Origin: Squalus acanthias
Lineage: Eukaryota
Assembly (NCBI GenBank): GCA_030390025.1
Contig: CM059437.1
Coordinates: 68,324,001 to 68,388,000 of the forward strand
Direction of reading: 5' to 3'
Length of the DNA: 64,000 bases
Positions 1 to 64,000 of this stretch are shown in pieces. The position numbers were made by a program, and so were the translations under genes. The notes beneath the pieces are model-generated. The model was not told where the DNA came from. It saw only the letters and a program-made list of their open reading frames with translations, and did no database searches. Each line of letters begins with the position of its first letter. Within the stretch, counting starts at the first letter, position 1.

Positions 1-1317
1 GCCCGAGCCACGTGCAAATTGGCATAGAAGCAGACAGATCAGTAGAATTAACATGTGGCTAAAGGGTTGGTGTGGGAAAGAGGGGTTCCTTTTCATGGGA
101 CACTGGCACCAGTTCTGGGACAGGAAGGAGCTGTACCGATGGGACTGGCTCCACCTGAACCAGGATGAGACCCGTGTCCTAGCAGAAAGGGTAAATAGGG
201 AGGTGGCAAAGGCTTTAAACTAGTAAGATGGGGGGAGGGGCCTACAAGAAACGTAACCAGCCTAATTATAACAGGAAAAGAGAGCATAGGAAAGAATAAA
301 GTAAGGGAGTAGCTGTACTTATTAGGGATAACATAATGGCAGTAGAAAAAAGTGACACAGCTATCAGCAAGACAAAAATAGAATCCATATGGAGAGAGAT
401 AAAATATAATAAAGGATCAATCACACTAATAGGTGTAGTCTACAGACCAGCTAACAGTGGAAGGGAGGTGGAGGAAGAAATATGCAGACAAATTAGGGAA
501 ATGACTAAAAAGCATAGAATAATGAATCATGGGGGATTTCAACTACCCCAATATTAATTGGACAAAAGAGGTAGGTAAAGGGGTTAAGGGAATTGAGTTC
601 CTACAATGTGTACAGGACTCATTTATAACCAAATATGTAAAAAGCACAACAAGGGAGGATTCGCCATTAGATCTAGTAATGGGGAATGAACCAGATCAGA
701 TAAGAGAAGTAAAAGTAGGGGAACACCTAGGCAATAGTGACCATAATATAATATGCTTTAAGATGATAATTGAGAAGGACATAAGTATGACAAAAAAACA
801 GGGTAATAGATTGGAGAAAAGTTGATTTTGAGGGGCTGAGAATAGAACTTGGGAGAATAAAATGGGCAACAACATTGGGAAACAACGATGGGAAACATTT
901 AAAACGGTGTTCAACAGAGTGCAGGAACAATATATTCTGCTAAAAGGAAAGAACAAACTAAACACTAATGAGACTCCATGGATAAATAAAGCCATAAGGG
1001 AACAATTGAGGGTAAGGAAAGAGGCATACATTAAGTATGTAGACAGCAGGGGAGTGCATGATAAGGGAGAATATGAAGAGATTAGGAGAGAAGTCAAAAA
1101 AACAATTAGGAAGGCAAAGAGGAACTATGAAATTAAATTATCAAGGAACATAAAACAAAATAATAAAATATTTTACAGGCATATCAAAAAAAAAGGAAGG
1201 TTGGGATGGGAATAGGGCCATTAAGGGATAGACAATACCACAGGTAACGATAGAGAGATGGCAGAAATATTAAATAATTATTTTGCTTCAATATTTACTA
1301 GGGAGCTAGAGCAGGTG

Positions 1318-1449
1318 CAAAAGCAAAATACTGCGGATGCTGGAAATCTGAAATAAAAACAGAAAATGCTGGAAATACTCAACAGGTCAGGCAGCATCTG
1401 TGGAGAGAGAAACAGAGTTAACGTTTCAGTTCGATGACCCTTCGTCAGA
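1318..1449 (-). mobile_element. Short Penelope-like/SINE-like repeat inserted into the CR1, with 11-bp TSD
   Basis: TAGAGCAGGTG flanks both sides (1307-1317 and 1450-1460). The same repeat recurs at 15670-15870. The minus strand begins TCTGACGAAGGGTCATCGAACTGAAACGTTAAC. The Penelope assignment is from recall. Confidence 0.75.
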
Positions 1450-1531
1450 TAGAGCAGGTGGACATGACATTGGACATGATGAGATTAGTAATGAGATAAG
1501 TGCATTTAAAATAAAAAGATAGGATATATTA

Positions 1532-2401
1532 CATAGAAACATAGAAGATAGGAGCAGGAGTAGGCCATTCGGCCCCTCGAGCCTGCTCCGCCATTCGATG
1601 AGATCATGGCTGATCATCCAAACTCAGTACCCTGTACCTGCCTTCTCCCCATATCCCTTGATACCTTTAGCTTTAAGAAATATATCTAACTCATTCTTGA
1701 ATATATTTAATGACTTGGCCTCAACTACCTTCTGTGGTAAAGAATTCCACAGGTTCACCACTCTCTGGGTGAAGAAATTCCTCCTCATTTCAGTCCTAAA
1801 TGGCTTACCCCTTATCCTTAGATTATGACCCCTGGTTCTGGACTCTCCAACCATCGGGAACATTCTTCCTGCATCTAGTTTGTCCAGACCTGTCAGAATT
1901 TTATATGTTTCGATGAGATCCCCTCTCATTCTTCTATACTCCAGCGAGTATAAGCCCAATCGACCCAATCTCTCCTCATATGTCATTCCTGCCATCCCAG
2001 GTATCAGCCTTGTGAATCTTCGCTGAACTCCCTCCATGGCAAGAACATCCTTCCTCAGATAAGGCAACCAAAACTGCACACAGTACTCAAGGTGTGGTCT
2101 CACCAAGGCCCTGTACAGCTGCAGCAGGACATCCCTGTTCCTATACTCAAACCCTTTCGCTATGAAGGCCAACATACCATTTGCCTTCTTCACCGCCTGC
2201 TGCACCTGCATGCTTACCTTCAGCGACTGGTGCACAAGGACACCCAGGTCTCGTTGCACTTCCCCTTCTCCCAATCTATTGCCATTCAGATAATAGTCTG
2301 CCTTTCTGTTTTTGACACCAAAGTGGATAACCTCGCATTTATCCACGTTATATTGCATCTGCCACGCTTCTGCCCACTCACCCAACCTGTCCAAATCATC
2401 C
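1532..2401 (-). mobile_element. 5'-truncated CR1 LINE of a second subfamily, nested in opposite orientation
   Basis: Uninterrupted RT C-terminal ORF 1624..2403 (QYNVDKCEVIHFG, LVRPHLEYCVQFW, FFTQRVVNLWNSLP) and a TTCTATGT-type 3' tail. The host CR1 rejoins across ATTA at 1528-1531 and 2402-2405. Confidence 0.92.
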
Positions 2402-4754
2402 ATTAAATAAACTAATCAAACTCAAAGAGGATAAAACCCCTGGTCCGGATGGATCGCATCCATACATTTTAAAAGAATCTAGGGAAGCAATAGCAGAGGC
2501 ATTACTACACATATTTAATAATGTGTTAGAAAAAGGTGTAGTGCCAGAGGACTGGTGGATAGCTAACGTAATACCTACATTTAAGAAAGGGGATAGAACA
2601 AGTCCAGGGAATTATACACCAGTTAGCTTAACATCGGTGGTAGGAAAAATAATGGAATTCCTATTAAAGGAGAAAATAGAAGAACATCTAGAAACCAAAA
2701 ACATAGTAATGAATAGTCAGCATGGAAAGGGAAAGTCTTGCTTGACCAACCTCATTGAATTTTTTGAGGAGGTAACAGAGAGAGTAGATAATGGTAATGC
2801 AGTAGATGTAATTTATCTAGATTTTCAAAAGGCCTTCGATAAGGTACCCCATAATAGACTGATGAACAAAGTCAGAGAATGCGCAGTCAGGATATAAGTA
2901 GTAGAATGAATAGCTAGCTGGCTTCAAGACAGAAAGCAGAGAGTAGGGGTAAAAGGTAGCTATTCACAGTGGCAGAAGGTAGGTAGTGGTGTTCCACAAG
3001 TATCAGTGCTGGGACCACTGTTGTTCACAATTTTTATTAACGATTTAGACTTTGGAACCACAAACACAATTTCTAAATTTGCGGATGACACCAAATTTGG
3101 GGGGGGGGGGATAGTCAATACTGAGGAGGACTGCAACAAATTACAGGAGGACATTAATAAACTTGCAGAATAGGCATATAATTGGCAAATTAAGTTCAAC
3201 ACAGATAAATGTGAGGTATTACATTTTGGTAGGAAGAATAGGGAGGTCACTTATTACTTGGAGGATGCGAGTCTAGGTGGGGTAGAGGAACAAAGGGATC
3301 TGGGCGTACAAATACACAAATGACTAAAAGTTGCGACACAGGTTAGCAAGGCCATAAAAAAAGCAAACCAAGCACTAGGGTTTATTTCTAGAGGGATAGA
3401 ATTGAAAAGTAGGGAAGTTATGCTAAACCTGTATCAAACCTTGGTTAGACCACACTTAGAGTACTGCATACAGTTCTGGTCGCCATATTATAGAAAGGAT
3501 ATAGAGGCACTGAAGAGGGTGCAGAGAAGATTTACAAGGATGATACCAGAAATGCGAAGGTATACCTATCAGGAAAAGATGAACAGTCTGGGTCTCTTTT
3601 CTCTTGAAAAAAGAAGGCTGAGGGGTGACCTAATAGACGTCTTTAAAATTATGAAAGGTTTTGATAGAGTGGATACAGAGAGAGTGTTTCCACTTGTGGG
3701 AAAGAGCATAACTAGAGACCATCAATATAAGATAGTCACCAAGAAATCCAATAGGGAATTCAGAAGAAACTTCTTTACCCAAAGAGTGGTGAGAATGTGG
3801 AACTCGCTACCACAGGGAGTGGTTGAAGCAAAAAGTATAGATGCATTTAAGGGGAGGCTAGACAAGCATATGAGGGAGAAAGGAATAGAGGGTTACGCTG
3901 ATAGATTTAGATGAGGAAAGATGGGAGGAGGCTCGAGTGGAGCATAAATACTGGCATGGACTGGATGGGCCGAATGGCCTGTTTCTGTGCCGTATATCCT
4001 ATGTGATCCTATGTAATCCTATGATTCACTGCCACATTTTGTTTAGTTCATTTATAATAAAGTACATTAGGTTTCAACTTTGGCACATATCCCTTGAATA
4101 TTTTCATTTCTTGGTAGAAAATTTCAGTAGACCTTTTTTAACAACAGCCAATAATATGATCTGACTACCTTAACACACAAGTCTACTTCTACCTACACCA
4201 TCAAAAACATAATTTTGATTTGACACCTTGATGACTGCCATATCAGTGCTTGGATATTGATTGAAGTCAAAATCCAACCAGATGTGTGCATTATTTGCAC
4301 AAATAATCTTACAATGCAACATCTTTTTGTTATGCCTAAGATGTTATGCTACAAATCCCAACTTGGAAAACTGTGATCCAAATATAGGTACACCAAAGCA
4401 AAAGTGAACACCCAGTCAGCATCTGGGTAGCTCCCACGTAGACAGTAGAAGATCACATTGAACTGAAGATATACAGAAAAATTTCAGCTGGAAAGACAGA
4501 TATTGAAACATTATTCTGCAACCACAAATTAAGAACAGCAATTTCTAATCTTTATGACAAAACTATGGAAGTTCATACTATTGAGAAAGTACACCCCCAA
4601 ACAGAATGATAAGCAGGCATATTAAAGAGGAAGACTTGTAACAGTGAACTTTCTCAGTTCTATAGCAGCTAGCAAAGATGTATTCCTATATATGGCCCTG
4701 CCTTTTGCACTCTAGTTCCATTATAGATCATGAACGATACTAAATCAAATAATT

Positions 4755-4880
4755 GGGGTGGATTTTAACCGTGCATAAAACTAGCATTGCGGTTGGGCCA
4801 CCAATTACACAGACTGCCTGATTTTTATTTTCATCCCCAACGCCGGTTTTATGCCCGGATGGTAAGTTGAAAATCTACCC
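4755..4880. mobile_element. Small MITE with terminal and subterminal inverted repeats (Harbinger-like ends)
   Basis: Left end GGGTGGATTTTAAC matches the right end reverse complement GGGTAGATTTTCAAC. The inner pair is GCATAAAACTAGCATTG / CAACGCCGGTTTTATGC. No clean TSD. Confidence 0.6.
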
Positions 4881-4924
4881 AAATATGTCATGAACTTACA
4901 TTACCAGCAATATAGATACAAAAG

Positions 4925-5004
4925 CAAATAGAAAGTATCACCAAAAGATGCAGTTCTGCTGCCATTTTAACATAACTGCATCTTTTGGTGATACTTTCTA
5001 TTTG
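4925..5004. repeat. Perfect 31-bp inverted repeat with 18-nt spacer
   Basis: CAAATAGAAAGTATCACCAAAAGATGCAGTT at 4925-4955 and its exact reverse complement at 4974-5004. Confidence 0.95.
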
Positions 5005-7287
5005 TCTTTGTGGTTTGAGATGCATATACCTATAATTGACAATATAACTTGGCAATCAGATCCTGATCAGACTTAGTGCACTAAAGCCAAGTGATGTTAA
5101 ATCCCTGCCAAGAGACCATTTCACACTAATTTGAGTTTACACATGGTGCATTATAACTCCAGCCAGAGCAAAGCTGCACTTTTTTAAATGTCTAGGTGAT
5201 CCCATTTACTTTTTGATGTTTTTAATGGGAGGAGAAAGTGGACTCTGCCACTTGTGTTCTTCTAACATTAAAATTAACTTTCTAGGGACCACCCTGGCAT
5301 GCATACCAAAACCTCCTTTGTCTCTGATCTCAGTGCAACCTGCAGTCAGTAGTATAACTCTGATCTGCCAACTGTGCTTCACATTCTACAGATTAGACGG
5401 CTAGCTTGAGTATGACTAAGAGCAGTATCTGTTGGCTGCTGTGCACTGTCAGAAGACTCTTGTTACACTATAGACTGATCTCAGTGTGACTGGATGTGAG
5501 GTGCAGCAACAATAATAATCTGCTCATATCCTCATATGTGCTTTGCAAAATGTTGAGTTCCCAGCAGCTAGTTAGAAAATGTGTGCGTGGGAGCATCTAT
5601 TCTTCTGTAACATTAAAAAGGTTCCATATTAAGTTTTGAAAGTTCCCAAACAGTCTAATGGACCACCTAGGCATGTTTAAAATGAGGCTTCACACTGGAT
5701 TTGAGTTTTACTGAAGAAGGTGCAAGTTTGAGATGGCTTCTTGGAGAAAGTTTTGCTTAGCTTTAGTGTGGTTACTCTGTTGCTCTAGTGAGTTCTACTG
5801 AGTTTACACTTCACGGTGTACCTGATACTACTTTACGTCAACACAGAAGAGATAATATAACTGTCCCCCAGAACTGCCTAACATCAATGGAGAACTTGCT
5901 TTTGGCTCCATTTTTTCAGCTCTAAAGAAGAATGGTAAAGGATAGTTAATAAAACAGTTTAAACTAGAAAAAGGGATAAGTACATAGCTATTGTCGAAAT
6001 TATCAAAAGTGTCAGTACATGTAACATAGAGGAGGGAAATCTGGAATCATTAACATGTGTAATATTGATCAATTTGCATTATGAAAGTTGAAAATCTCGC
6101 CCCTTTTTAAGAAAAATATACAATTGCATTAGAACATATAAATAAAATCATAGAATATAACTACTCAGAAGTTAATTTGATTTTGTTGCATTTAAAAGCA
6201 TTGTTAGATTAATAATGATACATTACTGGAATTTACATCAAAAGAAAACTGTTTAAAAGGCTGTTCAATCCAAAACGTGATTATACAGTGTCGTCTCTGT
6301 AAGTGTTTGAAAACAGCAGAGAGTGATGCAGTTTAAACCATAATAACAGCTTGACTTACTGAATGTGTCGTACGACGTGATTTTCCTCTTTGTTTCTGTT
6401 CTGGTAGCGAATTAATAGGGAATTAAATTGACAAAGGTAGTTCATGACATATGTTTGATTTAGTATCGTAACAGAACCACAAACTTTGTCACTGAAGTCA
6501 GAGAAATTAGAGACATTTAACTATTGTCAGCAATCTGCTCTTTTAGGTTTTCTGGTATTGCATTCCATCAGCACAGTATTTAGTGATCTGTTAACAAATA
6601 CAGGTATGTATATAGACACAATTAAGTGCCCGTTCTACCGTGTATTTTAAATAATAGTTTTTTCCATAATAAAACTAATTCATCATATGCAGAAATACTT
6701 CATTAGCACATAAACTTCGATATACACGTATTCATTTTTTTTAAACCTGGAGGCATTCTTTGACAATCTAACTAAATATGTTATTAATGAAAGCCGATTT
6801 CAGGTAAAATCCACACAAGGTCAAAATCGGCTGTTTAATAATTTGTAGTGTTGATGATAGCGTTGCTGGCTGTTGAGATTAGGTGGTTAAACAAGATCGA
6901 CTCCTTTGGTATTCACTCTGTTATGGGTCAGTGCTTCAGTCAAAAAATGCAGCACTAGTCATAAGTGGAATTTGCATAGGTGAAAGCAAAGTGCTGATGC
7001 AAGCCAGAGCAGTCAAGTATTGTTAATGACAAACACAGTACATGAGCAGAATGCATATTTAATTTACAAAATGTGGAAATGGGGACAAAATTGAGGCTAT
7101 GCATCACAGCGGCGATTTTTGTTAAGTATAAAGCTCGCAGAAAAGAAGGTACAGTACTTGCAAATAAGTACAGCACAATAATTTTAATCCCAAGCAATTG
7201 TAAAACTAATGGACAGCAATTTGTTAGGATTTCAGCCAAACTGAACACTTTTCAAATAATACAACTGCATGCTTCTAGGTAGTTTAA

Positions 7288-7308
7288 TTGTGTGTGTGTG
7301 TGTGTGTG
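7288..7308. repeat. (TG)n microsatellite
   Basis: Directly visible TG run. Confidence 0.9.
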
Positions 7309-10300
7309 CGCTGGACATCCAGTACACATCTCTTGTTTAAAAAAATTGTTTAAATTGCAAATTCTGTTACTTTAATATGATTAAGTCTCGAAATAAGAAA
7401 TTCTATTGAAAGTGAACTTGATTTTACTGGAGTGTGCGAGAGAGAGAGAAATTGCAAGTATTCTGCGCCTGTCTTTATGTTTGCGTGCGATCTGTGTGCG
7501 CTTGTATTATATGCGGGAGAGTGTGTATGTATGTCTGTGTGTATGTATGTGGGAGGGTCACCCCTGCGCGCGTTAGACAGCGGTGTCTTTGTCTGAAAGA
7601 GGTATCTGTACTTTTGTGTGCTATATTATTAGCTGTTAACCCCCATCGTCCATACTTCTCTGGGGGCTGTCCTGCAGGACCAGGGACAACTCCTGGAAGC
7701 CTATTGATGTTTCTTGTGCACGTATGTAGGCCCTTCGTGCGGTGCAGTCTTCTTATCTTCAGGGCTGACTTCCTTACAATTAGATTGCAATCTTTATCTT
7801 CTGAGGCAATAAGATATGGTAATCAAATGAAGACCGTGAATATAATTGTTTCAGTTCGAAGTACAACTTTCGATAACACGCATCTATGCAGGAAGTATGC
7901 TGTACATCAGTGCCTTCTTTTGACTTTCCATGTTGATGTGTGAACCTATGAATAGTATTGGTTGAAGGAGTAGTTGAGAATTTTCAGGGGGAAAGCATTG
8001 TAAGTAGAATGCTAATTGGGGTGCTACTAAGCAATACGGTTGCTGAATTATGCACAGATGATTAGTTTTTGCATCACATGATGTAGAAACTAATCATGAA
8101 GTGCAGTATTCCACAATAACACACAGTCACATGAAAAGAACAGGAACTAGAGTGAAAGCATCACTTTATATACATTTACACATATACACAATGAATAGTA
8201 TACCTTTATCTTTACAATGTACTGCCTGTGGCATTATTCCAAACATCACTCCCAGTGTTGTGTCATTAAATTCAGAAAAAAATAAGTCTGCACCTCATTT
8301 AATATTTTAAAATAATATAGGTTAGTTTCAACACGAACACGAAAGTTGATGCATATCGAGACATTGGGTAGGTTAACACGTTGATGGGGTTGGTCTATGC
8401 ATTTGGCAACGGAAATGCACAAACGTGATATTGGAAACAAAAATAAATTCCAGTCAGGCACTGGTTCACACAAGACTGGAATACAGTATAACATCGTCAG
8501 CAATAGTCTCACATTAAAATAGTGAACCCAGCATATGTTATATTTAGTTTTACAAGGTGATACTTGTTAAAAATTATAATTGTATGTTTAATTCCATTTT
8601 GCTAAAGGGCAGTGGGTAAGCTTTCCCATTTTGTATTAAAAATGTAAATTTTTTTAACACATTTGCATGTACTGAAAACCGGTCATACATTTTCACGTAA
8701 TGTGTTACACAGTACAAAATATGATTTCGAGGCAGGAAAATAGATTAATTAAGGCATATTTTACTATTTAACATTGAAATCATTTCAGAATATTAAGCTG
8801 AACTTAAAGCAAAATATCTTTCATTTGCTTTTGCTTGTATTTGATTACGAGCAATCACAGAGGATATTTACATAAATATATCATGTAAATATTTGGTATT
8901 GTTTTCATTTTAATGCGCCGTTGGAAAGTTCACAATGCTGAAACACGTAGCCTTAACAATGCTCTTGGAGGTCACTTGGCATGATGGACACTGAGGCCTT
9001 AATCTTTGTAACCAACTTTCACTGCAAATTCCAAATAAATCACGATCACACCTATTGGTGCCAATTAACACCTTTTATATTAATTCACCCAGCCTGGTGT
9101 GGAAAAAAAACTAACATCTTAATGTCTAATTAGCATAGGAAGTGCACACCAAATTACTGCCATTCTGTCGTGATACAAGCGCAGGAGAAATACCACCACA
9201 CAGATCTGTGATCCCTGGTTTCCCCGTGTAAGCAGCTTTCCGGGGTGGCTTTTGTAAGATCCATTGCGAACATCACTGTTCAATTTGCTTGGGTGGATCG
9301 AAGTTTTACACGGCAAATGCGATTGGAAAATTGGAGCGGTCCAGAAGTATGTTACTTAACTATAAATACAATGATAACTACAAGCAAGCTTATTTGTAGC
9401 AGCTATATTGTGGTTATTCGGGAAATTACACCAGTGGTGCACAAGTTTATACCAATATGGCTACCATTTTTCGTTACTAGTGAAACAAAACAGCGCAGTA
9501 AACGTCGGTCACTGTGGACTTTCGTTTAAATGGAACCGGTGTTCAGGCCTAGATTCATGTCCCACACTCTATAATGACAGATGGCTGTTTTATAGACTGG
9601 AGTGACTAACTACTTCATTGGAATGATTCTTCACCGGCGCTGTAACAGGATTAACAAATAAAAAATTATGTTAACCAAAAGCCATGGTCACTTTAATTTC
9701 CGTGTACTTGACATGTATTAGGTTTCTTTGTGACGAATTCTGATTCCGTGCCTTGTCGGCGCTGATTTGGAGGTAAACTCCTCGTAACGCTGTACAATGC
9801 AGTCAACGCCCAAGGCGTTCGGTGTGATGGTTATAATCTGCCCACTGTTAGACAATAGGCCTTACCTCTTGGCTATATACTGCATGTTATTTGGCTGGCG
9901 GAGATCACTTTGCGCGGTCTTTACCCAATGAGGGAATTGGATAAATGGGACGTTCCTTCAGCATGTAGGTTATTCATATTGGGAGTCTTCTAAACTTATT
10001 TTGATGACAACTTAATGCATTTTAAAAGCTGCTTTGGTGACCATATGTGTTCTGGAGAGTTTTGTAAAGCGTGTGAATATTAACTAATTCGGTATGACGG
10101 ATACAAATATGGGTCTCGGATTTTAAAACAAATAATGTTCACACCAGTTCAGTGAGCTAAAGTCACTGAGCAAAATATTTCAGGAAGAGATTTAAAAATT
10201 CGGAAAAGAATTTAAGAATATAATTGGTCGGTTAATCGAAAAGAAAAGCACTTGGGGCAGTGTGAAGGTACAAAAGCAGCCGTATCGTATTGGTTGATAA

Positions 10301-11299
10301 CAGACGGTCCCTTCTCCTTGCAGCTTTCCTGCAGAAGATCGGTACTCAGGGTTTCTGTGGGTCTGCTGCCAGGTTCCTGTTCAGGGACATGACTCTTCTC
10401 ATTTTTCTCGCGTGACTGCCTCACATTCAGTGGCAATCCTGATTCCGCGTCATTTTCGTGTATACACTCCCTGTTATAGGGTGCGAACAACGTGTGATGG
10501 CCAATGAAGCTTTCAAATTATCATTGGCAAACACAATAGGGTTGTGCTGCGTTGTTCTTAGGCAACATTAGCCTGACGAGTCTCTGTAATGTGACTTAAT
10601 AATTATTGCTCATTCCCTTCTTTTGTTTAGTTACATGTTTATTTTCAATTAAATGTAGATTAAATTTCTAGCAGCAATGCAGATTGCTGTATCTGCAACC
10701 AATTACCCTACTTGGCACTTTTATTTTGACAGAAACTGCTGTAACAGGATTAGACCATTTAACAAAAACACCTAGCTATTTTATTGTTTACTCTCGAATA
10801 TATAGCTTATGAAAGCAATTGTAAAAAAGTAGTTTCTTATTTAACAAAAGCGCTGTTCGTTGGTTTTATTCAGCTTTCAAAATGTGCCTCTTACTACCAT
10901 AAGCAAAGGTTCCCCATTAATAAAAAATTATGAAAAGCAAATAGTCTCTCATTTGCGTTTATGTTTCAGGTGCAATCTATCAGTTGTGATGTATTAACAA
11001 ATTAAAAAGTATGTGACGTAAAATGCAGTCTTCAATAGTCTGAACAGACACATCAGATTCAGATAATGTCTGACATCGCTGAAGGTCTCCAAAGCTGAAT
11101 CTTGTTGTGCCAAGATGCCAACTTGTGGTATAATACATGTATGTTGAGAAACGTGTACTATTTGGCATTTGTTACTTATTAATGTACTACAGCCTGGTAT
11201 CCTAGCCACTTACTGACTCTGTTACAGTGCCATGAATGTTGTGATATTGCAAAAGCAAAACCTATTTCACTAATTCATGTAAATCTTCGAAAACGTACG

Positions 11300-11770
11300 T
11301 GCTACATTGTTACCTTTGAGGGTGGTGGGGCCTTTGTGTTATCTGTTCAGTTCGTCTTTGATTTGACAGGCTTCTGTGCTGTGAAATTAAAACGTGTGTG
11401 TTTGCCTTTGTTTTGTTCAATGTTCTGTGACAAAATGCTCCTCTGCCAAACTCCTTCACACATTACAAGCCTTTGGGGATATCAAGGGCAGCTATAGAAG
11501 GGCTACCTGGAGAAAGGTTGCTACGGCAACCCTTTTAGCCCACAACTAGATTAGCATATTCATGAGGCTGTAATTTAAACCAGAATTGTCCACACTTGCA
11601 TAGTGGCCAGGATTTACTATGCAAATAGACTGGTTTTACAGGCTGCTGCTTAATTAACTCGTCAAGGCCATCTTCTCACTAAAAGGCAATCTAACTACAG
11701 ATTAATCTGCCTTTGTTTGCTGCCGTTCCTTCCTTTTGTGGTAAACATCAGGATTTGTAAAGAGAAGCAA
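11300..11770. promoter_or_regulatory. Candidate Lhx5 upstream enhancer
   Basis: Dense motif cluster: RFX X-box GTTGCTACGGCAAC (11517-11530), octamer ATGCAAAT (11619-11626), GCATATTCAT, TTAATTAA, palindromic AGATTAATCT, several CTTTGT (SOX/TCF) and GTAAACA (FOX). Confidence 0.55.
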
Positions 11771-12799
11771 GAGTCATTGCTCTGCACTTATTCAATGTTA
11801 TTTTCAGCTAAGCCTTTCCTTACAACTAGCTACATGACCTGAAAGATTTTTTTTTCCTTAACGCAACATTGTCATCCGGCCATGAACTTCTAGTGTAACT
11901 ACATTTCCTCAGTCGCTGCGTGATTTTCAACATAATTGGTGAATCAGTTATCATCAAGCTTCTTATAATCCACCAGCGATCATTTTACCTTCATTGAAGA
12001 TTGTTGTAACCTGTGTCTTCATGTAAAGTCGGCAATTTTGTCTGGGGTTTGTTCTCAACCCTGTTTAAAATACATTTGTTTTCTCTTGCGTTTATTGTCT
12101 TACCTTTTATATAACCATAGTATTGTATTCATTGTCTATCAATATTTATTAAGATGCACAGCTAGTATTGTCATTTGCATAACTTGTTCTTGCTTTCAAA
12201 CGGTATTACGTCTTTAGACAAAAGAATAAAAAAGGCTAAAAGTGTAATAAAGTAAAAGGAGGTGCAGAAGTGTTCATCCTTTGTCTAGATCAGATTTTCT
12301 GTACTATGGTGATCTTTCTGGTAACCTTATTATTACGGCGTTTGAATGATTGTTCTTATCTTAGGAACTCTTGTGTCCCAACTATCATTAGGTTTCTGAT
12401 ACAGAAAGGCTCAAAGCTGAGTCAGCTGGCTCTGTGACATGGGATTCCCTCCCTGATGGCAGCCAGTTGAGGATTTGGCTTTGCAAAGATATTATTGAGC
12501 GACGTTGGAATAATGAAATAGTTGATTTTTACATTTTCAGATAATGATTTGGACTATTAATGTTCGTTAAAAATACAATTTTTATGTAACAAGTGATATA
12601 TGTGTCTCGAAGTCTCCTCCCCCCCCCCCCCCCATCATGGGCTAAAAAAAAAATCAAGATGTAGACAATAATGTATCGAATTCGTTAATGTGCTGGAAGT
12701 AATTGCTTGATTCTGCACTTGTCAAAATATGGGCTCGCAGTGGAATTTGTGTTGAAACATTTAAGCCTCATTAACGGTATCATTTGGATAATATTCTGA

Positions 12800-13230
12800 T
12801 GCCGGGGCAGCGCAACCTGTGAGAAAGGAGATGCGGTGGTGGTCACCGAGTGCCTTTAGCCCCTTTGGCATATGGAGAGAGAGAGAGAGAGAGGAGCCCC
12901 GCCGCCCTGCCCTGGGCGAGCAGCAGAGCCGAGCTGGCGGGAAGCTAATGAGCCGCGCGCCCCCCCACCCCCGCCCGCCGCAGCCGGCGCGCCAATCAGG
13001 TGGCCCCCTCGGCTGCCGCGCGCTCCTCTCACCTGCCCAGCTCTCCCGCGAGCGCCTCTCGAGCCGAGCGTCCAGCTGGCGCGAGGCTTTCCCCTGCGTG
13101 CGCGCGCTCCCTCCTTCCCACCTGGCGGACCCTCACCTCAAACCCAGCAAGCTGCTCGCCGCCCTTAAAGGCACAGTGTCCCGGCCATAGGCGTGCAACA
13201 ATTGCCCATTGATCAGCCAATGGACCAATG
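12800..13230. promoter_or_regulatory. CpG island / promoter-like element about 10.7 kb upstream of the Lhx5 ATG
   Basis: Sharp GC- and CpG-rich island in an AT-rich background. It has GC boxes (CCCCGCC), GCCAATCAG at ~12991, further CCAAT sites at ~13217 and ~13225, and GCTAATGAG. Confidence 0.65.
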
Positions 13231-15669
13231 TGGACTCTCAAGCCCAGGAAATTGTCTTTCATGTTTCACACGTGACAATATCCAGCCAAATAGTAAAATA
13301 TTACACTGGTCACTACAACAAAGGAAAAGTCTTGTTCCTTTACATAAGATGCAAAATCGAGCAATTGGCAATTGAATTTAACGCCAGCAATATACTTGAA
13401 CTGTATAGTGAGAACATGTACGCAAAGTTTTACTTATGTACTTTTTCTAAATGTAATCAAGAAAAGTGTAATTCTCAGTACTCTTAAAGAGTCGGTGTTC
13501 TTTCTGTTCGTTTGCACTCAGCATTAAACGGTTAACACATAATCCCTGTCACCCACTTGATGTCATCAGATCAGGAACTACGGGAAAGAAGGAACTTTTC
13601 ATTTGGTGCTCCGAGTCTTTATTTCAAGGGATGATGCAATCCATTCTGTAATGTTAATGTCAGATATGGTTTCGGTTTGCATTGAAACGTTATCAGGTTC
13701 CTTTGCATAAAAAGCATTGAGCAAACCGAAAATGGATTGAAAGACTACATTATAAATAAATCAATACAGGTGTGCAAAATCTCTCTGTTTGGATCAGCTT
13801 TTCTGTAATTACTTCAGCCATCTACCCTAATTAGCAGAGTTACTGAAAATGCAACACTAGTGGGAGAAGGGACTCGTCAGATGGCAGCTTTAACACAGTT
13901 TGTTAAGAACCAAAGTAACTAAATAGCAAACTTGACAAATGTAACGAATGTGACATTTACTTGGATATTACAGTTCTGAGTATTTTTTATAATGTTTGAA
14001 GTTTAAGTAAAACTGATCAGAAGACAGGAAATGTGGCATCATATCTCATTGTTTACAAAGTAAGAACTACTTGGGGCTACTATTCTAATCGTTGCCAATA
14101 ATAAATACCAAGGATTTTACTAAGCCAGGACATGTTTGGATCTGGTAAAATCCTTGATACCTGCATATCTTGAAGTTCGTTATTGCTAATAGATCACTAG
14201 GCTTCTTCAAAATCAAATATTGCCTTTTTAGGTAAATAAAATACGTACGATTTAAAACGAAAGTTGGCAGATAGCCCAGAGAACAACCAAACTTCGAAAT
14301 ATGTGAGTAAACTGGGACTGTCAAAGACAAACCATCGCATTAATATTGTTCTGGTACTGATTTTTTTCTGACAACCGATTGTGAATGGCTAAAATAAGCG
14401 GTAGTTGATGTAGTCAGGTGATGCAATATAATAACGAGTTCATGTCCAGATGGTCGGTTTTGATTCGCTAATAATAAAACATGCAAAAAGTGTTGATATT
14501 TAACTTGGACCATAGGATGCAAAGGGGGCGTGAGGGTTACTTCTCGCAGCAAAGGCTAATGTTTCGCATATATGAATCCGCAGCCTTAACGAGTCCCTAA
14601 ATCCTGGTTCAGCGCCGAAATACCATTTTTTGTTGTTCTTTTAATTATATCGTACAGTATGACATATATTATGATGCCAAGTTTGAGCTTCCTGCTGGGC
14701 CTACAATATATTAATCATTTAAAAATATATTTAGAAACAAGATACCGAGTCATGGAACTCTTCAGTTTTCACAAGCCAAGTTTTGGAGTGTCTCAGGGAA
14801 AACTGAACAGTTAAATTCTAGAACCTTAGATCTACTCTCACAGAATGTTAGTGCAAATACTTTATAAAGTAATAGTTAGATTTTTAAAGAAATAGATTAA
14901 TAAGAAATGTAGTCGTTTTAGAAACGATGTCGTTTAATTTGTTTGGGACATATTGGAAGTTAACTCTATTCCCATTTTCGTTACTTTCTCCCTTCCTTTA
15001 GTTAATTGCATACCACCACTCACCCCTTTCCCGAATCAGAAGATGGAGAACGCATCTTTTCCCAGGGCTGTGCCAATGTTGCTCTTGACCCAGTCATTAG
15101 AAAGTGCAGGGGGTTGGCACAGGTTGGCTCACCCTCCAATGTTCTATTCACCGACAGGATGCACCTCAGAGGAATCTGGGTGACTCCCTCCCCCCCAGAG
15201 ACAGAAAACTCACGAGATGGGAACTGACTGGCCCAAGCCTATATCACCTGGCCACCGTACCAATTCACTTCTTTAAAATTACAATTAAAGGAAATACCTT
15301 GGTGTTTTAAAAGTCGGGAAATAAGCAACATGGCGTCTCCTTGAATTGCGTTAGCTTCAACTTGCAGTTTAATTTAAAAAAAATCAAATTTATGATTCGA
15401 TGATGTTTTAATAAGAACCGGCAATTTGTTATGTTAGTCCAATAGTTAACTTGTTGATAATGCATTTGATTGAGCCTGTTATGAATTGCCGCCCCTTAGA
15501 GTCTTGCTTCTAGGACCAAGAAGGATTCTTTATCAAATGGAAAATGCAAAAGTGGGGGATAGTTACAGTTACTCAAGCAGTGGATACCAGAGCATGTGAT
15601 CACGGTGAGAATTGTTTACCTTTATATTTGTTATAGGTTTTTGCTGAAAGAAATCATAGCCGAAAGACA

Positions 15670-15870
15670 CAAAAAGCAAAATACTGAGGATGCTGTATAT
15701 CTGAAATAAAAACAGAAAATGCTGGAAACACACAACAGATCAGGCAGCATCTGTGGAGAGAGTTAACGTCAGAACTAAAGGTCAGCCACTGGAAACGATA
15801 ACCTTACCTTCCTCTCTCCACAGATGCTGCCTGACTTGCTGAGTGTTTCCAGCATTTTCTGCTTTTCTTG
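15670..15870. mobile_element. Inverted pair of the Penelope-like repeat
   Basis: 15670-15770 matches 1318-1425. Arms at about 15713-15762 and 15812-15861 are near reverse complements (CAGAAAATGCTGGAAACAC..GGCAGCATCTGTGGAGAGAG / CTCTCTCCACAGATGCTGCC..GTGTTTCCAGCATTTTCTG). Confidence 0.8.
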
Positions 15871-18800
15871 CATAAACAAATGATGTTATTGTGTAGGATT
15901 CTAAACCCTAAAAACTATTTTTTTCCTAAATCTTCTTTAAGCGCACAATTGAGACGGAAAATGTGAAAGGCGTTAAACACGTCTTTGTCGAAAGATGAAG
16001 GACAAAACTTACTCAAAATTGCATCTATCAATTCTAAAAACATTCCAGTATCAAAGAGATTTTGTACAATCAAATACGTCAGCTATGACATAAAATGCTA
16101 AATATGTATAAGAACAGATAAGGAATTTTAGATAGAAACGATAACCGCATACTATTCCAATTTGGAATGGTGGCATGTTTGCCAACATTAATTTAGATGC
16201 GACAGTAATTATTCTACTATCACCGCGTCTTCTGAATCACAGCGCAAGCTACCTCAACTGGTTTACTTATTTCATAACTTTTACATATTTGAATAAATCT
16301 GAGCGTAGTAACTGTGTGTGCAATTGTCCATGTAGTGTTACTCGAATCACATTCAAGGACTGTGAAATCCAAAGTCTTGTCATTGATGGGTAAAAAAAAT
16401 CTTTATAACTCACTTTGTCACTCTTGAGTTATGAGATCTTCACTCCAGAAATATACTCAATATTCAACTGTTACTCGTCCTGATGCCTCTATACACTACT
16501 TTCTGCTTATAACGACACAATGCCGTTTCCGTTGGCCTTTATGGTGTCTGGAATTAAGCAATTGGCAAGTAATTATTGATCAGACAATAATGTACTTGTT
16601 CTCTTAACGATTTGCGAAATAGACCCATTTTCTGATAGGTTGCTTTATACACTTCAATGATTTCTACCTTAAGACTTAAATCATTACTATAAACCCCACT
16701 ATAATAAATAGTTAATACTAACCAACCACATATTGATACAAACTAACTAAACACATTTTGATACAAAACTTTCTATGGCCTGGTACACTTTGGGATGTTC
16801 TCACTGGAGACTCTATTTAAATTGAATCGTTCATTTTTAGAAAGATACTATTACGGATATTACATTGTAAATCCCCTGTTGGGGGCTCCCAGTGACGCCA
16901 GGTAACTGCACCAATTATCTCTTGTCCAGAGTTTTCCAAAAGTTCCAGTTCTCCGACAAATAAAGAGATCTGAAGGCCATGAGATAGCCTACAACTTTAT
17001 ATGGAATATCCGTGTTTGTTGAGAGGCAATGTTACATTTTGTCTTGAATGACAATTCTGTGCTAAGTAAAAAAGCCATTGGGTTCACTGTTGCAGTAATA
17101 ACAATTCACCTCATGTAGACCCCCAAGGAGCAGCATCTCTACTTTAGGCTCTTAAAAGTGCATTTACATAACAAGTGACTTATTAAATCTTCAGAAACAT
17201 TCTCGCGGGAGTTCCTTCCATATACTACAGTTAATGTTTAGTGTTCCCGAAACTAAAGAAGATATTTTGAATGATAGTGTTGTGTCGAGCTTAATAAATA
17301 ATCTTCATATACCAGTTTAGGACGAACCGACCTAGAGGTCTTTTTATTTGAATGATTGATATAGGCTTACAAGGAAGCGCTTTCTCTTTAAGAATGAAAT
17401 CTCGATATATCTTAGATGTAAACATATAGATTTTTCTATATGAATAATTATGCAAAATTCCTAGTACCGCAGCAGTATTCAAATCTCCATCGCGTGTCCT
17501 TTGTTCCTGCATAATAAAAGTTAAAAAAAATGTTCCATGCATGTTAAAACAGATGGCATTTATATATCTCATCCTTATTCAACGGAAGATAATGACCTTT
17601 TCTTCTTTGAGAAACATTTGAAAGCTACAGTTCAATTGGCTGAAAACAAACGGAGTATTTCCTTTCCAACCGGTTCGTTGCCTCGCATTGGGTTGATTTA
17701 TAATCTTGGAAATGTTTACTACTATACTCGTGTTTGCCTTTTTCATATTTCATAACACTTTCACCTCAATTCGAGAACAGGGATGATGAAACATCAAGAA
17801 ATGGCAAGCAGGATAAAGATACGTTTTCAAGCCATCGCAGTTACTACCTTTATGTTTCTTTAAAAAAAAACTTTTTTCAATTTAAAACTTATTTCCAACT
17901 TCTTTTAAAATATATGTAATTAATCGTAGCCCCGAATACTATACTGCGCAAATATAGCACAACCATAAAATTTTCTTAATTTTAATCAAATCTAAAAATA
18001 TTTCCGCCCCATAATATAATTATAATTTCCCAATAATTTCATTTTTGTTACAAAGTAGTTTTTTTATTTTTTAAATGTAGCATTTGTGTAACCTAATATA
18101 TTATTTTGCCCTGTCATTTCATAGGTTAAACTATTAGCCATCATTGTGCTTTCCCAATGTACGATGGCTAGTCAGTATTTTCTTTGGCTTTTCACCTACT
18201 TAATAATTACACCAAATAACCAAGATGATGGTAAAACGCGAAGGCTGGTGTTGACTATGTAAAGAAAGGTCGTCTAGATCAAATTCAAAGTCATTTGAGT
18301 TTAGGTCACTGGCATAAAATCAGCAGGTATTTGCATTTCTTGACAGACTGTAGAATCTTCTGTCGTCCATCCCCAAGTCCTTGTAAACTTTAGGACGAAG
18401 ATACTGTATGAAAGAAAATCAATTATCAAAGCACATTTGCAGATAAGGTAAGGACACCGGTTCTTTAAAGGCGGGACATGTGTAAAAGCACTAAACCTAT
18501 AAAAACAGTGCTCTTTTTAAATACAGTTCTAGACTACTCTCTGGCAGTAAATCAGAGGGGCGCTGCATTTGAGGTGTCAAAACTTCTGATAAAACACCAA
18601 ACATGTATCAAGAGCGCAGCACCCGTGAGTGTTTTGACGCTGAATCTATTCGACCAAAAGAATGACAATTACTTTCGCTAAGTGTTGCTGTATCAGCCGT
18701 CCACAGACCATTATTTGGAAATACTGGGTTGCAAAAACTAAAATAAAAATGCCTTGCTGTTAAGAAGCTACTGGGAAAAGCTTTCAAAATGGCATCTGAA

Positions 18801-21425
18801 TTGATACAAAAGGAGATTTTTCTCTTGTAATCCCTGGAAGCAAATTCTTCTGATACCATCTGAGTCTGTGCTGCTTGCCCGAGGCGAGCAGCTCCTGCAC
18901 TTGACTTCGATCGCTCTAAGCTCTGAGCGGGTGCCAGCCAGTTTAGTGGTGCGCTTCAGCGTTTCCCAACACCTTCTAAACAATAGTAAATGGGGCAGTA
19001 ACGCTGTATCACCTTCATTTACAACAAATCCAAAATACCAGGTAAACACAAATTTAGCAGTCTCTATTATCACTGAAAGCACGCCTGAAATATATATATT
19101 ATGCTATTTAAAGATTTGTGTACGTGCATACATATTTTACTCTGCATATTTTTCATAAATAAAACGAGCAAATAATGTTTCTGAAATACTTGATCTGTTT
19201 ATGACCTTATTTAGTTTCAAGTATTTCCTTTTTTTCTCAAAACAATGTTACTTAAAATCTGCGCATATTACCTTACGTTGTTTTCCAGTCACATCATTAG
19301 GGAATACTGAAAAATCCTTTTCAGTTCAGCTCTGCAATATGACTGCACACGCTCACAGTGCCTCTGTTTTTCTTTCTCATGCTTTCTTAATGAGACAAGT
19401 AATTGATTGATTTTAATATACATGACTGATTGTTTCTCCCTTGTTTTGTGAGTGAAAAGATTTCTGGGTAAACTGACGTTCCTACCGCAAAGTGGGACGA
19501 GCTAATTATATCTGACCACATAAAAATAAATGTTATATGTTTTAAAGGAGTCAGAGCTCTCCCAGAAGAATTGATCTGTTTACTATAAAATTACTTAAGG
19601 GAATTGCATTTTTGAAGAGATTCTAGCAGTACGATAACAAACGTACTGATCTTGGTATATAAAAATTACCAATGTAAAGAGATAAATTCTCAAATGATGA
19701 AACTTACGTTTAATGCCGAGGCAGTGTTTTTCCCCCTCGGTGAGGGATTCAAATGTTGATTGTCCTCAGTTCTTGGTTGAAGCAGTCGTGCAAGAGTACT
19801 ATATGCAATTTCTCACGCTTCGCTGATATCAAAGCAGTGGTAATGAATGCTGAGAACTATTTAAATTTATCATTTGTAAAGCAGTCACTTATAAAAGCCT
19901 AGACGATTTACAAGGGCCATGCTGGGTTTGTTTAACTTTAAAATTGCACACACAGAGCAAAATAACTGCTCCTAATCGCTTTGCTAGTGCAGTTTTTTAA
20001 AAATTGATTTTTTTTAAATTAGAATTACGCTCTTACTCGCTATTTCGATAAAAAAAACAGTCCGCAATGTCTTTCCTTTTGTAACACATGCCATCCCCAA
20101 ATATTTTATCTGTAGAATGATCCCCAGTATTCTGTAATCTGGAGACTATTATACAATGTGCATTGGGTTTATTGATTTATAATCATTTACCCACTGTATT
20201 GTAATGATAATTACTAAATAAACCGGCTTCAAAAATAGGGCTGATTGGCATTTTACATCAATTACAAATCATGTTTTGGTCTCATTATTCAAAACATTTA
20301 CAACATACGGATTCCGAAAAACATAAAGCTTTATGTCGGCGTTGTTGAAAGGTATGCAAGGGTACAGCAATATGCACGGCATAAAGATCTAACTAAACAT
20401 AAATTAAATTGTTCCATTAGGATAAAGAACTAAGGCATCACAACATATTAAACCGTTCCTGGAGATGCAAGGAGGTGTCCTTGAGTTGCTCAGCCACGCG
20501 TTTGTTTGTTAATAATAGGGACAGTGAGGCAACGGTTTTATTTTAATAATGTACACCTTTTATTTTGATCTTAGTTTACTTAGCTACAATTCGGGAATAT
20601 TGAGTGTACTCCGTATGTTTGCTATTAATTCTGGATGGCGAGTAACCGGCGATGTTCTTTTAAGGCTGAGATGGGGCGCCAGATTACTTCTCAAATGTAC
20701 AAATAGTTAATACCGGAATTTTGTCACACGGCATCTTTGCTCTTTTATGCAAACGAAATAAAAGTCTTTCACAAACAATATTGCCTGGGCCAGGAAAAGT
20801 TGGAACCCAGTTCACCTTCTCAAAAGATAATTTGGTAATGGTTTCACCGACCAAGGCTCAAAAAGACCTGAGTCTTTGCCTCACAAAATGCACATATATG
20901 TAGCACTCTGATCTTGCAGCTAACCTAACCCTTTTCAGACTTTTGTTCTTTTCTGAAACGTCACAGAAACGTGACCTCGGGTTCATTACACTGCAGATTT
21001 GAAACGACTTGGGGTTCCATGTCAAAATAATCACTTCCCACTACACATGAATTAACATGAATGAAAACGGAACCGTTTGTTGAACGTTGGGAACGTAAGC
21101 ATAAAATTGTCTTTAGCTGTGTTATGTAGATGATCCGTGGCTATAATGCATTGTTGTTTTATTGCATCTGTTAAATAAATGCTCATTCCAGTTTCAAAAT
21201 AACTCATCGGTTCTTCCCTCCAGTCTCTGTCAGGAACTATAAGAAACGACGAGAACATTTTGAAGCTATTGCGACGCCTTATGCTTTCAAAATAACACTT
21301 ACTTTTATAAGGAGATGGCTATCTGTTGGGCACTGCCTCCCAATCAAATACGCAAATAGAAAGATAACCTGCCGTTATTTGCAAGTATAACATGTCTCAA
21401 AAATGTAATCCAAAGTTTAGTTTAA

Positions 21426-21431
<6 letters not shown>

Positions 21432-21461
<30 letters not shown>
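21432..21461. repeat. (AT)n microsatellite
   Basis: Directly visible AT run. Confidence 0.9.
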
Positions 21462-21464
<3 letters not shown>

Positions 21465-23349
21465 GCACGGTATGTGATTTGCCCAATGTGGGTTATTGTT
21501 TCTACTCGGCATTACCTTCTCTACATACAGTTGCCTAATCCACCATAAATTGATGGATTGTAATACACAACCTATGCATAATGAGAACTAACTCGTGCCA
21601 TTTTGTACACTCGCGTGAATACTTTGTTTTGAATCGTAATTAAACAGCCTGATCCATGCTCGTTTGAACATGCACAGTGGCGATTATGGCATCGGGAAAT
21701 GAGGTCCGCGTACTACGCCTGGTAAATGTAAATTGCATGTATTTGATCGGTAATCAGGTGTAACGTGCTGTTACCAAGATCAAGTCAGCCAGCCATTGGT
21801 GAGCACTCTGAATATTTGTCCGCATTGAATCAAATAAAAACGGCTGCAACTAACATATAACACGGTAATTAAATATTACATATACTGCATATTACTGACC
21901 CAAAGAAACATTTTTATTATAGACACGTCAATTCTAAACATATATGTTTTGTTCCATGCTACTGTCACGTCGTAGTGCCAAAGCTAACAAAATGTATGCA
22001 ACTGAAGTACTGTACTATAATCAAAAGTTGTAGTGTTGGATAGTAGTTTATAATTGGGGATTTCAAAAGTTTTCTCTCGCTGTCCCCTTCCCCGTCCAAG
22101 AGTTAGGTCATTTCCAGTTACCGAAATTCAACTCAGGAAAGTGCAACAGATCAAGTTTCAGATGTTATATCAACACCCTAAATGCCTAAGCTGTTAATTA
22201 CTTAATAACCCCACAGTGCCAATTTATACGTTACCCTAGATTTCTGATTTTTTAAATCAGAGTTCTTAGAGCACAGGCTATTCTCTTTAAGGCGCGGTGG
22301 AAAGATGGGTAAAATATGTAACTGTGAGTAAATACAACATGTTTAGTTTGTTATCCTGCAAAGGTGATAAAAACCAAGACAGTAAATGAAATGACTAATT
22401 AAACAGCTTCATTCTGTTCCCATTAGCAGTTGCTTTGTCAGGCACTTGTCAGCCCACCCTTTTAACTGTGAACTTAAGTCTACAAAGTTAATCCACCCTG
22501 TATATCTTTCTAATTACCCTACAAGACAACAGGTAAGACGTTATGTATCGAAATCGCTGCTCTCTCCAAAAATGAACCATATATTTTAGTTCGTCACCGC
22601 ACCCAAAAAAGCTATAATGCAACTCAACGACCCATAGATGTGTGATTTCCAGAAACGATTTTAGTTTGTAAAAAAAACGCAAGCCTGCTGATTCTTATTT
22701 TTCAGATTGTTTTGATTTTATTTAGCATGTAATACAACTAACACAATATATGAGAAGGAAAACATCTTAAATGTGCTTGTTGGAAAGTCGATTGGACACA
22801 ATCAAAAAACAATTCACTTTTCAGAAAAGTTTTACATGCGGAATTTTCTCCAAATGCATATTTAAATCAGTAGCCTACGACAAAACACACTCCACTAAAT
22901 CGATTACCTCGCAATTTATAACGATTAGTACCAATCAGATAAAGTTGCCTTTACAAAGAAACCGACGGACAGATCCATCCCCAGGCTAGCAGCTAGACCT
23001 AGCGTTTACTGTACTTAGCTTCTGAATTCTGTATATCACCCCGCAAAGAGCATGGATTCTGATCTTTACACTTATGCAAAGAGACCTTTATCCCTTAATT
23101 GGCTTTTATTTGGGTACCTAGTCTCTGAATCTGTTTCTGGGGAAGATAAACGCTGTTCACAAAGGTGACCCGACCTAGAAGATGTTAACTTACCAAAAAC
23201 AACGTCCTTTACTTAGACAAAAGAAAAATCTTCGTATCAGAAAGAGGGGAATAGGAGGAAATTGTTAAAATATTAGGCACCGAGTAAACCTAACACCCAC
23301 AATGATAATGGGCTGTTTTCCTCTGTGCGGACACAACGTTGCATTCAAT

Positions 23350-23440
23350 TTAGATATGCTATAAATTAGGCGTTTCTATGGTAGCATGTCTCTGATTGGG
23401 CGACATATCCCGTACGTGGCGGCAAACGTCACCAAATCTG
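23350..23440 (+). promoter_or_regulatory. Probable Lhx5 proximal promoter
   Basis: TATAAAT (~23360), X-box-like GTTTCTATGGTAGC (23372-23385), inverted CCAAT CTGATTGG (~23392-23399), TACGTGGC and the CRE half-site ACGTCA lie about 400-470 bp upstream of the ATG. The TSS cannot be determined from sequence alone. Confidence 0.5.
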
Positions 23441-23833
23441 AATAAGGATGCGCGAATTACAGCTTCGTACACAAAGATGATGGAGACAGCATGAGCGCCG
23501 AGAAAAGTCCCATCCACCCCAGATAGGATGAATTCGAGTTGATTGCTGAATGTGTAAGGATAGCTTCAAGAAGCAAGATGAGCTGCTAGCAGGCACATCT
23601 GAAAGTAAAAGAGGATTATTTTTTGCATTTTCCAGCTCCACCAAACTTCAGGGAGAAAAATCAATCCTACCCATCGCGTGCAGCTTCGGCAGAAGGGGTA
23701 AAGTAGCAGCTGCGAACCTGACAAGAGGAACTTGAACGGAGCAACTGGATTTTTGAAGTGCAATCTGCAGTCACTTGAAGTTACGTTTTTTTTCCAAAGG
23801 AAAAGCGAGATTGTATCCCTGAAGCAGACCGCG

Positions 23834-24003
23834 ATGGTGCACTGTGCTGGTTGTGAGAGGCCCATTTTAGACAGGTTTCTCCTAAACGTGCTGGACAGAG
23901 CTTGGCACATCAAGTGCGTCCAATGTTGTGAGTGCAAGTGCAACTTGACTGAAAAATGCTTTTCAAGAGAAGGGAAGCTTTACTGTAAAAACGATTTCTT
24001 CAG
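23834..24003 (+). CDS. LHX5: LIM homeobox protein 5, coding exon 1 (LIM1)
   Basis: [56 protein letters not shown]; donor AG|GTGAGT; 170 nt, phase 2. Confidence 0.97.
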
Positions 24004-25831
24004 GTGAGTTAGATGAACTTCCATTTTCATTTTAAAGCGACAGGGGTTCTTTTTTTAAACATCAATCTACGTATCATTGTGTTTCTGTGTAGTTCATCTC
24101 AAAATATCAAACCCACCAGTCGGGTGAATACTGCTTGTCCACTGGATGTGCTTCGTCTTATTCGTACACAAAGACCATCTATGGAGCTAAGTTTGAATAA
24201 CTCTTAAAAAGATAAATAAAGGCACATAATTAAATAATAACAGCAGCATAAACCAAGAAAAACGCATTTTGATTTTGATTCCAGTACAGGCCTACAAAGG
24301 GCTTAGATAGGGCCGTGTAACTTTAATGATGTATTCGGTGTTACATTGTTTTTTCAAATACCGCAATATGCAATATAAAACTATTTAGCGAAACATCCGT
24401 AACTGTTATTTCCAACCCACCTGGTATCTAATGCGCTAACTGGATCTAATTGTTTCCGGGTCTACTCAATGTTCCGTGCACCTTCTAATGCACCCGGCCA
24501 ACACGGAGGACGTTTAACCGGGGACTTCAGGTATACGGCAGGCTCCAGTGTGACCCATTCACAATCGTAATGGTGCATGTCGAAAGTTTAGAAACTTTTA
24601 AAGGTTTTAGGGAGTACCAGGAAAAGAAAGTCCGGAACAAGTTGTAATTCAAAGGCAAAACGGTAGATTGTACGATGTTCTTATGTTTCAGTAAGTGATG
24701 GAGATAACACAAACGTTTGTTATTTTTTTTAAAAACTGCAAGTGCCTGGAAATAACATTTGCTTATTGGGCCTAACCAACGTGCATTTAAATAGGAAGAC
24801 TGGGACTTGGCTCTTTCTGACTCCTTCCAAATGCAAACTGCTCACCAATTTGAGGATTCTTTTGAGGTGCCTAATGTAGCAACACTTAAACGTATTTAAT
24901 GATTCTGTTAAGCTGCAGATGAACCAATTACACCTCGCGGATAAGACAAAGATGACTTATGATCTCTAATTCTTTTACTAAATCAACGTCATTGTCACCA
25001 AAATCGGCCTGTACGGCAGCTGTGGTATTGAGTGTACGGAAATAATCACGGGGATAGTGTCGGGCGATGCATGACTTTTGGTGCTCTAGTCTCAGAGCAA
25101 TAGAGGTCGGAGGCTGTTGGCCTCTCTCACCTCCTGTCCCGGAATCCCCTACATTTTTCCGGCCCAGAGCCGGTCACCTTAAAATAATAACAACTGAAAA
25201 AAATCTTTCGCCCAAGTTAAGCATTAGGGGAATATGTTCACAAGTATCTTCTAATATCCCTTACTTTTCTCAGTGAGTATATATGTAGTGCGTGCTTCTG
25301 TGTATGTGACAGCGCTTTTATGAAATCTAATGCGTTCACCCCTAAAGGGCGACAGTTATTTTGATATTCCAACTTTATATTGTAATTTTGTCACTTTAAA
25401 CTATTTCAAGATCTATTCTCACTTATGGCTTGCTATTGTGTTTCCATTCCAATTAATTATAACGAGTATAAAAATCTATTCAGAATTCAAAAGGAGTTTT
25501 TTTGTTCTTCAAAAAAAAGACAGAAAGATACTTTCACAACAAGCATGAAACAGTGAGGTGCAAGTGAAGACAATTTAAATGTAAATGCGAGCCCTCTTCA
25601 AGTCTCCTTGAAACCCATTTTATTCATAACAGGAGGAATAAACTGGCGCGTTGCTGAAGATACTCTGGTCGCTTCCGATAAGCAAAACAGTTCTGTCAGA
25701 TTCCGAGAACTGTTTATAATTATTAAGTCCTCGTGACCGTCCTAATTGCACAATTTTCTCAATGAGATGGTAAAGGCTTATTTAATTATGGAGGTGGTAT
25801 ATATTTACATGGCGCCCATTTCTGTTTACAG

Positions 25832-26055
25832 GCGGTTTGGTACAAAATGTGCGGGATGTTGTCAAGGTATCTCTCCCAGTGACCTCGTAAGAAAAGCCAG
25901 AAATAAAGTGTTTCACTTAAACTGCTTTACTTGTATGGTTTGTAACAAACAACTGTCCACTGGAGAGGAACTATATATCATTGATGAAAACAAATTTGTG
26001 TGCAAAGAAGACTATTTGAACACCAGCAGTTTAAAAGATACCAACTTAAATTCAG
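25832..26055 (+). CDS. LHX5: Lhx5 coding exon 2 (LIM2)
   Basis: Acceptor TTTACAG|G; [62 protein letters not shown]; donor G|GTAAG; 224 nt. Confidence 0.97.
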
Positions 26056-26819
26056 GTAAGGCCCGACGCTGGAACTTGTATTAAAACCTATTGTTAATGC
26101 TTGTAGAGGGCGGGAGTTGTTTTTTTTTGTCTTTCTCCCTTATGGGGTGTCACTAATTCAAAACGCCTTAAAACATTTCCCCCCCTTGGCCCCTCATTTC
26201 CAGCCTGTGTGATGGGAAGCTTTCTACAATCTTCATCGCCTCTTTGCTATGACTGCAAAAATCTCATTTACTTTGACCACATGCCGCGCGTTTGATCTCT
26301 AAAACTGTATTTACAAGAAGATTTTGAGATAATTTATTACTTTGGGGTATCAGCCATCGGAAATACCTCTCAGGGTTTCCATTTGGATTTGATGTGGTTT
26401 AAAGTCAAATACACGACCACTATATTTTACAAATACAGCATATTTTAAGCAAATGCTGTTTTCATGGATTTTTTAAAAATCCGTGTGAAATTGCAACTGC
26501 ATTATCTGAAAATACATGAATATATCATTTCGTTAAAAATAAAATAAAGTTTTAAAAGCTTTTGAATGTGAAACTAGAAAATGAAAACATTAAACACGTG
26601 TTTCGGGGAAGCGTAACTATACACATTCTATTGGAGGAATGTTCAAAATTGTGCTAATGACTTGGATTATTACTTTGTAATTTTTGTAAAGTCATCTCCC
26701 TTCTTTCGTAATACTTGCCGAGTTTATTTATATAGTTTGTTCTTTGCCTGCTTTACCAATAGAAGCTTTCATCGAAGCCTGCTTCTGACAGGTTAATAAA
26801 AGCCGTTTATGTCTTTCAG

Positions 26820-27097
26820 TATCTTCGTGTACAGATCGGAGTTTATCGCCTGATATCCAGGATCAGAATATAGACGATACAAAGGAAACGGACAATTCCA
26901 CCTCGTCAGACAAAGAGACGCAGAATAATGAGAACGAGGAGCAGAGCACGGGCACCAAGCGGAGAGGACCCCGAACCACGATTAAAGCCAAGCAGCTAGA
27001 AACATTAAAAGCCGCCTTCGCCGCTACCCCGAAGCCCACCCGACACATACGGGAGCAACTTGCTCAGGAAACAGGCCTCAACATGCGGGTTATTCAG
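26820..27097 (+). CDS. LHX5: Lhx5 coding exon 3 (linker and homeodomain N-terminal part); missing from the supplied ORF track
   Basis: Acceptor TCTTTCAG|T; [15 protein letters not shown]...[49 protein letters not shown]; donor CAG|GTACC; 278 nt. Confidence 0.97.
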
Positions 27098-27897
27098 GTA
27101 CCACCACGTCGTTGCTTTTTCGGCCCAGAGCCACTTCATCTGTATACCGTGACCATCACTCCTAACTTTATTTATTGGGTGCTTTTTAAAAAAAAACAAT
27201 TTCTTGGAAATGAATGAAGTTATTTTGCAATATGACCTTTATTTGTTCATTCAAATATTTTCATTACATGTTTAAATAAAGGTGCAAATATTTCGAATCA
27301 ATATATTTTGTTGCAAATGTGATTTTTACAGGAGGGACACTTAATCCACAGAGTACTTGTCTTTCATTTTATCCCAGGAGGTTTATCAAGAATTCACATT
27401 AAACTTTGACTATCTAAAGGACAGTTCAGTACTGCACGGGCACCAGTGAGAGAGTGCGGGCACTCTCTGAACACATTGCCATTATGTTCAATACCCGGGC
27501 TACTTTCGTGCACGTGCATAATCAATCTGATGCTTTGTCTTTACCCACAACATTTACACTTAATGCTTTTTAAGATCCTTCGTGACGCGATCGATTTCCT
27601 CCTAACGTCAATCTTTCAGGCGCGTCAGAATGATGTTATTACCATCAAATTGTTAACTTTTTTTCAGTTTTAAAAAAAAGAATTGAACTTTTTTTAGGGT
27701 TTGGCGTTTAACGTGAAATCGTTGTTTGCAGCATCATTTTCTTCGCACAAAGGAAAGGTATTGGTTTAATCAACAGACACAGAGTTAAAGTGATTTCTGT
27801 GAACTGGCTTGCCCTACAATTCATTGCGCACATAGGTAGGTGTTAGTAAACGCACTTGCTATATTTCCCATTAAAGAACGGGCCATTGTTTTGGCAG

Positions 27898-28063
27898 GTC
27901 TGGTTTCAGAACAGAAGATCTAAAGAGAGGAGGATGAAGCAGTTGAGTGCTCTGGGTGCGCGGCGGCACGCTTTCTTTCGAAGTCCCAGGCGCATGCGTC
28001 CTCTGGGAGGGCGCCTGGACGAATCGGAAATGATGGGCTCTGCTCCCTACAATTACTATGGAG
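27898..28063 (+). CDS. LHX5: Lhx5 coding exon 4 (homeodomain helix 3)
   Basis: Acceptor TTGGCAG|G; [45 protein letters not shown], where [12 protein letters not shown] is Lhx5-type rather than Lhx1-type; donor G|GTACT; 166 nt. Confidence 0.97.
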
Positions 28064-30764
28064 GTACTTTCACAACACTCAACTTCCAAAAGAGTTTGGC
28101 TGCTTTTAAAGCGGCAGTGTATGGACGGGGTCTTTTATATCCCCAGTACTGTAATATCACTGTTTTCCTCTCACTTCTCGTTTATGTCATTGGGATGGCA
28201 GAGAAGGATGCGAAATGTGTAATCTTTCGGCGTTAAATCAGCCACTATATACCGCTCTTTTTTTGCAATCAGAGCTTAAATCATAAAGCACATTGGACAG
28301 GTCCCTTTGTAATTCGGCTGCAAAGGAGGCTCCTGCTTTACATCTATTATTTTATCAGGTGATTCACATTTCGGAATATAGGGCTGTCTCGGGATTTTAT
28401 TTCGCGCGTTCAACCGCACTAATTCGGAAAAGGCAACATCGTTTTAACGCTTTTGTTACAAAATGTAATAGTTTTCGAGCTTTAAAATAATCCAGATACA
28501 TCACTTAGGGAAAGGACAGTTCGGATATGCGTTTGTCACTTTGCATTGCGTGAATCAATTGTTTGTGTAATGACCACCTCCCTTCACAAGAAAGCATTTT
28601 TTAAATCCCCTACAATTATCTCGATGTTTCACTGGAACGTTTATCCAATGCGTTCACTTTTGCGAATTGTCACGACTGCTCCAGATATAAGCCAAGAGTT
28701 CATTTGATAACCGCCTAGTTTACGTTCTACACGTTCGTACGATCCGAGTGGTCTAAGGTGCTCCGGTTGCTATGACTTTCTCACTCGTTTTGTGGCATCT
28801 GCACGGGTATTGAGTGAATGATCGCAGCCTGTTGAGCTCTTTAATCCCCCCCTGTAAGAGATTCCGCTCCGGCGCTGGCCAAGTTGCGCCCGATAAAGCA
28901 ATGCATTGTGATGAAGCTGTCTTTTTGAAGAGAAGCCTAGCCCATTCAGCGTGCACTTTCTCTTGTGTTTCCGCGAACAAAGCTACAGCTGCAGTCTTTT
29001 GTCGGATATTCACCCAGGATTTGTTCCAATTACCTCGAACTCTTCGAGCATATGGAGGGTCACTTGCAGAGCGCCGCGACTCTGCTCTTCGCCGTTTGCT
29101 GCAGCCTTCTGCTTCCAAATTTAAAACAGCACCTTCACTAAATTAACGCATTTCACATTTTTTGGCGAAGTAAATATAATAATTTTATTCTAAATATATC
29201 TTCCTTAAGCACCCACGATAAGAAGTTCCCAAATTTACCTTAGCGCTGTAAAGTACAATACTATTAATATGAGTTAAATCTCGACTGCAGTAGCGCTAAG
29301 AGGTTCCAATGCTATGCTCAATCGTCTAACATAGCTGTACTTTATCAATCCAAATTGAATACCAGTATAGTGAATTATATATTACAATTCGTCTCCTATT
29401 GCTGAATGGTATAAGTGTTAAGAATGCTTTAGGTAGGATGTATTACGTATGTTAATATGAAATCTCATATTACTGCACGCAATACCTAATACCCAATAGT
29501 AGGTATAGATATGAATGGCTTTTTTTAGTTACATTTAGTTAGCAGGAACATTATTGACACTTCTATAAAGTACAAAACCTTACTAGGAGCAGGCACTATT
29601 ATTTCTATTAATTTGGTTATAAATTAGCTGCAATTTTGTGGAATACCAAAAAGAACAACACAGAACCAGCATCAACAGGTTTCAATATTAATTTTTCTGT
29701 TCCATTCATTGAACGCGTTTATATACATTTGGAATCCATACTTTACACGTTCACGTACAAACATTCGATTTTATAGGTATATAGATAGTGATCTCACATT
29801 TTACTGAGGACTAACACTTTGCTTAAATTAATGGAGTTTTTATTGCAGGCATAATGGAATGAGTCATATAACCAGGAAGTATTCCATTGACTGCTGGCGT
29901 TGGCGTTTACCAATAATAGCAATTGCTCCTTCTAAAATTATGCATACAAATACTGTTTGTTATTTACTCCAGTGTTTCTTTAACCAGCCTTAAGAACCAA
30001 AGTTTAATATGTAACGGGGAAGTCAATTGATTTACGTTACTATAAGGTCACTCCCATTGGTTAACAGTAATAATTATCAAGTGATGAACAGTAAATCACA
30101 AATCATGTTGGCTCTGACTGTGTGGGGATAGGGGATGGAAAGCGAAGAGTAAAATTCTAACCATGGTCATCATACTCAGCTGATTATAAAATCCGAAAGA
30201 TACAAATTTTGCCTTTTTTCAATGAATACTATAGCGTGTCATCCACGAATTGTTTGTGTACTGGGCTTCACTTGGGTGACCCTGGATTTTATATGTCGGC
30301 CAAAAATGAATGTTGGAAATGAAAGCCGGTATCAAAGTCCTGCTATCAAAAAAAGTCAGCGCCATCCTCCCGAGCTTCACTTGTTAGTGATAGCATGAAC
30401 ATCACACTCCTGAGTGTGCACTTAGTAAGATTTACTTGTCGTTATGATGAATGAGGAGCAACAAGTCCTCACTACACAACTAAATCACCCATTTTATTTT
30501 AACTTCTGGTAATATTTTAAACTGAATTTACTTTTTTCTTTCATTACATTTTAATAGGTAATTATATTACATTTCTGTGCATTATATTTTTTTGATCCAA
30601 AAGTTACATGATTGGTGGTGTGGTAAGGAATTCTCCTGGAATATAAGCTGAAATTGTTCCTTTCTTTGTCTGAAGAATCGACAGAAATTATTATGCTGCA
30701 TGAATTAAATTGGAATTTAATTGCAAAGGTAGACACTTTTCTCTTGTTTTTTTATCCTATGTAG

Positions 30765-31150
30765 ATTATCAAGGAGACTACTACGGCCCAACTGCAAATT
30801 ATGACTTTTTCCCGCACGGTCCACCGTCCTCTCAAGCACATTCGCCGGCAGATTCCGGCTATATGCAGTCCTCAGGACCTGGAGGAACCTCACTCGGAGT
30901 ACTTGAACCTCCCCTTTCCGGCCACCATCCTCCCACTATCGGTGGCAGCGAAAACCAAAGGTATACGGACATGATTTCCCACCCTGACACCCCGAGCCCT
31001 GAGCCAGGCATGACCGGACCGCTGCACCCGATCCCGGGCGAAGTGTTTAGCGGGGGACCCAGCCCGCCCTTCTCGATGTCCAGCAACAGTGGCTACAGCG
31101 GCCCGCTTTCACATCCAAGTCAGGAGATGAACGAGACCGCGGTCTGGTAA
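30765..31150 (+). CDS. LHX5: Lhx5 coding exon 5 (C-terminus and stop)
   Basis: Polypyrimidine tract then GTAG|A; DYQGDYYGP...[15 protein letters not shown]...[12 protein letters not shown]...EMNETAVW*. The five exons total 1224 nt, giving 407 aa plus stop. Confidence 0.97.
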
Positions 31151-31577
31151 GGCGGATCAAACCCACAGTGAATCCACGCGGCTCGCCTACCCAACCAATG
31201 GTAATGATCACAGCACTCTGGCATTAGGCTACTGAACTCTAACCTCTTTGAAACACTTTCTTAAAGCCCCCACGGCCGTAACCTGGGACACACCCTCCAC
31301 CCCACCCTCTCCCACACCCAAAGAGGCGGAGATGATGTGACCGATTGCCAAGACAGCAACACCGCCTGGTGCAAGTGACCTCAGAGCAGGGGGGGAGGAA
31401 GTTGGTGTTGCGCATGCGTAATTGGTGCCGCAAAGATGGCGGCACGTCCGGTATGCGCAGTGAACTCTGGGAGAGAAACTGCCTGCTCGAAACCTGGAGC
31501 TGCCACTGCCCCGCTTGGCAGTGAGTTTGAAGAAGGCACTGGATATTAATAGAGTTACTGGTTCTGTTGTTAATGTG

Positions 31578-31804
31578 AATAAAGGTCGTTTTAGTTTCCA
31601 CCCACCCCACCCTCATCTGACAATCCATGTTTCCATGAGTCATAGAAAAAGAATCTGGCATCGATGATGACAATCACTTTTAGTGCTTTGAATAGTTAGT
31701 TCCCATCCCACAACCTTGGAGATCCCTGCGTGACACCTTTTTAAATTTCTTTAATTAACTGTAAAATTGTCACCATTGATGTTAAAAAGTAAAACTTGAA
31801 TAAA
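31578..31804 (+). terminator. Candidate Lhx5 polyadenylation signals
   Basis: AATAAA at 31578-31583 and 31799-31804, downstream of the stop. Which one is used is unknown. Confidence 0.4.
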
Positions 31805-32263
31805 TATCCTTTTTTTACAAACAGCGATTAGAAAGCTTTATTTCGGGAGTCCTATTATTATGAAAATGATTATGAAAAGTGTGTTTGGGTGATGGGATTT
31901 ATTATAGATGTGCGCTCATCCACAAAGGGAAAAACTCAAAATACCTCAGTGCAACTTTGGTTCATTATTACATTGCCAGGACTGATAATAGGTTGAAAGA
32001 TCGTGACTCTTCCTGTCGTTATATGCCATCCAACTGACCTGATGCATAAAGCTAGAAATTAAATACAAATAGATTTGAAGAAATGATGCAACAATAACCT
32101 CGCCTCACTCAGACATACGGCTTTAACCATGTACACAAAATTGCTGGATACTTCAGTGGACACGGATGATAAAATCACTGTTAAACCTTTGGCGGTATAT
32201 TTATGCAAACTATTATTTTACAATCTATTGCCATACGATAAATATATATATATAAGCAATAGG

Positions 32264-32320
32264 ACATAAGAACTAGGAGCAGGAGTAGGCCATTTGGCCC
32301 TTCAAGCCTGCTCCGCCACC
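32264..32320 (-). mobile_element. CR1 3'-end fragment
   Basis: ACATAAGAACTAGGAGCAGGAGTAGGCCATTTGGCCCTTCAAGCCTGCTCCGCCA matches ~1540-1595. Confidence 0.8.
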
Positions 32321-34124
32321 CCCCCCCTATATAGCGCCCCCTTTACCCCTCCTCCTACCAAGCTCATTGTGTACGTTATCGAAATGAAGTAAATGGGAGC
32401 ACATGTTAATTCGGCATAAAACGAATATATATATTGCTTTAGGCCGTTAAATATGAATGATAGTCGTTTTGTTCCTACATGCCTAAATATATACATGGTT
32501 TAAAAGGTGTTACAGCCACCATTTATAAAATGAACATAACTTGGCCTCAGTTTCCGAGATAGTTTGCTAAATTAAAGCAATAGAAAGACCAACAAAGATA
32601 TGGCCTGACTGAAACGATTTTACTTTAGAGGTTGTTAAAATCTCCAATATATTTTGTGCTAACCAGACATTGTGATTCGAACAACTTCATCCTAAGGATA
32701 CATCTTGCATTTATTTTATGAATGCAATAATTAGATCGTGTTAAATGTTAGCTCGTTCTTCTGAATTGAACGCAATTTTACTCAAATCGCCTTCTGTGTT
32801 TTTGCAGTACACTTGAAGCACATTTTTGGTATACATAGTAAAAAAAATCACAAGTTAAAAGGTGGTGGAGGGCAGAATTATCGGTTAATTAAAGCATGGC
32901 CCCCAGTAAGAGTTATAAATAGCGCAGTTAAAAGGGTCACTCCAGGCAAATAATTATGGGGATATGATGAGCGAACTGCTGCAAGTTTTCTTTTCATATC
33001 TTATCACTTTTTTCGCAGATCTATTTCACCGAAAAAGAAATCTGCGAGACGTGATATTTAACCTAATAGTAATTTCTTCGAACTGAAATAATGCGAATGC
33101 CCCGTGTGTGAATGCAATTTTTAGTCACAGTGCAGAATAAGACGCCTGTTTAATTTAAATATGCAGTTCAGAGGCCAACTGCCAACAGCGCCTTGTTGTC
33201 ACCATTAACTTAATCGTTTTCACTGATACTCCTTCACAGGACGTATATTTAATATTGTACTGTAATTTCCTTCAGAATCTTTGCAACCCAGTTTCCAGTT
33301 GGGCGCATTCATTGTAAGAGTGTTTAAGCTGTGTTGGGTTTATCATCAATGAGCCATCAATCAAATGAACCCCAATGGTGTGTATGAAAAGGGAATAGGC
33401 GATAAGCTTTATGAAGACTAATGACTTAAAATGTACATTATCCAAGTGTCGCGTAAATGATTTAAACCCAAGTTTACAGAGGGAACCCCAACCTTTTAAT
33501 GGTATTCACCTGACGACACGTTGATTTTTGTTAGCTTCTTGGGTATTTCTGTAAATCATCTGTTCACCTGAGCTTTAATCAGTAGATTTATGCAAATCTG
33601 TTTTCCCACAATGTAACCAAGGCTTGTTCCATTTGTGGATGCCCTAAAACAATGACAACGTTATGATCATGTTTAGGTCTGAAGGGAGAGAGTTGTGCTA
33701 ACTATGTGCTCCAAATTCATAAACGTGCACTAATACAATAATCCAATCTGAAATAAGTTGTATTGTCATTAACCAGGTGCAGCTGTTCTGGTGTGTCAAG
33801 ATATAGTATAAATTCCCTATAAACATTATATAAGGAAACTAAACCAAATGTTGACACAAACTTTATTGTTTCCATTTTGTTTTCCAAAATGGTGACCTAT
33901 TTAAGAAGCGGATTCCACTTTCAGGGCCCACTATATGTGTAGGTCTTTTGTTGCCGATTTGAAGTTCGTTTGCCAGTACCTCTCCTAGCTTTAAGCCGAC
34001 AGTCTCTTTAACCACGGTGCTCAGCACGGTTATGTAGACACATGTAGATAGTCCCAATTAAATTATTCTGCATTTGGTATGACCTTGACTGTTTTCACTA
34101 TTTTCAAACCTCACAACGACTTGT

Positions 34125-34430
34125 ATATGTATGTGACATATGTGTGTGTGGCGAGGGGGGGCATATGAGTGAGTAAGTCTATGCGTGTGTGAGCGAGAGA
34201 GACAGAGAGGGTGTATGAGATGAACTGTATGTGAGTGTGTCTACTCTGAATGTGTTCTGTATGAGTGTGCTTTAGTTCGCGTATATAGTGATATGTCTTT
34301 GTTGTGTAAACTGTGTGTATATTGCATGTATTTGTACACATCTGTGTCTGTGTACTATGAATGTGCATATTGGCGTGTACGTTGTGTGTGTACGTGTACG
34401 GTGTCTGCGAACTGTGTGCTTGCGTGTGTT
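34125..34430. repeat. Degenerate (TG)/(TA)-rich low-complexity tract
   Basis: Interrupted TGTG/TATG runs. Confidence 0.75.
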
Positions 34431-37400
34431 TTGAAGAGGTACCGTATAATTTTTCAAGCTTTCGGTGAAAAATAGCAGGATTCAGTTTTGTCGACTTTCT
34501 ATAATTAATGACCTCAGTTGTAATAGGATTTTGCAGCCTTTGGCACTGACTGGAAACACCTTTTTGCATAAGATGTAGCATACAATAGGGAGCTGCCTCT
34601 TGATTTATGGGTTCCTACTCCGGAATGAATCTCCCGGGTAGCTGGCCAGCAAAAATTCATCAGAAGAGACACAAACGGCTTTTGTGTGGATGTGTTTTTT
34701 TTTTCTCACAGTACCTGAAAATTGATACCTACTTGGACTAGAAACGCAAATGAGAAAGTGAAAAACAAAAGTATTTGACGATATTAATGGCATTGCGGTT
34801 TATCGCAGTTGGTATTGCAAGCTAATGTTGTCTTAAAACAGTAGACGGTATTCACCTGAACCTGCACTCCAAGCAGTCGCTTGTTTCTGTTCCAGCTGTT
34901 ACACCACAAAGCATTAATCAAATGCAAATCCAAAAAGGTCATTTGTAATGCCTAAAGGCTGGTTTAAATTCCCCAATATCCCTACTCCTGGGCTCTTGAT
35001 AGAACTGTATTGAAATTTACAGCAAATAAAATGGTCTTCCCACCTGCTTGGAGTTCTGTAATTATTTTTCTGACGTTTTCCTTCAAAGTAAATGCGGTTT
35101 GATTACAGGTTTTTTTTAGAAAAATAATACTTTGCCTTTTTACAATTTTTTTTGGCTTGGTTGAATTTGAATGCATAAAGTGGACTTGGAATTGACTGGC
35201 GTTTGGTTTGAGTGGAAATTGATACTACACCATTAAGAGAAGCGTTTATAGTCTGTCAGCGCTTCAGATGTGTTTAATGTAAGGATGCCTGCTAGATATT
35301 TGAAAATAAATGCTCTCACCTGCAGTTGCTATATACAAGAGCCATCTAAAGCTGCTGAGCATTTTGGTTTGTGACATTTTTCAAATGCATATGTGCCCTC
35401 AACGAAAATCTACCGATATATATATTCTTTATCTATAACAGGCAACCTTTTTGATTGACATTGTAATTATGCATCTGTAATCTGTTGCATTTATACACAC
35501 GTTTATATTTTCAAGGACTGTAAATAAGATGGTTGGTGATGTCACGCGGGTTCTGTCGCGATAAGGCATTTAGATAACTGGTGGTGATCCCATAATGTAA
35601 CAGCACGCAGTTTATTTATCAAATGTTTATTCAGTGTTAGTCAAAATGTTCAAACTTTGATGTAAACAACAAATGGACCAATGGAAGACTTAGCCCTACA
35701 TTTTCGCGGGCCATGGTGGCGAAGCCAGAGCGTGTACGTGGTGGTTCAGAGAGCCTATTGGTTGTCGGTGTTGGGTCTTTGTGGTACTTTGTGGATTTAA
35801 GAGGCCAGAGTTTTCACTCTTTCTGGTGCCTGCAATGTGCCAACATATTTGACTTGATTAGAGTATTTTTGTTCTGGGATAGTTAGGTCTTGTTGTTCAA
35901 TAGTGTTACAGAAAAGAGTAATTTATGCGCCTAAGGTACAGGGACCGGCCTCACTATCGTTAAAAGTGGGCCAGTGAAAAGTTGCACTTCACTAAGGTTA
36001 GGATGCAGCTCTGCCCCAAGCGTGGTCTAATGAAGGGATACTGTGTGGAGTTCCTAATGCAATAGTGGGGTAAACCATTTCCTGTTTGTTTGGGGTGTTT
36101 GGTTGCGATATGTTGATTGATTCGATTCGTGCAGGTCAGCACAAAGCACTGTGGATAATAAATCATGTAATTATGGCGGGTTTCATGGTGAAGCAAATAC
36201 CAGGAACCTCCATTAATCACTGGTAATTGTTAACTCAGAAAGTTAATGCTTGGATAACCGGGCAGTCCGGGTACTTCAACTAGAGTAATTCCCTCATCTT
36301 TATAGTATTTAGTCCATACCGTGGGACTTTATTTCACCAAATAACGATCTTCTCATTTTTTTAATAAAGTTCAACTAAAAAAAACTCTAACCCAGAAATG
36401 AAAACTGCGTTCTAATTTTGTAATAAATTAAAATGTATAACGGGACTGGATGATTTCGTTTCTCCAGTGACTGCTGTGACCCACTAACTATAATGTGAGC
36501 CTTTCCATTTGCTTAATTCGATGTAAGACGTTAAAGGAAATGTGCCTTTAAACAGCCTTTATGTGATATGAAAACTTGTAAATGAAATGACGCACTGGAA
36601 AGTGCAAAGGAGAGAAACCCATTTTATTATGTGTTCCTTAATAAAAACGCATGATGGTGATAAATTAAACCGCGCATTATTTATGGCACAAGAGTTGATC
36701 CTCCAATGTGTTATTAGGTAATGTATAATGTCAAAAATAGTAGATCTTTGGTATGAACAGCAAGTGGCTGTTTTGAAAAATATCAGAGTTCTTTTTCCCT
36801 TTTGACAAGCAACTCAAAAGATTAACTGGGTAAAGCTACAGAGGTGGACGAGGGGGAAATCAAGATATTTCTAGAAGCTGGAAGCTTTAGCGAATAAGTG
36901 GAATATGCGGAAATAAATTATGGCTCTTCATGGCTCCTGCTTTGATGATTTACAGAACGTAGGATCACGTCAGATAGATCTAACTTTAACAAACACCAAG
37001 TACTGCAGTCCCCTGCAGCTTTAATGAAATGCATTGTTGCTTGCATTACAAACAGTGCACTTTGCTTAGTCCCAAATGCAGACGTGGACGGTAAGCTGTG
37101 CTGACCGTGTAGTCAGCACCGGTCAGTCGGTCAACAAAGGTATGCTAGTTTCGGAGCGTCTGCCGAGGATGTGCTGTGCAGGACCACAGACAGCTCCTAA
37201 AGGCCGATGTGGTCTAAGCACATACAGCAGCCGCTCGGTATATGACACCACCCCAAACGTGATTCTCTTTCCAAGAACCATTTCCATCCAGTCGCCTTCG
37301 ATTAAAAAAAACATCTTGATCATCGGGATTCGGTTGTGGTGGAATTTGGCTAAAGCCCTCTTGCTTTAACTCACGTTTGTTTATTTTGTTACATTTCCGC

Positions 37401-37749
37401 CGAGTATTTACGATACTTCCAGATAAAGGTTGCAACCGTTGCTTATTGCAGTTGAGCTAAATCCACAGCAACAATATTAGTCGACTTCAAAGTAAAGTTT
37501 AGAATCCAAACCCCAAACAGAGATTACGAATCCCCTCACTTTGATTTGATTTGTCGTTCAGCTTAAGTACAGGAAATACAGAAAAGGACTCTCAACACAT
37601 TACTGATGCCGATATTTGTGTGAATTAATACGACATATCGCCGTAAATGCTGAATGTTAAGATTTCTTCCACATGTCTGCCTTTTGATACTGAACAGTTG
37701 TCTGTCCCCTGATACCGGGGCTGGTGAAGGTGGGTAAATGGAGTCGAGA

Positions 37750-37820
37750 TACAGATCAGTCTTGATCTAATTGAATGGCGCAACAGGTTCGAGGGGCTGA
37801 ATGGCCTCCTCCTGCTCATA
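37750..37820 (+). mobile_element. CR1 3' UTR fragment
   Basis: GATCTAATTGAATGGCGCAACAGGTTCGAGGGGCTGAATGGCCTCCTCCTGCTC is a diverged reverse complement of ~1550-1615. Confidence 0.7.
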
Positions 37821-39735
37821 CCTTCCTTTGTAAAGTGCTGCAAGAGATCTGATAACGAAGTCTCGGTCCAACATACGTTTATCAAATTGTGCTGCTTGGG
37901 TGGTTTGAGATTTAATGATCAAAAATAATGAACAGTTTCCCCGGGAAACTGGACGAGCTTGTTCTATCTGGCCGTGTCCTGTGCAATAATTTCACCATTA
38001 GAGAAAACGCTAGTGCCTTTTTCTTATTTCAGCAACCTCAGCCTGCAGTTATACTGACCACCCACTCACTCCCCCCTTTGCAAAGCGTTTCGGTGTGCTG
38101 TGTGGAAGTGCCAGTATAACACGGGAGCCTGGCCCGACTGCTGAAATGCAGTAAGCCAAAGTGCGAGGCCCTCCAGGAAGCCAGCTAACACCACTTAGAT
38201 TTGATACCGGTGGAGTATAATATCAATCCAGTGTGAAGCACGGGTTCAAAAGTGCCCGGGGATCCATTAAAACATTCCTGGGCATTATATAAACAGCAAC
38301 GATTCTTTCTAATATAATCTCCTAACACAAACATAACCAGAGGGAAGCAGAGTTCTGCCTTTGTATCCGCTTGCGCAGAGTTCGCTCTGGTAGAGTGCAA
38401 GCCACGCCCCAAAGTATAACTTCAGTCTTGTCAGCGGCACTCTGTAGCTGCCCCCGGGCTTCACAGTGGGTTATACAATATTCAGTGCAAATTCAAACCT
38501 GGAGGAGTCTCTCACCGCTTGGCTTTGTACCCCTCAGAAGTCAGATTCGGATGGGAGTTCGCAGTTATACGTCCACTTTTGCATCAAGCCCACATATAAA
38601 TCACTGTACTCATACAAACGTGGCAGTGGAAGTGGAGCCGCCGAGTTTATGTCGGCCCTGTTCTGGTTTTGAGGTTAGAATGCAACCTTAAATCAGCACA
38701 ACATGGGGAGTTGTTGATCAGTTTTAACGCATGTTTTTCTTTTAAAAGTGCTAACTTGTATAACAATGTGCACTGAATTTTCAGCTATGTTAATATGAAA
38801 TGTGCCGTATACGCAACTGTGTCAGGTTACAATACTCCACAAACTAAAGCTAATAAATGTTCAAGTAACTGGCTAAACTGGAGGAAACTGACCAAGCTAA
38901 TCTTGTAGTAATGAAAATGTTGCAAACCTTAATTTTCCCTGCACGTCATTGTCTTACTGTATAACAGGTGTGTTAAACCATGTGCGTGTTTCCTGACCGG
39001 GTTCCCATAAGTTTTGCAAAAATGTTGATTAGAAATTAAGCTGCTGTCTGTAAAAGAGAGAATGCGGCCTGCAGGTTGGACAATTATGTGAGGTATAAAC
39101 GCACCGGGGTGCTCTTTAAAAGACGATCAATGTAGAAATGTCAGTCAGTTTATCAGATATCCATTAAGATCTATTCCCATTAAGGTTTTATTTATTTAGA
39201 GTCTGGTAATGCGAGATAAACAGAGGTGGTCCTAGATATTGGATCGCGCTGTGCCCATTTTACAGGGCCCGAGGGACCAATATGGCAGGTGGCATATGCA
39301 CTCATTCCACGTTGGTCGAGTGGCCGCCCACCATATTCGATCAGGCGCCCCCATAAGCTTCCAGAGCGCACGCCAGAACTATTCAAAACGTTCATTATAA
39401 TATTTAAATAAGGGTCCTATGCTTGTTGTAGAACCCTTTTGTGAAATTGGTTCGCCCCAGTGCCTGAATTGCCATGTGATAAACTCGCTCAGCAAATCAT
39501 GGCAATAACAGGTAGCAAGGACCCCACAGCAGAGCTATTTAAGGAGCTCATTCAGAGTTGTTGCTGGTTTGTCCTTTTAAGCAGCTGATTAACATCTGGG
39601 CGTTTTTTTGTTGTTGCCTATTTTCTGCATTACAACTGAATTGTAACTTCTGCTCACAACCTTTTTCTGGTGTTGGACTGCTATTGTCTGCCTTCAAAAC
39701 AGTTGGTCTGGTAAGTCTGCCTTTGGGGCTGGAGG

Positions 39736-40791
39736 ATGGGGGTGGGGGTGGGTCAGGAGAGAGCAGGAGCAGCTGGGAGAAGAGGAAGGAGGAGGGCACT
39801 GCACAAGAGACCATGCCTACAGAGGATCTTCAGGGAGCATTTCTCAAACCTCAACTGCACAGAGAAGCAACATGTCGAGCGCCTTCACTTCACCAATGTG
39901 GCTAAGACTGAACTATGTCACCTGTTGCAACCACAACTGGAGCCTCAAACCAGGGCATGGACAGCATTGCCTGTGGCTGTCAAGGTTACCCTGAACCTTG
40001 TCTTTTATGCAACTGGCTCCTTCCAGGCTGCAGCAGGTGACATTACTAACATCTCATGGTTTGCTGTAACCGGGAGGTCACCAAGCCTCTCTATGCCAAG
40101 AGGAACACACACTTCACTTACCCAATGGACAGAGTGAAAGCAGGAGGAACGAGCACTAGGCTTTGCTGGCATTGTAGGCTTCCCAGGGGCGCTAAGGTTC
40201 AATAGACTGCACTCACATTACCTTGTGTGCTTTGCATCACTATCCTGGCATCTTTCTCAATAGAAAGGAATTCCACTCCCTTAATGTCCAGCTTGTCTGA
40301 GACCACAGGCAGCTTGGATCTGTGTCTGTTTTTCTGGCAGCAATCATGATTCATTCATTCTGTGCCAGTCCTCTGTGCCACCTTTATTCCAAACAGACCA
40401 TCAGGCCACAAGCTGGCTACTGGGTGACAAGGGATATCCCCTTCAGACATGGCTCATGACTCCTGTCCGGAACTTGGTCACAGCCACAGAGGTGGCATAA
40501 AACAAGAACCATGCTTCCACCAGAAATATGATCGAGCAGACCATCTGCATGCTCAAGCAATGCTTCTGCTGCCTGAACCATTTGGGAGGAGATTTGCAGT
40601 ACAGCCCTTACTGTGTATCCAGATTTGTGGTTGTCTGCTGCATAAATTTTCCATAATGGGACACCAGTCCTTATCACCACCTGTGCAGCAAAAAGTGCAG
40701 GAGGATGAGGAGGAAGAGCAACATTAACCACTAGTGCCCCCTAGCTGCCAGAGCTCTTGGAGAGCAATTCATCCAAAAGGACATCACGTGA
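39736..40791 (+). pseudogene. Harbinger (HARBI1-like, DDE_Tnp_4) transposase pseudogene
   Basis: Motifs in order: [87 protein letters not shown], an acidic tract, then LAARALGEQFIQKDIT*. Contains frameshifts and stops. Confidence 0.92.
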
Positions 40792-40974
40792 ACCATCCCT
40801 CCCATCGTCACTACACCAACAGTCCTGCCTACCACCATCTGATTGACTTCCTTCAATCCAGCCTTATGGGACTTGCCCACACTTCACTAAAAATATTAAC
40901 ACCAACACCAAATCCAGAAAAAAAATCCAACAACTGAATGCCATCTGTGTATAGTATTTAACAGGAATAAGTAA

Positions 40975-42230
40975 GACTCACCTTTGTGAAACCCCTTAGT
41001 GCCTGTCTTGTGAGCTTATTTACCTATCTTTGGTGCTCCTACAAAGTGTTTCCCCAGTGACTACAGCTTGGGAGATGGAGTGCTGCTGAACTCCTATTGA
41101 GGACACTTCAGATGGCTGTTGTAGGTGACCTCAAGCAGCTCTGAGCCTTGAGGGCCCGGCTGCAGACTGCAGTATCTTGGTGTGGGCAGGGGCAGTCTGG
41201 CGCAGCTCGCTGTATGGCACTGATAAGGGTGCTGGTGGAGTGGATGGTAGGGAGCAGACATGCTACCATCCTGAGAGAGGACAGCAGGTGCATCTTCCAT
41301 GGAGCCAAGGCCACTCTCCTGGGACTGCGCCTCAGCACTCGCAGGGCTCTGTGCAAGAACAGAAAACAGGAGTGATGTGACACTCTGGAAGCCCCTGTCA
41401 ACATGGGCCCCCAGGGCCAAGATGGTAGCCATCTGACCTTCCATAGCAGCAGTGTGAGACGCCATCATGGTGGCCGCCACTGTCATGCTAATGAAGCTAA
41501 GCACTCACTCCATGTTGGACAAAATGGTCTTCATGCTCTGCGTAAAGCCCCAACACAAGTTGGAGCTGGACTCCACTATGCTCTGAGCCATTGCATGCAA
41601 GCTTGCTGCCAGGCTGCCCAATGTACCTAACATTTCTTGATGTATCCCCATCAGCTTTCTTCAGTAGCCTGGGCCCTCGAAGTCAGCATCTGAGTCCTCC
41701 GGCAAGCTGAGACCTGTGGCGTCCTATCGCCCTGCCCTAGCTCATGCATACTTGTGCCCATTGATTTACCATGTGAAGACCCTTCCTCGAAGCTATGCTC
41801 TAAAATATGCATGGTGCCAGTTACTTGCTTGGGTCGGATCGAGTGACACTGTATCTTCAGGGAAGCTGGTCACCTCTTCATGAAGTGGCACAGGGGTGTT
41901 GATATTTTTAGCATCTGAAATGAAAGAGAGGGACAAGGGTTAGTTTTTAGTCTGAAGGGAGAGCAGAGGGAGATAAATGGCTGGTGAAAGCAGCTGCAGT
42001 TTGTCATGGAGAGTGTGTATGATGTGATAGAAGTAAAAGGGAAAAAAGAGGATAAGGTGTAAAGTAATACTGTGCAATGTCTCCTCCACCATCACCACTC
42101 GCCACGCCATGACTCTTCCCCCTGCTCGTGATGGCCAGCACATCATCTTCCAGAGGGGAGAGGGTGTGCAGACAGGCTCTGCCTCCTCTGGTCACTTCCT
42201 CCTGCCTCATGTTGTGCGCAACCTTGTAAG
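40975..42230 (-). pseudogene. Harbinger Myb/SANT-like gene remnant (exons 2-3)
   Basis: KVAHNMRQEEVTRGGRACLHTLSPLEDDVLAI matches the exon-2 motif of the other copies. VDRGFQSVT and PAVLSQDGS match VERGLQGLT and PAVLSQDDS in ORF 57390-58316. Confidence 0.8.
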
Positions 42231-43321
42231 AAAGAAGGGAGTCTTTTAGTGAAAGCCCTGTGAGGTGTTTTAAGAATGTGCCTGTCACAGTCAAATAGTT
42301 TATATGTTGTGTGGAAGTTGAGGTGTGGGGAAGCGAGGGTTGCAAAAGTGGTGAGAGTAGGAGGTGCAGAGAGTGTGAGTAAGAGGAGAAGGAGGTGGAG
42401 TGAAGTGATGTTCTCAGTGATATCACAGAGGAAAGTAACCCAACATAAGCGTTAAGATTTTAATTTGCTCAATTTATTTTCTTTACAACTTTTTAAACAG
42501 GACCCAAGTAAATGTTTGAACAATACTCCATATCACTTGCTAATGTCTCCTTTTTCTAATATTCATACACCTATACATTGTATTTCCTATCTCACAGTAG
42601 CTTTAAGGACAACATAATATGAATGCTTAACAAATAGAGATATGTTGTTGTTTACTCTTGTTAACTAAAGGGAAGCTCTTTGGTGCTGGATATTAGCTAC
42701 AATAAACTTCGAACAGTTTTGTGATATCTGTGATTTGCCTGCTGATAGTCAGTCAAGTTTCTCCAAGTATATCCAATAGCTATCATGCTCAAATCTGTGA
42801 GACATCTGTCTCTTGCAGCATCCTATTGTTATGATACCCCCTATACAAAGAAGAACAAAAACTGTGCCATAGTTTAAAAGGAGGGTCATCGTCAAGGCCA
42901 CTGATTTGCATTTTTCATGAAAAATGTACAGAATCGCAGAATACAAGACCCAAAATACTTCTAAATGCTTGGGAAAACCACATTAAAAAAACAGAATTTA
43001 AACTTATTCAGATACCATAAAGCAATGAGCCTAATTTTAAATAGACATAACCTAAATACCAGTAAAAACTCCACAATCCCAGATAATAAAAATGAAATTT
43101 GATGTATTCAGTCATTGTAAACCAGTGCCCCTGGGCACCACCAATGCCCTTTAAAAAGAATAATGAACATCCTTTTTATTTCTTTAATTTTTCTGCATTA
43201 TTGTTTAGTGAGTGTTAACACCTGGACTGGAGGATTGGTTTGGAGAAGTGACTGAACTCGCCAACATTGAATTCACCCCCATACATATATAGTCAAGCAT
43301 TAATTCAGTACTATGTCACTG

Positions 43322-43700
43322 ATGATTTTAAAATTCTCATCCTTGTTTTCAAATCCCTCCATGGCTTCGCCCTTCCCTATCTTTGTAACCTCCTCCAGCC
43401 CTGCAGCCCTCCGAGATCTCTGCGCTCCTCCAATTCTGGCCTCTTGCGCATCCCCAATTTTAAACACTTTGCCTTCAGCTGCCTAGGCCCTAAGCTCTGG
43501 AATTCCCTCCACGTCTCTACCTCCCTCTCCTCTTTTAAGATGCTCCTTTAAACCTACCTCTTTGACCAAGCTTTTGGTCACCTGTCCTAATATATCCTTA
43601 TGAGGCTCGGTGTCGTACTTTGTTCGATAAAGCTCCTGTGAAGCGGCTTGGGGTGTTTTACTATCTTAAAGGTGCTATATAAATGCAAGTTGTTGTTGCT
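43322..43700 (+). mobile_element. L2-type LINE 3' fragment
   Basis: FKILILVFKSLHGFALPYLCNLLQPCSPPRSLRSSNSGLLRIP..AFSCLGPKLWNSL; 3' tail AAAGGTGCTATATAAATGCAAGTTGTTGTTG. Confidence 0.85.
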
Positions 43701-44169
43701 TTATTTGTTGACGACCAGTTTAATAACTTAAACAAACAGGTTTTTCACAGTTTAAATGAAAGTATTGAACTAAACAATGAGAAAGAGAGAATAAGCTAAC
43801 AGGTGTTAAGGTTCATTGTAATACTTAGTGTCAAATTCTTAGGAGGGCACCCTGATGGCTCAGTGGGTAAATGTACCATGTGCTGTGGTGCTGACTTGAT
43901 GTCCTATTTACTGCCAGGTATGAGCTTTAACTTCAATGGCAGTGTGGTAAAATAAACAAGTCAGCACCATCTCCAGAGGTGCTGAGACCTACCTAATGAG
44001 CTGGATTTTGCTTGCGCTTCCTGATGGTTACATAACCACTGCTGCCCAAGGGAGAGGCCATCAACTGGAGAAGCATGGGCTTTTCATCCTTGATCCTTGA
44101 TCCTTGAAAGCAACTGAAAGGTGACCTTACGCAGGTATAAAGTAGATAGATCTGGGATACGACTTCAAA

Positions 44170-44420
44170 CTAAATCATGACAAGGGCACACAGGTTCAAA
44201 CCAGTAAATGGCAAATTTAGAATTTTTGTCAGGATGTTCGGCACCCACAGATTGCTCAAAACACGGAATGGATTTCCAGATAGAATAGTGGAGACAATAA
44301 CCCTAAAGTTGTTCAAGAAACAATTGGGTGTCAGGATGTGAGAGACTATAGGGTCTTTCTTCATGGATGAGCTAGTCTTCCTCGTCTGTACCTACTGTAC
44401 TTATTTTATGATCTTGTGAT
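44170..44420 (+). mobile_element. Old CR1 3' fragment
   Basis: TRAHRFK..THRLLKTRNGFPDRIVETITLKLFKKQL resembles the CR1 RT C-terminus, followed by a TATGATCTTGTGATC tail. Confidence 0.6.
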
Positions 44421-46150
44421 CTTTGCTAGCTATTTGTATGTTGGGTGGCTCAGCTCACTTGTACAGGTACAGCCCAGTGCTATGTTTCTCTAGTACTTGG
44501 CTTGTGCGAACCTTCCCAGCCATTGGTGGAGGGGGTGGGGGGGGGAGCATTATAGTGCTAAGAAACAAAGTTACAAAATGTAATATTAAAACAACTATGG
44601 AGGCATAGCTTGTACATGTACAGTCCTTTTTCTGGTGCTTTGGCATTCACCATGCAATATAAATGGGGCAGCTTTGATGGCACCATGAAGCTATAGCAAT
44701 ACTGCAGCACCACATTTCACAACATAAAAAGTTACTTTTACACTGCTGTTTATTTAGGGCAAGTTCCTGGTAACCAGCATTCATATGTAAGCACTTCTAA
44801 CTCCAGCACCCATATCCCAACAGCAGACGTGCAGACCCACAATAAACTAGGTCATAGGAGTTTGTTACCTAGCTAAGATAACTAAATTTAGTATTTTAAA
44901 TGTAGGAAGCTAACTCACAGAGGACGATCTCCTGGAATTCAACCAAAACAACTACCAGTATAAAGTTTATTTTTTATTGAGTTTAGTGGGATGCAAGGAC
45001 CACTAGTTACTGAAGTACAGGTTTCCACAGCTGACAGAAATCCCAAAGTAAAATCCTTCAATTGGGATACATTATCACAGCACACATTTAGAGCGTAGAA
45101 ATCAGAGGTTTTATTGCATTAAAAAAACAAATGACTGGATATGATGGTTGTATTTTGGCACTGAATTGATAGTATAAACAGAGAATTGGATAACATTTGA
45201 CATTCATTAAATATATATACATTATAGCTTACACATGTGTAACATTGATGCTTTCCAATGTCATCCCAAAAGAGGATATTCCCCTTGGATAATGGACATG
45301 AAGAGGTGACGTTGGCAGAAAAACTAAAGAATCCAGTATATGTTCACCCATTCCTCTTTTCTGTAAGTGAACATCTTGTACTCTATAATTAGGTTTTCAG
45401 GATTTTGATGTTTTTTGAGGTTTGGGTATTATTTGAGTGATATTTCACTTTCATCAAATTCGGTGTTTTTTCAATGTAAAAATTGGGTTTAAGAAAGTTT
45501 CACTCATAATCATTCTATTGATGAACTTTTTTTTAGTAAAACAGTAAGAGAGTAAAAGGGTAAAACAGTAGCTCTATCTACATCTTATTTAAATGAGGCA
45601 TTTTTCACAAACTGAGCTTGTAATAAATCATTTCAGTGTTTCCTTGGACATTCTTGCTCTCTCTTTCTGACCTGCAATGATTTTCATCTCCGAGATCAAC
45701 TTTTCAACATTGGCACTTGACAACGACAAGGCCAAGATAGCAAGTCTGATAATTCAGGCCACTAGTAATGCTTTCCTCACCAGAACTTGAAGGCCATTGT
45801 TTGCGGGGATGGGCTCAATCAGCAAACTATATACATATCATGGCAGAGGCATTAATGTCATGAAAAATAAACATGTGGGCCGCGATTTTATCATTGGCGG
45901 CGGGTTGGGTGCGGGTCAGGTGGTCGGTGGGTTCCGGTCCCGTCGCCACTTTCAGCCGGTCAGAAATTGCAATTTTGCCTTAATTGGCCTATTGAATCCC
46001 TATGTGCGCGCTACCCGGCCCAATTAGTGGTTTCGGGTCTGCTGCGCGCCTCTGCTGACGTCTGTCAGCCAGCTGCATGTAAGGGGCCCATGCAGCCTTG
46101 TTTCATTCTCTCATTATTTGATGGTGGATTTCGTGTTGCCGACTGCTCCC

Positions 46151-48131
46151 ATGACTGCTGAAAGAGCCAAGGCCTCTCCCCATTTTGACGATGACTCCCT
46201 CCATGCTCTTGTGGCGGGAGTGAGAGGGCGCAAGGAGGTATTATTCCCATCCTCCAGACGGAGGAAGCCTCCTCAGCAAAGCAAAGCAGCTTGGCTGCAA
46301 ATTGCTGAGGAGGTGAGCTCCAGATCGTTGTGTGCTCGCTCCTGGGTCCAGTGCAGAAAAAGGTTCAGTGACCTGGTACGCTCAGGAAAAATGAGTGTAA
46401 CATCACACTCACCCTCAATCTGCTCCCCATCTCCTCTCATCACCAGCACTCTGCATTGTCAACCTACTCCTGCACATCCCACTTTACCCTTACATCCCTT
46501 GCACCCTTAACCATCCCTCTCTCTCTATGTACACAATCACTTTACTATTCGACTATGCTGCCCTCACACTCGCTATCACTGTTATGCAATGCCAACAACT
46601 AACAACGCACAGGGAGGGCCCTTGGTATTGGCACCTCACTCCATCTTTGTCTCCTTCTAAGCATCTATGCTATGGCTTCTCTACACTCACTCCACCATTC
46701 TCACTCAAACTCCACTTGTGTCCCTCATTGCAGGAAAAGAGAGCCCACAATAAGAGGGAGAGGGCTAGGACAGGAGGAGGGCCACCTTCCATTTCCCATA
46801 TGACCAATGCTGAGGAGGCGGCCCTGGAAATAATCGGAGGTGATGAGGATCTGGAAGTGGGGGACGGTCAGACAAGCGCAGCAGAGCAAGCTGGTGACAG
46901 AATAGATTTGCATCTCTCTCATTTACATTGCATATATGGCATCTGATGCTCATACAGATTGACTTATGATCATCTGCACAATTCGATGTGCATGCTACGT
47001 TAATATCACATGCCTAACTCATGCCTTTACTCCCCCACAGGACCAACGAGAGCCCCCCCTCCCCACTGTCCAGGAGGAAGAGCCTGAGCTTGCAGACTCC
47101 TCAGATGAAGCAGCAACCTCTGAGGGCGCAGCATCAGCAGAATTAAGTGCACCCAGCACCAGCGCAGATACACACACCTCGGTGGGACCTTCGCGAGATA
47201 GAGTAGTGTTGTCACCTGGTGTATCACAGCTCACAAATGAGCATCAGCAGATAGTGGAGACAGGGACAGCAGTGGAGATTCCTCATCGGAGGACGCAGGG
47301 TGATACCAGCTCTGCTCAGCTGCATGTGGACCCTGTGCCTCTGGGGCCATCCAGAAAGAGAGCGGTGCTGGAACTCCAGGAACAAGTGCAAGAGTCTCTG
47401 GCAGGTTTTGCATCCAGGGTTACTGCGAGTGTGGAGAGGATGGAGGAGTCCATGTCTAACATGAGCAGTGCCTTTGTGGAGGCAATGGCGCATGAACGCA
47501 CCACCACGGATAGGAAGGCAACCTCCGTGGAAAGGATGGCTACCTCCATGGAAAGATGGCTATGGTCAGGGAGGAGATAAGTCACCAGAGTCAGGAAAAC
47601 ATGGTGAATGTTCAGAATAGATTGACATCTCTGGAGGAGCAATGGGCAGCTATTGAGCCGATAAACCAGAGCTTCATGGAAGTCCTTTTGAGAAGGACTG
47701 CCAGTGCAGATATGGGTCGTCATGGCCCCCCTGATGTGCAGCAAGGTGCTTTCCAGCCACTTGTTAGCACTGAAGTGGGGCTGACCCATGAGAGGGATGT
47801 TGGTGGCAGGTAACAAGGAAGTGTGGGCTCCTTTCCAAGCGCTCACACTCCCATGCCACTGCGTAGCCCTTGGTTAGAGCTCCACCAGAGTTCTCACCCA
47901 ACTGAGATGGGCGTCTCAGCCCCTGAACAGCTGCAGGAGGAGCAGACTGTTGCCGAGCCCTCACAGGCTCGCAAACCCAGAGGACGCCCACCAAAGGTGT
48001 TGAAGCAGGAGCAGCATGAAAGTGAGCAAGGTGCCTCCACATCTGCTGAAGCCACAGGGGAAGCACAGCGTAGAGGCATGCGTAAGTGGAAGATAAAGCA
48101 CAAGGGTAGTCACTTGGGTGTTCTGTTCTGA
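46151..48131 (+). pseudogene. Three-exon Myb/SANT-like (NAIF1/MSANTD-like) Harbinger DNA-binding gene, disrupted
   Basis: Exon 1 (46151-46390) is MTAERAKASPHFDDDSLHALV..AWLQIAEEVSS..RSWVQCRKRFSDL. Exon 2 (46734-46893) is EKRAHNKRERARTGGGPP. Exon 3 starts at 47041. The first donor reads ATGAGT instead of GTGAGT, and exon 3 has frameshifts. Confidence 0.85.
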
Positions 48132-48810
48132 TGTCTTTTGTTGTGTTTAATATTTGGCATTGTCATCCTTTTGTGCATGTATTAAACAAAAGTGATGGCA
48201 AACAGTTGAAATTCTGGCCTATATGATCTGGGAAATGGAAGTTCCACATTGAGGGCTCAGGGCGACTTGCATTTGTAATGATGGTGGTGAGAGTGATAGG
48301 AACCCACAGGTTCTTGTACATTGTGTATGGTGTGATAAGAAGGTGCCAGCCACATGTGTTTGATTCATCTACCTAAGCGAATCTGGCAAAGATTAGTGCA
48401 TCCCTTGCATCATGGGCAGCTGCTCTTCCTCCGAATCTGAGGACCAGGATGAGAGGGTATAAATGGTTCCCATTCTGCTGGTAGATATGTCAGTTGAGGA
48501 ATAGAAGTTATAAGCACTCAGTCAATGTGGGGAGAGGGTTTTCTCAGGAGGTCACAGTGGAGATGGATCTCAGCTTAAACACTTACAAGATCAGTAGACC
48601 TGCAAAAAGTTTTCCAAGACCTGAAAAAAGAAAGTTCTGTCATCTGTAAGTGAGCCTTGTTGAGAGGTCCGTTTTTCTGCTGGACCTGCAGCTGTCAAGA
48701 AGGCAGCCACTTGGTGAACCCGGTACAATCAGCTGGCGTGGTTTGGGAACGGCGTGGAACATGCAGAAAATGTGCAAATATCGAAAACCACTGTTAAAAT
48801 AGGATTATCC

Positions 48811-48880
48811 AGGCAGTTAACAAGCTGTTAAGGCAGTTAACAAGCTGTTAAGGCAGTTAGCAAGCTGTTAACTGCCTTAA
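48811..48880. repeat. 20-bp tandem repeat (3 copies) ending in a palindrome
   Basis: AGGCAGTTAACAAGCTGTTA x3 (third copy has one mismatch), then ACTGCCTTAA. Confidence 0.9.
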
Positions 48881-49599
48881 GGGCCTCTCCCACCGCTTGG
48901 TGACGGGACCAATCGGGACTCCCAGAGCCGGCATTTGGCAAAGTGGCGTGGAGGCGGGACCGGAGCCCGCCATCAATCAAAGTGATTTTACCCTTTGACC
49001 CGCCTCCAAACCCACCCTCTCAGTGCCAATAAAATCGCAGCCGTGGTCTTTAGAGCTGAAGAGAATGCACTGTTTCTCTGTGGGTCAATGACTAGTACTG
49101 AATACCAGAGCAATGCTTTATCCACTTCAAAAGGCATTGTAGGTGTCATATTTCATGACAGTGATGCTTGTCATTTGTCATGCTTGGCGTCCAAAAGAAC
49201 CCTAAAGCTAGTCCCAGCACAAACACAGAAAGCTCTTTCCCTCAAGTAGAATTCTAGCATCATCCCAACTATATTGAATACCTCTGGCCTTTTTGTTATT
49301 TCCATGACAGAAGACATATTCTCACTTAGAAATTGCAATATAAAATAAATCACGTTTCTCTTCACTTCACTGTCACCATGGTTACATAAACCTTCACATT
49401 TCTTTCCAGTTGCTTCTTCACTAGACAAAATGTACGTGAAGGAGTGCCACATTGCAAGCAACAGGTCAACTGCTGCAATAACTGAATGTAGTTGTTTTTA
49501 TAACACAGTTATGTTGACTCTTGGCTTAATTCTCCTTTGATGGTAAACTGTAAAATATTTTTGTTTCAGTCAATGTGTATACTTAAATAAAGTATCTAC

Positions 49600-50060
49600 A
49601 CAAGTGGGCGATGCAGTGGATTAGACACTGGCTTTTCACCTCTGCAACTTATCAAAATAAGAAGAAAGTCTTTCCTGTCTGTTGGCTGTAAGTGTTGTGT
49701 GTGAAATGAGTTTGGGTAGTCTCAATCCAGTTCCTAGTCAGCTTAGCTCTATAGCACAAAACTGTCCCTAACTTTGCCCTAATTGGCAGTCTAACTCCAA
49801 GAGACCATAGGATGCTGTGAAAATGGGAAAACATGTTGTATGATGCAGTAGGGAATGCTATTCTGAGGGTGATGCTGAGGCATGTTGCTAGAGCTAGAGC
49901 AGAGCTTTACTTTCCATCTGGCTGTGCTGTAACCTGACTCTGGGAGTGCTGATACTGGCTACCTGAAATTGGAGGAGTTCCATTCCCCACCACCAATGTA
50001 GTGACTACACTTCAAAAGTATTTAATTGACTGTAACATGCTTTGGGATTTCCTAAGGTCA
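49600..50060 (+). mobile_element. Old tRNA-derived SINE remnant(s)
   Basis: A-box-like head GCGATGCAGTGGATTAGACACTGGCTTTTCACCTCTG, and a SINE/L2-type tail ACACTTCAAAAGTATTTAATTGACTGTAACATGCTTTGGG near 50010-50050. Family uncertain. Confidence 0.45.
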
Positions 50061-50714
50061 GGCAAGTCTTTCTCTCTTTTTTTCTTTTTACATCCTTCAC
50101 TTTGATGAGCACAAAAAAAAATGTATCTAAATGAATGACAGATGAAGAGTTTAGGATGACTTAAAGACACCAATAAGTAAATGCCAGGGTCACAGATTGG
50201 AACTACATTAAAGTTTGGGTTTGCTTTTGTAAATACAAACAACATTTCTTCATATAATTCAAGGAATTGGGATAAAGGTATAAATAATATTTACTGACTA
50301 TTTAAAAATATATATTCAGCGTCTAGATAAAGTAGCAAGTAGACATCATTACAGTACTACATGATAGGATGTCAGGTCCCTCCATTACTGTTATCTATGA
50401 ATGCATCTCCATGGACCTCAGGGGTTTCATCAATTATCATAGAAAGTTAAACAGCTCAAATTAAATCTCTGATACATTGGACATTAACCCAAAATTCTGC
50501 AAGCAGACATTTTTTCAAATATTTGGGAGATTTCAGCAATATCTTGGCAGCAGGAGTCCTATTCTAGAAAAGTTCACCAATGGAACCTCAGTCTGACAGA
50601 CTAACTCCAGACTGCCCCATGGAAGTTTGTGAACATCCTTTTAATCTTTATGCTTTCTTTCATATCTAGCGATTCTCTCAGCACGGAACTTGGGTCTAGA
50701 AACCATTGTATTTC

Positions 50715-50778
50715 TGGCGGAGCAGGCTCGAGGGGCCGTATGGCCTACTCCTGCTCTTATTTCTTATGTTCTTATGTA
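50715..50778 (+). mobile_element. CR1 3'-end fragment
   Basis: TGGCGGAGCAGGCTCGAGGGGCCGTATGGCCTACTCCTGCTC followed by a TTCTTATGT repeat tail. Confidence 0.8.
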
Positions 50779-51254
50779 TTTTGACTTAGTGGTAGATTCT
50801 TAAATCTGGATTGCATGTGCAATTGTTCAACCATAGAGGTTACAGTCTTTCCATTGCACCTGGTATTATACACATGACAAGCAACAATCAATAAATATTA
50901 CATTCAAAGGATTTTATATTTTTTTATTTACAGCATGGGTATAAACAGAAATAAATAAAAATAACACTTTCAAAATGTTAATAAAACTGATAAAAGTCCG
51001 GCATACTTACAGTGGGCTAAGGTGATGTACCACGCATAGACAGGATGGATTCAGAGGAGGTGGATCCTATCTCAAAATATTACCGTGTAATTTTTGAAAA
51101 CTCGAATTAACTTTTTGGCAGAGAGGAATCAGCTGTTAGTGTTAAACTAAACAGGAATGTGAGAGACACAGCAATATTTGATGCAACTAGTACTATTAAT
51201 GCATTTGAAAAGGTGGAAGGGGGCAGTATAGGATATCATAAGCAGATGACATTA

Positions 51255-51429
51255 GAAACATAAAAACATAGAAGATAGGAGCAGGAGTAGGCCATTCGGC
51301 CCCTCGAGCCTGCTCCGCCATTCAATGCGATCATGGCTGATCATCCAAATTCAGTACCCTGTCCCTGCTTTCTCCCCATATCCCTTGGTCCCTTTAGCCT
51401 TAAGAAATATATCTAACTCCTTCTTGAAT
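51255..51429 (-). mobile_element. CR1 3' fragment (same subfamily as 1532-2401) with ACATTA TSD
   Basis: Near-identical to ~1532-1703. ACATTA occurs at 51249-51254 and 51430-51435. Confidence 0.88.
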
Positions 51430-51717
51430 ACATTAAACTCTTGCTGATTTTATAAGATTTTTAACATTTGTTTTGTTCCACAAAGATTGAGAATTGTGAG
51501 CAGGAACGCAATTGATTGTAACCCGCCAGCATGTTATATCCATCCGTGGGACAAAAATAGTTCAATGCAAATCATATCTTATGGGTGTCAAGTAATGGAA
51601 GGTGCCCATAATATAGATAAGACATTCAGATATTCTTCTCATTGTTTATAGGATCATCTGAACCTTACATATATAACTTTTAGATCACACACCAAATAAA
51701 AGATTGTGCATTTCATT

Positions 51718-52435
51718 GGCCCAGAATTTGCGGCAGCGGTAAAGCAACAGCGATCATTGCTGACTTCGAAGAAAGCTGCCCACAGAGATCTCTGTACTGA
51801 AAACTTTAGCTTTCTTGATCTTAATTTGATTGTAGCGCTGTCAAAAGGGGATTCGGCAGCAGTGATGTCATCAAGATGACTAAGCAGCCAATCACATTGA
51901 AGAATTCTCATAGACAGCACTGATTTTCATTCACTTTAAAAAAAAATTATACAGAGTGAAATAAAGATTGAGACATACACATGGGGTTAAGGTAGAAGCT
52001 GAAATAATGTAAAGTAACTTATTTTTAAAAAATTATTTAAAACATCTAGTAATTTTTATCAAAATAGATGAATTTGATATTCCACAAATATAAAATTAGT
52101 TTTTCAGGGCCAGAACAGTTGTTCAGCAATCAATACGCCATTAAATTCCCAGTTACATCTCTTTCAACAAGGCTTAACTTTATATGGGGTGTTTAACAGT
52201 GATATTAGAGCGGGAAAGGGGAAGTTTTCGTCAGTTCAAGTGATTTCATTGATGGCTGGTTTTGGGGAATTTCACAGCAGAGCCTGTGGCGGAGCAGGGA
52301 ATGACTGACCGCAACTTCGGGATTTCCACGTTTATCTGCGCATGCGCTAAATCCTGAAGTTACCGTCAGTTTCAGAGGGGTAATGATGGCGAACGCCAAC
52401 AGTTTCACCGTCATTACCACCGCAAAATCCAGGCC
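51718..52435. mobile_element. Non-coding TIR element (Harbinger-type MITE), about 720 bp
   Basis: Left end GGCCCAGAATTTGCGGCAGCGGTAA matches the right end reverse complement GGCCTGGATTTTGCGGTGGTAA. GC-rich ends, AT-rich core, no clean TSD. Confidence 0.7.
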
Positions 52436-54562
52436 ACCGGCTTATTGGTTGCCTGATATAAGGCTTGACTGAAAAGATGACAGTAATTATTTTCCATGGT
52501 ACTGTAGTTATTAAGTTAAAGGGCAAAACAGTAACAGACTAGAGCTGGCTGTGATATTCCGGTTAAAATATCTGATTTGCCAATCATGACAGGAACAGAA
52601 GAGACAAAATTGAAAAGGCGTATTTTTCGGCATTTTCATGTATTGCTAATTAACATGACTTCAACTAATTTAAGAATATTGATTTATATTGCTACAGACC
52701 AGAACTCCTTGTTTTATGTGGAATATTTTAATGCTTCGGTGTTAGATAAACAAAACCCACGGAGTGCAAGTTTTATTTTAAAACTTAAGATTCAGGCGCA
52801 TTAAACCACCTCCGATATCTACTCTTTCCGTATCAGCACAGGGATCCAGTGCATGTATTAAGTACTCATGGATCCGCTGAAGAACTCTGATAAAATCCTT
52901 CCCCTCTTTGTAATTGATCTTTTGGCGGGAATTGACTGACTAGTCAATTTCACTTAAGACACTGAAATCCAAACCACTTTACATCCACCCGCGTTGAGTT
53001 ACTTGATGCCAACTCTTAAAGCGTTGATCATGCCTTGAAAAGCAGCGTCTTCCAGTCGTATAGCATCCGCACAGGTTACTTCCCGCAGAGTCCCAATTCC
53101 GAATATTAAAATAGATTTGGAGGATCCCGATCTTTTCCTAATCCCCTATATTCTTTGAATAAGCAAAACAAAAGCGCAGTTCTCGTTCTGTTTATGTCAT
53201 TGGGTGCTCAAACGTTTATCCGTTAATTCCAGTTTTGTGACTCCTTAGTTTCCCCCCCCCCCCATCTTTTTATGGCCATTTTTATGATTCAGGTTGTATG
53301 ACTGCTATTTACTTTTAATTATTCATTTAAATATAGGTCACGCGATTGACGTAGAACAAATAGAAGCACAAACCCGCTTATTTTGTAAAATGCTACATGA
53401 TGTTAATAGAAAGCTGTTAACTGGCGTTGCAGATTGCAAACGCGATTCCATTTGCCGTTCCTCAGATCTTTAAATCACTACATTTTTTAGGGAAACTGAG
53501 CTTTATTCAAATAACCCGATCAAGAAATATTTTATAATGGTAAACAATTGTTGTAAGATGTCCAGAGTTGAAATTAAACCTCTTTTACTTGTTTTTTTAA
53601 AAAAGAACGCCTCATTCTATCCATTTATATTGACCATTAAAATACCCCCAGGCGAGAGCTAATGATTAACACACATGCTCTTCGCATTCAGGGTAAATAT
53701 GCATCTTGTAAGTGGCAAGTACTTGCTTGCTTTGCGAGTATTGACAGGGTTCCTAATATACACATATGGGCGGATGCAGCCTCGAACCACCTGTAAAAGA
53801 GCTCGTTTTTCTCACAATGGACAATGAGTGAAAGTGACCTCTCCGCGCGGGCTGCTCCGGCAAACAGGGAAAGAAAAGCAAATGGATCTCTCCGGGAACC
53901 AGTATCACTAAGGAGAAATTGTAATGTAGGGAACCGCACAGCTGATGGACCTGTTTACAATTGTCTACTGTTAAGAGCAATCGAAACGCCGTATAAAAAG
54001 AGCTATTCAGCACCCTGATGCAACATGCACAAGACAACGATTGCAATAAGAATACAAGAAAGCGCAAATATAGGGATTTATGTGCGGATGACTGCTAATG
54101 AGAACCATATAGTTTAGGTAAACGAGTCAGCGCTGCGGTATCAGTATCAGCACTCCATTTAAAGGGCAGGTCCATTCTGTGCACTGTGTCAGAACGATGT
54201 CTGGTTGGGCACGGATTTAATATGAAAATCACTATTTTTCTGCTTCTAGGCTCTACCCATAGATCAACAAATCTGTCAAACCGTAACTTACTTTAATATA
54301 TGTTTCCCCAGACTCAAGATATAAAACCGGTAAGATTAGGTTGTAGCCATGTCTTACTCTGCCTGCATTGTACAGTTGACCAGGCCTGGGGAAGGTTTTA
54401 CGCCCAAGCAACAGCAGCAATGTTCATTTACAGTTGGGGGAATAATGCCAGGGTTCCGAATAAATGTGCAATAGTTATAGAGATTGGTAGGAGTTGGCAT
54501 ATAACTTAAAGATACAACATAGTGGGATGACATTCTGCAGCCATGGAGTCCCACCAGGTAAT

Positions 54563-55890
54563 TTACATAGGATTACATAGGATATATGGCACAGAAACAG
54601 GCCATTCAGCCCAACCAGTCCATGCCGGCGTTTATGCTCCACTTGAGCCTCCTCCTGTCTTTCCTCATCTAACTCTATTAGCATAACCCTCTATTCCCTT
54701 CTCCCTCATATGCTTATCTAACCGCCCCTTAACTGGGTCTATACTATTCGCTTCAACCACTCCCTGTGGTAGCGAGTTCTACATTCTCACCACTCTCTGA
54801 GTAAAGAAGTTCCTTCTGAATTCCCTATTTGATTTCTTGGTGACTATCTTATATTGATGGCCTCTAGTTTTGCTCTTCCCCACAAGTGGAAACACTCTCT
54901 CTGTATCTACTCTATCAAAACCTTTCATGATTTTAAAGACCTCTATTAGGTCACCTCTCAGCATTCTCTTTTCAGGAGAAAAGAGGCCCAGCCTGTTCAT
55001 CCTTTCCTGATAGGTATACCCTCGCATTTCTGGTATCATCCTTGTAAATCTTCTCTGCACCCTCTCCAGTGCCTCTATATCCTTTTTATAATATGGCTAC
55101 CAGAACTGTACGCAGTACTCCAAGTGTGGTCTAACCAAGGTTTGATACAAGTTTAGCATAACTTCCCTACTTTTCAATTCTATCCCTCTAGAAATAAACG
55201 CTAGTGCTTGGTTTGTTTTTTATGGCCTATGTCGATACTTTTAGTGATTTGTGTATTTGTACTCCGAAATTCCTTTGTTCCTCTACCCCATTTAGATTCT
55301 TATTTTCCAAGTAATATGCGACCTCCCGATTTTTCTTACCAGTGTTGAATTTCATTTGCCAATTAAATGCCCATTCTGCAAGTTTATTAACGTCTTCTTG
55401 TAATTTGTTGCAGTCCTCCTCAGTATTGACTATCCCTCCCAATTTGGTGTCGTCCGCAAATTTAGAAACTTTGTTTTTGATTCCAAAGTCTAAATCGTTA
55501 ATATAAATTGTGAACAACAGTGGTCCCAGCACTGATTTTTGTGGGATCCCCCCTTTTTACCTTCTGCCACTCTGAATAGCTACCCTTTACCCCTACTCTC
55601 TGCTTTCTGCCTTGAAGCCAGCCAGCTATCCATTCTGCTACTTGTCCCCTACTCCCCATTCCCTGACCTTATTCATTCGTCTATTATGTGGTACCTTATC
55701 AAAGGCCTTTTGAAAATCTAGATAAATTACATCTACTACATTACCCTTGTCTACTCTCTCTGTTATCTCTTCAAAAAATTCAATTAGGTTGGTTAAGCAA
55801 GACTTTCCCTTTTGAAATCCATGCTGACTATTTATTATTATTATATTTTTGGTTTCTACATGTTCTCCCATTTTCTCCTTTAGTAGGGAT
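54563..55890 (-). mobile_element. 5'-truncated CR1 LINE, same subfamily as the 1-4023 host
   Basis: RT fragments SQHGFQKGKSCLTNLIEFF, YLDFQKAFDKVPH, KFADDTK and QRRFTRMIPEM. The 3' UTR and tail match 3914-4023. Confidence 0.93.
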
Positions 55891-56510
55891 GTTCCATTTC
55901 CATCATTTAGAAATCAGGAATCGCCCAGCATTCAGAGAGCTTGGAATCTGGGCCTATCCACAAAAATGTGTTCCATTTCCATCAACTATCGACATTATTC
56001 TTTTGTGATTATTAGGGAAGTTAACATTTTGATTTCTTAACTCCATGCAATATTTGGATAAGGTTACTGACAGGCGAAGCAACAAACATCAGGTTCCAAT
56101 AAGGTGTTACACCACGCTTCAGAATCCGCTTCCAGTCCATGTGTTATAACAGCTGCCTGGTTGAAGTAGTTATCCTTGCCTTGTCCTATTCTGGGACAAT
56201 AGGTGTTAGTGCAAAACACAAAGGGGGTGAAATTGAATTAAGGTCAAAAATGGGCGCAGGGAGCGCAAAGCGCGATCTGCCCGCACCCGTTCAAAGTTGG
56301 GCAGGCAGCACGCAAAATTCGTGCTGCTGCTCATTATAATGATTGGAGCGCTTATCTCAGCGCTAAATGTGCTGCTATTTTGCTTAGTGCTCAACAGGGG
56401 AGCCAATATCAAGTGCAGTCTACTGACCAATAAAATTTTGCCTAGGCTCTCTGCACTACTTAAAGCGGAGGTGCTTTGTTGTAGAAGTACCTCATTGTCA
56501 CTCTGAAGCC

Positions 56511-58470
56511 ATGGCTCAACAGGGAAGAGAGAGGGCATGGAGGTTCTCAGATGCGGCACTGGTGGCCTTGGTCCTGGGGTGTACAGAAGACATCAGGTCC
56601 TCTACCCACAAGTGTGTGGGGGCGGGGGGCAGGAGGCCTTACAGGCAGCACGCCAGAAGGAAATAGCACAAGCCGTCACTGCCACGTGTGTTGCCCCCAG
56701 AACCTGGATCCAGTGCCGCAAGAAGTTTAATGACCTCACATGAGAGTTCGAGGTATATCCCATATCCCACCAACTGCACCACAAGCCTCACACACTGCTC
56801 AATGTACCACACCCCCATCACTCACCTACCAAAAATCTCTAGCAATCACCACTCATACCTCACAATCATAGCGTCACCTCACACTCACACACTTACCACT
56901 GCTGTAAGACTCGCACCCACATTTCACACCTTGCACACACTGCCAGCTATTCAACCATGCCAGGCACATCACCCAATCACATTGCACCACCACTCACTGA
57001 CACACTTCCCTTTCTCTTGTAGGCAAAGGTGGTGCACAAATGCCGTGAGCAGCAGCAGACGGGCGGAGGGGAAGCCCGACTTCAGAACCTCACTGAGCTG
57101 GAGGAGACATGCTGGAGATTATTGGAGGGGCCGTCACTGAGGCCATGGAGAGCAGCGAGGTTGAAAGCATTGCTGATGACGGTATGCTCATACCTAATCC
57201 TTCTTCTCACATCCCACTTCCCCCTCATCCCACAATCTCTTCTCACTTACAAGCTGCTAATGGTGTAAGCATGCACATCTTGCTTTCCCGCTGCCCCCCC
57301 CCCCCCCCCACCCACCATAACCCGACCCTTGTGCATTTCTCCTTTCAGATACCCAAGAACTGCCACCAGCACAGCCTGTCCCTGGCATAATGGAGGAGGT
57401 GAGTGAAGAAGAAGAGGCACCATCACACGATCTGACACTCCCAGGCAGCAACTCAGAAAATGGCACTGCGCGAGCTTTAAAGGGCAGTATAGAGGCGGGA
57501 TCTGCACATGGTGAGTCACCGGGCATGAGTGGGCTGCAGCCAGGCCAGAGGGAAAGGGTAGCTCGGGTGCCAGCTTCCCGGAGGGCGTGTTTGCACTCGA
57601 GTTCTGTTGCACAGGACTTAGATGATGACTTCGATGGGGCGGTCTTCAGAAGAAGGGTGATGGGCATGCACACAGAAATGCTTGGTGCAATGGCAAGCCT
57701 GCCAAAGAGCCTCTTCTCATTGTCTTGGAGCATGGAGGAGTCCAGCTCCAACATTGCACGGGGCTTTGCATTGAGCTTGGAGCCCATGATTTCCAGGATG
57801 GAAATGATGGGCGACTCCATTAGGACATTTGTGGACCTAACCATCATGCTGGGTGTGATGGACAAAGTCACAGCTTTCATTGCAACACAAACGGAAGCGA
57901 CCCAATGTCTGAGTGCTGCAGAGGAAGCTCAGACTGCTCTCATGCAATCTCAGCTTGCTGCCACGCAAGCTCAGACTGCTCTCATGCAGGCTCAGGTTGC
58001 TGCCAGGCAAGCTCAGACTGCTGCCACCGTGGCTGGGTTTACGAGTGTGGAAAGGGGCTTGCAGGGTCTCACAGCAGTCCAGCAATCTGTGCTCCAACAG
58101 GCTAGGAATGCTGAGGCACCGCCCTGGAGGAGTGGCAGTGGCTCCGTGGAGCAAGAACCTGCTGTCCTCTCTCAGGATGACAGCATTCGTACTCCCACCC
58201 CTACCACTCCGCCAGTGCCCTTGCTGCTGCCTGTCAGCCAGCCTGCCCAGACTGCTGACGCCTATGCCGAGATGGTGCAGGCTATAGCCGGGCCTTCTAG
58301 GCCCAGAGCTGCTTGAGGTCATCCTGCAAGGCCATCTGCAGTCTCGCCCACTGAATGCCAGCAGCCTTCCACCAGCCATGCTGCAGCCACTGGGGGAGCA
58401 CTTCCTAGGAATCACCAGAGTAGGAAAATGTACATGAAAGACAGACACTAAGGGAATGCACAAGGGTGAT
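56511..58470 (+). pseudogene. Harbinger Myb/SANT-like gene, full extent but frameshifted
   Basis: MAQQGRERAWRFSDAALVALV..RTWIQCRKKFNDLT; exon 2 AKVVHKCREQQQTGGGEARLQNLTELEE; long exon 3 ORF 57390-58316. Confidence 0.82.
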
Positions 58471-58734
58471 TACTTGACTTTGTTCTTTTGACTTGCATTT
58501 GATAAATTTATAAATTATGTTTGGAATGTGTGTTTTGTGGTGGTTCTCATTTCAGCTTTGTGCCCAGGAGGATGCTGTGATGTTCCATGACAGAGGAATG
58601 GTAAGGTGGGGAAGTGGTGAGCAACGGGGATCTGGGGTTTCATTCACTGGAACCGAAGTCTGATGAGACACTCATGGACAGCCCGTCCAGAACGGGGATC
58701 TGCTGACTACCTCCTCCCTTCCTCCTCCTCCTCC

Positions 58735-59695
58735 TGGTGTCTGTGAGTGTCAGAGGCTGTGCCGGTGTGTCTTCTTCTTTTCCTCTATCACTCTCCTCCT
58801 CTATCACTTCAGGGACAGGCTGGGCTGCTGACAGTTCTTGGGTATCTGAAAGGAGAAATGCACAAGGGTCGGGTTGTGGTGAGGAGAGAGTGGGGGGGGG
58901 AAGCAGGATATCGATGCATACACCATCAGCAGCTTGTAAGTGAGAAGAGATTGTGGGATGAGGGGGAAGTGGGATGTGAGACGAAGGATTAGGTATGAGC
59001 ATACCATCATCATCAGCAATGCTTTCCACACCCTGCTCGCCACGGACTCTGAGACTGCCCCTCCAAATTATTTCGAGAACTGCTTCCTCCAGCTGCGTGA
59101 GGTTCTGAATTCTGGCTTGCCCTCCACCCATCTGCTGGTGCTCCCGGCGGTTGTGCACCACTTTTGCCTGCAAGAGAAAGGGAAGTGTGTCAGTGAGTGT
59201 GGTGCAATGTGTTTAGGTGATGTGCCTGGCATGGTTGAATAGCTGGCAGTGGTGCAAGGTATGAGATGTGGGTGTGAGTCTTGCAGCAGGGATAAATGTG
59301 CATGGGTGAAGCAAAGCTATGATTGTGAGGTATGAGTGGTGATTGCTAGAGATTTTTGGTAGGTGAGTGATGGGAGTGTGGTGCATTGAGCAGTGTGTGA
59401 GGCTTGTGGTGCAGATAGTGGGATATGGCATTTGACATTCACTGACCTTGACCACTCGTGTGAGGTCATTGAACTTTTTGCGGCACTGGATCCAAGTCCT
59501 GGGGAAAACACATATCACAGTGATGGCTTGAGCAATCTCCTCTCACTGCCTTCTTGTGTACAGCCTTGAAGGCCTCCTGCCCGCCGCCCCCCCCCCCCCC
59601 ATCCCTTGCGGGTAGAGGACCTCACGGCGTCTTTGTACCCCCAGGAACAAGGCCTCGGAAAATCTTCTTGCCCTTTCCCTTGGCTGTTGGGCCAT
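58735..59695 (-). pseudogene. Second, 3'-truncated Myb/SANT gene copy in the inverted arm
   Basis: MAQQPRERARRFSEAL..RTWIQCRKKFNDLTRVVK|gtcagt; exon 2 AKVVHNRREHQQMGGGQARIQNLTQLEE; exon 3 starts DTQELSAAQPVPEV. Confidence 0.82.
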
Positions 59696-60820
59696 GGCTC
59701 TGTTCAGAATGACAATGAGGTGATTCTGCAACAAACCACCTCCCCTTTGAGTAGTGCAGAGAGCCTAGGCCAAGCTTTATTGGCCAGTAGACTGCACCCG
59801 ATATTGGTCCCCCCTGTTGAGCGCTAAGCCAAACAGCAGCGCGTTGAGCGCTGAGATCAGCGTTGTAATCATTATAATGAACAAGCAGCACGAATTTTGC
59901 ACTACTTTGAACAGGCGTAGGCACATAGTGCTGCGCGATGCCCCCGCCCATTTTTGGGCCATATCCAATTTCTAGGCCAATGTTCCTTATCGCAGTACAC
60001 ATTCTATGTTGTAATTTTTTATGGTTATATTTTCCTTTAACTTAGCATAAATCAGATGTATGGTATTTGTTTGTTTTAATTTTTGTTAATACCCTTTTAT
60101 TAATATAGGGCTATAATTCTTCCATCAATTTTTGAAAAGCAAAACGGTTGAATTTTTTTCTATCAATTTGAGAAATGTGTTCAATACTTTTTAATAATAT
60201 TATTCTACCTATTAGACAACATGTACAGTCTACCCTACCTATATCACTTTGCTTTAATTAGTAGTACCTTATTTGTTGCACATCACTTTGAGAGTGGCAT
60301 TTCAATCTGTTTATTTATCTCTAACTCATTGCAATTCATACTGGATGCAGTTTATCAGAGGTGTTTGACCATTGGTCCTCTGGAACTTTAGACCAAGGAA
60401 CCTGTATACCAGTTTAGACTTCTAAACTAGTTATTTATGCATGAGGTAGTTAGTTCCTCTGATCCTACTTGTTCCAAGTGATATTTCCCATGAACATAAC
60501 AAAGGTTACCTCTACATATGTCCGATTAAGGTTCAGGAGTTGATTTGTCATTCACTGACTAGCGTTTGATAGGTTCTTCATTTACTATATATAAATTACA
60601 AATGATAAATTGTGGTCCTGAGTTTGTTAAAAGCTAACACCTTCAAGAGCAACTGTTGACTGCCCTTTGTTTTATATAGGTTTTGCTATAATTGAATATA
60701 TCAGTGGATTATCACAATAAACAAAATACATAGGTGAGTAGACTATACAGTTGTTCAGTGCTGGTATTTGATATTAAAGCAGTGGGTGATTATCACCAGA
60801 TTATGAAAACATAATTTTAT

Positions 60821-61270
60821 AGGGTACAGTGGTGTAGTGGTTATGTTACTGGACTAGTAATCTAGAGATCTGGACTAATAATCTAATGAACATGAGGTCA
60901 AATCCCATCATGGCAGTTTGTGAATTTGAATTCAGTTTAAGAAAAATCTAGAAATAAAAAGTTGATATCTGTAAAAGTGACCATGAAGCTGTCAGATTGT
61001 CATCAAAACCCAACTGGTTCACTAATGTCTGTTAAAGGAAGGAAACCTTCTATCTTTACTTGATCTGGCCTATATGTGACTCCAATCCCACACAAACATG
61101 ATTGGCTCTTAACTGCCCTCTAAAGTGACCTAGCCAGCCACTCAGCCACTCAGCTGTGTCAAACCAGTCGTGGTTCAAGAAGAAGGTCCACCTTTCCAGG
61201 GAAGCTAGGGTTGGGCAATGAATGGCAACCTTGCCAGCGATGCCCACACCCTGAGAATGAATAATAAAAA
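60821..61270 (+). mobile_element. tRNA-derived SINE of an elasmobranch-type family, with LINE-derived 3' tail
   Basis: A-box-like GTGGTGTAGTGG, B-box-like GGTCAAATCCC, and a 3' end CCTTGCCAGCGATGCCCACACCCTGAGAATGAAT followed by an A-rich tail. Confidence 0.75.
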
Positions 61271-64000
61271 ATGTCTCATATTCTGACATCAAGACCTGCA
61301 AATTAAAAGACTATTTGATTATTAAAATGCAAGAATATTCAACATGTTGGATTTATTACACATATCATTTATTTTGGCTGGTGGAATGCTATATAATTTC
61401 ACCTATACTGAGCTGATTATAATGAAGTGATACTTCTTCATGGTAATTCATTATAATGAAAGCTCAAAAGGGTTAGTTAGTTCACCTTTCTAGCTCCCAC
61501 CCATTACAGATCATCATTACTCTAGATTATGAAACAGCATCCGATCTCTCTGTCATCTCCTGCTAGCCAAAGCCTTTGATTTCTAAAATTGTGGAGGGTC
61601 TGTTGGTACATTGTTCTCTTGTGCAATTAGTTGAATGGCCAAGTTCACTCTGCAGATTCACCCGCATGTGAGTTTTTTCGCAGAAAATTATGAGCAGCTA
61701 TTGGAATGAAATGTCACGTTGAAGGTTTACTTTGCCAAGAAATAGGTGTGGGAAATGCGGGGTGGGGGCTTGAGGAACCATCAGACTAGTTCCCCCAGCC
61801 TCCCCTCCACTTCCAGGATTTCCCAATAGAAGTGGCACTGAATACTGAATGTGCCCACCTATATTTGGACAGGCGCATTCAAATTAAATGTTAATGACGT
61901 CACTCAACTTATTTTCTATCAGTACACCTTGGCAATACCAAGTTTCAGGAGTGGGAAGAGGGTGTTACATCTTAACCGGCCCACAAGCCAAGTCCAATCG
62001 TTCATAGAGCGATCAATTACACGTAGCACAAGTGCCAAATTCAAACTTCACAAAATTTTAAAGGGTTTCTTCCGCTCCTCCCAGAGCTGCAGAAGCAGGC
62101 GTCCATGGTCCGCTGCTGCAGCGGGCTAAGGACTGCAGCAGCGATATTCCTTACCTCCCTCCTCTTTGGCCACCAGAGGCAGGCTCCCTGGCCCAATGCA
62201 AACACTGCTGGGAGCTTTCCAAATCTGATAATGAGCCTGATCCTAGAAGATTGCCAGGGCCAGGGCAGACTGACGTGGGCGCAAAGTTTTCTGCAACACT
62301 GATCCAGTAGGATTCCCATTGGTTTAGAATCTAGGTATATAGGTGGCCGTGAGATCAGTTACATTCAAAAGAGGGAACCATTCAGGGGGATAGGGGCAAA
62401 TAAACCTGACTGGCAAATAAAATGTTAGTAAAATAAGAGTTGAGAAGACAATTGGTATTGAATAGGATTCATGTCTTTTGGATGTCACATCAGAAAAGTA
62501 AATTCCACAATATTAATTCAGCTGGAAGGCGCTCAGAATAAAGTCAGAAACTTGCTTCTTGTTGAACATGTGTAGAGTTCTAGAGGTAAACAGAGGCGTT
62601 ACAAATTCAGGTCTGCTGTAAATGCCTTCTTAGGTTCAGTGGCATAGTTGCTGTCAGAGGATCTTGCTATAATGAACATTGACTCACACTGCCTTATATC
62701 TAGTTGCACAATAGCATAACCCAGGGATGTAACAATAGCACCCCCTTGTGATCTGGACTGAATATTTGTGCTTTTTTGCATGAATACTTCTTCGAGTCCA
62801 AGGCTTGACATAAATCATTAAGCTACTTTATTTCATAGCAAGTGAACATACAGAGCAACAATTATGATCAAATTCACTTAGTTTCATCAGTACAACTTAT
62901 CTTCATGTAATGATCCAAAATAAAGAACCCTTCCCCACATCAGTGGGTTGCCTTATTTGACTTTACCAAAATGTCTTCTAACTGTCACTCCAGAAATTAT
63001 GACTTCCCGAGCCTGCCTACAGCTTTCACAGCTCTATGTTTAAAAGGCTGACTGCACCCAAAGCCTTTCTGTTTCGGAAAGCTTGTCTGCCCGTGCCCCC
63101 ATGTCTTTTTATATCCCCCTCACAGACAGACTGAGATCAAAGGACTTTCCAACGCAGTTAACCACCTTTAGTTTAGATGTCTTTTTTTTAAACGTGGGAG
63201 TACCCTTTGCTTAAAAAATCATTAAAAGGAACTCAATTGTTCAAATCCTTTCTGTGTGAAAGTGGTCAAAAAATCCTAAAATGTGACAAGTGGGAAGAGG
63301 AGAAGCCATTGAAGTAAAGGTTTAGCGGTAAAATGCAAGAAAATAAAATTAAGTTATTTATTTAAGATACCAATTAAATTGTGATAAAACAGTTAATTAT
63401 TGGAATATGTTAGGATATTTTGGGCAGCAATTCAGAAACTGGCTGCTATACAAAAAATAAAGAGTTGAATGGACTGACTGGTAGTGAAAGGAACAGACAA
63501 AACCTCCATCGGAAAGAGGAGAAATCTTTATTAGAAAAAGATGTATGAGATAAATAATGTTATATAATACGTAGGAGTTGCAGTTAAGGAAAGGGTTGGA
63601 GTGCAGTGAAAAGTCAGAACAGGAATAATATGAGGATAACAGCTGCAAGGAGAGTACGTTCAGTTTCAGAGAAGCTCATTGGAAATGAATGACAAGATAA
63701 AGGAGCAACATAAAAGAGCGGAATTTGCAGCACTGAGCTAGAAATTAAAAACAATCATTCATTGTATGCTGCTCTGTTCTATGTACAGCAGTGTATGTCT
63801 GGAACAAAATCTAATATAGAATGGGAGATGAAAGGGCAGTAAGGTGGGAGGACAATGAGTGTTATGAGAAGATAATCATGCTATGCAAGAAAAGTAGAGA
63901 GGACAAGGATGTACTGTGCTATTTTAAAAATGCTGGGGAGCTGGGTGTAGCCAATACCAAGAACCTATCTTGAAAGATAGCCCAATGTGACTAGCTGGTA

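Follow-up and report, generated by a model that had tools for sequence, protein, structure and literature searches.

PIF/Harbinger transposons have terminal repeats of 5–1042 bp, mostly shorter than 60 bp with some long ones recorded, according to the available portions of two reports (PMC4482050, PMC9179366), and a target duplication of 3 bp, given as TWA in the print record as far as its accessible text goes. The available part of the teleost survey describes recombination between Harbinger lineages as rare (PMC9179366). Elements with two like ends are described in mariners, where Rpmar49 (13 copies) and Rpmar17 (227 rearranged copies) form like-ended lineages of Rhodnius prolixus. In the accessible text of that study, its authors propose that abortive gap repair deleted the stretch between two copies lying close together (PMC4678618). 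Harbinger-1M_cIno as well as Harbinger-2M_cIno of Caenorhabditis inopinata are MADF-only elements with an internal deletion, both original ends, multiple copies, TWA duplications and an often intact MADF gene, and the available part of their description contains no double-MADF form (PMC13668399). The first-pass annotation of the locus studied here suggested that, if multicopy, it may be an undescribed non-autonomous architecture. The layout itself is already known in the mariners as described in the accessible text (PMC4678618); we found no case of a like-ended Harbinger in the papers searched.

The locus is a near-palindrome of 3.8 kb within the window, which is the whole stretch of 64,000 nucleotides that was analyzed. 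Its arms of ~1.25 kb enclose one broken Myb gene and a transposase tail (last ~30 codons). The first-pass annotation had described two ~1.2 kb inverted arms with Myb/SANT parts and had called for their identity to be measured. In a self-BLAST, 56229-57450 gave one match, in inverted orientation, to 59972-58735; it has 1273 columns, is 79.5% identical and has a bit score of 1023-1116. The arm alignment extends outward to 56223 on the left and 59978 on the right. There are eight perfect runs of at least 21 nt between the arms, the longest being 59 nt. Each arm has a terminus, a subterminal region with CCAAT boxes, exons 1 and 2, two introns with GT-AG borders and the beginning of exon 3, and frameshifts and stops interrupt both Myb genes. 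The left gene reaches ~58470, as had been proposed. The features are as follows.

56220..56222, no strand: left flanking triplet AAA, read from the sequence; matches the right triplet AAT at 2/3 bases
56223..56510, plus: left terminus GGGGGTGAAATTG, followed by the subterminal/promoter region of the Myb side, which has two CCAAT boxes (alignment)
56511..56752, plus: exon 1 of the left Myb/SANT gene, frameshifted and interrupted by an in-frame stop (protein matches)
56753..57022, plus: left intron 1, GT..AG, 91% identity to right intron 1 (alignment)
57023..57181, plus: left exon 2, frameshifted (protein matches)
57182..57348, plus: left intron 2, GT..AG, 91% identity to right intron 2 (alignment)
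57349..58469, plus: left exon 3, ~320 codons open, stop at 58314-58316, decay past the stop
58470..58643, no strand: putative 3' region common to both convergent genes
58644..58733, minus: final ~30 codons of a DDE transposase of Harbinger type, from the acidic tract through the stop (protein matches)
58734..58736, minus: junction of right Myb exon 3 and transposase tail, spanned by a 202-nt contig of run X22
58737..58845, minus: right Myb exon 3, start only (alignment)
58846..59004, minus: right intron 2 (alignment)
59005..59167, minus: right exon 2, frameshifted (protein matches)
59168..59446, minus: right intron 1 (alignment)
59447..59695, minus: right Myb/SANT exon 1, with an in-frame stop and a 12-nt gap relative to the left arm (protein matches)
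59696..59978, minus: right subterminal/promoter region and terminus GGCCTAGAAATTG (alignment)
59979..59981, no strand: right flanking triplet AAT, read from the sequence

The border between flank and element is crossed by single contigs on the left, and is likewise crossed on the right, in runs X2 and X22. Polyadenylation-like AT-rich words occur on both strands at 58501-58515 and may serve the shared 3' region. The CAG at the junction is compatible with either side and could be a microhomology.

Both arms match a shark Myb-like protein, P0002, which itself is PF13873 (E 1.5e-10). Left exon 1 and right exon 1 are each 58% identical to it (E 5.7e-12 and 3.8e-19, respectively) and left exon 3 is 57% identical (E 1e-75). 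By themselves the decayed Myb exons gave only sub-threshold Pfam Myb matches (E 0.03-0.05). On the minus strand the tail HQEEEEEGRR*SADPRSGRAVHECLIRLRFQ* (58739-58644) aligned with the C-terminus of the DDE_Tnp_4 protein P0009 with a score of 72, as compared with a maximum of 43 and no score as high among 500 shuffles. In tblastn, two of the proteins found via a DDE fragment also matched this region, P0088 at 58679-58584 and P0014 at 58714-58521 (E 3e-7 and 5e-7). The longer frame and the tblastn matches stand above shuffles, unlike the last 20 residues alone, whose best score against 160 proteins was 40 with a null maximum of 45. These data support the earlier idea that the acidic stretch is a transposase C-terminus. 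By contrast, its supposed likeness to 40741-40791 was not significant (DNA alignment score 37, shuffle maximum 40).

Comparison with the 160 proteins retrieved through a DDE fragment showed no DDE core from 56223 to 59978, and an Rfam search of 55500-61500 gave no matches. A Myb/SANT gene is found in both arms and a DDE transposase only as its C-terminal ~30 codons. With the DDE core absent and both Myb genes broken, the locus lacks the two intact open reading frames that an autonomous PIF/Harbinger requires. Together, these data confirm the view that the locus is a Harbinger derivative having two Myb ends. They also show that one ordinary element makes up the left 2.5 kb, running from Myb end to its own transposase tail, and that the right 1.25 kb is a Myb end from another sub-lineage.

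The first-pass annotation further proposed that convergent promoters would be able to make long dsRNA, which is wrong as stated. Both arms would yield Myb-sense RNA, and such transcripts are not complementary; long dsRNA would therefore need read-through into the far arm.

To describe how the arms are related, we compared their codons. In 90 frame-sure codons there were 14, 8 and 29 differences at the three codon positions (chi-square p 0.001), and exon divergence between the arms was dS 0.59 and dN 0.14, with dN/dS 0.23. Decay at CpG was rejected as the cause of this divergence, since the third-position excess persists when CpG-prone sites are removed (10/82, 6/83 and 25/84 by codon position; p 1e-4). 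Both termini begin with GG and have GAAATTG in common, but 4 of their first 7 bases differ and their first 40 bases are 67.5% alike. Because the codons of the arms have diverged under purifying selection, two sub-lineages were joined here rather than one copy being copied onto itself. Of the options raised earlier, the joining of two subfamilies is thus borne out and a template switch that duplicated the Myb side of the element itself is unsupported.

The arm introns differ by ~7%, like second codon positions, and third positions differ by 30%. That introns should be as conserved as second positions when synonymous sites are ~40% apart could reflect intron-biased exchange or intron constraint, and this pattern between sub-lineages may outweigh the double-Myb locus in worth.

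The terminal inverted repeats start with G, as in PIF/Harbinger, where G or A is expected. The AAA/AAT triplets form an imperfect duplication, whereas the element at 45878-49042 has a perfect GTG/GTG. At 5-10% divergence the probability of AAA/AAT as a decayed single duplication is 0.14-0.24. The triplets fit this about equally well as two unrelated targets and decide nothing. Neither flank contains Harbinger remains.

Run X22 is from a second organism whose flanks are 4.5-6% diverged, and has both ends of the element and the 202-nt junction contig at single-copy depth. Its contigs cover 56200-56579, 58638-58839 and 59879-60785, with depths of 8.5, 10.7 and 10.9 and differences of 6.8, 3.5 and 6.0%, respectively. 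The junction-spanning contig is best read as an orthologue. In X2 both borders are present at 0.2-0.6% differences, but no junction-spanning contig was seen. At the 90% level, flank cover is close to nil in X6 and consists of one right-flank contig in X15, and neither an empty nor a pre-deletion site was seen. Because the structure is common to two organisms, the event predates their split, and the chimera is older than the species split, in agreement with the earlier suggestion that it is old. An assembly artefact fusing two repeat copies, named beforehand as a refuting outcome, deserves almost no credence. The family is very high-copy and none of the contigs listed spans the whole element, but the borders occur in both X2 and X22 and the junction occurs in X22 with its diverged flanks.

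We searched for sibling copies in contigs from six of 24 runs (X1, X2, X6, X15, X19 and X22), which represent five organisms. None showed a sibling junction, in a weak test that has false negatives. On the tail side, each of the 87-106 contigs per run that have the common letter at 58675 ends at a skipped GAG tract, as seen in X1, X6, X19 and X22. The same is true on the Myb side for contigs having the common letter at 58755 (25 in X1, 11 in X6 and 37 in X19), and no joints were dropped there. Loose ends dropped at the tract numbered 41 and 14, the contig-end distance being taken as what is presumably a maximum, and depth-bin values at the tract were those expected from its four unskipped bases. 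X6 contigs with the transposase tail have 1196 and 406 other letters upstream of it. From rough single-copy depths, the depth at 58755 caps siblings at ~15 (X6), 35 (X22), 95 (X19) and 218 (X1) copy-equivalents. Overall this limits siblings to between tens and about 200, whereas the family as a whole likely has 10^4-10^5 copies. As a comparison, summed contig depth for the family is up to 2.3 million versus about 17-50 for single contigs listed. The chimeric junction frame scored in 0 of 179 candidate proteins, a weak result since repeats are rarely annotated, and a 27-base family motif had no matches in metagenome and viral contigs. The mobile family suggested earlier is so far unsupported, and the locus probably reflects a unique rearrangement and not a new mobile family.

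The locus is a chimera with two transposon ends, both Myb genes broken and no sign of multiplication. We favor reading it as a decayed chimera of two Harbinger copies, and give about an even chance to its having arisen by one deletion between neighboring opposite-facing insertions. Two adjacent copies with their Myb ends out would have formed a long inverted repeat. A break within the GAG-rich transposase tract of one copy may then have been joined during repair to Myb exon 3 of the second via a few matching bases, with a deletion that would have taken out both transposase halves and the spacer. Three Harbinger relics lie within 21 kb in the window and the family is very abundant, so there was opportunity, and the accessible text on Rpmar49 and Rpmar17 proposes the same route (PMC4678618). 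Against it, the lost spacer is not directly seen, with neither an empty nor a pre-deletion site in the scarcely covered flanks of X6 and X15. In addition, the right terminus agrees at 14/16 bases with the transposase-end terminus of the element at 39229, which could mean that an original right end was kept. This likeness also speaks for events at a single site, which we consider possible but rather doubtful: either the transposase half of a canonical element was lost by gap repair, with a Myb end copied from an unlinked copy of another sub-lineage and primed at similar terminal repeats, or a pre-formed chimera inserted once. The flanks without Harbinger remains, the triplets agreeing at 2/3 and the near-identical introns of otherwise diverged arms, which suggest frequent exchange between sub-lineages, all fit events of this kind. 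However, the triplet match is uninformative and terminal bases may simply differ among sub-lineages. The contigs gave no reading of the terminus that the family normally has at its Myb end.

It seems unlikely that the locus belongs to a small, ancient non-autonomous family that moved as a unit with two Myb ends of different sub-lineages, borrowing transposase in trans and reaching a few to some tens of copies. Its ends are both intact transposon termini, like-ended mariners such as Rpmar49 have amplified (PMC4678618) and Myb-only Harbingers are mobile in C. inopinata (PMC13668399), as far as the available texts go, and a contig test that missed the junction in X2 could miss others. Yet the only spanning contig has single-copy depth and orthologue-level identity, and the depth caps, the candidate proteins and the imperfect target duplication also speak against such a family. 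Far less probable is a fold-back in which the transposase half was overwritten by a copy of the left arm of the same element and the arms drifted later. The 91% identical introns fit this, as does a rare letter (~5% of depth) at 58859 common to both arms. However, this is a single site out of the 9 of its kind in the rows listed, and the left arm has the family letter at 7 of the 9. Arms from one copy should diverge evenly, and neutral drift cannot yield 30% third-position differences next to 7% at second positions and in introns. Nested insertion was rejected; neither flank holds Harbinger sequence, so a second deletion would be needed.

A single dead locus matters little, being a rearranged relic among very many copies with a layout known from mariners. 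It nonetheless illustrates clearly a recombination of Harbinger sub-lineages, and its presence or absence is usable as a marker in related sharks. Should siblings exist, two Myb-side ends would suffice for Harbinger transposition and the transpososome would accept them, and the shark swarm would comprise sub-lineages with distinct Myb exons and termini but near-identical introns.

The locus resembles canonical PIF/Harbinger elements, as described in the available portions of the reports, in its G-starting terminal repeats, Myb/SANT gene and transposase of the DDE_Tnp_4 kind, but has a second Myb end in place of the DDE core (PMC4482050, PMC9179366). Its convergent genes on a common 3' region are also canonical, as in the element at 39.2-42.4 kb, so far as the partial record shows. 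Like the C. inopinata elements in the accessible description, it keeps a DNA-binding gene without the DDE core (PMC13668399); unlike them, it has two Myb ends, both genes broken and no family seen. As in Rpmar49 and Rpmar17, half of the element is replaced by the inverted other half, giving very long terminal repeats (PMC4678618), but here this is a Harbinger seen at one locus. In further contrast to those mariners as covered by the available text, the shark arms stem from two sub-lineages that had diverged, and a spliced Myb gene lies in the half that was kept. Whereas the available part of the teleost survey found such exchange rare, the shark locus is an inter-lineage recombinant (PMC9179366).

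A self-BLAST of the window matched 56229–57450 to 59972–58735 as inverted copies with 79.5% identity across 1273 columns, and the alignment of the termini extends to 56223 and 59978. Both arms match the same shark Myb-like protein (P0002), which bears out the first-pass annotation of two inverted Myb/SANT arms with termini, introns and the beginning of exon 3. Frameshifts and stops disrupt both Myb genes. The arms and two other Harbinger relics in the window are as follows.

56223–57450, plus strand: left arm; terminus, subterminal region containing CCAAT boxes, exons 1 and 2, both introns (GT-AG), beginning of exon 3
59978–58735, minus strand: right arm; the same parts
about 39229–42400: relic of a canonical Harbinger with two genes, a decayed DDE transposase (plus strand) and Myb (minus strand)
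45878–49042: Harbinger of another family; Myb gene (PF13873, E 5e-9) and perfect GTG/GTG target duplication

Past the right arm, what follows on the minus strand is the final ~30 codons of a transposase. The acidic tract there had been read as a transposase C-terminus, and this was confirmed: the tail frame aligned to the end of a DDE_Tnp_4 protein (P0009) with a score of 72, reached by 0 of 500 shuffles, and two more proteins found with a DDE fragment (P0088 and P0014) match both the tail and the DNA that follows it. None of the 160 proteins in that set placed a DDE core inside the element. The switch point is at 58734–58736, where CAG is compatible with both sides; a putative microhomology is suggested by comparison with the left arm and with distant relatives. 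In two contigs of run X6 the tail is preceded by 1196 and 406 letters of other sequence, as would be expected of ordinary transposase-bearing copies. Compared with P0002, left exon 3 is longer by about 28 in-frame codons of AQTA-type units, contributed by 21-bp-period repeats at 57903–58028.

The element was compared with 6 of 24 sequencing runs. In X2, single contigs contain the left border (55861–56288, 1 difference) and the right border (59784–60800, 6 differences); about half of the sampled words are present in this run, yet its listed contigs at the element are 99.4–100% identical. In X22, which represents another organism, contigs span the left border (56200–56579, depth 8.5), the junction (58638–58839, 7 differences, gapless, depth 10.7) and the right border (59879–60785, depth 10.9), with flanks 4.5–6% diverged from the window. 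These contigs exclude an assembly artefact and show that the structure is older than the split from the X22 organism, in agreement with the earlier view that the event is old. Two X22 contigs stop at 56200–56203 with 30 and 43 unaligned letters, which suggests a small insertion or deletion in that organism 20 bases outside the left terminus.

Identity between the arms is uneven, being 91% in introns, 79–81% in exons and 67.5% in the first 40 bases; segment edges for introns, exons and codon blocks are at most 4 bases off the splice sites. Across four gap-free blocks (90 codons), picked by anchors at frame-sure stretches, differences by codon position were 14, 8 and 29, with dS 0.59 and dN 0.14. 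With CpG-prone sites excluded, these were 10/82, 6/83 and 25/84. A preference for well-aligned blocks could depress dN to some degree, yet it could not produce third positions at 30% beside introns at 7%. Because of this disparity and the uneven codon-position differences, the arms must descend from two Myb lineages whose divergence took place while they were coding. Thus, of the proposal that the event was old or joined two subfamilies, both parts hold. By contrast, a template switch copying the element's own Myb side does not fit the coding-type divergence, and a fold-back self-copy is very improbable given third positions at 30% beside second positions and introns at 7%. Among 40 of 150 rows, nine sites have at least 86% of family depth against the right arm; seven of them show the family letter in the left arm, one the right-arm letter and one another letter.

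The arm introns (56753–57022 and 57182–57348 versus 59168–59446 and 58846–59004) differ at 29 of 407 non-CpG sites. This 7.1% equals the level at second positions and is far below that at third positions (p 8e-8). Since the X22 orthologue already differs by 3.5–6.8% from the window copy, much of the intron difference is likely to be decay after insertion, so the introns of the two sub-lineages would have been almost identical. Intron bins are 17–33 times deeper than exon 1–2 bins in three runs and 81–549 times in X15, a rough sign that this likeness may be family-wide. The cause could be either intron-biased exchange or constraint.

The parent Harbinger family is huge. Summed contig depth is up to 2.3 million in X1 versus about 17–50 per single listed contig; because summed depth is not copy number, the figure of 10^4–10^5 copies is a rough estimate. 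The first-pass annotation raised the idea of a multicopy, mobile double-Myb architecture. At the junction lies a GAG-rich tract of 40 bases that was skipped in the comparison, so that spanning depth there is unreadable. In four runs, every contig that carries the common letter at 58675 (87–106 per run) stops at the edge of this tract. Those carrying the common letter at position 58755 also stop at the tract in X1 (25), X6 (11) and X19 (37), and the one that passes through it is in X22. No joints at the tract were dropped and none crosses it among the 15 of 122 joints listed. The test does miss true junctions, as X2 has both borders with no spanning contig; it also discarded loose ends at the tract and depends on a presumed meaning of the from_end column. 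Total depth at 58755 sets a sibling ceiling of about 15 (X6), 35 (X22), 95 (X19) and 218 (X1) copy-equivalents, using single-copy depths of which three of four are estimates. These indirect signs are negative: a large double-Myb family is unlikely and a small one possible, and the multicopy idea is so far unsupported. Elsewhere, many family contigs step back 33–37 bases at high depth at 59182–59224, which suggests that other copies hold a minisatellite or tandem duplication where intron 1 ends. A joint at 57752–58157 skips about 404 bases of exon 3 (1–5 contigs each in four runs) and appears to be a deletion variant that recurs among family members.

The two promoters face inward, and each would give a Myb-sense RNA ending near shared AT-rich signals at 58501–58515. 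Apart from a short 3' region that they have in common, as the genes of every canonical copy do, these RNAs would not be complementary, and the suggestion that convergent promoters make long dsRNA does not stand as worded. The arms share eight perfect runs of at least 21 nt, and a read-through transcript could fold back on itself. A family of such size likely has many other dsRNA sources.

The window is animal DNA, as it carries a LIM-homeobox gene at about 23.8–31.1 kb (23800–31150; Pfam LIM E 3e-17, homeodomain E 8e-13) and because named protein relatives of the element are from sharks throughout (Heptranchias, Pristiophorus, Heterodontus; 7 of 7 in one search, 10 of 10 in another). The gene is presumably of Lhx1/5 type, and its last coding exon is ~25 kb upstream of the chimera. 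Segments 2651–4016 and 54563–55898, which we take from their reverse-transcriptase-like frames to be CR1-type LINE 3' ends, are inverted relative to each other, lie 50 kb apart and are 87% alike. The relic at 39229–42400 lacks the Myb 5' end and terminus past about 42400. In the relic at 45878–49042 a DDE core is undetectable and the transposase side is reduced to a short remnant, so that it looks like a Myb-only deletion derivative; a 19-bp unit is repeated about three times near 48820–48880.

The triplets flanking the chimera are AAA on the left and AAT on the right. Under a decayed single duplication this pair has a probability of 0.14–0.24, and two unrelated targets fit about equally; no empty insertion site was found in the runs compared. 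Simple nesting was rejected since neither flank has Harbinger sequence and a second deletion would be needed. Instead, two neighbouring Harbinger insertions with their Myb ends outward may have been joined by a central deletion from the transposase acidic tract of one copy into exon 3 of the other. We give this origin roughly even odds, favoring it because it needs only a high element density, which is seen in the window, and because such a route was proposed for like-ended mariners. The main rival, one insertion repaired from an unlinked copy, draws on agreement at 14 of 16 bases between the right terminus and the transposase-end terminus at 39229; the family's usual Myb-end terminus, however, was unreadable, and we regard repair as rather doubtful. 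Taken together, one-off readings are quite probable and a mobile double-Myb family is improbable. The chimera is real and old, and probably unique.

Harbinger terminal repeats of 5–1042 bp and TWA targets are described in the available text of one source (PMC4482050), and MADF-only Harbingers in that of another, where no double form is mentioned (PMC13668399). The accessible text of a teleost survey reports that recombination between lineages is rare and has no term "double" or "palindrom" (PMC9179366). No double-Myb Harbinger was found in the literature searched, mostly listings of open papers; family tables in supplements could hold one. In mariner lineages, according to the text available, the 5' part was replaced by the 3' part and deletion between close copies was proposed (PMC4678618). 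The same route is proposed here, except that the element is a Harbinger. The double-Myb layout is a Harbinger variant of the like-ended form already described in mariners.
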